Source of the DNA: Naegleria gruberi
Taxonomy: Eukaryota
NCBI GenBank assembly: GCA_000004985.1
Contig: GG738853.1
DNA length: 64,000 bases
Direction: 5' to 3' (one strand)
The number at the start of each line of letters is the position of its first letter. Within the stretch, counting starts at the first letter, position 1. The notes under the pieces are model-generated. The model saw only the letters and a program-made list of their open reading frames with translations. It made no database searches and was not told the origin of the DNA. Both the position numbers and the translations under genes were made by a program. Below are positions 1 through 64,000 of the stretch, one piece after another.

Positions 1-1991
1 ATAATGAACCTAATAGTTTAGATGCTCATTATTTGAATTTGATTTCGAGTGCTATTCAGAAAGAAGTTAGTGCTCTGGAAAGACCATTAATTTTCAATCA
101 TGTGGTTACTGAACCATTTTGGAGATTATTGGAAAGTTCAATTATTTATTCACCAGATAATTGCCAAAATTCAACAGTGAATGATAATTTGGCATTATCC
201 ACGAGTCCTAACTGTCCTACTTCACCTGGTACTCTCATGATGAAGATTTATTCGAGTTCTACAACTAGTAATTATGCCAATAATTCATCACTGGTTCACA
301 TTGCTGCCAAACATAATCGAGTTGAGATTTTGGAATGGTTAAAATCATGTTGTTGTGATCAGGAGTGCAATATTGAGAATGATTCACATTCTACAATGTG
401 TATTTCCAGACAAATCACATTGTGGAATTTGAAAGATTACAATGGGTCAACTCCACTTTTTTGTGCATGTCAAGGTTGTCCAACTTCAACAGCCAATGAA
501 GCTGGTGTTTTCCTAATGAGCCAAATGCAAACACTCGATCCACTCTCCAAGTACATTCACCAAACTGACAATTATGGAAACTCTCCACTCTCCCTCTGCA
601 TGAGAAAGAGAGATTGGAAAATGTGTGACTTGCTCATTCTCTTTGGAGCCAGTATCGATGGAAACACTGGTGCATTTGGAGAGAGTTTACTCCACACTTC
701 AATGAGAGATTTGGACATGTTGAGAGTTGAATTCATTGCCAAGAGAGCTCCAAAGGCCCTCCTGAAAAAGAATCAAAAAGAAGAGAATGCTCTCTTTTCA
801 TTGGTGAAAGATTTCAGATGTAATGTGAATGCAGGAAGATCATTCATATTGGGAAGTAGTGATTTCTCAACCATGTCAACGAATATAGCACAAACAAATT
901 GTACGAGTCCAGAGAGTCCCTCCCCAACTTCACCTTACAGTGAAACTAAATCAGCATTGAGAAGTGCTGTGAATAGAGCTTTCCCTAAGGAACAGAGAAT
1001 TAATTTTATTCGAATGATTCTTGAGAGTGGATCGTCAGTATTTGGTAGGGAAGTCTTTGAAAAGGCATTGAGCTTGAAGAATCAACATGGACGAAACTTT
1101 TTATTAGAATCAGTGGCTTGTGGCGACCATATTGCCACAAAAGAAATTGTAAATAGTCTTTCAATACTTTCACTAGTAGCAGAGGAATGCTGTAGTGATC
1201 CTAGAAAACTAATGGAATCAATAGTTTTCACAAATGATAGAAATTCAAAGAATATTCTTCATCTTTCGATTGAATTCGCCACGAAACGAATGAATCAACA
1301 TAATAGAGAGGATTACCAAACGTGGTTGGATAGTTTCTACTTTCTCCTGTCATGGTTAGATGAGAATCTTGCATATGGTGCCTTATTTAATAGAGAATGC
1401 ACTGGATTATTAAGTGGAAAGGATTCGAATGGTTTATTTCCACACCAATATCTTGAAAAGGAAGTTTCAAATAATCAGAGTGATATTAGATGGAAGAATG
1501 TTTTGGAAATTATGAAATCTTATGAATCCAAGTGGACTTTCAATTCGAAAGGTGCCCTTCCATCAAATGGACTTTCGAATAACTCAAAGAGAGGTTCAAC
1601 AAGTAAGAAACAATCAATTTTCTCATTTCTTACTTCTCATCAACCCTCTGAAGAAATCATGACACCAAAGAAGATTAGGCAACTTTCCAGAAAATCAGGA
1701 AACTTCACACCAAAGAAACTTGTCACTTCTGAAGCCTTTTCGAAAGATTCGGCTTTGTTATCCGAATCTAAGGATAAGTTGGCAGCGCCACTGAAACCAC
1801 ATAAGGAAAGTTTCCTTACTGATCACTCTACTTTATATTCGAATAGTTCACAAAGTATAGTTTCGACTGTTAGCAATTTGAGCAGTCATTCGAATGCAAC
1901 AAATTATTCTGAGCCTTCAAATAGAACTCAGAAACTCTTTTCTGGAATTATGAAAAAGTTAACAGGAAAGAATAAATCCTATCTCTATTAG
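1..1991 (+). CDS. ankyrin-repeat protein with S/N-rich C-terminal tail; 5' end truncated by window edge
   Basis: 652-aa ORF. Ankyrin-like repeats are visible in translation (SLVHIAAKHNRVEILEWL, GSTPLFCACQGC, GNSPLSLCMRKRDWKMCDLLILFGASIDG). The track start at 33 is a TTG, and the frame stays open back to nt 3, so the true start lies upstream of the window. Confidence 0.55.
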   Translation, partial: NEPNSLDAHYLNLISSAIQKEVSALERPLIFNHVVTEPFWRLLESSIIYSPDNCQNSTVNDNLALSTSPNCPTSPGTLMMKIYSSSTTSNYANNSSLVHIAAKHNRVEILEWLKSCCCDQECNIENDSHSTMCISRQITLWNLKDYNGSTPLFCACQGCPTSTANEAGVFLMSQMQTLDPLSKYIHQTDNYGNSPLSLCMRKRDWKMCDLLILFGASIDGNTGAFGESLLHTSMRDLDMLRVEFIAKRAPKALLKKNQKEENALFSLVKDFRCNVNAGRSFILGSSDFSTMSTNIAQTNCTSPESPSPTSPYSETKSALRSAVNRAFPKEQRINFIRMILESGSSVFGREVFEKALSLKNQHGRNFLLESVACGDHIATKEIVNSLSILSLVAEECCSDPRKLMESIVFTNDRNSKNILHLSIEFATKRMNQHNREDYQTWLDSFYFLLSWLDENLAYGALFNRECTGLLSGKDSNGLFPHQYLEKEVSNNQSDIRWKNVLEIMKSYESKWTFNSKGALPSNGLSNNSKRGSTSKKQSIFSFLTSHQPSEEIMTPKKIRQLSRKSGNFTPKKLVTSEAFSKDSALLSESKDKLAAPLKPHKESFLTDHSTLYSNSSQSIVSTVSNLSSHSNATNYSEPSNRTQKLFSGIMKKLTGKNKSYLY

Positions 1992-2175
1992 AAAGTTTAA
2001 ATTTTATCTTGCAATAGAGTTTCGAATAAATTTATTAGAATAGTTTAATAATTTACAATGAACTGTGAAAATAACGAGAGATATTTATGGAAATAATTGA
2101 CCAATCATAAATGTACAAGGCTTGTTTCGTCATTTTCATCACCTGTCCTTTAGAATAACAAGTTTCAAATAAAAA

Positions 2176-2763
2176 ATGGCTCAATCTCTACTTTCGAATG
2201 GTATCTTGCTTGGTTTCGTATTGAACACCATTCTTCTTTCTATTAGAATGTTTATTTGTTCAATATTAGCTGCTATCTTTCGAGTCCGAGAGAAGAATCA
2301 TAAAACATTATCCGAAAGTGGACGAAACATAACACTGCTCGATTCAGAGCAAAGAGCTCAAGCTAGACTTTCGTCCTCTCCTTCCATGTCATCTCTAGAT
2401 GATGTTTCCAACAACAGACCAACACCATCCTCATCATCAATTCCTAAATTAGAAGATTTACTTTCGTATAGAACTGAACAAGTTTTACGAAACGATTTGG
2501 AAAACATTTGTCCTTTCTTTCTAGTAAACGTAGCTTTCGTCATTATCTGCCAACAATTAGAACAACCAATTTGGCATTCAATTATTGCAAATTCACTCAT
2601 GGGATTATTTACAACATCGAGAATTATTTATTTATTTGCCTATTTGAGGAATTTATTAATTTTGAGGAATGTGAGTTGGTTATTGGGATTTGTATTGACT
2701 ATTTCATTGGCTGGTTATTCAATTTTTTGCATTATCTTTTTGGAAGATAATTTCCAAAATTAG
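2176..2763 (+). CDS. MAPEG-family protein (microsomal glutathione S-transferase 1-like)
   Basis: 195 aa with a real ATG. RNDLENICPFFLVNVAFVI...SRIIYLFAYLRN matches the MGST1 core (VERVRRAHLNDLENIIPFL...ARIYHTIAYL). Four predicted helices; a Ser-rich insertion sits between helix 1 and the conserved RxxxNDLEN loop. Confidence 0.6.
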   Translation: MAQSLLSNGILLGFVLNTILLSIRMFICSILAAIFRVREKNHKTLSESGRNITLLDSEQRAQARLSSSPSMSSLDDVSNNRPTPSSSSIPKLEDLLSYRTEQVLRNDLENICPFFLVNVAFVIICQQLEQPIWHSIIANSLMGLFTTSRIIYLFAYLRNLLILRNVSWLLGFVLTISLAGYSIFCIIFLEDNFQN

Positions 2764-2793
2764 TAATTTTTATAAATATTAAATTTGTAATTC

Positions 2794-3390
2794 TTAATAT
2801 TTAATAATATAATTAAGAACCAATGATGGTTGCATATTTTCATGAGCTGAATTTCCACCAACTTCATTGGTTGTGAAATTGTGAGTATGATTGGCTCCTG
2901 TAAAATTATCGTCATCCTTATGAGTAGCTGGACCTCCACACCATCCTGGAGTATGGAAAACATCAGAAATTGGTCCAGATTGATGAACTATAATGTAAGG
3001 TTGTTTGTTGGCTTTTCCAGTGGTTCCTGAGTGTGAATGACTTGGTAGTTCACTAATTTGCAATTGGTGAGATTCTTCTCCAACTTTTTGAGCTAGAGTT
3101 CTATTGGAAAGTCCAGCTCCGTGACCAATTCCAACAACTGCTCTTCCCCTGAGGTCGGGAACATTGAATGAGTGAGGTCCTCCTGTACTTCCATATGCAT
3201 TTCCAATAGTTTGAAACAATCGAATATAATCTGGATGACTATTCGGATAGGTGGCTCCATCACACAATAACCAACCTGCTGGTATAGTTGTTCCAGCAAA
3301 TGCATTCACAATACCAACAGGAATTATAATTTGAGATTCTAAACGTGCAATTCTTTGTAATAAATCATTCAAGTTTAGTTCGTTTGTCAA
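2794..3390 (-). CDS. phage tail-collar (Collar/MdpB-like) domain protein; N-terminus and start codon unresolved
   Basis: 198-aa ORF with collar-domain hallmarks: N-terminal coiled coil (LNDLLQRIARLESQI), VNAFAGTTIPAGWLLCDGA...FNVPDLRGR, ANHTHN, and C-terminal NMQPSLVLNYIIKY. The first codon is TTG. There is no in-frame ATG before residue ~185, and a TAA sits immediately upstream in frame. Confidence 0.5.
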   Translation of the reverse strand: MTNELNLNDLLQRIARLESQIIIPVGIVNAFAGTTIPAGWLLCDGATYPNSHPDYIRLFQTIGNAYGSTGGPHSFNVPDLRGRAVVGIGHGAGLSNRTLAQKVGEESHQLQISELPSHSHSGTTGKANKQPYIIVHQSGPISDVFHTPGWCGGPATHKDDDNFTGANHTHNFTTNEVGGNSAHENMQPSLVLNYIIKY

Positions 3391-4169
3391 ATCAAATTAC
3401 CAACACAACGAGCTTTTAATTGTTGCTCGAATATCACATCACTTTTTGAAATCACGATCAGAACGAAAAAGGACTTGGAGGAACAACAAAGGATTAGAAA
3501 TGGGAACGTTGTAATTAAATTGTTACTAGAATTCTCTCAGAAGAAAGTTGATTAGAAGTAAAAGTTCCTTTCAGAGCTACAAGAAAATTACCAATCAAGC
3601 TGATATTCAATATTTATAATGACTCACCAGTCAATTGAAAAGCAAATCCAAGCTCCATTTCTTGCTGTAAATTCTCTTCTTGGTTTCTTCATGGTATTAA
3701 TTAACCGTAGAAGAATTGCCAATTTGAGCTATTGTACAAGATGTGAGTGTTAACAACTTGGTAGCTTTTCAACATTGCACAACAAATTTTTGTACGGTGC
3801 GAATCGAATAGATGGATAATTAAATAGTACCTCAAAGTTTTTGTGAATTATATAATTCTAGCAAAGCACGACTAGATTGGAACTTTGAAAGTGATTTCAT
3901 GTCAATGGTCTCTTCCCATAAAATACAACTAACAATCTAATTGGGTGAAAAATTGGTTGACTTTGTAATCTGCAAACTTTGAAGAACTTTATTTTCAATT
4001 TTGATTGGCTAGTTCCTTTGTAAAACATGAATGAACACTCAATCTCAAAATAAGCTTCCACTTTTTATTCGAAATAGTGATGTTTATGGTAATTTCACAC
4101 TAATCTCACTAATGGCCTTTTAAGCGCGCCATTCACACACTTTCGTCCAGAATATTCGAAACAAAAAAA

Positions 4170-7094
4170 ATGTTGAACAAGCTATCTATTTTTCAATATT
4201 TACTATTGTCAATTGTGTTTTTCACAACTAGTTACATGTGTCTTTCAACACATGCCAGTTCAGTTGCACCTTTCGTTGGTGTTTCCTCATTTGCTGGCAG
4301 TTTCTCTATTGGTGATGGTTTACCAGCTGCTGAAACTAAAGTTGAAAATGTTTATGCCTTGACAATCAATTCCAAAACTGGTGATCTTTACTTGACTGAT
4401 AACAATAGAGTTCGTAAAGTTTCGTCCACTAACAATATCATGTCCACATTCGCTGGAACAAACAACCAAGTTAATCCTGAAGATGGTCAACCAGCTGTTA
4501 ATACACCACTTGCAGAACCAAGAGGATTAGAAATTAGCTCAAATGGTGAGGTTTACATTGCAGATTATTCCACATGCAAGATTAAAAAAGTTTCCTCTCA
4601 AGGAATTATGACAACCATTGCAGGAACAGGTCCAGGACAAAACAATGATAGAAGATTAGTTTCAGTTTATACTGGAGATGGAGCTTTTGCTAATGAAACT
4701 CAATTGTCATTCCCTCAAGCAATTGCTTTCCATCCAATTACTGGTGAATTACACATAGCCGAAACTCAAAGTTACAAAATTAGAAAGATTACTTTAGAGG
4801 GTAGAATTGCAACAGTTGTTGGAAGTGGACAAAAAGGTCAAGAATCACCAGATGGTGTTTTGGCTGTCAATGCAATTATTGGAGCTCCAGGAAATATCAT
4901 CTTTGATTCGATTGGAAATATGTATCTATCCGATAGATCATTTCACAAAGTTAGAAAGGTCCTTACCAATGGTACCATTGTTACAATTGCTGGAAATGGT
5001 ATGAGTGCCTATAATGGTGATGGTATCTTGGCTGTTTCTGCTTCACTTTTCAGACCAAGTGGATTGGCCCTTAGCTCCACAGGTGAGCTCTATATTGCCG
5101 AAAGTTATGGTCATAGAATTCGTAAAGTCTTGACAAATGGTACAATTATTACTATTGCTGGAACTGGAGTTGCTGGTTATGAAGGAGATGGAGGTTTAGC
5201 TGTAAATGCTCTCTTGGATGCACCAGAATCAATCTTTTTGAGTTCTGATAATTATCTCTTGATTTCTGATTTTGGAAATAAGAGAATTCGTAAAATTTCT
5301 CTATTGGATGGAACTATTTCAACTATTGCAGGAGATGGTTTGGGAGATGGAAAAGCTGCCTCAGTTTATGGTATTTTGAGATATCCAATTGATGTTAAAA
5401 AGGGACCAAATGGAATTCTGATTGCAGATTCTGGTAATGCGAGAGTGAGAAGTGTTTCTAATGGTGGAATTATTTCAACCATTGCAGGTTCAGGTACAAA
5501 TGGTAACCCACAACTTAGAGCCCTCAGAGAGCTTGCTACAAAGGCAAAGTTCGGTACTACTTATGCAATTACAACAAGATCAGATAATGGTGATGTCTAT
5601 GTGATAGATGATACCAATAACAAAATTTTCAAAATTTCTAACCAAGATGGTTCAATTACAGCAATTATTGGTGATGGCAATTATGGATTTACAGAGGATG
5701 GAAGTATTGCAGAGGGTTCATCAGTTGGAGGTTTAAGTGGTGTTGCACTCAATTCATTGGGTGAGGTCATCTTTACAGAGTCCAATAGAATTCGTAAAAT
5801 TTTGACAAATGGTACACTTGTTACCATTTCAGGATATGGAAATCTTCAAGATTCAGGTCAAGGATTTAGTGGAGATGGAGATTTGGCTCAATATGCTTCC
5901 CTTTCTTCTCCAGGTCGTTTATTCATCCACTCAGATGACATTTACTTTGCCGATCAAGACAATTACAGATTCCGTAAGATCTTTGCTAATGGTACAATCA
6001 CAACTATTGCAGGAACAGGATATGGAGATTATGGAGCTGATGATATTTTGGCCACAGAAACATATCTTGCAAGACCAACAGATATTGCCATGAATTCGAA
6101 AGGAGAATTAATCATTTCTGACGCTAAAAGAATTAGAAAAATTGACTTGAATGGAATAATTGTTACTCTGGCTGGAAGTAACGTTGCTGGTTTTTCAGGA
6201 GATGGTGGTCCAGCTGCTGATGCAACCTTTGGAACTTTGGGAGGAATCTATCTTGATTCGAATGATGATATTTATGTTAGTGATCCTGATAATCATAGAA
6301 TTAGAAAGATTTCCCTCATGTGCCCAACCGATTATGCATTGAATGGTAGTGAGTGTATTCCAGTATGTTTTGGAGTTGTTAGCAATGATCCATCAGTTTG
6401 TTCTGGTAAGGGTTCATGTACTCAAAACAATACTTGTCAATGCTCACCTTCCTATTATGGAGCCAATTGTGATTCCTTCAATTGTTCTGGAATTTCCTCC
6501 AATTCAACACTTGTTTGTTCTTCCCATGGTGTTTGCTCTTCTCCAGATACTTGCAATTGTGAAAATGGATATTATGGAAAGAATTGTGAATCATTTAATT
6601 GTTTTGGTGTCAATTCTCAAAATTCCACTAACGTTTGCTCAGCACAAGGAAATTGCACATCTCCAGATAAGTGTAATTGTAAGACTGGATATTTGGGAAG
6701 TAATTGTGAAATGTTCAATTGTTTTGGTGTCAATTCTCAAAATTCCTCCAATGTTTGTTCATCACAAGGAAATTGCACATCTCCAGATAAGTGTAATTGT
6801 AAGACTGGATATTTTGGAAGTAATTGCGAATCATTTAATTGTAAGGGTATTAAGAATAGTGATTCGAGTGTTTGTTCATCTAGAGGTCAATGTATTTCAC
6901 CAGATAATTGTAAATGTACTACAGTTAATAGTTATGGAGTGAATTGTGAATTCATTGTCGAAGGAAAGATTTCAAATATCACAGCTACAAAATCCAATGC
7001 TAGATTGAATGATGGTTCTTCAATTAAGACTCCTTATATGTTGTTGGTTACAACTTTGTCAATTATCATCATGTCAATTTTCTTGATTCTTTAA
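4170..7094 (+). CDS. secreted NHL-repeat (beta-propeller) protein with C-terminal EGF/tenascin-type Cys repeats and a hydrophobic C-terminus (GPI anchor or TM)
   Basis: 974 aa with a real ATG after an A-run. The N-terminus is a signal peptide (MLNKLSIFQYLLLSIVFFTTSYMC). NHL-type repeats recur (YIAD/YLSD...RIRKI). There are six CxxxGxCxxxxxCxCxxxYxGxxCExFxC units, and the ORF ends with a hydrophobic tail (LLVTTLSIIIMSIFLIL). Confidence 0.7.
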   Translation: MLNKLSIFQYLLLSIVFFTTSYMCLSTHASSVAPFVGVSSFAGSFSIGDGLPAAETKVENVYALTINSKTGDLYLTDNNRVRKVSSTNNIMSTFAGTNNQVNPEDGQPAVNTPLAEPRGLEISSNGEVYIADYSTCKIKKVSSQGIMTTIAGTGPGQNNDRRLVSVYTGDGAFANETQLSFPQAIAFHPITGELHIAETQSYKIRKITLEGRIATVVGSGQKGQESPDGVLAVNAIIGAPGNIIFDSIGNMYLSDRSFHKVRKVLTNGTIVTIAGNGMSAYNGDGILAVSASLFRPSGLALSSTGELYIAESYGHRIRKVLTNGTIITIAGTGVAGYEGDGGLAVNALLDAPESIFLSSDNYLLISDFGNKRIRKISLLDGTISTIAGDGLGDGKAASVYGILRYPIDVKKGPNGILIADSGNARVRSVSNGGIISTIAGSGTNGNPQLRALRELATKAKFGTTYAITTRSDNGDVYVIDDTNNKIFKISNQDGSITAIIGDGNYGFTEDGSIAEGSSVGGLSGVALNSLGEVIFTESNRIRKILTNGTLVTISGYGNLQDSGQGFSGDGDLAQYASLSSPGRLFIHSDDIYFADQDNYRFRKIFANGTITTIAGTGYGDYGADDILATETYLARPTDIAMNSKGELIISDAKRIRKIDLNGIIVTLAGSNVAGFSGDGGPAADATFGTLGGIYLDSNDDIYVSDPDNHRIRKISLMCPTDYALNGSECIPVCFGVVSNDPSVCSGKGSCTQNNTCQCSPSYYGANCDSFNCSGISSNSTLVCSSHGVCSSPDTCNCENGYYGKNCESFNCFGVNSQNSTNVCSAQGNCTSPDKCNCKTGYLGSNCEMFNCFGVNSQNSSNVCSSQGNCTSPDKCNCKTGYFGSNCESFNCKGIKNSDSSVCSSRGQCISPDNCKCTTVNSYGVNCEFIVEGKISNITATKSNARLNDGSSIKTPYMLLVTTLSIIIMSIFLIL
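6587..6840 (+). repeat. 120-bp tandem duplication (about 2.1 copies, roughly 93% identical) encoding two adjacent EGF-like units
   Basis: Lines at 6601 and 6721 are identical for long stretches (gttttggtgtcaattctcaaaattcc...ggaaattgcacatctccagataagtgtaattgtaagactggatat). The period is exactly 120 nt, i.e. 40 codons. Confidence 0.7.
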
Positions 7095-7211
7095 TTCATA
7101 TTCTAAACAAGATTGTAATAAACTTGAAATTAGTAAAATACTTGCAAGTCTCAACTTGGCAACAAATTAGTTAATCCAAAACCCTTTAGAGAAATATAAA
7201 TGATTGTTTAT

Positions 7212-7446
7212 TTACATTGAAATATCTCTAGTCTTATCTTCATCCTTGGTTCCACTTTGATCCTTAACTGGAATTCCTAAAAATCTTCTCACTCCAGGCA
7301 ATCTCAATGTATAAATTTGAAGCATTGAGAAAATATTCGAAGTGATCCAATAAACAAACACTCCACTTGGTAAGGCACCAGTAATTGGCACCATGACAGC
7401 TGCAACAAATCTCATAACACTTCTTACTTGTCTCATTGTCTCAGTT
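7212..7446 (-). CDS. OXA1: Oxa1/YidC insertase, exon 3 (C-terminal)
   Basis: 90-nt intron at 7447..7536 (gtgagt...aataatgcag). The junction is in frame and gives ...AAEPRTETMRQVRSVMRFVAAVMVPITGALPSGVFVYWITSNIFSMLQ, the conserved C-terminal helix of the YidC/Oxa1 family. Confidence 0.7.
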
Positions 7447-7536
7447 CTGCATTATTTCACATGAACATTTCACAATATTCCAATTATTTCAAATATAGAA
7501 TACATTAGCTTCCATATTGTAATGATAAAAACTCAC

Positions 7537-7975
7537 CTTGGCTCAGCAGCTCCCATTTCCACACTAATCAACCAAGTGACTGCACTAATCACTGGCAAGG
7601 TAGCTGTAGGATCAACACTCGACAAGTCATCAAACCACCACAAACCACCTGTTCCTCTACATTCTGGATCGTGAAGGCAAATTCTTTCAACACTGACGAA
7701 AACTGATAAAAACATTGGAGCCATGATGAGTGGTGAGATAATGTTGAGGAGAGGATGGCATTTGTTTTCTTTCATGGTTTCTTGGAATTCAACAGCAGCT
7801 TGTACCTTTTCTTCTTCAGATGCAGTTTTACTTGCCATAATTTCTGACTTTTCGAATAGAATTGGACGAACTTGATCAAGACGAGCACTATTTCTCGTAA
7901 GACCAATGTTAAGAGGAAGAACCAGACAACGGAATAGAATGGTTGTTGCCATAATAGCTCCATACCATGGTAATC
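7537..7975 (-). CDS. OXA1: Oxa1/YidC insertase, exon 2
   Basis: 49-nt intron at 7976..8024 (gtaagc...ttttattgcag). The exon carries the conserved LxxxQxxSxxKMxxxQPE-type region (LTRNSARLDQVRPILFEKSEIMASK) and TM segments. It ends with a GTGAGT donor at 7536. Confidence 0.7.
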
Positions 7976-8024
7976 CTGCAATAAAAGTTCAATATTTTTG
8001 TAAACTATTAAATGAATTGCTTAC

Positions 8025-8598
8025 CGATCATATCATGCAAATATTGAAGCAAATCCTGAATAGCATTAATATGAGGCATAGTATGTGGCAAATGTCCTCC
8101 CACAAATAATTCATGTTCCTCACCAAAAGTCAATGGTGGATGATATTCATGTTGAGGAGTTTCATGAATTAATTGTAATCCTCTAAACAGATCGTCATCA
8201 GTTTCCATAACAGGAGCTCCTGTATTATTATCTATTGCAGTAGAACCAGTAGGTGGTGTTGTTAAAGATGGATCAACAACCATGGATGGTAGGATGTTTG
8301 TAGAATTGGTTGTGGTAGACTCGACGGATGAGGTGGATCCACCTTTCAATCCCTTGAACCAATTCAACAAGGTTGAATAATTTCTGTGCTGAGTTGCATT
8401 CATTCCTCCCCCAGAGAAACCATTCTTCATCATCATGCTACTACTCATCAAATGATTATTACCATTCTTGGAAAATTGCATTGCCAATGATGATGATGAA
8501 ACAGTAGCCTTGCATTGAACATTTCGCATCAATCCACCCTCTCTACCAATACCCCCATTCAAATGACTCATACACTTCTTGATAACACGTCTCGACAT
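8025..8598 (-). CDS. OXA1: Oxa1/YidC mitochondrial inner-membrane insertase, exon 1 (long N/S-rich presequence)
   Basis: ATG at 8598. The exon ends at ...DMIG with a GTAAGC donor at 8024. Splicing to exon 2 reconstructs the family motif LPWYGAIMATTILFRCLVLPL. Confidence 0.65.
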
Positions 8599-10513
8599 TT
8601 TTTTGTAAATTGTTGCTCCAAGTTAAGGTAATTTGTTGGAATGATTTTCTATTGGGTGATGATAAAGGTCGCGAAACAAAGGAATCCAATATCCAGAGGA
8701 TAATAATCTTACCTTGTTCCATCATCATGCAACAAACTTTGTGGCACAACACTCGATGAAAAACAGTACAAAATTGCAGCTAAATCTCTTCTACTGCATA
8801 GATTCTCGGGATGATGGGTTCGATATCGATAGTGAATGTGACTAAATAATACATGTTATCGGGCAGTGAATCTATCATTGTCTCTTTGCTTGTTTCTTTT
8901 TTGGAGATTTGGTCAAAAAGTTCTCAAAAGTTGGAATGGCGTTAGTTTAGACATGAAAGGAAATTATTACGCAAACAAAATGTCAGTTGCGGCACAACAA
9001 TTGATGGAATGTTGTGCAAGGGATGCATTGCCACATCATTATTTGGATCACATTGTGGACGACGCAACAATTTTTCATATGGATAATGATGATGAGAAAC
9101 AGTTGATGATGAATTTTCATATTAATATGGAAGAAGCAGAATTGAAATTAATATTGAATAGAAATTAATTTATTGAATATTTATTTGGAAAGTGTTGATG
9201 TTGATGATTGGGATTTGAGATTTTGTGCTGCATTTCTCTTTAGTATTTGGCGTGCTCGCCACGAAGCCTTGATCTTACTCCAATGATTCACTTTGAATGA
9301 GAAAAAGATGAATAAATTGGAAGTTACTGGTGAAGTCAAGTGCATAATAACCTATTTATTCATCATCAGTTAGGATTTTTCAATATATTGCTACTAAACT
9401 TACTTGAATGAATGGATGAGTGAAAGGACTGGTCATTGTATGTGGAGGCAATTTTTAAAAAATTTTGAAATGATAATGCCGATTTTGGCGCCAAATTTGG
9501 AAATGGTCGACGTATCCCAACATTTGAGAGATCTAAGAATAAAAAATCAATTAAAAATATTTTTACATGCTGCATGAGATTAAAAACGGGTTGAAACATG
9601 CATGTTGGGCTTTGATGACTTTAGGAGAACTGTTTTACCTTAATGATGAGCACCAACTGGATGATGTTTAAATGATTTGAATTTTAAATAAAAAAAATGG
9701 AATTAAAATTATTAAAAAAAAATGGTGATGATTGCTGCCAGTTTTATTGGACCAAATCTTTCGAATGATGAAGAGAATGATTCTGTTGGAAAGTAAACTT
9801 TTTTTTCCGCAGTGTCTTGAGCATTTCAACCCGATGAACAACTAAATTCATGATCTTCGGTGAATACCTACAGAGATATTCGTCATATTATTACACTCAA
9901 TGGACACATTCAAATCATTTACATTTGCAATGATCGTTTAGACCATTGAATATTTGCTTGATTGATGTTATTTTTCAAGGAGTATCAACACAAACCTTAT
10001 ATTAATTAATATCTGTATTGTGGTCATGTTGTTTTGTTGTTTTGGTTGACTTGCAAAAAATTCCATTTCAAGTTCAAGGACTCAAATTTGTTCTAGCCAC
10101 TTTCCAAATTTTTTCACAGTATCTGATAATGTAGAGCTCCTTTGTAAGGGTCTTGCCAGCTATAATTGGAAATTATTAAAGCGAGAGGTGAAAGCATGGT
10201 TGGTTCGCAACAGATTAACACGCAGGGTTTGCCTTAAAAACGCCCTATTAAGGAAAGCCACCTTTTGTGAAGCTTGTCTCTATACTGAAATTCTTCTTTT
10301 TTGTCATTGCGTTTTAGGAACACTTGCTGGGAACTTTTTCTCTACTGGTTTAGCGCCACCTTCCAACGTTATAAGCCTTAATTCAAACCAAAAAAAAACA
10401 GCCAACATCAACGCTTACCATCTATTAATGGTTATTTTTTCACGATAAGCGATAAAAACAACAACAATAATAAACCAAAAATTATAGCAGCAATCAATAC
10501 ATCATCATCTCAG

Positions 10514-13500
10514 ATGACCACTCATTCCTTGGGAAGTAATGGAAGCTATGCTGTTGAGGTTGATGATCACACACCGAATATATCGGCCTCAATAGGGTTG
10601 GCCGGTATGCCAAGAGGATCAGCCTCAGTACTTTCAGCAGATAATCAAACTTCACTCACAGCTGGAGCAGCAGCTTCACTGTTAAACGACGGCGCCTCTA
10701 TGTGGAATTCATTCGAGGAGAGTGCCACTAACTTTATGTTAAATATTTACGAGAAGACAAAAATTCACCAAACAAATTGGTATAACTTTACCTATAACCT
10801 AGTATTGTACATTTATCTCCTTTGGACAATGATGTTTCTTCCCGGATTGGCAGACGAAGAATATAATTGGGGAGAATATTCGCATTGGATCTTTAAGGCA
10901 GCAAATTATCCAGTTTCTCTATCCCTAAACTTGGTTTCGTATGAAGTCATTATTGTGATATTTTGCTGTTTTGTCCTTCTAATATGTGTCTACTTTATTC
11001 TGTTTTTTGTTGGCTATAGGGCAAGCTTACTAGCAAACAAGCACTGGAAAAAGATCAAGCTTGCCATAAGAATCATTCATGGATTTCTCACACTTACTTC
11101 CTTAATTTATACCTATGTGTTTGGTGCCTTTATAGATTGCAATTATGGAACCTCTGTAAATTTAGATGGTTATGATAGACCTGTTGAAGTATTGAGGAGG
11201 CACCCAACCATTGCCTGCAGTGGTGCAGTTAATTCAACTCTCATTTCTGTCGGTTCTATATTCTTCATGTTACTACTTGTTATTCAGTTGATCTCTGTTT
11301 TAACAATGTCGGAGGATAATCCGAGTGGCAAGAATGCCTTTGCAACAGACAAGGTCTACTACTTGTTTCCATTCATTGCAACACAATGCATTTACATTAT
11401 ACTAGTTTGTGCAATACCTCCAACCTATAACTATGTCAAGCCGGTTATTTACCTTGCCTTATGTATTCTACATGTGCCCTACCATTTGTGGTTGTTACCT
11501 TATTTTAAAAGAGTGGAGAATACTCTCTTCTTTGGCTTTGTTGGTGCCAGATTGGGAGGAGCTGTTGGTTTTCTGGTCTCTAGCTTGGTCTCTACTGATG
11601 ATTCAAATTGGACTCTTGGTTTGGGCATGATGGGTCTCACGATTGGCCTTATGCTTGTATGCTTTGTAGTTTTTGTTGTTGCAGCAGAGATTTATATTGG
11701 TATTCTATACAGTTCTATCAGAAGAGGTGTTATTCAAACTATTAAGGTTTCGGTTGATTTTAGTCAAGCCCAAACAGTCAGATCCTCCATCGAAAGAGAA
11801 GCATCTGGTCTCTATCAAAAATTTGAAAAGGATGGTAAACTGAGAGCCTTCAACCTCTTCTTGAAATTCTCAATGAGATCAGGTAGAAAGGCTTTTGGAG
11901 ATTTTCAACTTTCTGATGTTGAAATTGCTCTTGCTTTGATTAAGGGTGTTTCATCTCAAAAGTGTGCCAATAATGTTGATATTCTGATTACCTCAGCGTT
12001 GGTTGTAGCTTACTTTTTACCAAACTTCACCAGTGTCATACTGGCAGGTGGTATTGTCAGAAAGGTTGCCAAGCTCAAGTCCAATCCATTGAAAAAGTAC
12101 ATTATTACCCAAAGAACAAAGGAAATTGAATTCCTCAGTGGAGAAGACTTGTCTGGTAAGAACATTATGGAAATTAAGAATATTATTGGAAGACTGGAAA
12201 AGAAGCAAGAATTGGTTCTCCTTCTTCACAAATCATTCTGGAAGGAAATGATCAATGAATCTTTAGAAATTACCAAGATTGAAACAATCAACAGAAAGAT
12301 TGCTGAATTGGTGCACTCTTGTCAAAGCTCTTATGATATTCTCATATCCAATTACAACAATGAAAAGTCAGTGATTAGATCATATGCCAGATTTGTTGAA
12401 GACTACAAGTTTGATCCAGAAAAAGCTCAAGAAATGTACCACGAAGCAAACATTATTGAAGAGGAAGAAGCTGTCAATAGAAGACATCAATTATCAAAAA
12501 CCTTAAAGAACAAGTATACATCCAATCGTGTAGTGCCACTTCCAAATCAATTCTCTGTAGCCTCTAATATTAGGGGAGGTGGTGGTGGTTTTGAAAGTGA
12601 AGATGAAGATAAGGGATACTTTGAAAAGATCGACATGAACAAGCAAGGCCACTCTTCTGACTCTAGATTAGATGACATGGACTTTGAAAATGAAAAGTTT
12701 GAAGGTGTAGAGGAAAACGCAGCCACAGCACAACAAAAGAAGGAATTTCTCTTTAGAACTGCACTTTCATCTTCCATGTATAATAAGCCTCAATTTATTA
12801 CCTTTGTTGTTTTTGCTTCAGTTTCATTGATCATACTAACAATTGGTCTTATCCTTGGATTGGTGTTCTCTACTGGTGTAACATCTGATATTGCTCTTTC
12901 AAATGATGTGTGTATTCCTGCTTCTGTTCCTCTCTCAGTTCTTATGTACATTAGAAAAAAGCAATTGCACGATAATATTAAGGAATACTCAATGTCATGG
13001 AATACAGAAAACACAGCCAGAGTAGATAAGCAATGTAACAAGCTCTCAAATCTGTATTCTATTGGTATGAATACTTTCTCTGAATCAGTCCGATCTGACT
13101 ATACTAGAGGCACCAGATTACTCAAACAACCTGTGTTGATTTATTCCTCAACAAATACTTCAGAATACACTGGTTACTCTACATCCAGAAATTCGACTAT
13201 TGCAGAAATTACAAAAGCATTGGTAAAAATGTGTAGTGCCTATGATAACTACTCAGAGGAAAGATATAAGCAAACAGTATCTGATTACAATTTTATGTTC
13301 CTTTATCAAAACAGAATAAGTTTTTCCTCATCTTATGAAAGCTTTTGCTCTGAATATCTGGACAGAAATGGAGAAAAATCCTCAACATACAGAACTATCT
13401 TTTTAATCTATTACATTTCCACAACAGCTTTATATATTCTTAGTGCCTTCTCAGTGATTGCATTCACTAGATACCACCTTACCTCACTGAATGATTCTAT

Positions 13501-15844
13501 CAAGTTGATAGGAAGTTCAATTTCAAAAGATAAGGTTGGTAAAATCTATCACAAGTTGGAAGGTAAAGTTGAGGAAGATCTACAAATAGGTTCAGATGGA
13601 TTCTTTTCCATGTTTGTTAAACCAAATAACTCTATTTCTATAATGGTTATTTTTATGATTTGTATTACAGCCATTTGCGTCACCTTGTTCTTTATTGAAA
13701 CGATCATTAATTCAAACAATTCCTCCATGGCCATTCAAAATATTCAATTCAGTGTAAATATTATGATGACTGCCCACAGAGTTGGTCTCAGATTGGGAGA
13801 ACTTTTCATTTTCAAATCTAAATTCCCTTCGACTCCTATGAATGATAGGCATTTAACTACAGATGATGAATTAGCACAATTCCACAAAGACAATAAGAAC
13901 CTAGCAAGCTTGATGCAGAGCTCGTGGTACTCTTTACTTTTTGGTACATCAGATAATGATAACGATAAGTTATTTGGAAAATATCCAGATATTGATCAAC
14001 TTATTCAAGGAACCTGCAAGAGTACATCAAACACAACATCCAATAGTACAACGTGTGTTGGTTTGGATGATTTGGTTTCATATTTGACAAGTTCTTCAGC
14101 CCTCTTTAATGAGGATGTCTTCTATGCCAGTTCTACCTTTAACCAATCAGATTTATTCACACGTATGGAATCCATCTATTCTGATGTAGATTTACTTGCC
14201 CAAAAGCTCGAAAGTTTGATTCAAATTTATTCCAAGTACAATTCTGTTCCTTCAATCACTATCACAATTGTTTTTGGAATATTGGGATATGCTTCATTGG
14301 TAACCGCTATTTGGTTCACTTCAAGATCTATGACATCTTTCTGGAGAGAATATCAACAATTAAGAATGATGTTGAGCTACTTTACACCTGAAGTATTGGA
14401 AGAGAATGAACAACTCAAGAACTTTGTTCTCTTCAAGTCATTGCCAGGTAGATTATCTGAACTATTCAAGAGTAAGAAATCATCAGGTGACACCTCCAAC
14501 AATGAAGACTCACATGTTAAAAGTATTCTTGAAGCTGCTGTAGATGGAGCTGTATTGTGTAATTCTCAATGTGAAGTTACCATTTTCAATCCTTCTGCTG
14601 AAAGATCATTTGGTTTCAAGAAGAGTGATATTATGGGTTTACCTATATACACACTCTTTGATGAATCAAGCCACACCAAGATGAGAAAGATCATATCTGG
14701 TATGTTAGCAAAGAGTGGTAATGATGGTGAGTCTATTGAGGTTGAATGTGTTCGTAAGAATCAAACAAAATTCCCAGCCAAGATTAATATCTTTTCAAGT
14801 AAGATTGGTTCTGACACTGTAATTGTCTCCTTTATTAAGGATATTACTCCTGAAAAGAAGCAAAATATGCTGTTGGAAGAAGAAAAGAAGAAATCAGATT
14901 CACTCTTGTTGAACATTTTACCAGAAGCTGTAGGTGTTCGTCTTAAGAGTGGTGAAACTTTTATTGCCGAAAAGTTCAATGATGTCACTTGTTTCTTCAG
15001 TGATATGGTTGGTTTTACAAGTATTTCATCCAATATGAGTCCAACTGATCTAGTTAAAATGTTAAATACTATTGTCAATGGATTCGACTCACTTACAGAC
15101 ACTTTCCATTTGGAAAAGATTAAGACAATTGGTGATGCCTATTTTTGTGTAGGTGGTATTCACGGTTCTGCAACTTCGGATCACCCTGAAAGAGTTCTTC
15201 GTTTTGCCATGGCCACATTCGCTGTAGTTCATGACTACAACCTTGAAAATTTGGCCAATAAGGAAAATTCAAATCCAAGTCTCCTTAATATACGCATAGG
15301 AATTAATACTGGTAGTGTTGTCGGTGGTGTTATTGGTACAAAGAAGTTTGCCTATGATATGTGGGGTGATACTATCAATGTTGCAAGTAGAATGGAATCC
15401 ACATCCTTGCCAGGAAGAATTCAAGTTTCCAGATCTACCTATGAAAGAGTATATGATATGGGTTATGAATTTGAGGAACGTAGAATTGAAGTTAAGGGTA
15501 AAGGAAGCACTCAAACCTACATGCTCAACAATATGTATCACAAGAATCCATTGGATGCAAATGGTTTCTCTAATGTTAATAATGTTGTTGTTACTGCTTC
15601 TGCTGCTGTTTCATTACCACCACAACCTTCCCAAGGCAATAACAGTACAAACAATCTTAACAATAATAGCATGGCCTACAATAACCAAACAAGTAATAAT
15701 GGAAGTGGAGATCATTTGGAAGAATCAGATGATGATGACGATTTGAGAAGATCATCCAATAATGTAGTTGTTCTTGGCCGCAATAGGAATCCACCAAGTC
15801 ATACAAGCCACACAAGTAGTGTAGATGATATCTTGATGGAATAA
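10514..15844 (+). CDS. polytopic membrane protein with a PAS domain and one class III nucleotidyl cyclase catalytic domain (predicted adenylyl cyclase)
   Basis: 1776-aa single ORF with a real ATG. Two clusters of hydrophobic helices lie at about aa 90-400 and aa 770-1000. A PAS-like segment is present (ILEAAVDGAVLCNSQCEVTIFNPSAERSFGFKKSDIMGLPIYTLF). The cyclase core is FSDMVGFTSIS...EKIKTIGDAYFCVGG...YDMWGDTINVASRMESTS. Both metal-binding Asp residues, the Lys of KTIGDAY, the Asp of YDMWG (adenine-specifying pair) and the Asn/Arg of the transition-state motif are present. Confidence 0.8.
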   Translation: MTTHSLGSNGSYAVEVDDHTPNISASIGLAGMPRGSASVLSADNQTSLTAGAAASLLNDGASMWNSFEESATNFMLNIYEKTKIHQTNWYNFTYNLVLYIYLLWTMMFLPGLADEEYNWGEYSHWIFKAANYPVSLSLNLVSYEVIIVIFCCFVLLICVYFILFFVGYRASLLANKHWKKIKLAIRIIHGFLTLTSLIYTYVFGAFIDCNYGTSVNLDGYDRPVEVLRRHPTIACSGAVNSTLISVGSIFFMLLLVIQLISVLTMSEDNPSGKNAFATDKVYYLFPFIATQCIYIILVCAIPPTYNYVKPVIYLALCILHVPYHLWLLPYFKRVENTLFFGFVGARLGGAVGFLVSSLVSTDDSNWTLGLGMMGLTIGLMLVCFVVFVVAAEIYIGILYSSIRRGVIQTIKVSVDFSQAQTVRSSIEREASGLYQKFEKDGKLRAFNLFLKFSMRSGRKAFGDFQLSDVEIALALIKGVSSQKCANNVDILITSALVVAYFLPNFTSVILAGGIVRKVAKLKSNPLKKYIITQRTKEIEFLSGEDLSGKNIMEIKNIIGRLEKKQELVLLLHKSFWKEMINESLEITKIETINRKIAELVHSCQSSYDILISNYNNEKSVIRSYARFVEDYKFDPEKAQEMYHEANIIEEEEAVNRRHQLSKTLKNKYTSNRVVPLPNQFSVASNIRGGGGGFESEDEDKGYFEKIDMNKQGHSSDSRLDDMDFENEKFEGVEENAATAQQKKEFLFRTALSSSMYNKPQFITFVVFASVSLIILTIGLILGLVFSTGVTSDIALSNDVCIPASVPLSVLMYIRKKQLHDNIKEYSMSWNTENTARVDKQCNKLSNLYSIGMNTFSESVRSDYTRGTRLLKQPVLIYSSTNTSEYTGYSTSRNSTIAEITKALVKMCSAYDNYSEERYKQTVSDYNFMFLYQNRISFSSSYESFCSEYLDRNGEKSSTYRTIFLIYYISTTALYILSAFSVIAFTRYHLTSLNDSIKLIGSSISKDKVGKIYHKLEGKVEEDLQIGSDGFFSMFVKPNNSISIMVIFMICITAICVTLFFIETIINSNNSSMAIQNIQFSVNIMMTAHRVGLRLGELFIFKSKFPSTPMNDRHLTTDDELAQFHKDNKNLASLMQSSWYSLLFGTSDNDNDKLFGKYPDIDQLIQGTCKSTSNTTSNSTTCVGLDDLVSYLTSSSALFNEDVFYASSTFNQSDLFTRMESIYSDVDLLAQKLESLIQIYSKYNSVPSITITIVFGILGYASLVTAIWFTSRSMTSFWREYQQLRMMLSYFTPEVLEENEQLKNFVLFKSLPGRLSELFKSKKSSGDTSNNEDSHVKSILEAAVDGAVLCNSQCEVTIFNPSAERSFGFKKSDIMGLPIYTLFDESSHTKMRKIISGMLAKSGNDGESIEVECVRKNQTKFPAKINIFSSKIGSDTVIVSFIKDITPEKKQNMLLEEEKKKSDSLLLNILPEAVGVRLKSGETFIAEKFNDVTCFFSDMVGFTSISSNMSPTDLVKMLNTIVNGFDSLTDTFHLEKIKTIGDAYFCVGGIHGSATSDHPERVLRFAMATFAVVHDYNLENLANKENSNPSLLNIRIGINTGSVVGGVIGTKKFAYDMWGDTINVASRMESTSLPGRIQVSRSTYERVYDMGYEFEERRIEVKGKGSTQTYMLNNMYHKNPLDANGFSNVNNVVVTASAAVSLPPQPSQGNNSTNNLNNNSMAYNNQTSNNGSGDHLEESDDDDDLRRSSNNVVVLGRNRNPPSHTSHTSSVDDILME

Positions 15845-15897
15845 ACTTTAAGAACAGACGTCTCCTTAATGTGTGAAAATTAAAAACACAAATAAAA

Positions 15898-16008
15898 ATG
15901 TCTCAATATGAACTAGAGAAACAACTCGTCGATTCTTGTTCGGAAGGTAATGAACAGAAAGTAAGAGAATTACTTCAGAAGGGTGTTAATCCTAATTGTG
16001 TGGAAGAG
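15898..16008 (+). CDS. ankyrin-repeat protein, exon 1
   Basis: ATG at 15898 after aaataaaa. Translation is MSQYELEKQLVDSCSEGNEQKVRELLQKGVNPNCVEE, the start of an ankyrin repeat. A GTTTGT donor follows at 16009. Confidence 0.55.
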
Positions 16009-16130
16009 GTTTGTGTTTTTCATCATTCTCATCAGCAAACACAATAATATTTATTATTTAAATAATTCCAAAACATCATCACAAAACACAATAGTATGGC
16101 TATTCTCCGTTATATTGTTGTTCATACAAG

Positions 16131-16295
16131 GGTCATACCTCACTCATCAAATTACTAATCGATTGTGGAGCTAAAATTAATTATGCCAATGGTCCAACAA
16201 AGTGGACAGCCCTCTTTGCCTCTGTCTTTTCCAAACAAAAGTCAAGTGTAGAAATTCTACTCAAATTGGGTGCCAATCCAAACATTCCAAGTGAT
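16131..16295 (+). CDS. ankyrin-repeat protein, exon 2
   Basis: Acceptor ...ttcatacaag at 16130. The in-phase translation GHTSLIKLLIDCGAKINYANGPTKWTALFASVFSKQKSSVEILLKLGANPNIPSD is a canonical ankyrin repeat. A GTATGT donor follows at 16296. Confidence 0.6.
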
Positions 16296-16385
16296 GTATG
16301 TATTATTATATCATCCTCTTTCTCATCATCAAATATTAATATTATTTAAATTTTAATATTATAATAATATTAAACAACAACATAG

Positions 16386-17252
16386 AAAGGAGAAACACCA
16401 CTTCAATTTGCCAGAAAGCAAAAATTGGATGATCTTGCCGAATTACTCTCCAAGAATACATCTTCATCAGCAATACTTATTGATGATGATAATACAACAT
16501 TATCAAATCCTAGCCTTCCTCCATCCAATTCTAATTCTACAAACATTTCCGTAGTCTCTAATTCTTCTTCTTTATCATCAGCACAACATGTAAACAATAA
16601 TAATAACAATAATATTAGTAATAGTACTTCTATGATTACTAACAACAATAACAGCAATCATAATAATAGTAGTGTTGTTTCTAGTAATACTGTTCAACAT
16701 GCAGAAGAAGAAGGAAAACAAAATAATGATGAAGAGAATATTTGGGATATCATCAATGAAGGAATTAAACTTTCTGAAGATTTGGATGAGAAATTGAATG
16801 GACTTTCACTTTCGGATAAGAAGAGTAGAGTGGAAGAAGAGGAATTGCTCTTGTCTCCACTTGTATTCGAAAGTGAAAGTTTACAAGTGATTTCGTTTAG
16901 ATATCCTGATCATTTCACACATAAATTTGGTGATTTGGATTACACAACTAGAATGCTAACCATTCACTTTGTGTTGGAATCAACTTTATTGACAGAACAT
17001 TTAATTTCAAAATTACAAGGAAAGTTTAATGTTGGAAATGAATTTAAACTTGTGGAAAATCAAGTTCCAACAAGAAAGATTTCAATTAAATATCAAGTTT
17101 CAAAGGAGGTTGATTTGAATACTTTGAAAACCTCTATTACTGATATACATTCCAAAATTGGGAATGATATCAAGCCATTGAGATATTTACTCTTGATATT
17201 TTCAAAGAATAAGAAAGTGGTCAATCTGGAAGAGACAACCATCGATCTGTAA
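16386..17252 (+). CDS. ankyrin-repeat protein, exon 3 (poly-Asn/Ser-rich middle and C-terminal domain)
   Basis: Acceptor ...aacaacatag at 16385. KGETPLQFARKQKLDDLAELL continues in frame into the track ORF 16425..17252, whose listed M is a TTG. Confidence 0.6.
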   Translation, partial: KGETPLQFARKQKLDDLAELLSKNTSSSAILIDDDNTTLSNPSLPPSNSNSTNISVVSNSSSLSSAQHVNNNNNNNISNSTSMITNNNNSNHNNSSVVSSNTVQHAEEEGKQNNDEENIWDIINEGIKLSEDLDEKLNGLSLSDKKSRVEEEELLLSPLVFESESLQVISFRYPDHFTHKFGDLDYTTRMLTIHFVLESTLLTEHLISKLQGKFNVGNEFKLVENQVPTRKISIKYQVSKEVDLNTLKTSITDIHSKIGNDIKPLRYLLLIFSKNKKVVNLEETTIDL

Positions 17253-17791
17253 AACTATTTACAACCCCTTGGAGAGAAAGAACAACGGTGAGAAACGGAG
17301 GAATAATGTGCGCCTGGTTTTGAAGGATTTTTAACAAACGAAGGAACAACAGGCAAAAAGAGCAACAGAGAAGAACAACACAAAAACAATCAAGCATGTA
17401 CAAGAAATTTTACCAAGTCAAGAACAAGACAAATATTAACAATAAAGTTCAATTATTAAAATTTATAATAATTCATTATTAACATGAATTGATTCAAATA
17501 TATTTTTGATTCAATGTTTACAACTTGGCAACGGCCATGAATTTCTGAAATTGGAAGTGAGAGACTACGGCTGGTATGAAGTTTGGCATTTTTGGTTTTG
17601 GGTTGGAAAAGATTATGTGTCATGTCTTACCAGCATCCAGTGAAGAAACTTATAAATTATTGCATTTCTCAATAAATACTTGACAATTTCAGAATCTGAC
17701 TTCAAAAATCAAAAACTTTTCACACGATTACAATTCCACAATTGGCAAGTAGAATTGCAAATCTGTTTAATAGGTTTCCACAATAGAAAAA

Positions 17792-19237
17792 ATGCGCAAA
17801 ATCATTCTTGTGATCTGTGCAGTCCTCTTGCTGTGCAATATTTCTTCAGCACTTGCCATTGATCATCAACACGAGTTGGAAGCCATGTTAAATGTCGATT
17901 CATCAGCAACTCTCCCACTTCGTAATGAAATTCTCTCACGTTTTCAACGTTACTTACAATTACCTACTCAACAACCTTTTCCACAATACGAGCTTGCTAT
18001 TGATCATTTAGTTTCTTGGAGTAGAGAAATATTTCCATCACTCAACTCTGCCGAATGGGAAGAATTATCATCAGGAGTTAAGAAAATGGAAAGTTACAAT
18101 GCAGCAATTACTGTTTTTCGTTGCGAATCAACAAAACCAAATCTAATCTTGACATGGAAAGGTAAAAAGCCAGAGTTGGGATCAATTCTAATCAATTCAC
18201 ATATGGATGTTGTTCCTGTTGATGAATCACAGTGGACTTATCCTCCATTCGAAGCCAAATTAGAAACCATAACAGAAAGTGATGGAAAGACCAAGAGAAG
18301 AGTTTATGCCAGAGGTGCACAAGATATGAAAAATGTTGGAGCAGCTTACATGGAAGTTTTAAAGTTGTTGGTCAATTCGGAATATAAACCAGAGAGAACT
18401 TTACATGTTATATTTGTTGCTGATGAAGAAATTGGTGGACAAGATGGATGGGGTTGTTTGATTGGTGAAAGTCAAGCAGAATTGTGGAAATCTTTGAATG
18501 TAAGATTTGGATTAGATGAGGGATTATCCAGTGGATTGAACTCTGATGTCATTCCAATTTTCTATGGTGAAAAGGCCACATGGTTCTTTGAAATTACAGC
18601 CACTGGAAATGTTGGACATGGCTCTCAATTTATTCAAGATACAGCCACTGAAAAGATTTACAGATTACTGAGAGATAAGGTATTCCCATTCAGAGAACAA
18701 CAACAAGTTCAAATGAGATTACAAACAGAAAATGAGAAGAAAAAGTCATCTGCTAGCCACGTCATTTCTATCAATTTGACTGGTTTGAAAGCTGGACATA
18801 CCAATAAGGAGACTGGTGAATTTTCAAGCCCAAACGTAATTCCAAGAACTGCCACAGCTGTTTTTGATATGCGTGTTGCAACTCACTTGGATTTACATGA
18901 AGTTGATGCTATGCTTCATCAATGGGCTGAAAGTGTGAATGGCACTCTCAAATACTTGAAAAGATCAATGGAAAATGGATTGACTGATTTGGAAGATGAA
19001 ATGGTTAAAAGATTCCTCAAAGTTGTCAATTCCAAAATGACCACTAATTTAATGATTGTACCAGCAGGAACAGATGCCCGATTTCAAAGAAGTAAGGGTG
19101 TGAACGCACTTGGATATAGTTTCATGCCTTTCACCCAAAGTTTATTCCATAATAATGATGAATATCTTGATGAGGACATTTACATTCAATCTATCATTCA
19201 CTATGTTGATATTTTGAAAGAAATGTTATTGGAATAA
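17792..19237 (+). CDS. aminoacylase-1-like M20 metallopeptidase with an N-terminal signal peptide
   Basis: 481 aa with a real ATG. The N-terminus is a signal peptide (MRKIILVICAVLLLCNISSALA). ILINSHMDVVPVDESQWTYPPFEA...RVYARGAQDMKNVGAAYMEVLKLL matches ACY1 (LNSHTDVVPV...YARGAQDMKCV). Confidence 0.75.
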   Translation: MRKIILVICAVLLLCNISSALAIDHQHELEAMLNVDSSATLPLRNEILSRFQRYLQLPTQQPFPQYELAIDHLVSWSREIFPSLNSAEWEELSSGVKKMESYNAAITVFRCESTKPNLILTWKGKKPELGSILINSHMDVVPVDESQWTYPPFEAKLETITESDGKTKRRVYARGAQDMKNVGAAYMEVLKLLVNSEYKPERTLHVIFVADEEIGGQDGWGCLIGESQAELWKSLNVRFGLDEGLSSGLNSDVIPIFYGEKATWFFEITATGNVGHGSQFIQDTATEKIYRLLRDKVFPFREQQQVQMRLQTENEKKKSSASHVISINLTGLKAGHTNKETGEFSSPNVIPRTATAVFDMRVATHLDLHEVDAMLHQWAESVNGTLKYLKRSMENGLTDLEDEMVKRFLKVVNSKMTTNLMIVPAGTDARFQRSKGVNALGYSFMPFTQSLFHNNDEYLDEDIYIQSIIHYVDILKEMLLE

Positions 19238-19920
19238 ACCTCTCTATTAGTTGTTGGTCTTGTGAATCTTGGTATTACTTGACAAACTTTCAGCCAATAA
19301 TTCATAATCCATGAAAGGAATACTGCTCTGTGTTGTTTGTGTGAGAATTCTTGTTTCTGATTGGTCTAATTGACCATCCGTGTTCTTAATTATTCTTCCA
19401 TATCGATCTCTCAGTACAGGAGTTAGCCAACCTGAGTCCGAAAAAAGGTTCTGGTGAGTAGATGGATTGATAAGGTTTAGAATAGAAATTGTCATATTAT
19501 TCATTCAATGGTGAAATTGTAATATCTGGCATCAAAAGTGGAATTCCAATTTGAATCGGTGGAAAGTGCTTGTTTCAAATTCAAATACGAAACTCCTTTA
19601 GGTACCAATTTCACAAGTGTAAAAAATCAAAATTGGGAACTGTCTTATTGGTAGCAAGGACTTTCCACTAATACAATCAAAACAAATTCCATTAGTTTCG
19701 CATAACGATGGTGATTCGCTCAATGGTCCAAGATGATCTTTTTCATACTTTCCCTCTTCGAAAGTGGACCCATTTCTCCCTTCTGACTGTTTATCGTTTC
19801 AAAATTGAAAACCCTCCTGAAAAACATAAAATTCGTGGCTTTGATAATGAACTATTAGTTCTCGTATAATTAACAATGTTTTGAATGAAGAAGCTTTATT
19901 AAAAATAAACAAGAATTAAT

Positions 19921-22900
19921 TTAAAATTGAGCTCCCCAACCAATATAAGTTCTACCTAAAATCTTAACATCGGTTGCCATGTCGATTAAGCATTCAACTT
20001 GTTCCTTGATGGATGAACAAGTTTCTCCAACCTTGGCTCTCTTGTTGGTTTTTGGATCACCTTCAATGGCTCTGTCCACATATTTCAATCCCTTTTTCAA
20101 GTGTAAATTGGCTTGAGCATCACTCTTGAAAATAACTTTAGGATTAGCCAATTCAAGTTTCATCTTGGCAAGTTCGACTTTTCTTTGAGGATACCACTTC
20201 ATTAAGGACTGATCACCATCTTGAGAAGCCTCAGAAGATGATGAGCTAGAGGCAGAATTTGGTAAATTCTCAGCAGACATTTGATAGAATTGTGGATTCT
20301 TCTTGGCATTCTTCAACCAATCTACTAATGGTTCCTTGATAAATACATCCATAGTATTCAATAAAATATGTCGATTATTATGTAAAGCTCTCATGCAATG
20401 TACCATACTTTCAAATAGTAAACCAGTACCAACATTTTCGTTGGCAAAGTCGTCCAAAGTAGTAGAAATTGGTGAAAAGATAGCCAACATTTGACGAGTC
20501 AATCTGAAAGGCATTAATTCAGGAACAGGTAAAATTTCAGTAGCACTACCAAAAGCATGACCAAAATCGATACCAATCAAGGATCCTTCTGAGAAATCAA
20601 CAAGGAAGTTTTCCAAGTGACGATCTCCAATACCCAAAACATAGGAACTAATCGAGAAGGTAGCAAGGGATTTAGCAAATCTATTTCTAATGGTAAAGTA
20701 TGCTTCGTTGGACATTGCCAATGATCTCAAGCCATTTCTCAACAAGTCTGGATCAATAAGTTTGTACTGTTCATCCATTGTTTGTTCCAACATGTCTTGG
20801 TCTGCATTTGAGTAAGTGACCAAATACTTTTGATAGAGAGTGTATTCAGCACCTTTAGATCCTGATACCTTCTCCAACATTTTAAGATGGATAGATGCAG
20901 ATGGATGTTTCAATACTTCTTGGTCATGAGTTCCAGTTTGCTTATTCAATTGTTCTTCAATAATTGCTTTGAGTGGCATGGTATTGTCAACCCATTCAAT
21001 AATACCAACTTCAGAACTCATTGGAACAACCTTGTACATTCTAATGTTCAAATCTCTTTGTTTACAGTTGGTATCTTTGTCGAGAATATTGTTCATGACA
21101 TGGAACAATTGTTGAATTCTTTGATCTTGACGTAAATCTTCACCACCCTTAACAAGGAAAGCATAGTCCTTCTCATCTGAACCGTGAATCTTCAACCTCT
21201 TTGGCTTTCTCATAGAAGACATGGTTAACAAGTTTGGATCAAAGCTGATAATTCTCACATGCTCATCAATACTTGGAGCTTGCATATTGTTTTGCTTACT
21301 TGACATTCCAACACTGCCCAACATGAGTGCAGCTGCTGCCTTGCCAACGTTATTAATATACTGACCAGGAACTTCAATATAAAAGTTTCCTCCATTCTCA
21401 ACAACATCACTAGAGGATGAGATGGTTTCATTACTACCTCTTGTGGAAGATTGATGGAAGTCAAACATCCACTTGGAGAAGTATTCCAACTTGGTCTTAC
21501 CAGGTATCATAGCACCCTTGGTTTCCTTCATCTTTTTAAATTTGACAGCATAAAGTTGCTCGAATGTCTTGTCTGTCATTTCCATCACTTTGGCACCATC
21601 TCTACCACCAAAATCTTTCTTAATTTGTGGAACCCAGTTCTTGGCAAATCTGGTATTGTAGACACCAACATTTGGTGCATTTGGATCGAACAAGTCATCG
21701 AATGCCTCTTCCCACTTGGATTTGATATCCCTCTTTCTTTCCTTTTCCGATTTGTAATTCTTTGATTTCATAATTTCTTTAATATCATCCATGTAAGCTT
21801 TGAATCTAAGTTCAGGATGGTTAAGTTTCTTCAGTGAGAAGATAAATGTTTCAATGAGAGGATTTCTAACCTTTTGTTTCATTAATTTGATACCTTCAAG
21901 AACTTTACGTGTTATACCTGTATTACCTCTTTCAAAGGAACCAATAATATCTTCAGAGCTGATATTGAGTGGATAGTAGAGAGATTGTGGATAATTCTCG
22001 GCAAGAGACAAGAGGATTGGAATTAAACATTCACCTTCTGGTCCAGTCAAATGGGCCAACATTTGTGAGATCCATGTAATAAACATCCAACTTGGAATTT
22101 GTAAAGAGGTTGATGTTGGAGCAAATTTGGCAAAGATCTTTCTGGTGGATGGGAATTTTTCAATCAATTCCAACAATCTAGGGAATCTATCTCTAGCTTC
22201 CTTATTGTAATACTTCATACTGTTCAACATATTTTCAACAATATGCTCAGCAAGAATATCATTGGATGGTAATTTTGAAGACCCTTCTCTGGTAATAACT
22301 AAATCTTCATCATCAGTATATTTTTGACCAAGACGTTCTTTCAAAATTTCATCACAAAAGATGGCAAACTTGAGATAAATCTTGGCAGATTGATATGGAG
22401 AAATAGTATTGTTTCCGTCTTCAATTTTGATAACGACATTGCTATCGTCATTAGTATTCTTATTAACTATTTCTACAGATTCCTTGTATCTATTGAGGGC
22501 TGTTTGCAAGTAATCTTCAGGATTGCCTCCAAGTTTGGTATTTTCTCTCAAAGTATTAGCAAATGAAGAATTGGCATCAGCATCCAAAAGCTTGTAAGTG
22601 AGTACATAACTTGTTGGTACTGTTTGACTGGCATCATTGACTTCCTTTCCATACTTAGTGGCGTTTTGTTTGATAAACTTGATGAGCTTGTCGAAAACAT
22701 CTTTGGTCTCACTGCTTGAACCTCTGCCAGATGTGAGAGCCTTGATCTTTAACAATTTAACAAGGGATTTGAAAAATTCAAAGTCGAATGAAAGAGCATC
22801 AGATGAATCGGCACTATTAGTTACTTCCAAGAGCTTTTTGCTTGCAGCTTGAGCAACTTTGAGATAGCTTTGAGCAACAGTATTGTTCTTTTGCTTTCTA

Positions 22901-24819
22901 GCTGCTTTGGTGACTGTCAAGAACATGACGGCCTTCTCTCTTGTAACTGTCTTTGACAAGGTATCCAAATCTAATGTGCCACTAGCAATATTTGAAAGAC
23001 CACCAGCAAGTGCTTGATAATCCTCTTGTTCTGAAAGACTGAGAGTAAGACTTGGTGACTCTCCAATCAAACTACTAGTGAGTGGACGAAGCTTTGGCCT
23101 AGAAGAAGGTAATAATACACTCGAAGAGGTATCCTTTTCAGTAAAGTTCTCCAAGTTTTGTGAAATCAAATCATACATAAAGTTTCTGTTGGAAATTACA
23201 TTGTCCCAAGTATTCATATCATCAATGTAGGAACTTGGATATCTTGATCTCCAATCCTTCAACATTCTAATAAGATTCTTTGATTTAGCATCTGATTGGT
23301 TTTGCCATAATTGAATAAATTCTTCCATTTCTACAAGAGGTTGAAGTCTTTGGAGATGAAGATGTCTTCCAGTCTTGGCAAGTGGTGATAAAGTACTCCA
23401 AGACATTAAGAATTCGGCATAACTATCTACAACATAGGACTTGGCCTTTTCATATTGATGTGTGAATAAGGACAAGTTTGCCAATTTGTTGCTATACTTG
23501 GTTTCTAAAATTTCTCTCTTTACATTTGATGACATGGATTCTTCAATAAATGTCTTGAGAGATGACCATTTGTCCTTTTGTTTGAGATTACTATCCAAAT
23601 ACAAGGAAAGTAAATTTTCGTTCAATTCTGATGCCTCCCAAATCTTTTGATTGAGAAGTTGTTCAGATTCAGACTTGGTTCTCTTTTGCACTTCGGAAAG
23701 AACTTCTTGCAAGACCAAGTCCCAAGAATTCATCTTCTTGAGACATTCCAATTTTTGTGTTCTCCAAAATTCAACTTCCTCTTCAATTGGAGGTGTGTCG
23801 TGAGTTTGCCAACCAGAATCCCATTGATCTACACCTTGACTGTATATCTTCAAAGCACTATTATATCTGCCATCGAGTTCATCTGAAAGTGCCTTTTTGG
23901 TATTTTCTTGTTGGGCTACATGGTATTCGAAAATGGAACGAATAACATCTTGTTCATCAATGGCCTTGTACAATTTACCAAGTTCTATCCAAGCATCTAT
24001 GTAAGGTCTCATATCATCTTGTCCAGCAATGTTCTCATCTTCCATGGCTGTAGTCTCAATAAGATTATTTTCAATGAGATGTTCCAACAATAAAATACCC
24101 AATTCAACATTGTGGCTCTGCATACTGACCGAGCGAATAAGTTTAGGAGTGAGAATATTGTTCTTAGGTTGTTGAAGATCTTCAGTATCCAAAATAACAG
24201 AAAGCAATGCAGAAACCAGAAGGGAACTATCTGGTGATTTCTTCAACATTTGTTGCAAGTTTGTGTGAATGCTATGCTTGAGTGGTTCTGATTGTTTTTC
24301 TGAGAGTTTTTCCATGTTAGGATAGAGTGAAGTAAATACTGACACAAACAAGTGTCTAGCCAATGATACATCATAAATACACAATGCTTGCAGAGGTGTA
24401 ATAATTTCCTTCAAAGAAATTTGAATGTCAGGCAATTCTCCTGTTCTGTACTTTCTGTACATGGTAATTCTATTCTTCTTGGCAATCTTTTGACGTGTTT
24501 CCCAAGCTTCTTTTTCCTTCTTGATACGTACAGCTCTTCTTGCTTGATATTGTGTCATGGTTGTTTCTTTCAGTTTCAAGAATCTTCTTCTGAGATATGG
24601 TGTTTGGAAATCGTCAGATGAAGAACCTTCTCCACCACTTGTAGATGAGGTACCTTGTTGTTCATTTCCACTACTAGTACTATTACTATTATTAGAAACT
24701 GTCTTGAAAGGAGTGAATAATAAAGAAGTTTGACTCAAACTTGGTGCAGACAAAATATCTTTCAATGTCTCAGAGTACATTGTTGGTGTGAATTGAGGAG
24801 TCTGAGTAGCTTTTACCAT
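19921..24819 (-). CDS. PRKDC: DNA-PKcs-like PIKK, segment 4 (FAT, PI3K-like kinase domain, FATC)
   Basis: 1632-aa ORF. It contains LKIHGSDEKDYAFLVKGGEDLRQDQRIQQLFHVMNNIL, RMYKVVPMSSEVGIIEWVDNTMPLK (compare DNA-PKcs YAVVPMTSRLGLIEWLENT), the catalytic GIGDRHLENFLVD and activation-loop IDFGHAFG motifs, and a C-terminal ...YIGWGAQF FATC tail. Confidence 0.8.
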   Translation of the reverse strand: MVKATQTPQFTPTMYSETLKDILSAPSLSQTSLLFTPFKTVSNNSNSTSSGNEQQGTSSTSGGEGSSSDDFQTPYLRRRFLKLKETTMTQYQARRAVRIKKEKEAWETRQKIAKKNRITMYRKYRTGELPDIQISLKEIITPLQALCIYDVSLARHLFVSVFTSLYPNMEKLSEKQSEPLKHSIHTNLQQMLKKSPDSSLLVSALLSVILDTEDLQQPKNNILTPKLIRSVSMQSHNVELGILLLEHLIENNLIETTAMEDENIAGQDDMRPYIDAWIELGKLYKAIDEQDVIRSIFEYHVAQQENTKKALSDELDGRYNSALKIYSQGVDQWDSGWQTHDTPPIEEEVEFWRTQKLECLKKMNSWDLVLQEVLSEVQKRTKSESEQLLNQKIWEASELNENLLSLYLDSNLKQKDKWSSLKTFIEESMSSNVKREILETKYSNKLANLSLFTHQYEKAKSYVVDSYAEFLMSWSTLSPLAKTGRHLHLQRLQPLVEMEEFIQLWQNQSDAKSKNLIRMLKDWRSRYPSSYIDDMNTWDNVISNRNFMYDLISQNLENFTEKDTSSSVLLPSSRPKLRPLTSSLIGESPSLTLSLSEQEDYQALAGGLSNIASGTLDLDTLSKTVTREKAVMFLTVTKAARKQKNNTVAQSYLKVAQAASKKLLEVTNSADSSDALSFDFEFFKSLVKLLKIKALTSGRGSSSETKDVFDKLIKFIKQNATKYGKEVNDASQTVPTSYVLTYKLLDADANSSFANTLRENTKLGGNPEDYLQTALNRYKESVEIVNKNTNDDSNVVIKIEDGNNTISPYQSAKIYLKFAIFCDEILKERLGQKYTDDEDLVITREGSSKLPSNDILAEHIVENMLNSMKYYNKEARDRFPRLLELIEKFPSTRKIFAKFAPTSTSLQIPSWMFITWISQMLAHLTGPEGECLIPILLSLAENYPQSLYYPLNISSEDIIGSFERGNTGITRKVLEGIKLMKQKVRNPLIETFIFSLKKLNHPELRFKAYMDDIKEIMKSKNYKSEKERKRDIKSKWEEAFDDLFDPNAPNVGVYNTRFAKNWVPQIKKDFGGRDGAKVMEMTDKTFEQLYAVKFKKMKETKGAMIPGKTKLEYFSKWMFDFHQSSTRGSNETISSSSDVVENGGNFYIEVPGQYINNVGKAAAALMLGSVGMSSKQNNMQAPSIDEHVRIISFDPNLLTMSSMRKPKRLKIHGSDEKDYAFLVKGGEDLRQDQRIQQLFHVMNNILDKDTNCKQRDLNIRMYKVVPMSSEVGIIEWVDNTMPLKAIIEEQLNKQTGTHDQEVLKHPSASIHLKMLEKVSGSKGAEYTLYQKYLVTYSNADQDMLEQTMDEQYKLIDPDLLRNGLRSLAMSNEAYFTIRNRFAKSLATFSISSYVLGIGDRHLENFLVDFSEGSLIGIDFGHAFGSATEILPVPELMPFRLTRQMLAIFSPISTTLDDFANENVGTGLLFESMVHCMRALHNNRHILLNTMDVFIKEPLVDWLKNAKKNPQFYQMSAENLPNSASSSSSSEASQDGDQSLMKWYPQRKVELAKMKLELANPKVIFKSDAQANLHLKKGLKYVDRAIEGDPKTNKRAKVGETCSSIKEQVECLIDMATDVKILGRTYIGWGAQF

Positions 24820-27800
24820 ACCAAAGGCAGGAAGTTGTGGATTAGACCACCAGATTGAGATAAGCTCATAGTATTGTAAGGATCTTCAAGAGCTAAAGAT
24901 TCATATGGAAGTGAAGCATAGCTTTGCAATGAACTTGAACCTTTTCTGCCTCCTTGAGAGCTGAGAACAATCGAGGTGGCTGTGAGAGGTAAACTCTTGT
25001 GTTGCCAACTTGTATCAATCTTGTATTCCTTGAAAACACAATTAGACAAACTTTCAGAGAAAATGGCATTGGCATCAGAAAAGTCTGGAGAACGGTGCAA
25101 TAATTGTAGCAACAAGTAAGAACTGAATTGAAGCCACTTGTCTCCAAGATTATTAGAGTAAAGCAAGGAGAATGTTTGTTCCAAACGTTTCAAACTTTCA
25201 TTGGAAAGTCTAGATTCATGATCCCAAAAGTGGAGCATCTTCTTTCTAATATCCTCTGAAATGTCATTCATAGCCTTGATAAGCTCAGTTCTAATGACTT
25301 CTTCTCCTCTGAACTCTGTAGGTTTGTTATCGAAAAGCCAAATCAAAATATCATAGTACTTTTCACGACATGGTTCGGAGAAGGTACTAAACATTTGAAC
25401 ATCACTAGTATTGATGTATTGAGTCATAATTTCCATAAAGTGCATTATATCAGATTTGTTAATGGTCTTTAACAATTGATAAATGATTTGAAGAGTAAGC
25501 AATTGAGTTGGTTCGTCCTTGTGTTGAAGGTTTTGTCTCAAGAATGGTTTCAAAGAAGTGTACAAATCTGGAACAAATTCTGCTCTCCATGTAATAAGTT
25601 GGAGAGCAATCTTCTTATAAACACCATACAAGTTTGGTAAAATGTCCAATATCTTGGAAGGCAAGAAGTGATCAATGAATGCAGTATCATGGATACCAAT
25701 CTTGTAGAGACAATTCAAGAATCTGTCATATTGCATTTTTTGTAAGAATGAAGAACAAGTTGCAAGCAATAATCTTTCGAATGTGACAACACTTTCGTTG
25801 GTATTGGCAAGTTTTGAAAGACTCTTGAGAATCATACCACAAATTTCAGAAGCAGCCTCATAGACATCCTTGTTTTTGAATGATATATTTTCCAAAATCT
25901 TTTCATAGAACTTTTCCTCTGTGATAATGGTTGAGTCTGTTGTTGCATCAAAAACAGGAATATCATTAGCCAACAAGATACCCAAAAGTTGAAGACCAGT
26001 CGTTCTGGCAAGCTTGGCTGTAGACTTGTTTTCATCGTGACAAATCCAACCAAGAATGATTGACTTGTTAATAGTTAAACTATCCTTCCACTTTTCAACA
26101 ATAAGTTTGACAAGTTCCAAGTTGGATCTGAGTACTACCTTCTTTTGATGAGCACAATTCTTAAACATGAAAGCAAGTAGTCTAGAAACTAGTTCCTTTC
26201 CTTGAGTGGATTTACTTGGTGAAACATCCTTCCACTTTAAGAGTAAAATTATTAAATCTCTAATGAAATAGGTGATACCCTTAGAGGAAAGATCTTCATT
26301 CTTCTTTTGGTCATCCTCTTCCTTCATAATAAATTTAATAATTGGCTCGAAGAAATACTTGGAAAATGGTTCAAATATAGTTGGTCTATTTGTGATAATC
26401 TTGCAGAGGAAGAGCTTGATATTTCTGTGAGTTTCGTCATTATTTAACTTTTTGTGCATTTCAGCCATCCAGGAAGGCATTGCAGAGTTTGCTGCTGCCT
26501 TATCAGAACCAACAGGATATTTGAATATGGAAACCATATGGTCAACAGTTCTCAAAATTGAAGCCATACATGGATTAGTGTTCACTTCATCCATTTCTAG
26601 AGTAGAACTGTTATCAACATTTGGTGTCTTTTCACTTTCCTTAGATTCATCTTCAGATGATTTGGTTACTTCCTCAGAATATTTGGAACCAGGAATGAAA
26701 AAGCTTCCTGCAAATGGCATGCTTGAGGAGAGTGAACTATCCGATAAATATTGTGAAGAGAGATAGCCAATTCTCAATTCACCAGCTTTTCTTTTACCAT
26801 TATCAGAAGTTGGCTGATTAGAGTCAATTCTAAGTTCATCAACAGCTTTTCTATGGAAGGCAAAGTTCGTTTCAATTTCAAACTTATATTCACGATTGGT
26901 ATCGATAATATTTTCCCACAAATCTTCTTCTTTTTCTTTGAAAAGGAAACCAGTGTAGAACTTTTCTTGTGTTTGGGTACATTTTACACCACCAGCCAAT
27001 ACATTAAAGGCACTTGTTCTAAAGTCCAACAATAATTCATAACCCAAAACCTTGTACTCTTGGTCAGATGGTTTCCAGGAACGAGCAGCAAAGCTTGATC
27101 TCATAACCTTTTCTGTGAGTTCCTTGCCAGTTAATTGACCACTACCGGATGATTGCTTTTCACAATACTTGTTGTTAATATATTCCTTTACAGCAGAAGC
27201 AGGCAATAAACGATACATTGCTTCCAATAAATTATAACAACATGTTCTAGTTACAAATAGAGCACGAACAGAATCAGCTTCCAATTCTTCAATATTTGGA
27301 TTAGATATAGTTTCGCTGAGAGCAGTTGGTTTAGCAATAGACTTCATTAATTTCTGAATATTGTCTTCAAAGAATTGTACAAGACCTCTTTCAGGCATAT
27401 GAGTCAAACAAGTGAGACATACCCACTGTATGATTTGTCTTCTAATATCTATTGGCAAACTTTCCTTATAGAATGTTTCTAAACAAATATTGGCAGACTT
27501 TAACCGCTTTTCATCAGTGAATTTTCCAAACAACACCTTTAAGGCATTGGTCATCTTTTCTTGGAGTGGATGGTTCTTCCATCTGAAAAGAGGTAATACC
27601 TGTTCTAAAAAGTCAACACTATCAGAAGATTGAACAGCATAGAGCAAGTCTTCAAGCAAGGAAATGTGATCATCATATTCACTAGTCTCTGGCTCTATTT
27701 CTTCATAATTGAGTGGGAACTCATTAATAACAATAGACTTGACTTGTCTAAGGATCGAATTAAGTTCCTCAGGTAATTTTCCTTGTGTTTCAGGTTGAGC

Positions 27801-28646
27801 AGCTGAATGTTTAAATAAAATAGGTAAAATTCTAATAGCTCTCAACTTTAAGTCAAAGAGACCAAAGGTAGCTTCATCGTTATCATTTCTTGATGTAGCA
27901 TCATCTCTCTTGATTCTCAAACAAGCAAGTAAGAAGTCAATGATAGCATTTTGATAGACACCATGTTGGAGGATGCATGAAGACTCAATGTTGAACAATC
28001 TTTCAATTAGGGACATAGTTTTAAGTTTAAAGTCATCATCAATATTTCCTCCACATTTTTCCAATACTGGTTGTGAGCAATCCAATATTTGAATAACAAA
28101 CATTGTCTTTTTCTCCTTTTTAGATAGGGATAACCTCATAAACTTTAAGCTTACACTCAACAAGACGTCAAATAAAAAGTGATGGTTAAACTCGTTTTCT
28201 TGGTCACGTTTGTTGGAATTAGAAATGCTTGCTATTCTGCCTATAATCAACCTGGCAAATTGGTCCATATGTTCAGAAATATAGTTATCAATTTCTGACT
28301 GGAATGTTTTGTAGAAAAGGGCGCCTTTTGTACTTGGTTTTACTCTGTGAATTGCATTTCTTGATCTGTCTCCTTCATCACCTGCTACTTGATAAGAATT
28401 ATCAATTTGTGATAACTTCTTTGAAAGTACACTCTCACCTGATGAGGTAGGATCAGATGTAGTAACATAGTTCAAAATACTTTCGGCCCAATCCAAAATC
28501 AAAGCATAATTGCAACAACTCCTTTGATATAATGACATTGACTGGTCCCATAAGAGAATCGAAATTTTCAGTGAATAACTTATTTGAAATAACATTAGCA
28601 AATACTTTTCTAGAAGAATAATTTGGAAGGAATGAAGAGTCATCAA
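24813..28646 (-). CDS. PRKDC: DNA-PKcs-like PIKK, segment 3 (FAT region)
   Basis: 1277-aa ORF. It overlaps segment 2 by 194 nt in a different frame. Confidence 0.7.
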   Translation of the reverse strand: MMTLHSFQIILLEKYLLMLFQISYSLKISILLWDQSMSLYQRSCCNYALILDWAESILNYVTTSDPTSSGESVLSKKLSQIDNSYQVAGDEGDRSRNAIHRVKPSTKGALFYKTFQSEIDNYISEHMDQFARLIIGRIASISNSNKRDQENEFNHHFLFDVLLSVSLKFMRLSLSKKEKKTMFVIQILDCSQPVLEKCGGNIDDDFKLKTMSLIERLFNIESSCILQHGVYQNAIIDFLLACLRIKRDDATSRNDNDEATFGLFDLKLRAIRILPILFKHSAAQPETQGKLPEELNSILRQVKSIVINEFPLNYEEIEPETSEYDDHISLLEDLLYAVQSSDSVDFLEQVLPLFRWKNHPLQEKMTNALKVLFGKFTDEKRLKSANICLETFYKESLPIDIRRQIIQWVCLTCLTHMPERGLVQFFEDNIQKLMKSIAKPTALSETISNPNIEELEADSVRALFVTRTCCYNLLEAMYRLLPASAVKEYINNKYCEKQSSGSGQLTGKELTEKVMRSSFAARSWKPSDQEYKVLGYELLLDFRTSAFNVLAGGVKCTQTQEKFYTGFLFKEKEEDLWENIIDTNREYKFEIETNFAFHRKAVDELRIDSNQPTSDNGKRKAGELRIGYLSSQYLSDSSLSSSMPFAGSFFIPGSKYSEEVTKSSEDESKESEKTPNVDNSSTLEMDEVNTNPCMASILRTVDHMVSIFKYPVGSDKAAANSAMPSWMAEMHKKLNNDETHRNIKLFLCKIITNRPTIFEPFSKYFFEPIIKFIMKEEDDQKKNEDLSSKGITYFIRDLIILLLKWKDVSPSKSTQGKELVSRLLAFMFKNCAHQKKVVLRSNLELVKLIVEKWKDSLTINKSIILGWICHDENKSTAKLARTTGLQLLGILLANDIPVFDATTDSTIITEEKFYEKILENISFKNKDVYEAASEICGMILKSLSKLANTNESVVTFERLLLATCSSFLQKMQYDRFLNCLYKIGIHDTAFIDHFLPSKILDILPNLYGVYKKIALQLITWRAEFVPDLYTSLKPFLRQNLQHKDEPTQLLTLQIIYQLLKTINKSDIMHFMEIMTQYINTSDVQMFSTFSEPCREKYYDILIWLFDNKPTEFRGEEVIRTELIKAMNDISEDIRKKMLHFWDHESRLSNESLKRLEQTFSLLYSNNLGDKWLQFSSYLLLQLLHRSPDFSDANAIFSESLSNCVFKEYKIDTSWQHKSLPLTATSIVLSSQGGRKGSSSLQSYASLPYESLALEDPYNTMSLSQSGGLIHNFLPLVW

Positions 28647-31236
28647 TAAATTCCAATCTACTTAATAACCTAATACCTCTAAATAAGAAAGTATAGTCAT
28701 CCATGTTCATCCTGGAAGACTTCTTGAAATCCAATCCAGTAATATACCTCTGGACATACAATCCAAGAATTTCATTCAAAATTTTCCTAGTTCTGGTCAT
28801 AACAGTTTGTCCAATAGACTTGGATTGTTTGGCATAATTTGTAATACCTTCGAAAATCTTTCTAGTATATCTTGGAAGTATTGTTTGTACATCTTCATTG
28901 TTTGTATTGAAGCCTTGTTTTCCTGGAGCTAAAATGCACATTATGAGCAACTTGATAAACTTGTCAGTTTCCATAATGCTTTCATTTCCATTCACCTTTT
29001 GTCCAGTCAATGTACTTGGATACTTGTCGAGGATAAGACCAATAAAGTTAAGTAATCTGAAGGTTGTAGATGTCTTTCTGTTGACAAACTTTTCACTATC
29101 CAATGTATTAATAATCAGGAAACAATCACTTGGCTTCTTCAAAGCAAATTTCTCAATAAAGTGATAGATATGACTCATGATGGAACAAGAATAAGAGGAG
29201 ACATATTCCTCTTCTCCGTCATCTTTACCTTTCACATCTTCGTCCTCATCCAACATTGGATCAGAGGTACTCTCAACTTTTCTCTTCTTATAATTGGCAA
29301 GTCTACCACCAGAGGAACTTGATCTCTTGTTCTCGCTCTCAATTTCATCGTGTTCCTTTTCCAAGTTGAACAATTGGTGAGGGTAGAGGAATTTGTGATT
29401 GAAGAGCCAATACAAACAGTCAAATGATGCTTCTAGCTTTTGTAACCAAATCATAACTTGTTCAAAGTATGAAATATCTGTAGCAGTTGTCAAAGTATTC
29501 TTCACATTCTTCTTTTCCTCTTTCTCTGATTTGACCTTAATAGAAGATGAATAAGAAGGAATTAAAGAGGAAGGAACATCAACAACCTTAAGTACACTGG
29601 ACTCATCAGCCTTGAATTTAGCATGGATCCATCTTCTTGGACCATCATCTGAATCAAAACCAGGAAGGAGCATACATAATGTTGGGAATAGCTTCATACA
29701 TTGCTCACGACAAATTCGTTCTCCATTGCCACATTGCATAAATATCCAATCAACTGCATGTGCAAGTGTAACATGTATTCTTCTATCGTTTTCCTTGATT
29801 AATAAATGTGATTTGGCAACAATAATTCTTTCAATGTGATCTATGAGTTGAATAGTCTTTTCTACTAAACCTAGAGAATTTTCTGAACTTTTCTGGTCTA
29901 ATGAAGATGCCTCGTTATCTACAATCTTTAAACTCACAATAACATTGTGTAACCAATCTAAAACGTGTCTCTGGACAAGTGAATCCACTTCTCTGAAACT
30001 CTTGTACATACTATTGAAAGCCATAATGGCACCCAAACGTTTAAACAAATTAGGATGGTGAATGTTACTGTACAATCTTTGGAAAAGAGACTTGACATTA
30101 ATAAATTTGCCATCCTTATCATGTTTAACAGACCACTTGAGGAATTCATTCAAAAGTAATGAGCATTGATCTCTCAAGGCACCATCAGTAGTCTCTGACA
30201 TGGAGTCAATAATAGCATCGAGGAGAGCCATTGTTTCCTTATTTTCATATTGCATGTTTTGGGTAAGCCAATGGACTAATTGGAATATTAAAGGTTCGAA
30301 CAATTGTTTAGTCACTTGTTCAGTATCCACAGATAATCTTAAAAGAACAGGGAAGATCTTTTCGTAAATCTTAAAGTATGGTGTTGGATCAGTGGAAACA
30401 ACAATGGTAGTGGCATCTTCATCATTGGTATTATTATCTTGTTTTTTCCTCTTTTCGTCTTCTTCTGCCTGCTTTAATTGGATTTCTTGTGCTCTTTGTC
30501 TTGCTTGTGGACTGTAAGCATTCTTACCAACCATGTACAGGACAAGAGAGTGCAAGAACTCACAAGCCGCAATCTTTGTTTGACGATCACTAGACTTTTC
30601 AGCCAATTCAGTAATTCTTGGGAGAATGGAATCAAAGTACAGCTCTAATTTAACATCACGGAATGGCATTGAAAACTTAACCCTTTGCTCAGTGTCCCAT
30701 CTAATGATATTTTCATCAGCTTCTTTCTCAGAGGCAGAGTTCAAGATAAGAATATTATCACCACCAATTTTACCCAGTAATCTGATAACTCCCAATTGTA
30801 CTTTTCCAAGTGGAGTTTGATCAGAAGATGACTTGTTTTGTGATTTAGACTTGTCATCATTAATCTTTCTTATAGAGTTCTTTGTTTGTCCTTTTAATAA
30901 TTTCTTCACATCCACTACATCAGAATCAGCTCCAGAATTCTCCTCTCCAATACCAACAGAAGAGTTATGTTTAACCATAAGATATGGATTCAACTTTGGT
31001 AAGACCTTTGGTAAACATTTCTCTGTAATTTCCTTCTTTGGCAAAACTTTAATCCAATGCTCTAGTGCTTTTAGGCCAATATCAGCAAGAGGCAAATAGC
31101 TAAGACCTAGTTCGAATGAGAGCTGAAGTGGATGTACAAAGTATCTCAAATCAATGAAATTCCTTGGCATTGAAAGTACAAATTTGATACAACTGGTGAG
31201 TAAATCTCCTTTAAATTCATGAAGTCTCTGAATCAC
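28453..31236 (-). CDS. PRKDC: DNA-PKcs-like PIKK, segment 2
   Basis: 927-aa ORF. The track start is a GTG, not ATG. The frame is offset by 1 nt from segment 1, so a short intron or an indel lies in 31237..31357. Confidence 0.7.
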   Translation of the reverse strand: MIQRLHEFKGDLLTSCIKFVLSMPRNFIDLRYFVHPLQLSFELGLSYLPLADIGLKALEHWIKVLPKKEITEKCLPKVLPKLNPYLMVKHNSSVGIGEENSGADSDVVDVKKLLKGQTKNSIRKINDDKSKSQNKSSSDQTPLGKVQLGVIRLLGKIGGDNILILNSASEKEADENIIRWDTEQRVKFSMPFRDVKLELYFDSILPRITELAEKSSDRQTKIAACEFLHSLVLYMVGKNAYSPQARQRAQEIQLKQAEEDEKRKKQDNNTNDEDATTIVVSTDPTPYFKIYEKIFPVLLRLSVDTEQVTKQLFEPLIFQLVHWLTQNMQYENKETMALLDAIIDSMSETTDGALRDQCSLLLNEFLKWSVKHDKDGKFINVKSLFQRLYSNIHHPNLFKRLGAIMAFNSMYKSFREVDSLVQRHVLDWLHNVIVSLKIVDNEASSLDQKSSENSLGLVEKTIQLIDHIERIIVAKSHLLIKENDRRIHVTLAHAVDWIFMQCGNGERICREQCMKLFPTLCMLLPGFDSDDGPRRWIHAKFKADESSVLKVVDVPSSLIPSYSSSIKVKSEKEEKKNVKNTLTTATDISYFEQVMIWLQKLEASFDCLYWLFNHKFLYPHQLFNLEKEHDEIESENKRSSSSGGRLANYKKRKVESTSDPMLDEDEDVKGKDDGEEEYVSSYSCSIMSHIYHFIEKFALKKPSDCFLIINTLDSEKFVNRKTSTTFRLLNFIGLILDKYPSTLTGQKVNGNESIMETDKFIKLLIMCILAPGKQGFNTNNEDVQTILPRYTRKIFEGITNYAKQSKSIGQTVMTRTRKILNEILGLYVQRYITGLDFKKSSRMNMDDYTFLFRGIRLLSRLEFIDDSSFLPNYSSRKVFANVISNKLFTENFDSLMGPVNVIISKELLQLCFDFGLGRKYFELCYYI

Positions 31237-31313
31237 ATTTTCTTTTACAAATTTGAGTAAGTATTGGAAACAAGTGACTCTAGTATTATAGTCTACTGTG
31301 AAGAGCTTTCTTA

Positions 31314-33659
31314 TTAAAACTTCATCATCTCGACTTGCTCCTCTTCTATTGGAGTATCATCTAACATGGATTGTGATTCTTGTTTGATTATTCTATCCTT
31401 TGTGAAAATGCTCTTCTCGTTAATATCCTCAAAGTATTCATACCTGTCACTAATCCTCATAGCAACTGAGAGTAGTTTATAAAAACCACTAATATATGAA
31501 TATTGAGTAGACTTTTCAATTAAAAGTTTTGAAAATATATAGTTCCATCTAATAAAGTGTTTTGGTTTGCACTTTTTCATGAATAGCTTGGTGAATTCGA
31601 TCAAATTTAAGAAAAGTTCCATATCTTTAGCATTGGATGGTATGAGAGCATCTTGAATCATTTCAGCAGAAACCTCAACTGGAGTAGAACCAGCTTGGTT
31701 ACTAATATTATTAACATTTGTACATCTTAGATCAAATTTAGAAATCATTTGCATAATTACTTCTATAATCTTGTCATAAACAAGAGAATGTAAATGTTCA
31801 ATTACTTCCTCAGAAAAAGATAAATCAATCCAAGGATAGTTCCATTCTCCCAATTTGATAGTCTTTGGATTCAAAATATTATACCACAAGTCCAAATATT
31901 CTTCATAGAGAGAAACTGGTTGATCCATATCCAAATTCACATCATTAGTGGAAACCATACTATTTACAGAGGATATTGTCAAGGTCATACTTTGGAAAAT
32001 AATTCTATCCAAAAAGCTGGACAGTGCTCTTTCCTTCAAATACAAAGCAATTAATAATTTTACAAATGCACTATAGTTGGCATACCTATACTTTGGGAAT
32101 AAATATTGCTTAGGGTAAACTAAAAAGAGAATACCAGAAATCTTTTCTAATGAATCTAAAATCCAAGAATCAATAGTATCCAATTCCAAAATAATATTTG
32201 CAAAAGCAGACAAAAATGAAGGAATATGAGAAACTGATTCTTCTAATTGTTCTTGACTTCTAGTTAATAATTGATCACTCAATTTCATTAGTTGTCTCAA
32301 AATCATCTTAGTATCACTTTGAGTTAGGAATTTTTTCATTGGTAATGCAAATTGTCCAAAACTTCTAATAGCAATGCTTAGGTAGTATTTGTTAAAGGTT
32401 GGATTGGTAGTTGGAGGTGAGGAAGTTCCACTTCCTTGAGTCATTGTAATATCTGCAAAATTGAGTGATAATAAAGATTTGAATTTTTGCATCAGATTTT
32501 TAAATGTCCTCAAGTTGGATTCTAATTTTCTCCCTCCTTCACGTACAAGTTCATAGGAAATTTGAGCTAAAAAGCTTTCAAGTGCTGGAAATGAATTCTT
32601 TCTAACCTTGTCATTTCTGTGAGAACATAGAGTTGACAATCTGTCAAACATCTTTTCAGCATCAACAGTGAGATATTCCTTAAATTGATAAGCATGTTTT
32701 GAAATCATAATTAGAGCTGCTTTAGGTACATCATATCTTGTTTCATTGACAAGTTCCAAACTTGTACAAATTAATTGATAAAGTGGTTTAATATATGATG
32801 ATCCTTCCTCTACAGAGCCACCAAATTGTGACAAGAAATGAGAAAGCCCTCTAAATGTTGATGCAATAAGTTGTGGTTCTGGTTTAGCCTTTTTTGATTG
32901 ATTCAATAATGTATTCATCAAGAGTGATAACATTTGTTGTTGATACATGTGAGTTTCTCCTGGGAAGTACTCACACAATACACCTAACAAATGCAAAATT
33001 GCTCCTTTTACAGATTGATTTCCACTATTTGTCATTCTTTGAAACTCTTTGAAATAAACTTGAAATACTTCCTTGATGTTTAAACTTGTTTCGGATTCGG
33101 CTGGTGATCTTGTTATTGTTGTTTCATTATTATTGTTATTATCATCCTCCATCAAATCACCTTCCTGTTGTTGTTGGTTAGCAGCTGTTGTTAAAGATGA
33201 CGATGAAGATGATTTGATTAAACTTGATCCATTTTCCATCAAAATAATTAATAATTTAATCAGTGGTGCTATTGTTGATAATCTAACTTGGTTCGAACTT
33301 TCACGTCTAAAAACATTGACACACCACCGTTTAATGATGAGAGCCTGTTCTAAAATTCTCTCCCGAGCAATCTTGATATAATTTAAAAGAAAATCAAAGA
33401 TGGCCTTCCTACTCAATGTCATTGTCTTGTTACCTTGTGTGCTTGGATAGAGTGTTATTGATTGATGAACATAGGCAAATATACCCTTTTCCTCATGAAA
33501 TAAAACACTCGAACACAGACCAATGTCATCGGGTGATAATCTACTAACAAAATCATTCATATCTGATATGATCGATATTGGGTTCAATAGAGCCATTGAC
33601 TTTTCTCCATCTTGCAACACAATGTGAAGATCAGAGAGATTTCTCTCAAGGGCTTGCAT
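31314..33659 (-). CDS. PRKDC: DNA-PKcs-like PIKK, segment 1 (N-terminal HEAT region)
   Basis: 781-aa ORF with ATG at 33659. Helical-repeat composition. This is the first of four co-linear same-strand ORFs that together total about 4600 aa. Confidence 0.7.
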   Translation of the reverse strand: MQALERNLSDLHIVLQDGEKSMALLNPISIISDMNDFVSRLSPDDIGLCSSVLFHEEKGIFAYVHQSITLYPSTQGNKTMTLSRKAIFDFLLNYIKIARERILEQALIIKRWCVNVFRRESSNQVRLSTIAPLIKLLIILMENGSSLIKSSSSSSLTTAANQQQQEGDLMEDDNNNNNETTITRSPAESETSLNIKEVFQVYFKEFQRMTNSGNQSVKGAILHLLGVLCEYFPGETHMYQQQMLSLLMNTLLNQSKKAKPEPQLIASTFRGLSHFLSQFGGSVEEGSSYIKPLYQLICTSLELVNETRYDVPKAALIMISKHAYQFKEYLTVDAEKMFDRLSTLCSHRNDKVRKNSFPALESFLAQISYELVREGGRKLESNLRTFKNLMQKFKSLLSLNFADITMTQGSGTSSPPTTNPTFNKYYLSIAIRSFGQFALPMKKFLTQSDTKMILRQLMKLSDQLLTRSQEQLEESVSHIPSFLSAFANIILELDTIDSWILDSLEKISGILFLVYPKQYLFPKYRYANYSAFVKLLIALYLKERALSSFLDRIIFQSMTLTISSVNSMVSTNDVNLDMDQPVSLYEEYLDLWYNILNPKTIKLGEWNYPWIDLSFSEEVIEHLHSLVYDKIIEVIMQMISKFDLRCTNVNNISNQAGSTPVEVSAEMIQDALIPSNAKDMELFLNLIEFTKLFMKKCKPKHFIRWNYIFSKLLIEKSTQYSYISGFYKLLSVAMRISDRYEYFEDINEKSIFTKDRIIKQESQSMLDDTPIEEEQVEMMKF

Positions 33660-33844
33660 GATGGTAAAATAAATTAATTTTTTTTTGATTTAAAATTTGG
33701 AGGGAAATGATTTTATCCAGAATGTGATTGAATCTTTGAGATTATGGAGCCATTTGCAAAAGAAAGTCTCAGTGTTGTTAAATAATAATAATTATTGTTT
33801 GGTACAATTTAATATCACAGAGAATTTACAAAATAGTTACAAGT

Positions 33845-36040
33845 TTAGAATTTGAGCAAATTAGAAGTAGAGGCCTTCTTTGGTGGTGGTAAGAATTCTT
33901 CTTCCTCTTCTTCCTCTTCCTCCTCTTCTTCTTCTTCTTCCTCCTCTTCTTCCTCTTCCTCTTCCTCTTCACCTTCAAGTTCTTCACCCTCTTCCTCTTC
34001 TTCTTCTTCCTCCTCTTCCTCTTCTTCCTCTTCACTGTCATAGAAGTTGTCGATATTATCATCGTCACCTTCTTCTTCCTCTTCTTCGGACTCGTATTCT
34101 TCACTTTCTTCCTCTTCTTCTTCTCCATAGAAATCATCAATATCTCCAGTGAAAAGTTCAGAAGATGTTTCTCCAATAGCACCAACATCAGCTTGACCAT
34201 CAGTAGCAGCCACGACATTTCTTTCCTCATAGTTGAGTGTTTCAACTGGGAAATCGGGCAGAGGAGTGTATCCTGATGTTGAGTGGTTGAGTATGTGTGA
34301 TAATGAACCCAATAAGAATCTAGCACGATCTTCAACGAATTTACTGTTAAGAGAAACAGAATTCTTCTTTCCTGATGACCCAAAGATTTCGTCCGACTTT
34401 TCATGAAGTGTACTTGTTGTTCCCTTTGGATTAAACAAGATATTTCTCATAAATCTGGCACGATCACGAACATCGTAACTTTGATCGTAACGAGCCAAAT
34501 TCAATACGTATTGAATTAACATGTTAATTTGTTCTGATTTCTTATCTCCAGTACTTTCTAAACTCAAATAAAGTTTTGTACTCAAATTCAATGCTTGCAA
34601 TTTAACCAAGTCATCTTCTTTAACAAAGTCTTTAGCTAAAATACGAAGAGCATCAGCAGCAACACCAATACCAACACCTCCTGATGGAAGATATTCAATA
34701 TATTCACCAATCATATAAGCAATACTTGCTCTAGCAATTGGAACCTTAATATCATCCAAAAGAATAGCCATTTGAAGAATAATCTTCTTGTTATCTTCTG
34801 GGTTTTGTTGAAGCAATTGGTGAATAGCAATAATAGATTCAGCAACAATGTGTTCAGAACCTTTGGTAATCAAATTCATGAGAGTTCCAATACAAGATTC
34901 AACAACTTCTGGAATCTTTGAAGCAACTCTGCCCATAGCTTTGATAGTATTATTAACAAAATCTTGTTCTGGGAATTTAACATATGTTCTAAATTCCTTC
35001 AAAATACTATGAACAGTTTCGTCTGTGGCAAGAAGTGACAAAATTTCCAATTTCAAATTTCTTACATAGGCTGGATCACTAGCATAAATAAAGAAATCCT
35101 TCAAATGGTTACCAAAAACTTCTGGTCTTTCTCTAGCAATTGTTGAAACTGACATTAAAACAATGTAAGCATTTTCACGATATGATCTCAAAATTCTCAA
35201 AAGTGGAGTAACACATTTCAATGAAAATTCTTGTCTTGGTGACAAGTAGAAATGTAAATTAACAACCATTAAAACAACTGCAGAGTTTCTAGTTCTTAAA
35301 AGTGGTGCAGTAGATCTGAGTAATAATCTGTGATCTTGATCAAGTTCCATTTCTGCTCCTGGTTCATATCCATCATCGAAAATTTCCTTGTTTCCATCAT
35401 GATCTCCTTCTTCATCATCTTCGTCATCATAGAAAGCACGTTTCTTATAAGTTTCTCCCTTGAATGGTGATTGGAAATGAGTACGACCATATCTCAACAA
35501 CATTTGCATAATAGAACATTGTCCCCATTCATCACAATCAACCAAATATCTACATAACTTTCTAAATACAGGGTGAATCAATTCATAATTTGTTGGACAA
35601 ACTTCATTGAAAGCGTGAACAGCAGCTCCCAAAACCATTGTGTTATTATCCTTTAACAATTCTCCAATTAGTTCGGCACATTCAACAGCCAATTCTTCAG
35701 GAGATTGTCTAAATACTTTAATAATACCAAGAGCAGCAGCCTTTCTAACATATGGACTCATATCATGGAGACACTTTTTGATTCCGACAAGAATAACTGT
35801 GGTAATATCTTGTACGTTCAAACTGGACATGACTCTCAAAGCCAAAGCTCTCAAGAATTGATTCTTATCATCAAGATCCTTTTGGAAGTTGTTAATTGAA
35901 AGCAATGCTTCTTCTTGTTTTTGTTCAGCAAAGTGAACAAGATACATGTACACTAACTTTTTCAATTCAACATTCTTTGTAATACAATTCTTGACAACGT
36001 ATGGGAAGAGAGGTTCGACTTCCTTGCCTGATGAAGCCAT
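33845..36040 (-). CDS. AP3B: AP-3 complex beta subunit, exon 2 (trunk plus acidic hinge; no ear domain)
   Basis: 731 aa. NYELIHPVFRKLCRYLVDCDEWGQCSIMQMLLRYGRTHF matches AP3B1 ([38 protein letters not shown]). The exon1-exon2 junction KLVGMKKVIAMASSGKEVEPLFPYVVKN aligns to AP3B1 RIVGMIAKGKNASELFPAVVKN. The Glu/Asp/Ser-rich hinge is typical of AP-3 beta. Confidence 0.7.
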   Translation of the reverse strand: MASSGKEVEPLFPYVVKNCITKNVELKKLVYMYLVHFAEQKQEEALLSINNFQKDLDDKNQFLRALALRVMSSLNVQDITTVILVGIKKCLHDMSPYVRKAAALGIIKVFRQSPEELAVECAELIGELLKDNNTMVLGAAVHAFNEVCPTNYELIHPVFRKLCRYLVDCDEWGQCSIMQMLLRYGRTHFQSPFKGETYKKRAFYDDEDDEEGDHDGNKEIFDDGYEPGAEMELDQDHRLLLRSTAPLLRTRNSAVVLMVVNLHFYLSPRQEFSLKCVTPLLRILRSYRENAYIVLMSVSTIARERPEVFGNHLKDFFIYASDPAYVRNLKLEILSLLATDETVHSILKEFRTYVKFPEQDFVNNTIKAMGRVASKIPEVVESCIGTLMNLITKGSEHIVAESIIAIHQLLQQNPEDNKKIILQMAILLDDIKVPIARASIAYMIGEYIEYLPSGGVGIGVAADALRILAKDFVKEDDLVKLQALNLSTKLYLSLESTGDKKSEQINMLIQYVLNLARYDQSYDVRDRARFMRNILFNPKGTTSTLHEKSDEIFGSSGKKNSVSLNSKFVEDRARFLLGSLSHILNHSTSGYTPLPDFPVETLNYEERNVVAATDGQADVGAIGETSSELFTGDIDDFYGEEEEEESEEYESEEEEEEGDDDNIDNFYDSEEEEEEEEEEEEEEEGEELEGEEEEEEEEEEEEEEEEEEEEEEEEEFLPPPKKASTSNLLKF
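33852..34140. repeat. imperfect (GAA/GAG)n trinucleotide repeat (ttc/ctc on the + strand) encoding the poly-Glu hinge of AP-3 beta
   Basis: Directly visible low-complexity tract. The other-frame ORFs (K/R-rich 33826..34404 minus; S-rich and L/P-rich on plus) are frame shadows of this tract. Confidence 0.85.
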
Positions 36041-36267
36041 CTATATATTTTAATTATTATTTAAATTGTTGTTGTTTGATGAACAATTAAATTATATATT
36101 GTTGTTAACACGATATATAAATATCACCAAGATCATCAATAACAAGATCCAAAACGATAAAGTACAATTAGTCATCAGTCAAATTATCATATTATCCACA
36201 ATCATCATCAAAAAATCCACACAAAAGCACCATCATCAAAAAAACCATCTAAAAAATCTTCACTTAC

Positions 36268-36405
36268 AGCAATAACCTTCTTCATACCAACCAACTTGTC
36301 TCTGAAATTATTAGAATCCAATTGTTTGGTAATCTCATCGAACTTGGCTGTATTCGATTCCTTAAAGTATTTACTATCACCTCCCAAAACTCCTGTGTAA
36401 GACAT
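36268..36405 (-). CDS. AP3B: AP-3 complex beta subunit, exon 1
   Basis: ATG at 36405. Translation MSYTGVLGGDSKYFKESNTAKFDEITKQLDSNNFRDKLVGMKKVIA ends in phase 0 at a GTAAGT donor (36267). The 227-nt intron ends at ..atatatag|ATG (36041). Confidence 0.6.
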
Positions 36406-36902
36406 TTTTTAAAAACTGATAATTATTAAAAAATAAATCTTTGCTGATGCAACACGACTCCGCTTCCAACTCCCAATTCTAACGACTAGAAAATTTTGCC
36501 ACTTGGCAATAGCCAATTAGAAGATAAGTGCTGGCTGCCTAAGGTGAAAGATTTTTCAACATTGCCTGAGAACATGTTTATTGTTAGATGAAATATTGTT
36601 CTTCCGAAAGTTGAAGGAAGAGATAACAAATATTAGCAAACTAAATTAACAACCAGAACTGTTTATAAAGAACAATGAGAAAGCTGTGCTTCAAACAGAT
36701 AATCATGAATTAATTCATTAATATTTTGAAGAATGAGTAGGAAATATTGTTGACCTAAGATAATTGTGTTCAGGGTTGCCAGGTTTAGATTATCCATTGT
36801 TAAACTGCTGTGCTTGTTTAACATAACTGTTTGGCTGACAATAACATCGTATTAATTGAGTCACTTGTCAAACATAATGACCCAATAATCATTAAAAAAT
36901 AA

Positions 36903-37302
36903 ATGCCAACACAATCAACCTCCTCTAATGATGCTTCCAATAACTATGAACCCATCCTGCAACAAGCAGAACAAATCATCCAAAAACGTTTTCTCATTCC
37001 CTACCAAGAGAAACTCAATCAATTATTAGGAGATAGAGGAAGTATTTCTCCAAACAATTCAACTTCGTCAAATCCATCTACATCTTCAGCAACACTTCCT
37101 CCACTCCAATTAATAGTAAATTGGTCTAGTATTAGAGATTTAATCAGAGAATATCCTGTTAATGGTCTTTCCATTGCTGAGAATGCTATTCAAATATTAC
37201 AAGAACCATCTTTATATGAAAATATGAGGAAAGGTGTGATGAGATACATTTCCGAAGATAAATTACAGAGAACTATATTTAATGATCAGGTAGATGTTAT
37301 TT
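36903..37302 (+). CDS. hypothetical protein, exon 1
   Basis: ATG at 36903. A canonical GTAAGT donor at 37303 lies inside the track ORF, whose read-through tail CKCCCAYLIYSMIANCLSDDLYLMIL looks intronic. The donor is phase 1. Confidence 0.4.
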
Positions 37303-37742
37303 GTAAGTGTTGCTGTGCTTATCTAATATATTCAATGATTGCGAATTGTCTTTCTGATGATTTATATTTGATGATTCTGTGAAAATGTGGTTGTCTATTA
37401 TTGATAATGTATTGCTGTGCAAAACACATGATTCTCGAAACAAAATTGTTGAAACACTGATTTTATTGGCATGACAATTTACAAATCGGTATTGTGAAAT
37501 TTGATGGAATTTTTTAACAACAATAACCTCGTCTCTAATACCTTTACTCTCTATATTGAAATATCATCATTGACACATTCTATTCACAAACATTTAACAA
37601 CTATTCCAATTTGAATCACAATTGTGGATAATGACACCATTTACTTGTTACTTCTCTTGATTATAATGATGACAATGAATGGTTGACAAATAATAATAAT
37701 AACAACACACTAACTAAACCATATCACAATAACAAACAACAG

Positions 37743-39262
37743 GTATTGACTTTTTTGCAGGAGGACTCAAGAGAGGAGATCAAGGATCTGAAGAGGAAAC
37801 ACTCGGAGAGGAAACAATGGTTGGTCTCTCTGATGAACATGAAGGTCATTTACTGTATATGATTAATGCCAGTACTCAGGAAATACTTGCATCGAGTACA
37901 TTTTATGAACATATTGAGGAGAGTTTTGATGAATTGTTGGAAACTCATCAACAAATATTGGAAAAACAAACAAGTAGTATTTCAAATCAAAAACAAAAAA
38001 CCAATCAATCCATGAAATCCATGCCAATTCAAAGTGGGATTGGAGGAGTAGCTTCAAAATCAAGCCCTCAACTCTCCACTTCACCACTCAGTAGAGGTAG
38101 CAGTGTCATTTTGAGCTCTTCACCAAATGCTCAACAGAGAAGTGCTCTCTCCAGACAAACATTTATGAGCTCTCCAAATTCAGCCACCACTCCAATCTCT
38201 CCTAATGATTTAACAACTGGAAAATCCAAGCCACCACTAAGAAGAATGTCATACGTCTATGATCCTAAGCATTTGGATGATGACGATTTGATTGGAAGTT
38301 CTACCTCAATGTCACACATTAATCCTGATACATTGGCTAGTGATTCGGATTTGGATAAAATTGAACAATTGAGACGTGTATGTCTTCATCCACATATTTG
38401 GGAAAAGAGAGATGTTTCCAAGTTGATTAGAATTTTACAAAATGAGGATCTTCGTTATTGGAAACCAAATTCTGAGCAATCAGTCATGATTGAAAAATCA
38501 GTTGAACAATTGGAAGCTAGATTTAAGAAATTTGCATCCAATGAAAAAATTGTCAAGGCGTGGATGATTACAAAGATTAATAGAAAGAGTTTGAAACAGG
38601 AGAGAGTTTTCGTCTTGACTGATTCCAAATTCTATACAATGAAATTCTCAAAGGATATTGATGAAAAGCATATCAAGATGTATCCTCTGAGTGCTGTAGC
38701 CATGATGGATTGTGCCAGATTTATTCCAAATAAGGATAAGAAGAAGAAACCATACGGTCTGGCAGTTTATATGGATGAAGAAAAAGTATCATCCGGTTCC
38801 AAAGTTAATGGAGATGAAGCTGAAACACATACCTATCTTTCACATGATGATAAGAAAAAGAAGAAGAATCTCTCTCAAAAAGTCATGGGTAAACTCCGTA
38901 AGGAAAAGACTCTCCAGACCAACTATGATGATTCCTTCGATGATGATGGTGATAGCTCTTCTATGGATGCTTCTCGTAGAGGAACAATTGTGGAAGAAAT
39001 CTCTCTCGAAGAAAAGTCACAACTCAGACCAGACACTAGTAATTTGGTAGCTCAATATTTCATGTCATGCAATACTGTTCACCAAAGTGAAGACCAACGT
39101 GAATTCCTGATGGAAATTTCATGGGCTATCTTTGCCTGTTGTAGTGCATTGAAAGGTGAACAACAACTCGTGCCATTCACACAACATCAAATCAAGAGAC
39201 CAAAGAAGGATTTGGTTGGCACCTACTTGTATAATAAGCTCAGTATTGGTATGAAGAAATAA
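37743..39262 (+). CDS. hypothetical Ser-rich protein, exon 2 (could instead be an independent gene starting at ATG 37817)
   Basis: The acceptor aacaaacaacag|GT at 37742 is phase-compatible with the 37303 donor (T+GT gives Cys), and the frame is continuous into the 481-aa ORF. The alternative acceptor ttttttgcag at 37760 would create TGA. Confidence 0.4.
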
Positions 39263-39824
39263 ACAAGCACCAATTTTTTTCAACAAGTCTTTACCACAGT
39301 AGCATAATTTGAACTAATCTTGATATCTCTTAATAATAAAAAACTTCTCTTCATGTTCCACTACAATCCCTCCTCACAAACCATCAACCTTCCAGTAGTA
39401 ACATCACAATGAAAATTAAACTGTTTATCTCAATCGACAAATTCATAGAGAATCTCTTCAACAAATTTCTCAAACTCTTTTCAAGTCCCCACCTCTCTGA
39501 GGAAAACGAGAAATTAATTTGTACATCGTGATGGCTGTTTTGGTCCGAAAAAAATCCTCACTCACAACTCTCTCTCACGCAGCACACGGAGGCAGTAGAA
39601 GACGAAGTTAGTTCTTCTTTTTTGAATTTCCCCCTTTGGTCTATTTGCCGTTACATCATCATACCCCCAAAAGACAACATCTTTTTGTTTTTTATATATA
39701 TTTAATATAACTACTCGACTACTAATACTGCTACTAGTTTGATAAGCTAAGAAGAATTGTACATTTTCTCCATAATATAATATCGTCATCTTTTAAACCC
39801 GAATAATATTTACATCATCATACA

Positions 39825-39901
39825 ATGACAACCGTTCCAAATATTGCTTCATCATCCCATAAACAACCATATAATGTTTTGGGTCTCGGACAGCCTTTAC
39901 T
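39825..39901 (+). CDS. pfkB-family kinase (adenosine-kinase-like), exon 1
   Basis: ATG at 39825. Translation is MTTVPNIASSSHKQPYNVLGLGQPL followed by CT, with a GTAAGT donor at 39902. Confidence 0.6.
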
Positions 39902-40010
39902 GTAAGTATTAATACTTTGCAAAGTAGTAGAATGAATTTGTGGTTTATTTCAATGCCATATCATGATATGTTATTATACAATGGCAACAATAACATTATT
40001 AAAATCAAAG

Positions 40011-41454
40011 TGACAAGATGTTCTTTGTCACTGAACAAACTCTTCAAGCTCTCGGTATTAAAGAAAAAGGTGGTTCACAACTCATTGAAACTCAACAAGA
40101 ATTAGAAGCATTTTTACAAAAACTTTCAGAATTACTTCAATATGACTGTAATCATTGTTTAGATCACCCAAATATATCTCCTAGTGGAAATAATATGTTT
40201 ACCAACTCTTCCGTGAAATCAGGAGTTAAAATTCCAAATGGAACACCAACAAAAGATAGTAATAATCATTTGATTGCTGCATATTCACCAAAGACAGCTA
40301 ATTTCCATCGTAGTTTGAGTCAATATCCACGTGGTTATATCTGTAGTGGTGGTTCTTGTTGTAATACAATTAAGGGAATGTCTGGATTGGGAGAATCATG
40401 TGCTCTTGTCGGAAAGATTGGTAATGATCCACTTGGTGTTCTTTACAGAAACCACTTGACTAAACGTCACGTATTCCCACTCATGTCTATGTCACCTCTT
40501 ACTAGAACAGGAGAAGTCATTTGTCTTATTACTCCTGACGGCCAACGTACCATGAGAGCCTTCTTGGGTTCATCATTGGAAATGACTGCTGATGATTTAG
40601 TTCCAAGTGATTTCCAAGGAATTAAATTATTACACGTAGAAGGTTATGCCATTTATAATCAACCATTAACATTGAGAGCTATTCAATTAGCTAAAAATGC
40701 TGGTGCTATGATTAGTTTCGATTTGGGAAGCTTTGAATTGGCTAGAGGATTTAAACCATTGATTTTGGAATATCTTTCCAATTATGTGGATATTGTTTTT
40801 TGTAACTCTGAGGAAGCTCGTGAATTACTTGGATATGAGGATGCAGAAGGAGCTGTTGATTATTTGGCAAGTTTCTGTCGTGTAGCTATTGTAATGATGG
40901 GCAAGGATGGTTGTTGGGTCAAGGAAGGAACCACATCAGGTAAAACATCAGGGAAAGGAGAAAAATATAGACACCAATTGTCTGAGGAAGAAGTTGTTTT
41001 ACACCCATTGGATACAACTGGTGCTGGTGACTTGTTTGCTGCTGGCTTTTTGTATGGATATATTCAAGGATATAGTATGGAACAATGTGCTCGTTTAGGT
41101 AGCTTGAATGCTCGTGAAGTTGTTCAAGTTATGGGCGCAGAAGTTCCAGCTGATAAATTCAAGGAAATTAAGGGTGGTGTTAATAAGGATTTCCGTGTAC
41201 GATCATCAAGTAATGCTGGTACTGGTAAATCAGTTCCAATTAGAAAGAAGGAAGGTACAAGTGCTAGTTCCTCATTAGCTGGTAGTTTTGAAGAATTCAA
41301 ACATCAAAAGATTGGAAGTGCTAATTTTGAATATGAAATTGCATTTGAACATGATGAAGAATATGAAGAATATGAAGAAGAAGAAACAGAAGAAGATTTG
41401 GATGATTTGGATGAAACCGATTCAAAGAATGATGCCTTGTTTGCCCTCGAATAA
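40011..41454 (+). CDS. pfkB-family kinase (adenosine-kinase-like), exon 2
   Basis: Acceptor aaaatcaaag| at 40010. The junction gives GLGQPLLDK (compare the adenosine kinase N-terminus GMGNPLLD). A di-Gly region (GGSCCNTIKGMSGLGESCALVGKIGNDPLG) and the pfkB signature DTTGAGDLFAAGFLYG are present. The protein ends in an acidic Glu/Asp tail. Confidence 0.65.
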
Positions 41455-41535
41455 TTTCCTCCAACAAAAATTAATTATTAAATAAAATAAAAAGTAAATA
41501 ATTTAAATTCAAATGTAAATCACAATTTAAAAAAA

Positions 41536-41781
41536 ATGATACCAGTCAATAACAGCTTTTTGCAAAAGCTCATCAATATGGGCATTTCCGTTCTGAAGAA
41601 GGAAGCAGCAAATAGATTGGCTGCAAATCAAAAATTTCAAGAATTTGTCCACAAGACTGAAACACAAAAAGTGAACATGACCAAACCTGAAAATATAGGG
41701 AAGGTGAAGGATTTCGGAGGACACTTTTTTACTGAATTAAAAACCATCTTGAGAGAGATGAATCCTTTTGCTAGAAAATAA
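41536..41781 (+). CDS. small hypothetical protein (81 aa)
   Basis: Real ATG after an A-run, clean 81-codon ORF in AT-rich intergenic DNA. No recognisable family. Confidence 0.25.
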   Translation: MIPVNNSFLQKLINMGISVLKKEAANRLAANQKFQEFVHKTETQKVNMTKPENIGKVKDFGGHFFTELKTILREMNPFARK

Positions 41782-42070
41782 TTATATTGTCACACAGTCA
41801 CGTAAAATTATTATCGAACGGAAATTGTTGGATGTAGTAGCATCAGTAAATTAGAAATTATTTGTCTCCTGTGATGAGAACAATAAAGTTAAATAATCGG
41901 AAGGTTGGTTTAATTAATTTGGAATGATAGATAGTTTGCACATCACTCTATCATTTTAATCTTAATATTCCTTCCACAAGTAATAATGGAAATTATAGAT
42001 TATCATATCTCATTAGTAATGTCTAATTTCTTGTTCGCAATTATCAAGCTCTTCTTGGTAATTAATCCAT

Positions 42071-42612
42071 TTAATGTGTTGCTGCTTTATTCTTGTTTTC
42101 TTTCCTCTTTCTTTTCCAAACATTGAACTTTTTCTTAATGCTGTGAATCCAATCGACGATAACTTCTGCAATTAATCCAATCATGATAGATTCAAACCCA
42201 AGTCCAATAATAGCAAAGAACATGAAGAATATCTTGCCTCCTTGAGTTGTAGGATAGAAATCACCATATCCAATTGTTGCCAAGGTCACAAAGACATACC
42301 ACGCAGATTCATTATAAGTCCATCCTTCGAGTGCCATCATAATTGCAGCACAAGTAAAGGCATAGGCCAACCAGAAAAATGTATAGTATCCTAATTGAAC
42401 TGATGAACTGAAAAGAATTCTATAAACCAAATCAGTTTTCTTCATTTTCACGTCTGTTTTCCTTATGAGTCCAACAAGTGCGTAAATTCCCATAGAAATT
42501 AACAAGAGAATGTTCTTTACAAATCCTGTAGTGGTTTTACCTACTGTTACAAGCAAGGTACCCATAATTGCAATACCAATTAATCCAAAGAAACCAATAT
42601 AAATTCTGCCAC
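42071..42612 (-). CDS. two-pore-domain K+ channel (K2P-like), exon 2 (M2, M3, pore 2, M4)
   Basis: Acceptor ..tttgacag| at 42613; the intron is 92 nt. The junction gives TIGYGDMAASTRGRIYIGFFGLIGIAIMG (compare K2P [28 protein letters not shown]). Second filter: FVTLATIGYGDFYPTT. An alternative GTATTT donor at 42700 with the aacag acceptor at 42621 gives ...STRNLTGGRIY. Confidence 0.6.
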
Positions 42613-42704
42613 CTGTCAAACTGTTAAGAATTAAATGTAAAATTAATACATACCAGCTGTTTTGTAAAATTGTCATCCCTAACTTTAAACTATGAAATAC
42701 TTAC

Positions 42705-43368
42705 GAGTTGAAGCTGCCATATCACCATAACCAATTGTAGTAAATGTCACAAGACAATAGTAAACAGAATTTCCATATGTCCACTTATCCAATCTCACCA
42801 AAGTACCATTTTCAACTAAGGTCGACCCGTTATTTCGAATTCTCTCCAAATATTCATTTCCACCTTCAATTGCCCAAATAGGCAAAGCAGAAAGCAATAA
42901 AAATCCAATAATTAAAAGCGTCATGCCAAGTAAAATTCCAACATTTGTTAAACCTTCTCGATAATGATAAGTGGCATATTTATCCTGAGCGTGATACTTT
43001 TTAAATCTTCTCTCCACAAACTCGAATGTAAAATCAGCCACTCTCAACTTTTTTTCTTTCATCTGATCTTTCAGACCATCATCTGGATCAAAATTATCAA
43101 TCACAGCTTTAAACATTGCATAATTCTCTTCATTCAATTCATAACTTTGCAAGAATTGTTTTTCTCCCAATTCTTCCTCATTCACCACACAATAATATCC
43201 ATCACTACCACCATTACCATTATCATTACCATCACCAATATTATTCTTATTCTTATTAGTATCATCATCTTCAATGGAATTTGTATTCTGATGATCCTTC
43301 AATTCAACATTCTGATCATCTTGCTGAGTTGTTGATCCATCCAACCCACCCGACATTGATCCATCCAT
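42705..43368 (-). CDS. two-pore-domain K+ channel (K2P-like), exon 1 (N-rich cytosolic N-terminus, M1, pore 1)
   Basis: First selectivity filter CLVTFTTIGYGDMAAST. The exon ends at ACT C with a GTAAGT donor at 42704. Confidence 0.6.
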
Positions 43369-43929
43369 AATTGTTTAAACTGTTTTTTCTCAATTTATCT
43401 TTTACCGAAAAATGATGAAAAAAAACCTCAGTAAGCCAGAGTTTGATGTTTTTCTATTTTTTTTGGTTTGTTGAGAGCGGGAATCTAAAGCTGAGTTTGT
43501 GGGATTTTGAAGAGTTTCGGAAGCAATTCAATTGGTTGAGTAGAAGGGTTGGTTCCTTGGCAGTGATTCGTTTTGCATGTTCATGGGGTGATTTTAGTTT
43601 ACAATGTTTTTTATCCGCTATTAATTAGGAAAAGTCCGAAATGTTTGCTGATTTCTGTTCTCTAATTTTGTAAAATGTCTACAGTAAAAGCTTCAAAATA
43701 CAGGTTTTGATTCGTCCTAAGTGAAATTAATAATTAGTTTCGAATTTTGTTACAATAATTCCTATTACTTATTAGAAATAATTCAATGCTGTGTTCGGTT
43801 TTTAATCGGAAATATTTTTGACGGAAACTGTATTTTAATCAAGTTAACACACTTAATAACGGAAAGAGAAAAGTTTCGAACGATTTCGAATAACAAACCA
43901 CATATTCCACCAACATTGGTATTGCTAGT

Positions 43930-45357
43930 ATGTTGCTATACTGTAGCTTGTTACATCTCTTGCAAAGATCATCACAATATTTCCCACAAATATTTAATAT
44001 TTTAAAATGGGAATCAAAAGAAGCAAGTGGTCACCTTGAAAGGTATTCGAATTGTAAAAACCACCAATTTAAACCAATAAAAAAAAACAATGCCTCCAAA
44101 CAAACAACTTGTCAGCTTCTTGCTGTACTACTCTTGGTTTCGCTCTTTAATTTTTCCCTTTTCACAGCAGGAGCAGCAACGCAAAGTTCAATGGTCAATT
44201 TACCAATTTCTTCATCATTGACATTGTCAACTACACCATTTCTTCACAATCATTATAAGAATCGTCATTCACTTGTAATTACATTGGAAGAACAAGTTAA
44301 TGCTTTAATCCAAAATGAAAAGATTATTCATCTTCCTGCATCAATTTTTCAATTCGCCACAGATGGCAATTTTTGGCAGACATATGGTAATTTGGTTATT
44401 GTGATTATTGTACTTTCAGTGTTTATTCTGTTTTTGGTATGTCTTGTGCTGCCAATGATTTTGAGTTGTGGTGCCTTGTGGATTTTTAAATGTTGCCTTC
44501 ATTCGGCTAATTTAGGACCTCGTGAAGAGAGTGAACTAATTGACCAACAGTATTCACGTCTTGCGCAGGTTACTCTTGATCCAGGATGGAAAACTCGTGT
44601 CAGGTATAGACTATTCGATGTCAATTTTACAGATTGTGCTATTTTAATATTTTGGTTATTGTTTTGGCCATTTAGAAAACTTAGTTGTGGAATATTTGAC
44701 AGTTGTTTCATATTGAGAATGACAAGATTCAATGTAAGAAGAATGAGGGTTGGAAACAGAAGGTTGGATTTGCATATTTCAGACGCATGTTGCACCATCC
44801 CATTCATTCACTTTTTAAATAATTTTTGTAATTTTTACACGTTTGGATTGTGGAGAGCACTTGGACTCTATCATCGATTCTATCTTTCAAGAATTGATGA
44901 AAGAATTTATTGGAAACCAATCGAAAATGATGGAAGATATGAATCACAAGTAGTGTGGCAAAACTTTTCAGAAAAAAACTCATTCAGATGGTTTAGTATT
45001 TATTGTGGTTTGTATACAGAATTGCTGTATTGGTTTTTGAAAGTTATCAATGTTTTCGCTTTATTCCTCCTTGGACCATTCATTGAGGCATGGTATATAA
45101 GAAAACGAGTTCAGTATTCCAAATTTGGTGGAGTTGGATCATTTGCAGTGTACAGTAATGGATCTTTACAAGCATTGGTTGCGAATTCTCCAAAGGTTTT
45201 GACCCTGTCCAATTCAATCAGTGGATGTTCCTATTTTACAAGAATTTTAATTTATAGATTGTTGAATTTAATTACTCTGGGAATATTTGGATGCGTTGTT
45301 GGTGGAGATCGATATTTTCTTGGATTTATCGATGAGCATTTGTATCTATCAATGTAA
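43930..45357 (+). CDS. hypothetical aromatic- and Cys-rich multi-pass membrane protein; start uncertain (ATG at 43930 or 44191)
   Basis: A 475-codon ORF is statistically unlikely by chance in AT-rich DNA. Several hydrophobic helices are visible (NLVIVIIVLSVFILFLVCLVLPMILS; FALFLLGPFIEAWYI). No family recognised. Confidence 0.3.
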   Translation: MLLYCSLLHLLQRSSQYFPQIFNILKWESKEASGHLERYSNCKNHQFKPIKKNNASKQTTCQLLAVLLLVSLFNFSLFTAGAATQSSMVNLPISSSLTLSTTPFLHNHYKNRHSLVITLEEQVNALIQNEKIIHLPASIFQFATDGNFWQTYGNLVIVIIVLSVFILFLVCLVLPMILSCGALWIFKCCLHSANLGPREESELIDQQYSRLAQVTLDPGWKTRVRYRLFDVNFTDCAILIFWLLFWPFRKLSCGIFDSCFILRMTRFNVRRMRVGNRRLDLHISDACCTIPFIHFLNNFCNFYTFGLWRALGLYHRFYLSRIDERIYWKPIENDGRYESQVVWQNFSEKNSFRWFSIYCGLYTELLYWFLKVINVFALFLLGPFIEAWYIRKRVQYSKFGGVGSFAVYSNGSLQALVANSPKVLTLSNSISGCSYFTRILIYRLLNLITLGIFGCVVGGDRYFLGFIDEHLYLSM

Positions 45358-45553
45358 TTAGTATTTCAAAGGTTACTTGGAATACGAAACTATCCTAAAC
45401 TACCTTTTATTGTAACTGATAAATCAATTAGCAATATAGAATAGTTAGGGAGGAATTCTTCTGGAGCAGTTATGGAGCTTGATTATTGGTCAAGAAGAGC
45501 TTGAACCATTTATAAAACCTTTCAATTCACTGGAGTGTTGGATCATTACGAAT

Positions 45554-46681
45554 TCAGAATGTTATGAATGAAAGATCGTAAAATGTTGAATTACTCAATT
45601 GACGTCTAAGTAGTGAAAAGAAAAATATTTCTTCTGGAGATTTAGCAACTGTGAAAGTTTTTCTATAGATATAGCCATGCCAAGGACCACATACAATAAT
45701 TTCCTGTTCATCATTAATTGCTTCTTGTGGAATTTGAGCAATACAAAAATGAGTATCCGTTTTTACACCAGTTGACACACTAGTACAGTACACATCTTTG
45801 AATGGCCCCTCAATTTGAATACGTTGAAATTCTTTTACTGGACCAGACGCTCCAACCGATAATCCACATTGATTACTAGAATTTAGACCTCGACAGAATA
45901 TTTGGCCATCTTCCAATAGTAGAGCAATGTGAGCAAATCCTGTATCAATCTTTTTGATTTCACAAGTGAACGATAATTTAAGCTCTTTCGTTTGGTACGC
46001 GTTTCCTTCGTTCATAAATCCAAATCCAATATTTCTAATGAACAATCTATTGTTTTTTAAGAGAATGAATTGGGCTGTACCATTTGAGCAACAAGAAAAT
46101 TGTTTCACTTGGTAATCAGGAAGTGGGAATCCGATGTCGAATGCTTCAGTATCAACTTCTTTTTCATAAATAGTTCCATCAATTGTCTGAACTAACCAAC
46201 AGGTTGACATGATTCCACTTCCAACACAATGAATTAATGAACTGTGCGAGATAAAGAATTTGTTCATTTTCAATGCTTGAGTATCGAATTCAAACAAAGA
46301 TCCGTCCATCATTTCAAATAATATGAATCTTGCATTATTTGAAACAACTCTCTTCATCAATTGACCTCTTTTACAGTTGCTCAACTCGGGTAACAGTGAA
46401 CTAAACTTCATTTTCTCTCCCATTATCACAAAATATTCACTCTCCTCTCCTTCAAACAGAAACATTGAATAATTAGGGGCTTGATTACTTCCACCACAAC
46501 AAATATACGAAACTCGTATTAATTCATTTGCTTCAATCTCGGAAGGAGAAAAATTATTTTCTGGATGAGGAAATATTAAAGGCCTAATTTCCACAACATC
46601 CCATTCGTATTCAATCCCATCTGTCCACACTTTAGAGTCATTAAATTTTGTGTGGGATTTCATTCCGAAGGCTTTGATCAT
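45554..46681 (-). CDS. hypothetical protein with possible RCC1-like repeats
   Basis: 375 aa with a real [30 protein letters not shown] resembles the RCC1 repeat signature (H.AL..DG.V...G.N..GQLG). Confidence 0.4.
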
Positions 46682-46755
46682 TTTTTTTGTTTTTGTTAAT
46701 TAAAGAGTTAATAAATTTTTGGCGCCAAAATTTTGAAAAAATCAATACAGAAAAA

Positions 46756-47342
46756 ATGGCTCAAAAGATGAAAGAGTGTTTGAGGGAACCTCAGTTGAGC
46801 ACAACTGATCAACAATTTGGTGAGCAAGGCTTTGAAAGGTTTGATGTAGAGTTTTTTGGTGAGAATGAAGTTTCGGAGAGGGCTTTTGAGGAATTATTCG
46901 AAGATGATTTGGATATGAGTGAGAATAATTCAATGATTTCTTCATTCCCTGTATCCGATCAGCACCAAGAAGATGAGAAAGGAAAGCAAGCCATTGCAGA
47001 AGAAGAACAGCAAGAACCATTGGAAACAAGAAGGCATGGAGAGATTGTCACTCAACCAAAGAATAATCAGATCGGGTTAAAGACAAGGTTATTATATGCT
47101 CAGAAGGCTCCTAGAAAATCTATCAAACAATTTCCTCAGAAGGCCCCAAAGAAATCAATTAATTGCAGAGGGAAACCTGTGAAGAAGCCTCGAAAGTGGA
47201 AGAAAGGTACAGTAGCTTTGAGAGAAATCAAAAAGTATCAGAAAGGAGTCGAATTGTTAATTCCTAAAGCTAATTTTGTTAGGCTTGTGAGAGAAATTGC
47301 AAACTCTAAGAGACAAGATGATCCTCTCAGATTCAGTGCAGA
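46756..47342 (+). CDS. cenH3: centromeric histone H3 variant (CenH3/CENP-A-like), exon 1: ~150-aa divergent N-terminal tail plus alphaN, alpha1 and loop 1
   Basis: [52 protein letters not shown] aligns to H3 [50 protein letters not shown], with a 2-residue longer loop 1. The track start at 46687 is not an ATG; the first ATG is at 46756. A GTAAGT donor follows at 47343, phase 2. Confidence 0.7.
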
Positions 47343-47385
47343 GTAAGTTTCTAATTATTATAATATCCTATAATGAGTTATGAAG

Positions 47386-47455
47386 TGCCTTGTTAGCTCT
47401 GCAAGAAGCTGCAGAACATTACCTTGTAAATTTGCTTGAGGACTCTTATTTGTGT
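47386..47455 (+). CDS. cenH3: CenH3-like histone, exon 2 (alpha2)
   Basis: Acceptor ..ttatgaag| at 47385. Translation is DALLALQEAAEHYLVNLLEDSYLC (compare H3 [24 protein letters not shown]). A GTAAGT donor follows at 47456. Confidence 0.7.
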
Positions 47456-47503
47456 GTAAGTTTTTCTAAATTATTAAAATAATTTCTTAATGATCCTTCT
47501 TAG

Positions 47504-47575
47504 GCTCTTCATGCAGGTAGAGTAACATTGATGAAAAAAGATATTCAACTCATAAAAAGATTATTGGGCTTGTAG
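47504..47575 (+). CDS. cenH3: CenH3-like histone, exon 3 (alpha3, stop)
   Basis: Acceptor ..ccttcttag| at 47503. Translation is ALHAGRVTLMKKDIQLIKRLLGL* (compare H3 [25 protein letters not shown]). Confidence 0.7.
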   Translation, partial: ALHAGRVTLMKKDIQLIKRLLGL

Positions 47576-47576
47576 T

Positions 47577-48941
47577 TTACTTTCTGGATGAAAGACAAAC
47601 AAGACCATAATCGCCACTATATCTCCAATTGCTGACAGTTTCCTTGACGCTATTAAACTTTTCCATATCCTTAATACCAATCAGTGAGTAACTCTTAATT
47701 GTTCTCAAACTGCAAATACCATTCTTGGCAGGGAAATATTGCAAAGTTTGATTAAAATCTTGTTCGATTGGCAATTTGGCATCATTGATTGTTCTTCTAT
47801 AGTTTGCATCTCCCTTGATGAAAATAAATTCAAAGTCATTTCTCAATTCATTGGCCAAATCTTGTGGTATTTGGGTATATTCGAGTGGAGAAGTAAAGAA
47901 GGTATGCTTTTTGAATTTCCATTGTTGATTATCAATATATTGAGAGAATCGCTTGCCATATTCACCAATAATACCTTCATGATCTACGAATCGTGAGATA
48001 GTTTGTTGGAAATCTCTTTCAGTAACATCACTCACAAAGACTGGTTGATATTTACCAAAGAATGTAACACTGTCAATAAAGTCCAATCTCAATAAGGTAT
48101 CAGCCATGAACATGTCACTCACAAGTTCTAAACCAACATTATCAAGAATGATGGCCAAATGTCTTGTTCCCTTCTCCTTCAATTTGATATTGTCCAAAAT
48201 TTTAACAACCTCTGTCAAATCATTTGACAAGATATTTTCCTCTAAACTCTTCTTAAACTTTTCGGTATGATTTTGAAGTCCAGTTGACAAGCTTAAATCG
48301 GCTTGATTTCCCCACAAACTCAATACAATACTTTCTCTCACAAGACTCAATATCTTATCTCCTTCGGTTGGCAATTCACTCAACAGCTCACAAAATTGTT
48401 GAGCGACAGTCTTTTCAGACTTGGAGTTAAAAACAACATCTAAAGACTTTTTCTTTTGATTACCGAAAGGATCCCATCTCAACAATGGTGAATCAGCTTT
48501 CCAAAATTCAGTAATATCCAAAATCAATCTATAAAAGTAATTCTCCACGAAGAACCAAGTCATTTCCAACCAATTTTTATCCTCAACACCAAACATCTTT
48601 TCATATTTGGCCCAATTTTCCAAATCAGCCCTCACATTCTCATCATCAACAGCTTGATCAGCCTTTAGAGAAATTCTCAACTTGGTACAAACATCTCCTT
48701 CAACTAATTCCTCTTCCAATGCTTTTAACTTGTGCAATATTTCGGGATGTTGTTGTAGTAACTGTTCCTCCTTGTTGGATTCAATCATGGATTGAAGAAT
48801 CTTTGGCAAACGTTCAATGATGGAAATGTAGGTAAAACCTCCATCCATGCCGATCAATGGTTTCCCATCATCATTATGATTTTCCCATGAGAGTAGATGT
48901 TCACGATCGGAAGGTGAAAGACGATGTTGTTGTGTTGCCAT
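47577..48941 (-). CDS. ARMT1: ARMT1/C6orf211-like damage-control phosphatase (DUF89 family)
   Basis: 454 aa with a real ATG. Co-linear matches to human ARMT1: GGFTYISIIERLPKIL / GSFAYLTIKDRIPQIL; WFFVENYFYRLI / WLLVECYMYRRI; LSLWGNQADLSLS / ISLWGNKCDLSLS; DNVGLELVSDMFMAD / DNSGFELVTDLILAD; FFGKYQPVFVSDVT / FYGKTIPWFVSDTT; FIKGDANYRR / LFKGDLNYRK. Confidence 0.75.
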   Translation of the reverse strand: MATQQHRLSPSDREHLLSWENHNDDGKPLIGMDGGFTYISIIERLPKILQSMIESNKEEQLLQQHPEILHKLKALEEELVEGDVCTKLRISLKADQAVDDENVRADLENWAKYEKMFGVEDKNWLEMTWFFVENYFYRLILDITEFWKADSPLLRWDPFGNQKKKSLDVVFNSKSEKTVAQQFCELLSELPTEGDKILSLVRESIVLSLWGNQADLSLSTGLQNHTEKFKKSLEENILSNDLTEVVKILDNIKLKEKGTRHLAIILDNVGLELVSDMFMADTLLRLDFIDSVTFFGKYQPVFVSDVTERDFQQTISRFVDHEGIIGEYGKRFSQYIDNQQWKFKKHTFFTSPLEYTQIPQDLANELRNDFEFIFIKGDANYRRTINDAKLPIEQDFNQTLQYFPAKNGICSLRTIKSYSLIGIKDMEKFNSVKETVSNWRYSGDYGLVCLSSRK

Positions 48942-48996
48942 TTTTTTTGTATTATTTTAATATTTAAATAGTTAATATTTATAAATATATTTAATA

Positions 48997-49575
48997 TTAA
49001 TTTTTGGATAAAATCTTCACTGGTCGATTATTCTCCTTCTTTCTTGGACACGCATATCGTGTAACAATCTTAAATTCATGAGTAAATTCCTTCTTAAAAG
49101 TCTTTTTACTCGTTCCAATGTAAAATCCCTTAAATTCTGAATCCTCATCACAAACCAGGAAACATTTGGCTCCATGTAATTCACCTGCCAAACTCACAAA
49201 CATATCAAATTCAACAATGACTCCATTTTGAATATGTTTAGGATCGAAAAGTGAAATTCTGGGTCCAGGTTTTCCAATACCAAAACATCGATCAAAATAA
49301 TTGTCAATGAAAGCAATTTGAAATTGTCCTTGATTGGTGGTGGCATAGCATGAGGCATTGGTGGAAGTTACTGGCTTACACAAATTAAGCATGTAATAAT
49401 TTCCTGGCAAGTGAAGAGTGTCAATAATTTTGTGGCCAGTGGTGCCATTGTCAGCTTTGGAAAAATCAATGATCATTCCATCCTTTTCAATGAAACAATT
49501 CTGAGAGAAGACAGTTGTGGAGATGAAGATGAGTAATATGCAGAAAGAACAGATGAATAAGTGTGAGAAATGCAT
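48997..49575 (-). CDS. secretory-pathway protein with a mannose-6-phosphate-receptor-homology (MRH)-like domain (Atg27/M6PR-like); tentative
   Basis: 192 aa with a real ATG. The N-terminus is a signal peptide (MHFSHLFICSFCILLIFISTTVFS). The Cys spacing and YYMLNLCKPV...C...QGQFQIAFID...FG...GP......GVIVEF...C.LVCDED...RYAC pattern resemble MRH domains. Basic C-terminal tail. Confidence 0.35.
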   Translation of the reverse strand: MHFSHLFICSFCILLIFISTTVFSQNCFIEKDGMIIDFSKADNGTTGHKIIDTLHLPGNYYMLNLCKPVTSTNASCYATTNQGQFQIAFIDNYFDRCFGIGKPGPRISLFDPKHIQNGVIVEFDMFVSLAGELHGAKCFLVCDEDSEFKGFYIGTSKKTFKKEFTHEFKIVTRYACPRKKENNRPVKILSKN

Positions 49576-50046
49576 GCTTTTTTTTTCAGTTTTTGAGTAT
49601 GAGATCCATGGATCTGCTGAAACGTTCGCTTCTTTCGAATGTAATTGCTACTTGCCAAATTTAAAAGATTTTGGATTCAATGGACGAGCTGCATTAGAAA
49701 GTTTACCAATCATATTATAATCAATGTAAATAATTGATTACAATGAGTAATTGGTTGCAGTTAGAAAGAGAATAAGTTTTTGAGTTTCATCTTGATGGAC
49801 TTTTTCTTTTTGAAAAGCTGGTTATGGGACATACTTGTGACTTTCGAACAGGAGAAAATATGAGGTTGTGATGGTGTTAACACTAACTGTTCCAATGTTG
49901 TTGAATTTCTATTCTTTTTGAATAAATTCAGTTTAGACGAAGATCTATTCGAAACATTGGGCGAGAAGAAATCCATTCCCTTACTCGTTCCAATTCTCAA
50001 TTTCAAAATAATATCCATTAAATTTGAAATATCTTTTGCAATATTT

Positions 50047-50106
50047 TGATCTTTGGNNNNNNNNNNNNNNNNNNNNNNNNNNNNNNNNNNNNNNNNNNNN
50101 NNNNNN
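50047..50106. other. assembly gap (60 N)
   Basis: Run of n. Confidence 1.
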
Positions 50107-50760
50107 GGATTTGTATTGACTATTTCATTGGCTGGTTATTCCATTTTTTGCATTATCTTTGTGGAAGATAATTTCCAAAATTAGTAATTTTTATAAATAT
50201 TAAATTTGTGATTCTTAATATTTAATAATATAATTAAGAACCAATGATGGTTGCATATTTTCATGAGCTGAATTTCCACCAACTTCATTGGTTGTGAAAT
50301 TGTGAGTATGATTGGCTCCTGTAAAATTATCGTCATCCTTATGAGTAGCTGGACCTCCACACCATCCTGGAGTATGGAAAACATCAGAAATTGGTCCAGA
50401 TTGATGAACTATAATGTAAGGTTGTTTGTTGGCTTTTCCAGTGGTTCCTGAGTGTGAATGACTTGGTAGTTCACTAATTTGCAATTGGTGAGATTCTTCT
50501 CCAACTTTTTGAGCTAGAGTTCTATTGGAAAGTCCAGCTCCGTGACCAATTCCAACAACTGCTCTTCCCCTGAGGTCGGGAACATTGAATGAGTGAGGTC
50601 CTCCTGTACTTCCATATGCATTTCCAATAGTTTGAAACAATCGAATATAATCTGGATGACTATTCGGATAGGTGGCTCCATCACACAATAACCAACCTGC
50701 TGGTATAGTTGTTCCAGCAAATGCATTCACAATACCAACAGGAATTATAATTTGAGATTC
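50107..50760. repeat. gap-flanked 654-bp contig that is a ~99% identical second copy of 2686..3360 (MAPEG 3' end, 30-bp spacer, and most of the tail-collar CDS)
   Basis: Direct comparison shows only 3 substitutions, all in the first ~130 bp (2722 a/c, 2749 t/g, 2798 a/g equivalents). The collar-coding part is identical. Gaps bound the segment on both sides. Confidence 0.85.
50215..50730 (-). CDS. tail-collar-domain protein, second copy (5' end lost in the gap)
   Basis: The 171-aa translation is identical to residues 28-198 of the 2794..3390 ORF. Confidence 0.5.
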   Translation of the reverse strand: MNAFAGTTIPAGWLLCDGATYPNSHPDYIRLFQTIGNAYGSTGGPHSFNVPDLRGRAVVGIGHGAGLSNRTLAQKVGEESHQLQISELPSHSHSGTTGKANKQPYIIVHQSGPISDVFHTPGWCGGPATHKDDDNFTGANHTHNFTTNEVGGNSAHENMQPSLVLNYIIKY

Positions 50761-53700
50761 NNNNNNNNNNNNNNNNNNNNNNNNNNNNNNNNNNNNNNNN
50801 NNNNNNNNNNNNNNNNNNNNNNNNNNNNNNNNNNNNNNNNNNNNNNNNNNNNNNNNNNNNNNNNNNNNNNNNNNNNNNNNNNNNNNNNNNNNNNNNNNNN
50901 NNNNNNNNNNNNNNNNNNNNNNNNNNNNNNNNNNNNNNNNNNNNNNNNNNNNNNNNNNNNNNNNNNNNNNNNNNNNNNNNNNNNNNNNNNNNNNNNNNNN
51001 NNNNNNNNNNNNNNNNNNNNNNNNNNNNNNNNNNNNNNNNNNNNNNNNNNNNNNNNNNNNNNNNNNNNNNNNNNNNNNNNNNNNNNNNNNNNNNNNNNNN
51101 NNNNNNNNNNNNNNNNNNNNNNNNNNNNNNNNNNNNNNNNNNNNNNNNNNNNNNNNNNNNNNNNNNNNNNNNNNNNNNNNNNNNNNNNNNNNNNNNNNNN
51201 NNNNNNNNNNNNNNNNNNNNNNNNNNNNNNNNNNNNNNNNNNNNNNNNNNNNNNNNNNNNNNNNNNNNNNNNNNNNNNNNNNNNNNNNNNNNNNNNNNNN
51301 NNNNNNNNNNNNNNNNNNNNNNNNNNNNNNNNNNNNNNNNNNNNNNNNNNNNNNNNNNNNNNNNNNNNNNNNNNNNNNNNNNNNNNNNNNNNNNNNNNNN
51401 NNNNNNNNNNNNNNNNNNNNNNNNNNNNNNNNNNNNNNNNNNNNNNNNNNNNNNNNNNNNNNNNNNNNNNNNNNNNNNNNNNNNNNNNNNNNNNNNNNNN
51501 NNNNNNNNNNNNNNNNNNNNNNNNNNNNNNNNNNNNNNNNNNNNNNNNNNNNNNNNNNNNNNNNNNNNNNNNNNNNNNNNNNNNNNNNNNNNNNNNNNNN
51601 NNNNNNNNNNNNNNNNNNNNNNNNNNNNNNNNNNNNNNNNNNNNNNNNNNNNNNNNNNNNNNNNNNNNNNNNNNNNNNNNNNNNNNNNNNNNNNNNNNNN
51701 NNNNNNNNNNNNNNNNNNNNNNNNNNNNNNNNNNNNNNNNNNNNNNNNNNNNNNNNNNNNNNNNNNNNNNNNNNNNNNNNNNNNNNNNNNNNNNNNNNNN
51801 NNNNNNNNNNNNNNNNNNNNNNNNNNNNNNNNNNNNNNNNNNNNNNNNNNNNNNNNNNNNNNNNNNNNNNNNNNNNNNNNNNNNNNNNNNNNNNNNNNNN
51901 NNNNNNNNNNNNNNNNNNNNNNNNNNNNNNNNNNNNNNNNNNNNNNNNNNNNNNNNNNNNNNNNNNNNNNNNNNNNNNNNNNNNNNNNNNNNNNNNNNNN
52001 NNNNNNNNNNNNNNNNNNNNNNNNNNNNNNNNNNNNNNNNNNNNNNNNNNNNNNNNNNNNNNNNNNNNNNNNNNNNNNNNNNNNNNNNNNNNNNNNNNNN
52101 NNNNNNNNNNNNNNNNNNNNNNNNNNNNNNNNNNNNNNNNNNNNNNNNNNNNNNNNNNNNNNNNNNNNNNNNNNNNNNNNNNNNNNNNNNNNNNNNNNNN
52201 NNNNNNNNNNNNNNNNNNNNNNNNNNNNNNNNNNNNNNNNNNNNNNNNNNNNNNNNNNNNNNNNNNNNNNNNNNNNNNNNNNNNNNNNNNNNNNNNNNNN
52301 NNNNNNNNNNNNNNNNNNNNNNNNNNNNNNNNNNNNNNNNNNNNNNNNNNNNNNNNNNNNNNNNNNNNNNNNNNNNNNNNNNNNNNNNNNNNNNNNNNNN
52401 NNNNNNNNNNNNNNNNNNNNNNNNNNNNNNNNNNNNNNNNNNNNNNNNNNNNNNNNNNNNNNNNNNNNNNNNNNNNNNNNNNNNNNNNNNNNNNNNNNNN
52501 NNNNNNNNNNNNNNNNNNNNNNNNNNNNNNNNNNNNNNNNNNNNNNNNNNNNNNNNNNNNNNNNNNNNNNNNNNNNNNNNNNNNNNNNNNNNNNNNNNNN
52601 NNNNNNNNNNNNNNNNNNNNNNNNNNNNNNNNNNNNNNNNNNNNNNNNNNNNNNNNNNNNNNNNNNNNNNNNNNNNNNNNNNNNNNNNNNNNNNNNNNNN
52701 NNNNNNNNNNNNNNNNNNNNNNNNNNNNNNNNNNNNNNNNNNNNNNNNNNNNNNNNNNNNNNNNNNNNNNNNNNNNNNNNNNNNNNNNNNNNNNNNNNNN
52801 NNNNNNNNNNNNNNNNNNNNNNNNNNNNNNNNNNNNNNNNNNNNNNNNNNNNNNNNNNNNNNNNNNNNNNNNNNNNNNNNNNNNNNNNNNNNNNNNNNNN
52901 NNNNNNNNNNNNNNNNNNNNNNNNNNNNNNNNNNNNNNNNNNNNNNNNNNNNNNNNNNNNNNNNNNNNNNNNNNNNNNNNNNNNNNNNNNNNNNNNNNNN
53001 NNNNNNNNNNNNNNNNNNNNNNNNNNNNNNNNNNNNNNNNNNNNNNNNNNNNNNNNNNNNNNNNNNNNNNNNNNNNNNNNNNNNNNNNNNNNNNNNNNNN
53101 NNNNNNNNNNNNNNNNNNNNNNNNNNNNNNNNNNNNNNNNNNNNNNNNNNNNNNNNNNNNNNNNNNNNNNNNNNNNNNNNNNNNNNNNNNNNNNNNNNNN
53201 NNNNNNNNNNNNNNNNNNNNNNNNNNNNNNNNNNNNNNNNNNNNNNNNNNNNNNNNNNNNNNNNNNNNNNNNNNNNNNNNNNNNNNNNNNNNNNNNNNNN
53301 NNNNNNNNNNNNNNNNNNNNNNNNNNNNNNNNNNNNNNNNNNNNNNNNNNNNNNNNNNNNNNNNNNNNNNNNNNNNNNNNNNNNNNNNNNNNNNNNNNNN
53401 NNNNNNNNNNNNNNNNNNNNNNNNNNNNNNNNNNNNNNNNNNNNNNNNNNNNNNNNNNNNNNNNNNNNNNNNNNNNNNNNNNNNNNNNNNNNNNNNNNNN
53501 NNNNNNNNNNNNNNNNNNNNNNNNNNNNNNNNNNNNNNNNNNNNNNNNNNNNNNNNNNNNNNNNNNNNNNNNNNNNNNNNNNNNNNNNNNNNNNNNNNNN
53601 NNNNNNNNNNNNNNNNNNNNNNNNNNNNNNNNNNNNNNNNNNNNNNNNNNNNNNNNNNNNNNNNNNNNNNNNNNNNNNNNNNNNNNNNNNNNNNNNNNNN

Positions 53701-56700
53701 NNNNNNNNNNNNNNNNNNNNNNNNNNNNNNNNNNNNNNNNNNNNNNNNNNNNNNNNNNNNNNNNNNNNNNNNNNNNNNNNNNNNNNNNNNNNNNNNNNNN
53801 NNNNNNNNNNNNNNNNNNNNNNNNNNNNNNNNNNNNNNNNNNNNNNNNNNNNNNNNNNNNNNNNNNNNNNNNNNNNNNNNNNNNNNNNNNNNNNNNNNNN
53901 NNNNNNNNNNNNNNNNNNNNNNNNNNNNNNNNNNNNNNNNNNNNNNNNNNNNNNNNNNNNNNNNNNNNNNNNNNNNNNNNNNNNNNNNNNNNNNNNNNNN
54001 NNNNNNNNNNNNNNNNNNNNNNNNNNNNNNNNNNNNNNNNNNNNNNNNNNNNNNNNNNNNNNNNNNNNNNNNNNNNNNNNNNNNNNNNNNNNNNNNNNNN
54101 NNNNNNNNNNNNNNNNNNNNNNNNNNNNNNNNNNNNNNNNNNNNNNNNNNNNNNNNNNNNNNNNNNNNNNNNNNNNNNNNNNNNNNNNNNNNNNNNNNNN
54201 NNNNNNNNNNNNNNNNNNNNNNNNNNNNNNNNNNNNNNNNNNNNNNNNNNNNNNNNNNNNNNNNNNNNNNNNNNNNNNNNNNNNNNNNNNNNNNNNNNNN
54301 NNNNNNNNNNNNNNNNNNNNNNNNNNNNNNNNNNNNNNNNNNNNNNNNNNNNNNNNNNNNNNNNNNNNNNNNNNNNNNNNNNNNNNNNNNNNNNNNNNNN
54401 NNNNNNNNNNNNNNNNNNNNNNNNNNNNNNNNNNNNNNNNNNNNNNNNNNNNNNNNNNNNNNNNNNNNNNNNNNNNNNNNNNNNNNNNNNNNNNNNNNNN
54501 NNNNNNNNNNNNNNNNNNNNNNNNNNNNNNNNNNNNNNNNNNNNNNNNNNNNNNNNNNNNNNNNNNNNNNNNNNNNNNNNNNNNNNNNNNNNNNNNNNNN
54601 NNNNNNNNNNNNNNNNNNNNNNNNNNNNNNNNNNNNNNNNNNNNNNNNNNNNNNNNNNNNNNNNNNNNNNNNNNNNNNNNNNNNNNNNNNNNNNNNNNNN
54701 NNNNNNNNNNNNNNNNNNNNNNNNNNNNNNNNNNNNNNNNNNNNNNNNNNNNNNNNNNNNNNNNNNNNNNNNNNNNNNNNNNNNNNNNNNNNNNNNNNNN
54801 NNNNNNNNNNNNNNNNNNNNNNNNNNNNNNNNNNNNNNNNNNNNNNNNNNNNNNNNNNNNNNNNNNNNNNNNNNNNNNNNNNNNNNNNNNNNNNNNNNNN
54901 NNNNNNNNNNNNNNNNNNNNNNNNNNNNNNNNNNNNNNNNNNNNNNNNNNNNNNNNNNNNNNNNNNNNNNNNNNNNNNNNNNNNNNNNNNNNNNNNNNNN
55001 NNNNNNNNNNNNNNNNNNNNNNNNNNNNNNNNNNNNNNNNNNNNNNNNNNNNNNNNNNNNNNNNNNNNNNNNNNNNNNNNNNNNNNNNNNNNNNNNNNNN
55101 NNNNNNNNNNNNNNNNNNNNNNNNNNNNNNNNNNNNNNNNNNNNNNNNNNNNNNNNNNNNNNNNNNNNNNNNNNNNNNNNNNNNNNNNNNNNNNNNNNNN
55201 NNNNNNNNNNNNNNNNNNNNNNNNNNNNNNNNNNNNNNNNNNNNNNNNNNNNNNNNNNNNNNNNNNNNNNNNNNNNNNNNNNNNNNNNNNNNNNNNNNNN
55301 NNNNNNNNNNNNNNNNNNNNNNNNNNNNNNNNNNNNNNNNNNNNNNNNNNNNNNNNNNNNNNNNNNNNNNNNNNNNNNNNNNNNNNNNNNNNNNNNNNNN
55401 NNNNNNNNNNNNNNNNNNNNNNNNNNNNNNNNNNNNNNNNNNNNNNNNNNNNNNNNNNNNNNNNNNNNNNNNNNNNNNNNNNNNNNNNNNNNNNNNNNNN
55501 NNNNNNNNNNNNNNNNNNNNNNNNNNNNNNNNNNNNNNNNNNNNNNNNNNNNNNNNNNNNNNNNNNNNNNNNNNNNNNNNNNNNNNNNNNNNNNNNNNNN
55601 NNNNNNNNNNNNNNNNNNNNNNNNNNNNNNNNNNNNNNNNNNNNNNNNNNNNNNNNNNNNNNNNNNNNNNNNNNNNNNNNNNNNNNNNNNNNNNNNNNNN
55701 NNNNNNNNNNNNNNNNNNNNNNNNNNNNNNNNNNNNNNNNNNNNNNNNNNNNNNNNNNNNNNNNNNNNNNNNNNNNNNNNNNNNNNNNNNNNNNNNNNNN
55801 NNNNNNNNNNNNNNNNNNNNNNNNNNNNNNNNNNNNNNNNNNNNNNNNNNNNNNNNNNNNNNNNNNNNNNNNNNNNNNNNNNNNNNNNNNNNNNNNNNNN
55901 NNNNNNNNNNNNNNNNNNNNNNNNNNNNNNNNNNNNNNNNNNNNNNNNNNNNNNNNNNNNNNNNNNNNNNNNNNNNNNNNNNNNNNNNNNNNNNNNNNNN
56001 NNNNNNNNNNNNNNNNNNNNNNNNNNNNNNNNNNNNNNNNNNNNNNNNNNNNNNNNNNNNNNNNNNNNNNNNNNNNNNNNNNNNNNNNNNNNNNNNNNNN
56101 NNNNNNNNNNNNNNNNNNNNNNNNNNNNNNNNNNNNNNNNNNNNNNNNNNNNNNNNNNNNNNNNNNNNNNNNNNNNNNNNNNNNNNNNNNNNNNNNNNNN
56201 NNNNNNNNNNNNNNNNNNNNNNNNNNNNNNNNNNNNNNNNNNNNNNNNNNNNNNNNNNNNNNNNNNNNNNNNNNNNNNNNNNNNNNNNNNNNNNNNNNNN
56301 NNNNNNNNNNNNNNNNNNNNNNNNNNNNNNNNNNNNNNNNNNNNNNNNNNNNNNNNNNNNNNNNNNNNNNNNNNNNNNNNNNNNNNNNNNNNNNNNNNNN
56401 NNNNNNNNNNNNNNNNNNNNNNNNNNNNNNNNNNNNNNNNNNNNNNNNNNNNNNNNNNNNNNNNNNNNNNNNNNNNNNNNNNNNNNNNNNNNNNNNNNNN
56501 NNNNNNNNNNNNNNNNNNNNNNNNNNNNNNNNNNNNNNNNNNNNNNNNNNNNNNNNNNNNNNNNNNNNNNNNNNNNNNNNNNNNNNNNNNNNNNNNNNNN
56601 NNNNNNNNNNNNNNNNNNNNNNNNNNNNNNNNNNNNNNNNNNNNNNNNNNNNNNNNNNNNNNNNNNNNNNNNNNNNNNNNNNNNNNNNNNNNNNNNNNNN

Positions 56701-59700
56701 NNNNNNNNNNNNNNNNNNNNNNNNNNNNNNNNNNNNNNNNNNNNNNNNNNNNNNNNNNNNNNNNNNNNNNNNNNNNNNNNNNNNNNNNNNNNNNNNNNNN
56801 NNNNNNNNNNNNNNNNNNNNNNNNNNNNNNNNNNNNNNNNNNNNNNNNNNNNNNNNNNNNNNNNNNNNNNNNNNNNNNNNNNNNNNNNNNNNNNNNNNNN
56901 NNNNNNNNNNNNNNNNNNNNNNNNNNNNNNNNNNNNNNNNNNNNNNNNNNNNNNNNNNNNNNNNNNNNNNNNNNNNNNNNNNNNNNNNNNNNNNNNNNNN
57001 NNNNNNNNNNNNNNNNNNNNNNNNNNNNNNNNNNNNNNNNNNNNNNNNNNNNNNNNNNNNNNNNNNNNNNNNNNNNNNNNNNNNNNNNNNNNNNNNNNNN
57101 NNNNNNNNNNNNNNNNNNNNNNNNNNNNNNNNNNNNNNNNNNNNNNNNNNNNNNNNNNNNNNNNNNNNNNNNNNNNNNNNNNNNNNNNNNNNNNNNNNNN
57201 NNNNNNNNNNNNNNNNNNNNNNNNNNNNNNNNNNNNNNNNNNNNNNNNNNNNNNNNNNNNNNNNNNNNNNNNNNNNNNNNNNNNNNNNNNNNNNNNNNNN
57301 NNNNNNNNNNNNNNNNNNNNNNNNNNNNNNNNNNNNNNNNNNNNNNNNNNNNNNNNNNNNNNNNNNNNNNNNNNNNNNNNNNNNNNNNNNNNNNNNNNNN
57401 NNNNNNNNNNNNNNNNNNNNNNNNNNNNNNNNNNNNNNNNNNNNNNNNNNNNNNNNNNNNNNNNNNNNNNNNNNNNNNNNNNNNNNNNNNNNNNNNNNNN
57501 NNNNNNNNNNNNNNNNNNNNNNNNNNNNNNNNNNNNNNNNNNNNNNNNNNNNNNNNNNNNNNNNNNNNNNNNNNNNNNNNNNNNNNNNNNNNNNNNNNNN
57601 NNNNNNNNNNNNNNNNNNNNNNNNNNNNNNNNNNNNNNNNNNNNNNNNNNNNNNNNNNNNNNNNNNNNNNNNNNNNNNNNNNNNNNNNNNNNNNNNNNNN
57701 NNNNNNNNNNNNNNNNNNNNNNNNNNNNNNNNNNNNNNNNNNNNNNNNNNNNNNNNNNNNNNNNNNNNNNNNNNNNNNNNNNNNNNNNNNNNNNNNNNNN
57801 NNNNNNNNNNNNNNNNNNNNNNNNNNNNNNNNNNNNNNNNNNNNNNNNNNNNNNNNNNNNNNNNNNNNNNNNNNNNNNNNNNNNNNNNNNNNNNNNNNNN
57901 NNNNNNNNNNNNNNNNNNNNNNNNNNNNNNNNNNNNNNNNNNNNNNNNNNNNNNNNNNNNNNNNNNNNNNNNNNNNNNNNNNNNNNNNNNNNNNNNNNNN
58001 NNNNNNNNNNNNNNNNNNNNNNNNNNNNNNNNNNNNNNNNNNNNNNNNNNNNNNNNNNNNNNNNNNNNNNNNNNNNNNNNNNNNNNNNNNNNNNNNNNNN
58101 NNNNNNNNNNNNNNNNNNNNNNNNNNNNNNNNNNNNNNNNNNNNNNNNNNNNNNNNNNNNNNNNNNNNNNNNNNNNNNNNNNNNNNNNNNNNNNNNNNNN
58201 NNNNNNNNNNNNNNNNNNNNNNNNNNNNNNNNNNNNNNNNNNNNNNNNNNNNNNNNNNNNNNNNNNNNNNNNNNNNNNNNNNNNNNNNNNNNNNNNNNNN
58301 NNNNNNNNNNNNNNNNNNNNNNNNNNNNNNNNNNNNNNNNNNNNNNNNNNNNNNNNNNNNNNNNNNNNNNNNNNNNNNNNNNNNNNNNNNNNNNNNNNNN
58401 NNNNNNNNNNNNNNNNNNNNNNNNNNNNNNNNNNNNNNNNNNNNNNNNNNNNNNNNNNNNNNNNNNNNNNNNNNNNNNNNNNNNNNNNNNNNNNNNNNNN
58501 NNNNNNNNNNNNNNNNNNNNNNNNNNNNNNNNNNNNNNNNNNNNNNNNNNNNNNNNNNNNNNNNNNNNNNNNNNNNNNNNNNNNNNNNNNNNNNNNNNNN
58601 NNNNNNNNNNNNNNNNNNNNNNNNNNNNNNNNNNNNNNNNNNNNNNNNNNNNNNNNNNNNNNNNNNNNNNNNNNNNNNNNNNNNNNNNNNNNNNNNNNNN
58701 NNNNNNNNNNNNNNNNNNNNNNNNNNNNNNNNNNNNNNNNNNNNNNNNNNNNNNNNNNNNNNNNNNNNNNNNNNNNNNNNNNNNNNNNNNNNNNNNNNNN
58801 NNNNNNNNNNNNNNNNNNNNNNNNNNNNNNNNNNNNNNNNNNNNNNNNNNNNNNNNNNNNNNNNNNNNNNNNNNNNNNNNNNNNNNNNNNNNNNNNNNNN
58901 NNNNNNNNNNNNNNNNNNNNNNNNNNNNNNNNNNNNNNNNNNNNNNNNNNNNNNNNNNNNNNNNNNNNNNNNNNNNNNNNNNNNNNNNNNNNNNNNNNNN
59001 NNNNNNNNNNNNNNNNNNNNNNNNNNNNNNNNNNNNNNNNNNNNNNNNNNNNNNNNNNNNNNNNNNNNNNNNNNNNNNNNNNNNNNNNNNNNNNNNNNNN
59101 NNNNNNNNNNNNNNNNNNNNNNNNNNNNNNNNNNNNNNNNNNNNNNNNNNNNNNNNNNNNNNNNNNNNNNNNNNNNNNNNNNNNNNNNNNNNNNNNNNNN
59201 NNNNNNNNNNNNNNNNNNNNNNNNNNNNNNNNNNNNNNNNNNNNNNNNNNNNNNNNNNNNNNNNNNNNNNNNNNNNNNNNNNNNNNNNNNNNNNNNNNNN
59301 NNNNNNNNNNNNNNNNNNNNNNNNNNNNNNNNNNNNNNNNNNNNNNNNNNNNNNNNNNNNNNNNNNNNNNNNNNNNNNNNNNNNNNNNNNNNNNNNNNNN
59401 NNNNNNNNNNNNNNNNNNNNNNNNNNNNNNNNNNNNNNNNNNNNNNNNNNNNNNNNNNNNNNNNNNNNNNNNNNNNNNNNNNNNNNNNNNNNNNNNNNNN
59501 NNNNNNNNNNNNNNNNNNNNNNNNNNNNNNNNNNNNNNNNNNNNNNNNNNNNNNNNNNNNNNNNNNNNNNNNNNNNNNNNNNNNNNNNNNNNNNNNNNNN
59601 NNNNNNNNNNNNNNNNNNNNNNNNNNNNNNNNNNNNNNNNNNNNNNNNNNNNNNNNNNNNNNNNNNNNNNNNNNNNNNNNNNNNNNNNNNNNNNNNNNNN

Positions 59701-62700
59701 NNNNNNNNNNNNNNNNNNNNNNNNNNNNNNNNNNNNNNNNNNNNNNNNNNNNNNNNNNNNNNNNNNNNNNNNNNNNNNNNNNNNNNNNNNNNNNNNNNNN
59801 NNNNNNNNNNNNNNNNNNNNNNNNNNNNNNNNNNNNNNNNNNNNNNNNNNNNNNNNNNNNNNNNNNNNNNNNNNNNNNNNNNNNNNNNNNNNNNNNNNNN
59901 NNNNNNNNNNNNNNNNNNNNNNNNNNNNNNNNNNNNNNNNNNNNNNNNNNNNNNNNNNNNNNNNNNNNNNNNNNNNNNNNNNNNNNNNNNNNNNNNNNNN
60001 NNNNNNNNNNNNNNNNNNNNNNNNNNNNNNNNNNNNNNNNNNNNNNNNNNNNNNNNNNNNNNNNNNNNNNNNNNNNNNNNNNNNNNNNNNNNNNNNNNNN
60101 NNNNNNNNNNNNNNNNNNNNNNNNNNNNNNNNNNNNNNNNNNNNNNNNNNNNNNNNNNNNNNNNNNNNNNNNNNNNNNNNNNNNNNNNNNNNNNNNNNNN
60201 NNNNNNNNNNNNNNNNNNNNNNNNNNNNNNNNNNNNNNNNNNNNNNNNNNNNNNNNNNNNNNNNNNNNNNNNNNNNNNNNNNNNNNNNNNNNNNNNNNNN
60301 NNNNNNNNNNNNNNNNNNNNNNNNNNNNNNNNNNNNNNNNNNNNNNNNNNNNNNNNNNNNNNNNNNNNNNNNNNNNNNNNNNNNNNNNNNNNNNNNNNNN
60401 NNNNNNNNNNNNNNNNNNNNNNNNNNNNNNNNNNNNNNNNNNNNNNNNNNNNNNNNNNNNNNNNNNNNNNNNNNNNNNNNNNNNNNNNNNNNNNNNNNNN
60501 NNNNNNNNNNNNNNNNNNNNNNNNNNNNNNNNNNNNNNNNNNNNNNNNNNNNNNNNNNNNNNNNNNNNNNNNNNNNNNNNNNNNNNNNNNNNNNNNNNNN
60601 NNNNNNNNNNNNNNNNNNNNNNNNNNNNNNNNNNNNNNNNNNNNNNNNNNNNNNNNNNNNNNNNNNNNNNNNNNNNNNNNNNNNNNNNNNNNNNNNNNNN
60701 NNNNNNNNNNNNNNNNNNNNNNNNNNNNNNNNNNNNNNNNNNNNNNNNNNNNNNNNNNNNNNNNNNNNNNNNNNNNNNNNNNNNNNNNNNNNNNNNNNNN
60801 NNNNNNNNNNNNNNNNNNNNNNNNNNNNNNNNNNNNNNNNNNNNNNNNNNNNNNNNNNNNNNNNNNNNNNNNNNNNNNNNNNNNNNNNNNNNNNNNNNNN
60901 NNNNNNNNNNNNNNNNNNNNNNNNNNNNNNNNNNNNNNNNNNNNNNNNNNNNNNNNNNNNNNNNNNNNNNNNNNNNNNNNNNNNNNNNNNNNNNNNNNNN
61001 NNNNNNNNNNNNNNNNNNNNNNNNNNNNNNNNNNNNNNNNNNNNNNNNNNNNNNNNNNNNNNNNNNNNNNNNNNNNNNNNNNNNNNNNNNNNNNNNNNNN
61101 NNNNNNNNNNNNNNNNNNNNNNNNNNNNNNNNNNNNNNNNNNNNNNNNNNNNNNNNNNNNNNNNNNNNNNNNNNNNNNNNNNNNNNNNNNNNNNNNNNNN
61201 NNNNNNNNNNNNNNNNNNNNNNNNNNNNNNNNNNNNNNNNNNNNNNNNNNNNNNNNNNNNNNNNNNNNNNNNNNNNNNNNNNNNNNNNNNNNNNNNNNNN
61301 NNNNNNNNNNNNNNNNNNNNNNNNNNNNNNNNNNNNNNNNNNNNNNNNNNNNNNNNNNNNNNNNNNNNNNNNNNNNNNNNNNNNNNNNNNNNNNNNNNNN
61401 NNNNNNNNNNNNNNNNNNNNNNNNNNNNNNNNNNNNNNNNNNNNNNNNNNNNNNNNNNNNNNNNNNNNNNNNNNNNNNNNNNNNNNNNNNNNNNNNNNNN
61501 NNNNNNNNNNNNNNNNNNNNNNNNNNNNNNNNNNNNNNNNNNNNNNNNNNNNNNNNNNNNNNNNNNNNNNNNNNNNNNNNNNNNNNNNNNNNNNNNNNNN
61601 NNNNNNNNNNNNNNNNNNNNNNNNNNNNNNNNNNNNNNNNNNNNNNNNNNNNNNNNNNNNNNNNNNNNNNNNNNNNNNNNNNNNNNNNNNNNNNNNNNNN
61701 NNNNNNNNNNNNNNNNNNNNNNNNNNNNNNNNNNNNNNNNNNNNNNNNNNNNNNNNNNNNNNNNNNNNNNNNNNNNNNNNNNNNNNNNNNNNNNNNNNNN
61801 NNNNNNNNNNNNNNNNNNNNNNNNNNNNNNNNNNNNNNNNNNNNNNNNNNNNNNNNNNNNNNNNNNNNNNNNNNNNNNNNNNNNNNNNNNNNNNNNNNNN
61901 NNNNNNNNNNNNNNNNNNNNNNNNNNNNNNNNNNNNNNNNNNNNNNNNNNNNNNNNNNNNNNNNNNNNNNNNNNNNNNNNNNNNNNNNNNNNNNNNNNNN
62001 NNNNNNNNNNNNNNNNNNNNNNNNNNNNNNNNNNNNNNNNNNNNNNNNNNNNNNNNNNNNNNNNNNNNNNNNNNNNNNNNNNNNNNNNNNNNNNNNNNNN
62101 NNNNNNNNNNNNNNNNNNNNNNNNNNNNNNNNNNNNNNNNNNNNNNNNNNNNNNNNNNNNNNNNNNNNNNNNNNNNNNNNNNNNNNNNNNNNNNNNNNNN
62201 NNNNNNNNNNNNNNNNNNNNNNNNNNNNNNNNNNNNNNNNNNNNNNNNNNNNNNNNNNNNNNNNNNNNNNNNNNNNNNNNNNNNNNNNNNNNNNNNNNNN
62301 NNNNNNNNNNNNNNNNNNNNNNNNNNNNNNNNNNNNNNNNNNNNNNNNNNNNNNNNNNNNNNNNNNNNNNNNNNNNNNNNNNNNNNNNNNNNNNNNNNNN
62401 NNNNNNNNNNNNNNNNNNNNNNNNNNNNNNNNNNNNNNNNNNNNNNNNNNNNNNNNNNNNNNNNNNNNNNNNNNNNNNNNNNNNNNNNNNNNNNNNNNNN
62501 NNNNNNNNNNNNNNNNNNNNNNNNNNNNNNNNNNNNNNNNNNNNNNNNNNNNNNNNNNNNNNNNNNNNNNNNNNNNNNNNNNNNNNNNNNNNNNNNNNNN
62601 NNNNNNNNNNNNNNNNNNNNNNNNNNNNNNNNNNNNNNNNNNNNNNNNNNNNNNNNNNNNNNNNNNNNNNNNNNNNNNNNNNNNNNNNNNNNNNNNNNNN

Positions 62701-64000
62701 NNNNNNNNNNNNNNNNNNNNNNNNNNNNNNNNNNNNNNNNNNNNNNNNNNNNNNNNNNNNNNNNNNNNNNNNNNNNNNNNNNNNNNNNNNNNNNNNNNNN
62801 NNNNNNNNNNNNNNNNNNNNNNNNNNNNNNNNNNNNNNNNNNNNNNNNNNNNNNNNNNNNNNNNNNNNNNNNNNNNNNNNNNNNNNNNNNNNNNNNNNNN
62901 NNNNNNNNNNNNNNNNNNNNNNNNNNNNNNNNNNNNNNNNNNNNNNNNNNNNNNNNNNNNNNNNNNNNNNNNNNNNNNNNNNNNNNNNNNNNNNNNNNNN
63001 NNNNNNNNNNNNNNNNNNNNNNNNNNNNNNNNNNNNNNNNNNNNNNNNNNNNNNNNNNNNNNNNNNNNNNNNNNNNNNNNNNNNNNNNNNNNNNNNNNNN
63101 NNNNNNNNNNNNNNNNNNNNNNNNNNNNNNNNNNNNNNNNNNNNNNNNNNNNNNNNNNNNNNNNNNNNNNNNNNNNNNNNNNNNNNNNNNNNNNNNNNNN
63201 NNNNNNNNNNNNNNNNNNNNNNNNNNNNNNNNNNNNNNNNNNNNNNNNNNNNNNNNNNNNNNNNNNNNNNNNNNNNNNNNNNNNNNNNNNNNNNNNNNNN
63301 NNNNNNNNNNNNNNNNNNNNNNNNNNNNNNNNNNNNNNNNNNNNNNNNNNNNNNNNNNNNNNNNNNNNNNNNNNNNNNNNNNNNNNNNNNNNNNNNNNNN
63401 NNNNNNNNNNNNNNNNNNNNNNNNNNNNNNNNNNNNNNNNNNNNNNNNNNNNNNNNNNNNNNNNNNNNNNNNNNNNNNNNNNNNNNNNNNNNNNNNNNNN
63501 NNNNNNNNNNNNNNNNNNNNNNNNNNNNNNNNNNNNNNNNNNNNNNNNNNNNNNNNNNNNNNNNNNNNNNNNNNNNNNNNNNNNNNNNNNNNNNNNNNNN
63601 NNNNNNNNNNNNNNNNNNNNNNNNNNNNNNNNNNNNNNNNNNNNNNNNNNNNNNNNNNNNNNNNNNNNNNNNNNNNNNNNNNNNNNNNNNNNNNNNNNNN
63701 NNNNNNNNNNNNNNNNNNNNNNNNNNNNNNNNNNNNNNNNNNNNNNNNNNNNNNNNNNNNNNNNNNNNNNNNNNNNNNNNNNNNNNNNNNNNNNNNNNNN
63801 NNNNNNNNNNNNNNNNNNNNNNNNNNNNNNNNNNNNNNNNNNNNNNNNNNNNNNNNNNNNNNNNNNNNNNNNNNNNNNNNNNNNNNNNNNNNNNNNNNNN
63901 NNNNNNNNNNNNNNNNNNNNNNNNNNNNNNNNNNNNNNNNNNNNNNNNNNNNNNNNNNNNNNNNNNNNNNNNNNNNNNNNNNNNNNNNNNNNNNNNNNNN
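50761..64000. other. assembly gap (13,240 N)
   Basis: Run of n to the window end. Confidence 1.

Follow-up and report, generated by a model that had tools for sequence, protein, structure and literature searches.

A phage tail-collar-type gene among eukaryotic genes of Naegleria gruberi: a probable horizontal acquisition encoding a fibre-tip protein

We analysed a window of 64,000 nucleotides, meaning here the whole stretch of contig GG738853.1 (assembly GCA_000004985.1) that was examined, and observe that an open reading frame (ORF) at 2794..3390 on the minus strand is probably a single-locus nuclear gene of Naegleria gruberi, horizontally acquired from a bacterium, a phage, a phage-tail-like particle or a giant virus, and encoding only the distal, receptor-binding tip of a fibre. 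Horizontal acquisition, which the initial annotation of this DNA had put forward as a candidate, is supported by a Collar-family gene of prokaryotic or viral type lying among eukaryotic genes, with nearest relatives that are at most 50% identical and of bacterial, phage, giant-virus or metagenomic origin.

The gene itself is not new and is already part of the GenBank and UniProt annotation. Its best database match is a 191-aa protein of N. gruberi NEG-M (XP_002680548.1, EFC47804.1, UniProt D2V5I7), annotated as "microcystin-dependent protein" and identical to the ORF over residues 18-198. The same label, which we take to correspond to COG4675/MdpB, is placed by JGI/IMG on many metagenomic relatives too; transferred by homology, it says nothing about function. 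A literature search returned no paper on this gene, on its accessions or on a Naegleria collar or microcystin-dependent protein, and the contig index contained neither the exact P0001 sequence nor the exact 198-aa ORF, that is, no independent or transcript-derived N. gruberi contig. The features of the ORF are as follows:

2794..3390, minus strand: collar/tail-fibre-tip ORF, 198 codons plus stop, first codon TTG
3139..3315, minus strand: Collar domain proper (residues 26-84; ...FAGTTIPAGWLLCDG...FNVPDLRGR), from Pfam, with AlphaFold pLDDT >90
3031..3039, minus strand: first HxH motif (H118-S-H120), family-invariant, aligning with HKH of T4 gp12 and HQH of the A-1(L) fibre
2881..2889, minus strand: second HxH motif (H168-T-H170, inside ANHTHNF), from sequence comparison
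2797..2838, minus strand: conserved C-terminal strand NMQPSLVLNYIIKY, from the family alignment

The frame is unbroken up to its TAA stop at 2794..2796, and all four motifs that had been quoted as a collar-domain signature are present in its translation. The profile search that the initial annotation had proposed gives a clear result, far beyond chance, with Pfam Collar PF07484 matching residues 26-84 at 63.4 bits (gathering cutoff 24, E 1.9e-17) and covering profile positions 1-56 of 57. In addition, the C-terminal domain of T4 gp10 (Gp10_C) has a sub-threshold match to residues 82-192, and 19 of the 21 PHROG matches are to tail, tail-fibre or tail-collar families; the NCBIfam search gave no match. 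In an alignment of 49 sequences, the Naegleria protein has all of the listed invariant or near-invariant columns among the Collar-conserved residues (P.G..W..CDG, F..PD.RGR), and the family-invariant residues P37, L58, P78, G104, H118, H120, G178 and P188 are all kept. The second HxH motif, together with HTPGWCGG (residues 146-153), forms a head-region signature common to a minority subfamily. At 191-198 aa, the protein consists of a single collar and head with no other domain, and aligns over its full length with proteins of 158-276 aa.

With respect to base composition and codon usage, the ORF resembles its neighbours, as had been noted before: GC is 0.377, GC3 is 0.181 and the codon adaptation index (CAI) is 0.749, compared with a null of 0.724 +/- 0.056 obtained from 198-codon pieces of the 14 long ORFs of the window that served as CAI reference. 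The two other frames of the collar ORF have CAI values of 0.45 and 0.52. The nearest relatives have a GC3 of 0.28-0.59 and lie in loci of 40-63% GC.

The immediate gene neighbourhood (ankyrin, MAPEG, NHL/EGF, Oxa1-like) is not a tail or baseplate module. Convergent with the collar ORF, and separated from it by 30 bp as originally described, lies a MAPEG-family gene:

2176..2763, plus strand: MAPEG-family gene (PF01124, E 3.4e-10)
2764..2793, no strand: AT-rich spacer of 30 bp between the convergent MAPEG and collar stop codons, from ORF coordinates

Positions 1..50056 contain not a single N, and this gap-free stretch carries ankyrin-repeat, MAPEG, teneurin-like NHL/EGF, intron-bearing Oxa1-type insertase and PAS-adenylate cyclase genes, as well as a four-ORF DNA-PKcs gene and genes for beta-adaptin, a PfkB kinase, an RCC1-repeat protein, a histone-fold protein and an ARMT1-like phosphatase. 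No phage or viral gene was found elsewhere in the window. Searches of 1900..4300 for flanking repeats, target-site duplications and inverted repeats returned short matches at chance level only, with no sign of a mobile element.

Since the family is overwhelmingly prokaryotic or viral and the assembly contains both gaps and a redundant island, the segment might be a bacterial or phage contaminant, or a chimera joined during assembly. This explanation is hardly credible here, given eukaryotic genes on either side of the ORF, at 30 bp and 780 bp, within a stretch free of N, and a GC3 of 0.18 with host-level CAI that sets the ORF apart from its relatives; moreover, the junction between MAPEG and collar genes is seen in a second assembled fragment. 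Since the contig is gap-free, the surrounding genes are eukaryotic and codon usage is host-like, contamination or a chimera is very unlikely, and the earlier claim of integration into the host genome stands.

That second fragment is an island near the end of the sequence part of the window:

50107..50760, minus strand: 654-bp redundant copy of 2686..3339 (MAPEG 3' end, spacer and collar codons 18-198), 651/654 identity

The island had been read as a recurrence of the collar gene with the same MAPEG flank. The repeat is real; its value as independent evidence of a second locus is not upheld, the island being read-sized, bounded by N and carrying clustered mismatches. Exactly 50 N stand before it, and after it N padding extends to 64000, which resembles a scaffold end. 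The three mismatches correspond to 2721, 2740 and 2789 and all fall within the first 104 bp (probability of about 0.005 under uniform placement), leaving the 543 collar-coding bases identical. L092, from an independent, 99.2%-identical N. gruberi-like strain, covers 2721 and 2740 and agrees with the main copy at both, so that these two mismatches are private to the island. A tblastn search of the window recovers the collar locus and the redundant island only.

Two real MAPEG-collar copies about 47 kb apart, resulting from a segmental duplication, would fit the same orientation and the 99.5% identity to 2686..3339. We nevertheless consider this decidedly improbable: 654 bp is the length of one Sanger read, the sequence sits between a placeholder gap of 50 N and the scaffold end, and the placement of the mismatches, with two of them private to the island, is accounted for by an uncollapsed allele or a low-quality read end. 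The first of these is in line with N. gruberi being a heterozygous diploid, as stated in PMC9928731, which cites Fritz-Laylin 2010. The island is thus most likely a redundant read-sized contig left unmerged (an allele, or a read with a poor end) and not a second locus.

Further sequence adjoining the collar gene comes from a related strain. For the MAPEG neighbour, the database contains just one relative: P0125, 99% identical, from metagenome run ERR1078381. Contigs of this run from two independent assemblies (ENA and Logan) match 1..2765 of the window at 99.2% identity, and both break off at 2765, 2 bp beyond the MAPEG stop and 29 bp short of that of the collar gene. A near-identical collar ORF from ERR1078381 was not among the database matches, in a database whose retrieval is incomplete: a query with the N-terminus of the NHL gene missed even the N. 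gruberi self-match, and absence from that database is therefore weak evidence. The shared contig end could reflect a loss of coverage in the very AT-rich spacer, or a presence/absence polymorphism.

The initial annotation had treated the 198-aa translation as the gene. The frame is confirmed; as a eukaryotic coding sequence it is not valid without a spliced 5' exon, starting as it does with TTG. The first ATG in this frame is that of M186, and three codons ahead of the TTG the frame is closed by a TAA at 3399..3397. We enumerated all upstream segments that start with ATG and can be spliced in frame from a GT donor to an AG acceptor, and one combination alone has good signals, which is that of the public gene model:

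3628..3658, minus strand: exon 1 of the public model (MELGFAFQLT plus 1 nt; 31 nt), from the P0001 sequence and splice enumeration
3339..3627, minus strand: predicted intron of 289 nt, donor CTG|GTGAGT at 3627, acceptor TTTAG|AATCT, from splice enumeration
2794..3338, minus strand: exon 2 of the public model (ORF residues E18..Y198 plus stop), from the P0001 sequence and splice enumeration

The ATG of exon 1, at 3658..3656, has G at -3 and G at +4, and the intron of the Oxa1-like gene in the window uses the same GTGAGT donor. Alternative 5' exons were rejected for their poor donors (GTTCTT, GTCAAC, GTACAA and similar), and the enumeration yielded no further upstream coding exon with good splice signals. 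On the basis of sequence alone, expression is predicted to proceed from this eukaryotic 5' exon (ATG at 3658) through the 289-nt intron; we infer such an exon because the ancestral ORF has no ATG. The predicted intron would take out the first 17 codons of the continuous ORF. Because these 17 codons are still open, and can be aligned with the coiled coil found ahead of the collar in homologues, the public splice model may be wrong and the N-terminus is uncertain. The same codons form a helix in the AlphaFold prediction; openness over just 17 codons is not significant.

These observations also bear on whether the ORF is a gene at all, or a non-functional relic of a transfer, untranslated or unselected, for which the public model merely supplies a start codon. 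Speaking for a relic are the lack of an in-frame ATG and the stop three codons ahead of the TTG; that no signal peptide was found, that no orthologue was retrieved from other Naegleria species, and that no near-identical ORF was recovered from the 99.2%-identical N. gruberi-like strain, the contigs of which stop at 2765, points in the same direction. We regard a relic as unlikely in view of what has been preserved: the 198-codon ORF is intact in a genome of 35% GC, every family-invariant residue and both HxH motifs are kept, codon usage is at or above the host mean with out-of-frame CAI of 0.45-0.52, and a strong GTGAGT donor and a TAG acceptor keep the frame of an ATG that has a purine at -3 and G at +4.

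We then placed the protein among its relatives. An exhaustive phmmer search of 1.84 billion representative proteins recovered 53,233 family members, of which none, the Naegleria entry itself aside, exceeds about 50% identity, with the best matches being metagenomic. No relative in the list carries a eukaryotic attribution; most are metagenomic sequences, and those that have a name or whose context was examined are bacterial, phage or giant-virus proteins. Among the retrieved proteins there was no orthologue from another Naegleria or heterolobosean, in a retrieval that is non-exhaustive (one self-match was missed); one N. gruberi collar protein alone was retrieved, with no tandem or multiple copies. 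A single-protein scan of bacterial and archaeal genomes gave three weak matches (28-32% identity over 87 residues). The claim that the family belongs to phages, bacteria and giant viruses agrees with the nearest relatives, all at or below 50% identity and bacterial, phage, giant-virus or metagenomic. Collar proteins are also on record in other eukaryote-associated contexts. One is a secreted protein of Plasmodiophora (PMC9530463), and a virophage and its Organic Lake phycodnavirus host carry collar proteins as well (PMC3671162).

Several of the bacterial and phage relatives occur in recognizable tail contexts. A 158-aa protein that is 42% identical (P0024) comes from a myovirus prophage, its gene lying between those for baseplate, fibre and lysis functions; minor tail proteins of Microbacterium phages are 34-37% identical over 89-98% of the query; and on bacterial megaplasmids one to three such genes are found, with the annotation tail fibre protein. 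A phylogeny had been suggested for this family, and neighbour-joining of 94 sequences with 100 bootstraps allowed the relatives to be compared and gave no supported sister group: the sister of the Naegleria protein shifts between replicates, the best being found in 13/100, and the donor therefore cannot be called from the tree.

The head region carries further information. The segment N..YR.V...H..GW.GG..D...HTHNF is shared by the Naegleria protein with P0002-P0005, P0301, P0316, P0333, P0366, P0380, P0383 and P0308. Written as a regular expression, it finds 19 of the roughly 275 collar-family proteins scanned and misses P0308, which has an HTHDF variant; it is absent from the mimivirid-like L013 protein and from the prophage protein P0024. 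P0308 is 47% identical to the Naegleria protein, shares HTPGW.GG and CDGAT.P with it, and lies on a bacterial contig of 63% GC in a tail-fibre gene array broken by IS elements, beside sheath and tube genes. The locus of P0002 is on a contig of 40% GC with ParA/McdB, transposases and an integrase. As judged from these alignments, the shared head segment would make a bacterium, a phage or a tail-like particle a likelier source than the giant-virus versions examined.

A route through a giant virus or virophage of protists, instead of directly from a bacterium or phage, is the alternative to be weighed here, and we give it a minor yet appreciable chance. Such viruses carry free-standing collar proteins of the same size, and two mimivirid-like IMG/VR contigs (L013 and L044, 23-24% GC) encode copies of 168-170 aa that are 38-40% identical over nearly the full length. 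The best fold match in BFVD is E3T4R8 of Cafeteria roenbergensis virus (CroV), Orpheovirus has a collar protein too, and collar proteins are known from the virophage OLV and from OLPV (PMC3671162). An AT-rich donor would moreover account for the low GC3 without long amelioration. Set against this, identity to the viral copies is not above that to the bacterial and prophage copies, and BFVD E-values are similar for CroV and phage proteins; the pattern H..GW.GG...HTHNF is common to Naegleria, P0002-P0005, P0301, P0316, P0333, P0380 and P0308 and missing in L013 as well as in P0024; no other viral gene lies beside the locus; and the bootstrapped tree supports no sister group, viral or otherwise.

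At the level of sequence, the Naegleria protein is homologous to tail-fibre tips from end to end. When a profile of 49 family members was run against the sequences in the PDB, it matched the cyanophage fibre of A-1(L) (8kec, E 5e-17, profile positions 27-182) and T4 gp12 (1pdi, E 3.3e-13, positions 19-182), with the gp12 entries 1ocy and 5iv5 matching at about 1e-12 over the N-terminal two-thirds of the profile; the further phage fibres 9qgo and 9nxk are matched too. In this alignment, PSHSH (H118/H120) is placed on the HQH of 8kec and on the HKH of gp12, the latter being the zinc site on the three-fold axis of the trimer. Foldseek returns the same structures as top PDB matches (8kec; gp12 as 5iv5, 1ocy and 1pdi), together with the gp37 needle (2xgf), and has 5lye among its matches too; its BFVD matches are collar or tail proteins, led by Cafeteria roenbergensis virus E3T4R8 and also including Orpheovirus.

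The AlphaFold (AF2) monomer has a mean pLDDT of 73, with the collar above 90 and an N-terminal helix at residues 7-22. Residues 84-180 are modelled with low confidence (pLDDT 48-74 over 81-190), as would be expected of a chain that needs an intertwined trimer in order to fold. Ahead of the collar domain there are about 25 residues, and neither a long shaft nor a domain for attachment to a baseplate or virion is present. Given that shaft, attachment domain and surrounding tail module are all missing, the Naegleria protein cannot belong to a phage tail in this setting. None of the gene models has a recognizable signal peptide, and no membrane anchor was seen either.

In the reading that we prefer, of a horizontally acquired gene for a fibre tip, the product would begin with a short helix, followed by the collar domain and a head that the two HxH motifs hold together and the conserved C-terminal strand closes. 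Homology with T4 gp12, T4 gp37 and the A-1(L) fibre predicts that three parallel chains assemble into a homotrimer, with a coiled coil at the N-terminus, and that each HxH motif supplies six histidines for a metal ion bound on the three-fold axis. Such a trimer would be a rigid knob and a putative binder of a surface polysaccharide or protein. Because none of the gene models has a signal peptide, several sites of action are possible, namely the cytosol, the phagosome or, after unconventional export, the outside of the cell; that the role in this bacterivore is the binding of bacterial prey surfaces is the most natural guess, and no more than a guess.

A more far-reaching version of this, which we regard as a long shot, is that a phage-type tip has been domesticated by a bacterivorous amoeboflagellate as its own trimeric recognition module, gaining a eukaryotic 5' exon and an intron, binding bacterial surface polysaccharides for prey recognition or handling in the phagosome, and possibly being a recent presence/absence polymorphism at the level of strains. 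The last element is suggested by both assemblies of the 99.2%-identical strain ending 2 bp past the MAPEG stop, with no collar ORF recovered there. Should the gene prove to be expressed and functional, a eukaryotic predator of bacteria would clearly have reused the device by which phages recognize bacterial surfaces, and the locus would show in compact form how a prokaryotic ORF is turned into a eukaryotic gene, by acquiring an ATG exon, an intron and the codon usage of its host. For the present, it adds one candidate for horizontal gene transfer to a genome already known to have them, and its interest is modest unless expression and a binding function are demonstrated: a known kind of protein in an unusual host. 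The main practical value of the present analysis lies in correction, in that the apparent second copy is most likely assembly redundancy and the public name is uninformative on function.

Among the systems to which the Naegleria gene can be compared, the collar proteins of giant viruses and virophages (CroV E3T4R8, Orpheovirus, OLV18/19, L013/L044) share its association with eukaryotic hosts, and L013 and L044 also its small free-standing architecture, whereas the viral copies examined lack the Naegleria-type head segment. The Plasmodiophora brassicae protein Pb4_109755 is likened to it by description and comes from a predicted secretory set (PMC9530463), in contrast to the Naegleria protein, which has no evident signal peptide. 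The free-standing COG4675 MdpB proteins and small phage minor tail proteins are of the same size class (158-276 aa), with end-to-end similarity in architecture and 34-46% identity. Bacterial small collar genes often occur in two to three copies per replicon or within tail modules, while the Naegleria gene stands alone, uses codons as its host does and obtains an ATG only through a spliced 5' exon. Members of the subfamily with the head signature show the highest identity found (40-50%); at 231-489 aa they are longer, with collagen-like segments in P0333 and P0301 and longer N-terminal extensions in others, and they lie on bacterial-type contigs of 40-63% GC.

The A-1(L) cyanophage fibre (8KEC) is the best solved relative by both profile and Foldseek, with the same order of collar, HxH and C-terminal strand; it differs in being a virion component of 379 aa with a larger head that contains several extra HxH-type repeats. 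The receptor-binding domain of T4 gp12 is the founding member of Pfam Collar PF07484, and gp12 (PDB 1H6W/5LYE, 1OCY, 1PDI, 5IV5) has, like the Naegleria protein, a collar followed by an HxH head. The gene of gp12 belongs to a tail module, and the 527-aa protein has a long shaft and binds the baseplate through its N-terminus, whereas the Naegleria protein has about 190 aa, a helix of about 20 residues ahead of the collar and a second HxH motif, and is encoded among eukaryotic genes.

An N. gruberi-like strain in metagenome ERR1078381 is 99.2% identical to the window over positions 1..2765 (contigs L092 and L093), and in the ENA assembly as well as in the Logan one the contig breaks off at position 2765, directly past the MAPEG stop codon. 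No collar ORF from this sample was retrieved by protein database search. An assembly stop at 2765 without a collar ORF could reflect either dropout of AT-rich sequence or a presence/absence polymorphism.

The remainder of the window contains the following features:

7437..7532, minus strand: site of an intron in an Oxa1/60KD_IMP-like gene, with boundaries AAG|GTGAGT and CAG|
19921..33659, minus strand: DNA-PKcs, four consecutive long ORFs
46687..47346, plus strand: histone-fold protein, Pfam Histone family match at residues 148-219
50057..50106: N run of exactly 50 bases
50761..64000: N stretch reaching the end of the window

Since the sequence is N from 50761 to the window end, real sequence stops at 50760, which is apparently the scaffold end, and the final 654 bp of real sequence are a redundant fragment. 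The DNA-PKcs ORFs jointly span the N-terminal domain through FATC, with those at 19921..24819 and 24813..28643 overlapping by 7 bp, and the gene appears complete, interrupted by a small number of short introns or shifts of frame. The histone-fold protein, which carries a long acidic N-terminal extension (~145 residues), could be a CENP-A-like H3 variant; its ORF stops within the histone fold, and a second exon is therefore likely. The ~80-90 nt intron that interrupts the Oxa1/60KD_IMP-like gene usefully illustrates, within the window itself, the splice signals of N. gruberi.

With respect to collar homologues elsewhere, a phmmer search of the representative library (1.84 billion representative proteins) with the Naegleria collar protein gave 6-15 separate matches in each of three giant proteins, P0246 (4832 aa), P0252 (3883 aa) and P0267 (4616 aa), which are multi-collar repeat proteins. 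Free-standing collar proteins of 168-170 aa are encoded in conserved position on two syntenic giant-virus contigs (23-24% GC), one of which, L013, has two in tandem:

L013, 5992..7423: collar-bearing region
L044, 5995..6507: collar-bearing region

Judged by eye from the ORF translations, other genes on these two contigs look like those for a UDG, a TFIIB-like factor, a glycosyltransferase and LRR proteins, together with a fragment of RPB2.

Among the bacterial-type contigs encoding close relatives, the neighbourhoods of the collar proteins P0002 and P0003 are located as follows:

L001, 488..10831
L002, 489..10831
L089, 1389..8804

In all three, a very large protein lies upstream of the collar protein (2149 aa in L002, 2179 aa in L089, and split into 811 + 1051 + 304 aa in L001), for which we found no Pfam match. 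A weak M10/astacin-like peptidase is situated between the very large protein and the collar gene in L001-L003. P0308, another protein that ranks among the nearest to the Naegleria one, is encoded on the bacterial contig L097 (63% GC; region 495..17062), where four or more tail-fibre-like genes form an array that includes it. This array is broken up by Y1, IS66 and DDE transposase genes and followed directly downstream by contractile sheath and tube genes; it looks like a cassette for swapping fibres, belonging either to a prophage or to an extracellular contractile injection system.

Follow-up and report, generated by a model that had tools for sequence, protein, structure and literature searches.

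The DNA-PKcs gene of the Naegleria gruberi NEG-M reference assembly lies on one strand of the analysed window (64,000 nucleotides) as four collinear minus-strand open reading frames (ORFs) spanning 33659..19921, and comparison with orthologues indicates that these ORFs constitute a single DNA-PKcs (PRKDC) orthologue, whose three frame breaks (J1 to J3) are 1-2-nt indels inside otherwise conserved coding sequence rather than introns. The gene itself is already known and annotated: the public model P0001 (4,423 aa) is 100% identical to the window outside the three junctions, and a published phylogeny of the family (PMC8021618) already contains the N. gruberi DNA-PKcs, so that the original prediction's emphasis on a protist DNA-PKcs as informative is not new. 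In P0001, however, the lesions are bridged by three spurious introns, and conserved sequence is consequently absent from the model, among it the residues corresponding to human T2638/T2647.

The ORF coordinates of the original prediction were reproduced exactly, and both the orthologue matches and the domain set agree with its proposal of one gene of ~4,600 aa. The best matches to the repaired protein, all at E=0, are DNA-PKcs from Naegleria, Willaertia, Dictyostelium (1,697 bits) and mammals (horse, 1,455 bits), far above the best match to ATM (115 bits, ~1e-28). Pfam recovers the DNA-PKcs_N, CC1-2, CC3/NUC194 and CC5 domains in canonical order across the four ORFs (E 1e-22 to 1e-96), and places the FAT, kinase and FATC domains together in the last segment, as had been predicted (Table 1). 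From this domain placement it follows that J1 cuts DNA-PKcs_N and J3 cuts CC5. The ORF4 translation preserves both GDRHLEN, the catalytic-loop motif, and IDFGHAFG. The architecture is thus shared with human DNA-PKcs (PRKDC; PDB 5W1R, 7K0Y and 5LUQ), from the N-terminal HEAT region through CC1-5 to FAT, kinase and FATC, and so are the catalytic motifs; mammalian DNA-PKcs is ~30% identical (horse orthologue P0007), the N. gruberi protein being ~450 residues longer than the human one. By homology, the predicted role is that of a large kinase brought by Ku to DNA double-strand breaks to control non-homologous end joining, with both kinase activity and Ku dependence in Naegleria remaining predictions.

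In this assembly the full protein is not encoded by one continuous ORF. Stop-to-stop measurement shows frames 0 and 2 alternating along the gene, with both frames open over 31356-31317 (J1), 28661-28456 (J2) and 24885-24816 (J3), and the frame changes by -1, +1 and -1 nt, respectively, in line with the predicted 1-nt change at each junction. Three single-base edits suffice to restore one stop-free ORF of 4,579 codons, which in DNA of 35% G+C cannot be explained by chance.

Table 1. Positions in the window of the DNA-PKcs ORFs, domains, lesions and introns of the public gene model
Feature	Coordinates	Strand	Details
DNA-PKcs (PRKDC), indels repaired	19921..33659	-	single exon, 4,579-4,580 codons + stop; ATG 33659-33657, stop 19923-19921
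ORF1	33659-31314	-	781 aa
ORF2	31236-28453	-	927 aa
ORF3	28646-24813	-	1277 aa
ORF4	24819-19921	-	1632 aa
DNA-PKcs_N (PF20500), ORF1	31407..33092	-	Pfam, profile 93-640
DNA-PKcs_N remainder, ORF2	31230-30769	-	Pfam, profile 665-809
DNAPKcs_CC1-2 (PF20502), ORF2	29353..30381	-	Pfam, best stretch
DNAPKcs_CC3 / NUC194 (PF08163), ORF3	26220..27443	-	Pfam
DNAPKcs_CC5 (PF19704), ORF3	24975..26186	-	Pfam, profile 1-394
DNAPKcs_CC5 continuation, ORF4	24750-24079	-	Pfam, profile 462-689
FAT (PF02259), ORF4	22171..23571	-	Pfam, E 2e-24
PI3/PI4-kinase catalytic domain (PF00454), ORF4	20317..21165	-	Pfam, E 9e-55
FATC (PF02260), ORF4	19933..20013	-	Pfam, E 1e-8
Lesion J1	31321..31334	-	one base missing between 31330 and 31329; N. 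lovaniensis in frame; Willaertia HSPs overlap 31329-31320
Lesion J2	28485..28491	-	orphan G at ~28488, one base extra or two missing; homology
Lesion J3	24822..24876	-	-1 shift, one base missing or two extra; Willaertia HSP ends
Spurious 281-nt 'intron' of P0001, J1	31163..31443	-	removes 94 conserved residues; profile 789 vs 902 bits repaired
Spurious 67-nt 'intron' of P0001, J2	28610..28676	-	followed by ~40 residues out of frame; profile 716 vs 773-777 bits repaired
Spurious 119-nt 'intron' of P0001, J3	24703..24821	-	removes FGMVKATQ...SLLFTPFK; profile 765 vs 824 bits repaired

Aligning orthologues across the junctions, a check that the original prediction had itself suggested, locates the lesions closely. 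The Willaertia magna DNA-PKcs (P0002; L002 3001-16461) is 61% identical over 100% of the repaired N. gruberi protein, with which it is collinear residue for residue and shares an identical domain set; unlike the three-times-broken N. gruberi gene, it is encoded by one uninterrupted ORF of 4,486 codons. In tblastn searches its residues 1-4486 are matched over 33659..19924, in four collinear HSPs that alternate between frames and skip zero residues. A homology search with the repaired junction regions of N. gruberi returned only the N. lovaniensis protein P0039, which led to the DNA-PKcs locus of that species; a further search with an N. lovaniensis segment, aimed at the larger gene model and at N. 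fowleri, gave no scored hits. The DNA-PKcs locus of N. lovaniensis (L001; two models, of 758 and 3,906 aa), whose upstream neighbours adaptin, hSac2 and PfkB are syntenic with those of N. gruberi, encodes a protein 70-77% identical to that of N. gruberi and, in contrast to the latter, carries 2,058 codons in one frame through J1 and J2, the two junctions that this comparison covers, as the locus stops ~640 nt short of J3. At codon ~707, this N. lovaniensis gene is interrupted by a transposon of 3,884 bp with terminal inverted repeats, an 8-bp target-site duplication and a 1,146-aa ORF, so that a disrupted DNA-PKcs copy is present in the genome assembly of at least one Naegleria strain.

The predicted junction intervals proved correct and could be narrowed to the lesion positions in Table 1. 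At J1, the N. gruberi DNA reads GTCGA-GATGATGAA against GTTGAAGATGATGAA in N. lovaniensis, which stays in frame (TDEEVEDDEILMKKLF), and the repaired protein continues as ...IEEEQVEDDEVLIRKLFTVDY.... At J2, TTG (28491-28489) is the last homology-backed codon in the frame of ORF2 and GCC (28487-28485) the first in that of ORF3; the repaired protein reads ...LLQLCFDFGL(x)AESILNYVTTS..., with CFDFGLSVEELIDFL as the Willaertia and CFEFSIDVDHLLDMV as the N. lovaniensis counterpart, and the site resembles a net 2-nt loss against both close relatives. The J3 lesion falls in a poorly conserved 55-nt stretch immediately upstream of the conserved GMVKATQ motif, where the 54 nt separating the Willaertia HSP ends correspond to 18 Willaertia residues. 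Initial repair positions had placed the indels in T runs; at J1 and J2 these were superseded by the positions that N. lovaniensis and Willaertia support.

These alignments bear directly on the short-intron reading that had been offered for the frame changes, and that the public gene model adopts at all three junctions. Frame-restoring GT...AG pairs are indeed available at every junction, yet every candidate intron deletes residues that are shared with Willaertia and N. lovaniensis and that, at J3, are conserved up to mammals, while the Willaertia orthologue is intron-free. At J1 and J2, homology leaves 0-3 nt for the frame switch, and the ~3 nt available at J2 give no room for an intron within the 194-nt overlap of ORF2 and ORF3, where the original prediction had placed this junction. 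A 41-nt intron proposed at J1 would delete ...LIRKLFTVDYNTR (Willaertia VLMDKLFTVDFGTR, N. lovaniensis ILMKKLFIVDYNTK); at J3, a 20-nt candidate would remove GMVKATQ and a 119-nt candidate, the same as that of P0001, GMVKATQ...SQTSLLFTPFK, which is conserved up to mammals, and no AG acceptor occurs between 24876 and the GMVKATQ codons.

Scoring of the alternatives points in the same direction. None of the frame-restoring GT/GC-AG candidates, 83 at J1, 103 at J2 and 74 at J3, reaches the score of the repair against Willaertia; the best are 11-49 nt long and have non-consensus donors (GTTAGA, GTTTTA, GCCGAA and GCTCTT). Against an orthologue profile, the indel repairs outscore the annotated introns at all three junctions, as well as the 20-nt J3 intron. 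The 41-nt J1 intron and the corresponding repair are not separated by this profile (903 vs 902 bits), because that stretch is conserved in close relatives only; the candidate is ruled out by the N. lovaniensis and Willaertia alignments. Furthermore, the real introns of the window (8024-7976 and 42704-42657) are 48-49 nt long and begin with GTAAGC/GTAAGT, confirming that donors of this type are used elsewhere in the window as originally noted, and the junction donors never match their GTAAG consensus; in N. lovaniensis, the median intron length is 80 bp (PMC6125883). We therefore reject short or non-canonical spliceosomal introns, at all three junctions, as a highly improbable explanation of the frame changes.

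Equally hard to credit is the idea that the living cell decodes the shifts through programmed ribosomal frameshifting, transcriptional slippage or RNA editing; its sole support is the presence of three frame changes in an otherwise perfect ORF. The shifts go in mixed directions (-1, +1, -1) and share no common motif; J1 (CAA GTC GAG ATG) lacks an X XXY YYZ heptamer, and neither J1 nor J2 contains a long homopolymer. The frame is unbroken in Willaertia and, at J1 and J2, in N. lovaniensis, meaning that nothing is conserved. The lesions are not programmed recoding sites.

With introns and recoding set aside, the single-base indel alternative of the original prediction is consistent with the evidence, and the question becomes how the indels arose. 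We infer, with a slight preference and at about an even chance of being right, that they are errors or haplotype artefacts in the draft-assembly consensus. If the broken frame stems from consensus errors, the cell would make one full-length protein of ~4,580 aa. Consistent with this reading are the zero in-frame stops in 4,579 codons, the lack of significant rate acceleration relative to Willaertia (relative-rate test, chi2 at most 3.4), the intact catalytic motifs and FATC, and the minimal size of each indel; draft features of the scaffold, in which a 50-N gap precedes a terminal piece of 654 bp duplicating 2686-3339 at 99.5% identity, also count in its favour. Against it, three indels in 13.7 kb is a high number for a consensus that rests on several-fold read coverage, J1 lies outside any long homopolymer, J2 has the look of a net 2-nt loss, and the N. 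lovaniensis transposon insertion is genuine. No other frameshifts were seen in ~29 kb of coding sequence elsewhere in the window, and the chance of all three falling in this gene would be ~0.03 if errors were uniform, a post hoc figure for a locus chosen for its frameshifts. Exact-protein look-ups of P0001 and ORF4 for independent contigs found none on record, and metagenome scans, run with a protein from the J3 region and with a J1 DNA pattern that tolerated 0 or 1 additional base, returned zero matches.

It is nevertheless quite conceivable, if somewhat on the doubtful side, that the indels are real, and that DNA-PKcs was inactivated very recently in the sequenced NEG-M haplotype or in all copies. 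Translation would then end after 781 codons. The locus would represent a unitary pseudogene of recent origin or, should NEG-M have several copies of the gene, a set of null alleles sheltered by the others. The clustering of all three lesions in this gene would fit such inactivation, as would a 2-nt deletion as the simplest account of J2, the independent disruption of the N. lovaniensis orthologue and the repeated loss of DNA-PKcs across eukaryotes (PMC8021618); the duplicate piece at the scaffold end is likewise compatible with two haplotypes in the region. However, alongside the three frameshifts the sequence shows no nonsense codons, no significant excess of lineage-specific substitutions and no damaged functional motifs, so that any inactivation must be extremely recent, and the prior chance of catching a gene within such a narrow time window is low. 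A published alignment of the DNA-PKcs-binding motif at the Ku80 C terminus also includes the N. gruberi protein (PMC8549938), which counts against this reading.

The practical value of these results lies in a reference correction, as the public protein, which stands for the Heterolobosea in comparative studies, is wrongly modelled at each of the three junctions. P0001 is without 94 residues of the N-terminal HEAT region and, at J3, without 41 conserved residues. The latter include the N. gruberi KATQ...FTPT segment, which in a MAFFT alignment matches mammalian RATQ...FTLTQ and is counted as the counterpart of human T2638/T2647; human numbering was taken from a structure-match anchor (query residue 1 = residue 2577 of 5W1R), and the ATQ correspondence from MAFFT, as phmmer aligned the J3 region only loosely against the PDB. 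The model thus has no equivalent for part of the ABCDE autophosphorylation cluster, to which human T2638/T2647 belong.

Should the lesions be real, the standard laboratory strain NEG-M would be a natural DNA-PKcs mutant, which would matter for DNA-repair studies and gene-editing attempts. Real frameshifts in NEG-M, leaving no functional DNA-PKcs or null alleles, together with the transposon-disrupted N. lovaniensis copy, would mean that DNA-PKcs can be dispensed with and is decaying in Naegleria, or at any rate in both of the strains sequenced, a view that we hold only tentatively and consider rather doubtful. If true, this would have a bearing both on end joining and on why transgenesis is difficult in Naegleria.

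An independent ORF scan returned the four collinear ORFs of the original prediction at exactly the same coordinates, with a frame order, stop to stop, of 0, 2, 0, 2, and three single-base edits convert them into one ORF of 4,579 codons without stops. Pfam searches recover the full DNA-PKcs domain architecture distributed across the four ORFs: the first junction (J1) interrupts the DNA-PKcs_N domain, the third (J3) interrupts CC5, and ORF4 contains FAT, the kinase domain and FATC, as had been proposed for the last segment. In homology searches, the repaired protein matches Willaertia magna DNA-PKcs (61% identity, 100% coverage, E=0), with further E=0 matches to two other protist orthologues, Dictyostelium and mammals, whereas the top ATM match reaches only 115 bits. 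Because a published DNA-PKcs phylogeny already includes the N. gruberi protein (PMC8021618), the gene's presence is known and not new.

Features of the DNA-PKcs locus and its surroundings (window positions unless stated otherwise)
Feature	Coordinates	Strand	Details
ORF1	33659-31314	minus	ORF scan
ORF2	31236-28453	minus	ORF scan
ORF3	28646-24813	minus	ORF scan
ORF4	24819-19921	minus	ORF scan
Two-frame open overlap, J1	31356-31317
Two-frame open overlap, J2	28661-28456
Two-frame open overlap, J3	24885-24816
P0001 predicted intron, J1	31443-31163	minus	281 nt
P0001 predicted intron, J2	28676-28610	minus	67 nt
P0001 predicted intron, J3	24821-24703	minus	119 nt
Willaertia HSPs	1-805; 798-1710; 1673-2869; 2888-4486		Willaertia residues covered; tblastn
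Real intron, OXA1-like gene	8024-7976		49 nt; GTAAGC donor, CAG acceptor; gene named from junction-sequence reading
Real intron, potassium-channel gene	42704-42657		48 nt; GTAAGT donor, CAG acceptor
Cyclase-type ORF	10514-15844	plus	1,776 aa; TPR repeats, PAS domain, adenylate/guanylate cyclase catalytic domain; intact
Tail collar protein gene copies	2794-3390; 50215-50730	minus
N. lovaniensis element	L001 (DNA-PKcs locus) 12215-16098 = PYSW02000022.1 ~610411-614294		3,884 bp

The frame breaks had been attributed to either short introns or indels, and only the latter stands: they are small indels, not introns. The Willaertia gene is a single unbroken ORF of 4,486 codons, whereas the assembled N. 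gruberi copy has three frame breaks, and the Willaertia protein aligns to the window as four collinear HSPs in alternating frames; at J3, the 54 nt between neighbouring HSPs correspond to 18 Willaertia residues, which leaves none skipped. The orthologue alignment suggested as a check places Willaertia in one frame across all three junctions and N. lovaniensis across J1 and J2. In the multiple alignment, the sequence cut by the proposed introns is conserved at J1 (...YFEDINEK... and KLFTVDYNTRVTCFQYLLKFVKENVIQRLHEFKGDLLTSCIKFVLSMP), and that at J3 (GMVKATQ..QFTPT...SQTSLLFTPFK) can still be recognised in the Dictyostelium, starfish and horse proteins; each intron of the public model, and every candidate originally proposed, would delete conserved sequence. 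Scored against a profile of eleven orthologues, N. gruberi left out, indel repair yields 902 bits versus 789 for the annotated intron at J1, 773-777 versus 716 at J2, and 824 versus 765 at J3, where a 20-nt intron scores 807. Furthermore, none of the frame-restoring, stop-free GT/GC-AG candidates enumerated (83, 103 and 74 at J1, J2 and J3) equals simple repair in score against Willaertia. The top-scoring candidates span 11-49 nt and have donors like GTTAGA, GTTTTA and GCCGAA; real introns elsewhere in the window carry the GTAAGT-type donors noted earlier, and the median N. lovaniensis intron is 80 bp (PMC6125883). Given the conserved residues lost and the lower scores, it is most improbable that short introns bridge the junctions.

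DNA alignment with N. lovaniensis places J1 as one missing base at 31330/31329 (GTTGAAGATGATGAA in N. lovaniensis, GTCGA-GATGATGAA in N. gruberi), and after repair the protein reads ...QVEDDEVLIRKLF..., in agreement with ...EVEDDEILMKKLF... in N. lovaniensis. At J2, a lone orphan G (28488) separates the last homologous ORF2-frame codon, TTG (28491-28489, within CFDFGL), from the first in the ORF3 frame, GCC (28487-28485, within AESILNYV); since both relatives carry one extra residue here, N. gruberi has either two bases missing or one extra. J3 is confined to 24876-24822. The shifts run in two directions with no motif in common, neither a slippery heptamer nor a long homopolymer occurs at J1 or J2, and both relatives are in frame, which together argue against programmed frameshifting or transcriptional slippage; decoding of the shifts by recoding is accordingly very unlikely.

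The N. lovaniensis orthologue, found in L001, the locus of the 758-aa model P0039, runs from codon ~706 for 2,058 codons in one frame spanning the J1 and J2 positions (L001 stops ~640 nt before J3). An element of 3,884 bp splits its coding exon at codon ~707. The terminal inverted repeats of the element (CTGGCGTTCCCAACT / AGTTGGGAACGCCAG) match perfectly over 15 bp, the target-site duplication (GGAATTAT) is 8 bp long, and the 1,146-aa ORF inside has no significant Pfam match; the N. gruberi site, between RWNY and IFSKL (~31553), is empty, whereas that of N. lovaniensis is occupied. As a result, the public annotation has three separate genes (758, 1,146 and 3,906 aa). Both Naegleria share the upstream order adaptin, hSac2, PfkB kinase (window 33845-43374, L001 1-9900; 68-88% protein identity), but the two-pore potassium-channel gene (42071-43368) seems to lie in opposite orientations in the two species. 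The full-length protein search returned neither N. lovaniensis model, not even P0039, a database entry with 77% identity, so that the lack of N. fowleri matches does not mean that the gene is absent there.

Whether the indels arose in the assembly or the genome is closely balanced. We give an even chance to consensus errors of the assembly, for which we count the absence of in-frame stops across 4,579 codons, the lack of a significant excess of N. gruberi-specific substitutions relative to Willaertia (four outgroups; chi2 <= 3.4), intact catalytic and FATC motifs, the minimal size of the lesions and the draft features of the scaffold. The window (G+C 35%) holds a 50-N gap at 50057-50106 and real sequence to 50760. 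A 654-bp stretch occurs twice (2686-3339 and 50107-50760; 99.5% identity, 3 mismatches, 0 gaps), its second copy beginning directly behind the gap and filling the rest of the scaffold. Mis-scaffolding of an allelic piece and recent duplication are both candidate explanations, and under either one the repeat is a draft-assembly feature. The stretch codes for a protein of 198 aa that contains a phage tail collar domain (PF07484, 1.9e-17) and weakly matches the Gp10 baseplate C-terminal domain; such a phage-like domain is unusual in nuclear genes of eukaryotes. Real lesions, at least in the sequenced haplotype, have a substantial probability, if below even: all three lie in the DNA-PKcs gene, no frame breaks were seen in ~29 kb of other coding sequence within the window, J1 lies outside any homopolymer, J2 resembles a 2-nt loss and the N. 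lovaniensis orthologue is likewise disrupted. Among these ~29 kb are ORFs of 1,776, 974 and 731 aa, together with three neighbours compared with N. lovaniensis; the 1,776-aa ORF, free of frame breaks, served as internal sequence-quality control.

The public N. gruberi protein model, P0001, is 100% identical to the window translation outside the junctions, which identifies the window as the N. gruberi reference assembly, and bridges the three breaks with three predicted introns. Missing from P0001 are 94 residues in the N-terminal HEAT region and 41 residues at J3, and ~40 of its residues at J2 are read in the wrong frame. The lost KATQ...FTPT aligns with mammalian RATQ...FTLTQ, corresponding to human T2638 and T2647, which are members of the ABCDE autophosphorylation cluster, and the upstream SSQ, aligned with T2609/S2612, is kept. 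Human numbering was counted from a 5W1R anchor (query residue 1 = residue 2577). The repaired gene corrects a reference sequence, and its practical value is modest.

What the first reader, a model, noticed from the sequence alone, without database searches (positions are those of the whole stretch)
50107..50760. Gap-flanked 654-bp island duplicating the MAPEG-3'/tail-collar locus
The island is bounded by N runs on both sides and equals 2686..3360. It has 3 substitutions in its first ~130 bp (MAPEG 3' end and spacer) and none in ~520 bp of collar CDS. This pattern fits an uncollapsed allele (haplotig), a mis-scaffolded contig, or a recent segmental duplication with purifying selection or gene conversion on the collar gene. 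In either case the collar gene exists in at least two copies or alleles.
Basis: seen in the sequence. Interest (0 to 1): 0.5.

Follow-up and report, generated by a model that had tools for sequence, protein, structure and literature searches.

The report
Redundant short contig in Naegleria scaffold gap
A 654-base piece sitting between two gaps in the draft Naegleria gruberi genome is a near-identical second rendering of a stretch 47 kb upstream, most likely assembly redundancy rather than a demonstrated gene duplication, so it is ordinary.

Summary
Window 50107..50760 (654 bp) matches 2686..3339, not 3360, without gaps. There are 3 substitutions, at island offsets 36, 55 and 104. It is the only long-range repeat in the window.

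The window is Naegleria gruberi NEG-M, from a 695,587-bp scaffold of the published draft assembly. The island holds three things:
- the last 26 codons of a MAPEG gene;
- the 30-bp spacer between the two converging stop codons;
- the complete exon 2 of the annotated phage-tail-collar gene XP_002680548.1, plus one more base.

It carries no sequence of its own. A 50-N gap lies on its left, and an N run of at least 13,240 on its right reaches the window end.

My best reading (about 0.55) is a redundant contig for the same locus. It would be the other allele of a heterozygous strain, or a single stray read, parked in a scaffold gap. A real recent local duplication (about 0.3) cannot be excluded without reads.

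The inference of purifying selection or gene conversion rests on three sites and is not supported. The collar parts are identical, so two collar alleles are not shown either.

One oddity remains: the island ends exactly at the annotated splice acceptor. Interest is low.

The parts
50057..50106 (.). Left gap, exactly 50 N, between the 50-kb contig and the island. The round length suggests a placeholder or minimum gap (inference).
50107..50760 (+). The island: a 654-bp contig, 651/654 identical to 2686..3339 in the same orientation, with no unique sequence at either end.
50107..50184 (+). Copy of the last 25 codons plus stop of the MAPEG gene. It carries 2 of the 3 substitutions: 50142 C (synonymous Ser) and 50161 G (Leu to Val).
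50185..50214 (.). Copy of the 30-bp spacer between the convergent stop codons. It carries the third substitution (50210 G vs 2789 A).
50215..50759 (-). Copy of the complete exon 2 of the collar gene (stop codon up to the first exon-2 base), 545/545 identical to 2794..3338.
50760..50760 (-). Last island base. On the minus strand it is a G. That G equals the G of the intron's AG acceptor in the parent locus, and also the last base of exon 1, so it does not discriminate a genomic copy from a spliced one.
50761..64000 (.). N run of 13,240 that reaches the window end. It is either a large scaffold gap or padding after the scaffold end; undetermined.
   Evidence: (no access to the scaffold beyond the window)
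2686..3339 (+). Parent counterpart of the island, inside the contiguous 50,056-bp contig.
2176..2763 (+). MAPEG-family ORF (195 aa; PF01124 at 3.4e-10, 40.6 bits vs cut-off 23.4). Its last 78 bp are in the repeat.
2794..3338 (-). Collar gene exon 2 (XP_002680548.1 / EFC47804.1 / D2V5I7, 'microcystin-dependent protein'). Pfam Collar PF07484 at 1.9e-17. Weak match to the T4 gp12 short tail fibre (PDB 5iv5, 3.7e-5).
3339..3627 (-). Annotated intron of the collar gene (289 nt, GTGAGT...GTTTAG). Its 3' part (3339..3396) is still an open continuation of the exon-2 frame. Its translation (LNLNDLLQRIARL) aligns with the N-terminal helix of bacterial homologues.
3628..3658 (-). Collar gene exon 1 (31 nt, MELGFAFQLT + G). 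Exon 1 plus exon 2 translate exactly to the annotated 191-aa protein.

Best explanation
The island is a redundant mini-contig of the draft N. gruberi NEG-M assembly. It represents the same locus as 2686..3339, not a separate biological element.

One read, or a very few reads, differed from the main contig at three close positions. The differences arose either because the reads come from the other allele of this heterozygous strain, or because they are base-calling errors in a read tail. These reads were not merged into the 50-kb contig.

The scaffolder then parked the resulting read-length contig in the nearest open gap of the same scaffold, behind a placeholder gap of 50 N.

The clustering of the mismatches at one end, and the mismatch-free collar part, follow from how such a contig is ascertained. 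It exists only because of the variant cluster, and it extends one read length beyond it. Selection is not needed.

Shown here: the sequence identity, the boundaries, the lack of unique flanks, the organism and the gene content. Inferred: the single-read origin, the parking in a gap, and the choice between allele and error.
For: 1. The whole island, from first to last base, matches the parent. It has no unique flanking base and is isolated by N on both sides.
2. The last 300 bp of the left contig show no similarity to the parent's flanks beyond random expectation: scores 22 to 29, against a random mean of 21 and maximum of 34. So no duplication junction is visible.
3. The length of 654 bp is that of one trimmed Sanger read. 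That the assembly is a JGI Sanger shotgun assembly is my own knowledge. PMC6125883 Table 1 gives 1977 contigs in 784 scaffolds.
4. The island extends only 35 bp beyond the variant cluster on one side and 550 bp on the other. That is what one read would give; several reads would extend both ways (inference).
5. Divergence is 0.46%, with substitutions only and no indels. N. gruberi NEG-M is reported to be heterozygous (Fritz-Laylin 2010 as cited in PMC9928731).
6. The twin lies only 47.4 kb away on the same scaffold. By my own estimate, a random placement in a 41-Mb genome would land within 50 kb about 0.2% of the time. So the island's read(s) are physically tied to this region, as expected for a redundant copy whose mate lies nearby.
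7. No second collar protein of N. gruberi appears among the 888 homologues found, of which the best 120 were listed. The next best hit is 40% identical, and the 90% cluster of the annotated protein has one member.
Against: - For an allelic read from 2686..3339, no normal clone-mate geometry places it 47 kb away in the same orientation. Expected distances are about 3, 8 or 40 kb (my reasoning; library sizes from memory). A placement supported by mates would instead favour a real second locus.
- Local direct duplications are common, and a nearly identical second copy would be collapsed by a Sanger assembler. That would leave exactly this kind of gap next to a short diverged piece.
- The island's right end coincides to the base with the annotated splice acceptor. 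The redundancy model can only call this a coincidence. I estimate the chance at about 1%, judged post hoc.
- No read-level data could be examined.
Confidence: 0.55

Rival explanations
1. This is a real, recent, local segmental duplication in direct orientation, about 47 kb apart. The second copy was mostly collapsed into the first by the assembler, which left the gap. Only the reads carrying the three distinguishing substitutions survived as a separate contig, correctly placed by mate pairs.
For: - The island has the same orientation and lies on the same scaffold, next to a gap of at least 13 kb.
- Placement 47 kb from the twin is hard to obtain from the mates of an allelic read (my reasoning).
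- The ascertainment argument explains the mismatch clustering equally well here.
Against: - No junction is seen. The left contig ends in unrelated sequence and is not joined to the island, even though any junction within a true 50-bp gap should have been spanned by reads at normal shotgun coverage (inference).
- The island contains no unique base.
- No second gene model or protein exists.
- The assembly's repeat content is low, at 5.1% (PMC6125883).
Confidence: 0.3
2. The three differences are Sanger base-calling errors in the 3' tail of a single stray read. The read's mate was wrong (chimeric clone or lane-tracking error) or ambiguous. There is then one copy and one allele, and the island is pure artefact. 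This is a sub-case of the best explanation, listed separately because it makes a distinct prediction.
For: - The island is of read length (654 bp).
- If the read is reverse-oriented, the mismatches fall at read positions 551, 600 and 619 of 654, where Sanger quality decays (inference).
- The other 550 bp are perfect.
Against: - All three differences are clean substitutions with no indel or ambiguous base. One is synonymous and one is a conservative Leu to Val change, which looks like natural variation.
- A random mate error would rarely land within 50 kb of the true locus.
Confidence: 0.2
3. The island is part of a processed, intron-less retrocopy of the collar mRNA, or a stray cDNA clone. It would consist of the complete exon 2 plus 108 nt of 3' UTR, which overlaps the convergent MAPEG gene end.
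For: - The island's right end is exactly the exon-2 boundary plus one G. That G is shared by the intron acceptor and by the end of exon 1, so a spliced copy would align to the genome exactly this far.
- The island covers the whole of exon 2 and continues past the stop codon, as a transcript would.
Against: - Exon 1, a poly(A) tract and target-site duplications are not seen, because both flanks are N.
- A contig built from retrocopy reads should have continued into exon 1 rather than stop at the junction.
- The two MAPEG-side substitutions and the spacer substitution have no special explanation under this model.
- The coincidence was noticed post hoc, at about 1% by my own estimate.
Confidence: 0.04

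Closest known systems
Uncollapsed allelic contig (haplotig) or redundant stray-read contig in a heterozygous Sanger draft assembly
   Same: - It is near-identical (99.5%) to a stretch of a large contig.
- It is of read length and flanked by gaps.
- It has no sequence of its own.
- The organism is reported heterozygous.
   Different: It sits 47 kb from its counterpart, rather than directly beside it or in a separate small scaffold. Depth and allele fractions are not available.
Collapsed recent segmental duplication leaving a scaffold gap
   Same: It is a direct-orientation copy on the same scaffold, bordering a large N run. Only the part with distinguishing substitutions is assembled separately.
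   Different: No junction with unique sequence is seen. Only 654 bp are observed, and no second gene model exists.
Processed retrocopy (retrogene)
   Same: The copy boundary coincides with an exon boundary. The copy comprises a whole exon plus sequence downstream of the stop codon.
   Different: Intron loss itself is not observed, because the sequence stops one base short of being informative. No poly(A), no exon 1 and no target-site duplication are seen.
Phage tail collar domain / 'microcystin-dependent protein' (MdpB-like) family (Pfam PF07484), with the T4 gp12 short tail fibre as solved relative. This applies to the gene carried by the repeat.
   Same: - The Collar domain scores 63.4 bits.
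- Conserved motifs are present: PxGWLxCDG, FNVPDLRGR, ELPxHxH and a C-terminal MQPSLVLNYIIK.
- It is already annotated as XP_002680548.1.
   Different: - It is encoded in a eukaryotic nuclear scaffold at host-like GC (0.377 vs 0.348).
- It has an annotated spliceosomal intron and a new 10-residue first exon.
- The nearest relatives are only 40 to 46% identical, and those that carry a source name are bacterial.

Membership tests
Haplotig / redundant allelic contig | Near-identity to a counterpart over the contig's full length | tested here: met
   651/654 identical, ungapped, end to end
Haplotig / redundant allelic contig | The sequenced strain is heterozygous at a comparable level | tested here: inconclusive
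   Heterozygosity of N. gruberi is reported (Fritz-Laylin 2010 as cited in PMC9928731). I could not retrieve the rate, because the primary paper is not held. The island's divergence is 0.46%.
Haplotig / redundant allelic contig | About half-depth coverage on both versions, variant bases at about 50%, and the same flanks as the counterpart | not testable with these tools
   No reads are available, and both flanks of the island are N.
Segmental duplication | The second copy is embedded in flanking sequence distinct from the first copy's, with a sequenced junction | tested here: not met
   The island contains no non-repeat base. The neighbouring contig end is unrelated and separated by N. This lowers the claim but does not exclude a junction hidden in the gap.
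Segmental duplication | Elevated read depth over the collapsed copy, and spanning long reads | not testable with these tools
   No read data. The N. gruberi scaffold is not in the contig look-up index.
Processed retrocopy | Loss of the intron (exon 1 joined directly to exon 2) | tested here: inconclusive
   The island ends at the one base that is identical in the genomic and spliced versions. The next, discriminating base is N.
Processed retrocopy | A poly(A) tract at the 3' end and target-site duplications | not testable with these tools
   The position where a poly(A) would lie (left of 50107) is N.
Phage tail collar domain family (PF07484) | Match to the Collar profile above Pfam's gathering score | tested here: met
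   63.4 bits vs 24, residues 26-84. 888 homologues, and all of the 120 listed carry PF07484.
MAPEG family (PF01124) | Match to the MAPEG profile above Pfam's gathering score | tested here: met
   40.6 bits vs 23.4, residues 96-183 of the 195-aa ORF

The most novel reading that the evidence does not exclude
The island is the visible tip of a genuine second locus in N. gruberi. It would be either a very recent local duplication that includes a laterally acquired phage-tail-collar gene, or, more exotically, a processed intron-less retrocopy of that gene. The retrocopy reading rests on the boundary falling exactly at the annotated exon-2 acceptor.
Probability: 0.33. Interest if true: 0.25.

Novelty: not a real feature. 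Interest (0 to 1): 0.1.

Why it matters
It matters mainly as a caution. This 654-bp piece should not be counted as a second collar or MAPEG gene, or as evidence of selection or gene conversion, until reads are examined.

If a real second copy exists, it would be a small datum on the turnover of a bacterial or phage-type gene acquired by an amoeboflagellate. That would be of modest, specialist interest.

The gene it carries is a tail-collar / MdpB-like protein with an annotated intron in a eukaryotic scaffold. It is the more interesting object, but it is already annotated.

Tried and rejected
1. I tried to see the scaffold beyond the N run and to get record coordinates. Exact-protein look-ups of the collar protein, the ARMT1-like protein and the NHL-EGF protein all returned 'not on record'. 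So I could not decide whether 50761..64000 is a true gap or padding.

2. I looked for independent N. gruberi sequence. The protein search shows only the one annotated protein at 100% identity, and no Logan or ENA copies. The cluster look-up shows single-member clusters.

3. I scanned JGI metagenomes for close relatives of the collar gene, to see alternative genomic contexts. The only hit was a 29%-identical relative, so this was a dead end.

4. I looked for a duplication junction. Local alignment of the left contig's last 300 bp against both flanks of the parent, on both strands, gave scores within the random range.

5. I tried to retrieve the N. gruberi genome paper for assembly and heterozygosity numbers. 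It is not held. Searches for JAZZ or fosmid details found nothing useful.

6. I tested the selection reading. The clustering is nominally significant, but it rests on three sites and is explained by ascertainment. I rejected it as evidence of selection or gene conversion.

7. I considered an alternative first exon or acceptor for the collar gene. The upstream ATG (on the minus strand around 3692) combined with the other AG gives an in-frame TGA, so I rejected it. The annotated model reproduces XP_002680548.1 exactly.

8. I checked whether the methylation and viral-transfer paper mentions this gene. It does not.

9. NCBIfam found nothing for either protein. There are no tRNAs in the window.

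Full report
**What is in the sequence**

Real sequence occupies window 1..50056. After it come exactly 50 N (50057..50106), then 654 bases (50107..50760), then 13,240 N that run to the last base of the window.

The 654 bases align without gaps to 2686..3339, in the same orientation, at 651/654 identity (blastn 1192 bits, E = 0).

This is the only long-range repeat in the window. The only other self-matches are internal EGF-repeat copies at 6512..6842 and a TCTTCC-type microsatellite at 33896..34033.

The three substitutions are at island offsets 36, 55 and 104:
- 2721 A to C is a synonymous Ser change in MAPEG.
- 2740 T to G changes MAPEG Leu to Val.
- 2789 A to G lies in the 30-bp spacer between the convergent stop codons.

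The 545 bp of collar coding sequence are identical in the two copies.

**Where it comes from**

The collar ORF is 100% identical to XP_002680548.1 / EFC47804.1 / D2V5I7, 'microcystin-dependent protein [Naegleria gruberi strain NEG-M]'. That protein lies on a scaffold of 695,587 bp. Three other ORFs of the window are exact N. gruberi proteins on the same scaffold.

The published assembly has 1977 contigs in 784 scaffolds, a contig N50 of 160 kb and 5.1% repeats (PMC6125883 Table 1). From my own knowledge it is a JGI Sanger shotgun assembly. I could not retrieve the genome paper to confirm details.

N. gruberi is reported to be heterozygous (Fritz-Laylin 2010 as cited in PMC9928731).

**Gene content of the repeat**

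- The ORF at 2176..2763 (+) is a MAPEG-family protein (PF01124, 40.6 bits vs cut-off 23.4).
- The ORF at 2794..3390 (-) carries a Phage Tail Collar domain (PF07484, 63.4 bits vs 24).
- The two genes converge, with 30 bp between their stop codons.
- The annotated collar model is exon 1 at 3628..3658, a 289-nt intron at 3339..3627 (GTGAGT...GTTTAG), and exon 2 at 2794..3338. Spliced, it translates exactly to the 191-aa annotated protein.
- A neighbouring gene in the window has an intron with the same GTGAGT...AG ends.

The island therefore contains the last 26 MAPEG codons, the spacer, the whole of collar exon 2, and one further base.

**What the island most likely is**

Several features point to a redundant mini-contig rather than a demonstrated second locus.

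- It has no base of its own. The match runs from its first base to its last, and both sides are N.
- The end of the neighbouring contig is unrelated to either flank of the parent. Alignment scores fall within the random range.
- Its length is that of one trimmed Sanger read (my knowledge and inference).
- It extends 35 bp beyond the variant cluster on one side and 550 bp on the other. That is what a single read gives; a multi-read contig would extend both ways.
- Its divergence of 0.46%, made up of substitutions only, is compatible with allelic variation in a heterozygous strain.
- If the read is reverse-oriented, the mismatches sit at read positions 551 to 619 of 654. That is the error-prone tail.
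- The twin is only 47 kb away on the same scaffold. A random placement would land that close about 0.2% of the time (my estimate). So the island's read(s) are physically linked to this region, as expected for a redundant version of the same locus parked in the nearest open gap.
- No gene model exists on the island, and no second N. gruberi collar protein was found.

**Why I do not go further than about 0.55**

I reasoned through clone-mate geometry, using library sizes from memory. An allelic read from 2686..3339 should not be placed 47 kb away in the same orientation by a normal mate pair. A true local duplication would explain the placement naturally.

A nearly identical second copy would also be collapsed by the assembler. 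That would leave a gap with only the diverged piece assembled, which is what is seen.

Against the duplication, no junction is visible. Also, a true 50-bp gap should have been spanned by shotgun reads. Without reads the two explanations cannot be separated, and I give the duplication about 0.3.

**The selection or gene-conversion inference**

The three variants all falling outside the collar has P = 0.004 under uniform mutability. It has P of about 0.02 if only synonymous and non-coding sites are counted. Their span of 68 bp or less has P = 0.03.

This is nominally significant. However, it rests on three sites, and one of them is a non-synonymous change in the neighbouring gene. It is also fully explained by ascertainment: a separate contig survives only where reads differ from the main contig.

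It is not evidence of purifying selection or gene conversion. Because the collar parts are identical, the island also does not show two collar alleles.

**An unexplained detail**

The island's last base (50760, matching 3339) is the G of the intron's AG acceptor. Exon 1 also ends in G.

The island is therefore exactly what would align to the genome if it came from a spliced copy: all of exon 2, plus 108 nt downstream of the stop codon. The next base would discriminate between the two origins. On the minus strand it would be A if genomic and T if spliced, but it is N.

I estimate roughly a 1% chance that either end of a contig falls within one base of some gene-structure boundary. A contig built from retrocopy reads should also have continued into exon 1. 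I therefore give the retrocopy or cDNA reading about 0.04, and I record it.

**The gene itself (side observation)**

- The collar protein's nearest relatives are 40 to 46% identical. They come from metagenomes or unnamed records, and the few that carry a source name are bacterial (Magnetospirillum and Thalassospira 'phage tail / tail fiber protein').
- The best one sits on a prokaryote-like contig next to a resolvase.
- The closest solved structures are T4 gp12 short tail fibres (3.7e-5).
- No close relative was found in JGI metagenomes.
- The gene's GC content (0.377) is host-like, against 0.348 for the window.
- It has an annotated spliceosomal intron.
- The 3' part of that intron remains an open continuation of the exon-2 frame. 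Its translation aligns with the N-terminal helix of the bacterial homologues. This suggests a transferred gene whose original start was replaced by a new first exon, or else an imperfect gene model.
- This gene is already annotated, and it is not what the finding is about.

**Verdict**

The best explanation is assembly redundancy, which is not a biological feature. A real local duplication remains possible. Interest is low.

Noticed in passing
window 2794..3658 (-): A phage-tail-collar / MdpB-like gene (XP_002680548.1) sits in a eukaryotic nuclear scaffold between ordinary eukaryotic genes. Its GC content is host-like and it has an annotated intron. Its nearest relatives are only 40 to 46% identical; most are unnamed metagenome or database sequences, and the few with a source name are bacterial 'tail fiber / phage tail' proteins. 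No other Naegleria protein is among the best 120 hits. It looks like a lateral acquisition.
   Followed up: partly
window 3339..3396 (-), inside the annotated intron: The exon-2 reading frame stays open for 19 codons upstream of the annotated acceptor. The translation (FDLTNELNLNDLLQRIARL) aligns with the N-terminal helix of bacterial homologues (LNAKELNRRFKQL and similar). There is no in-frame ATG there. Either the ancestral N-terminus became intronic when a new first exon was recruited, or the gene model is imperfect.
   Followed up: partly
window 50760 / 3339: The island ends exactly at the annotated exon-2 acceptor. Its last base is shared by the genomic and the spliced versions of the gene, so an intron-less copy cannot be excluded or shown.
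   Followed up: partly
window 2761..2796: The MAPEG and collar genes converge with only 30 bp between their stop codons, so their 3' UTRs must overlap on opposite strands.
   Followed up: no
window 50761..64000: An N run of 13,240 reaches the window end. It is either an unusually large scaffold gap or padding after the scaffold end.
   Followed up: partly
window 4170..7094 (+), repeats at 6512..6842: A 974-aa intron-less protein with teneurin-like NHL repeats followed by EGF repeats and a C-terminal hydrophobic segment (D2V5I8). The EGF part contains a 120-bp tandem repeat of 2.6 copies at 84% identity.
   Followed up: no
window 33896..34033: An imperfect TCTTCC / TCTTCTTCC microsatellite array of about 138 bp.
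   Followed up: no
L003 195..2079; L001 1867..3837: In related prokaryote-like contigs, collar-domain genes occur as two adjacent 267-aa genes (L003), and next to a resolvase gene (L001).
   Followed up: no
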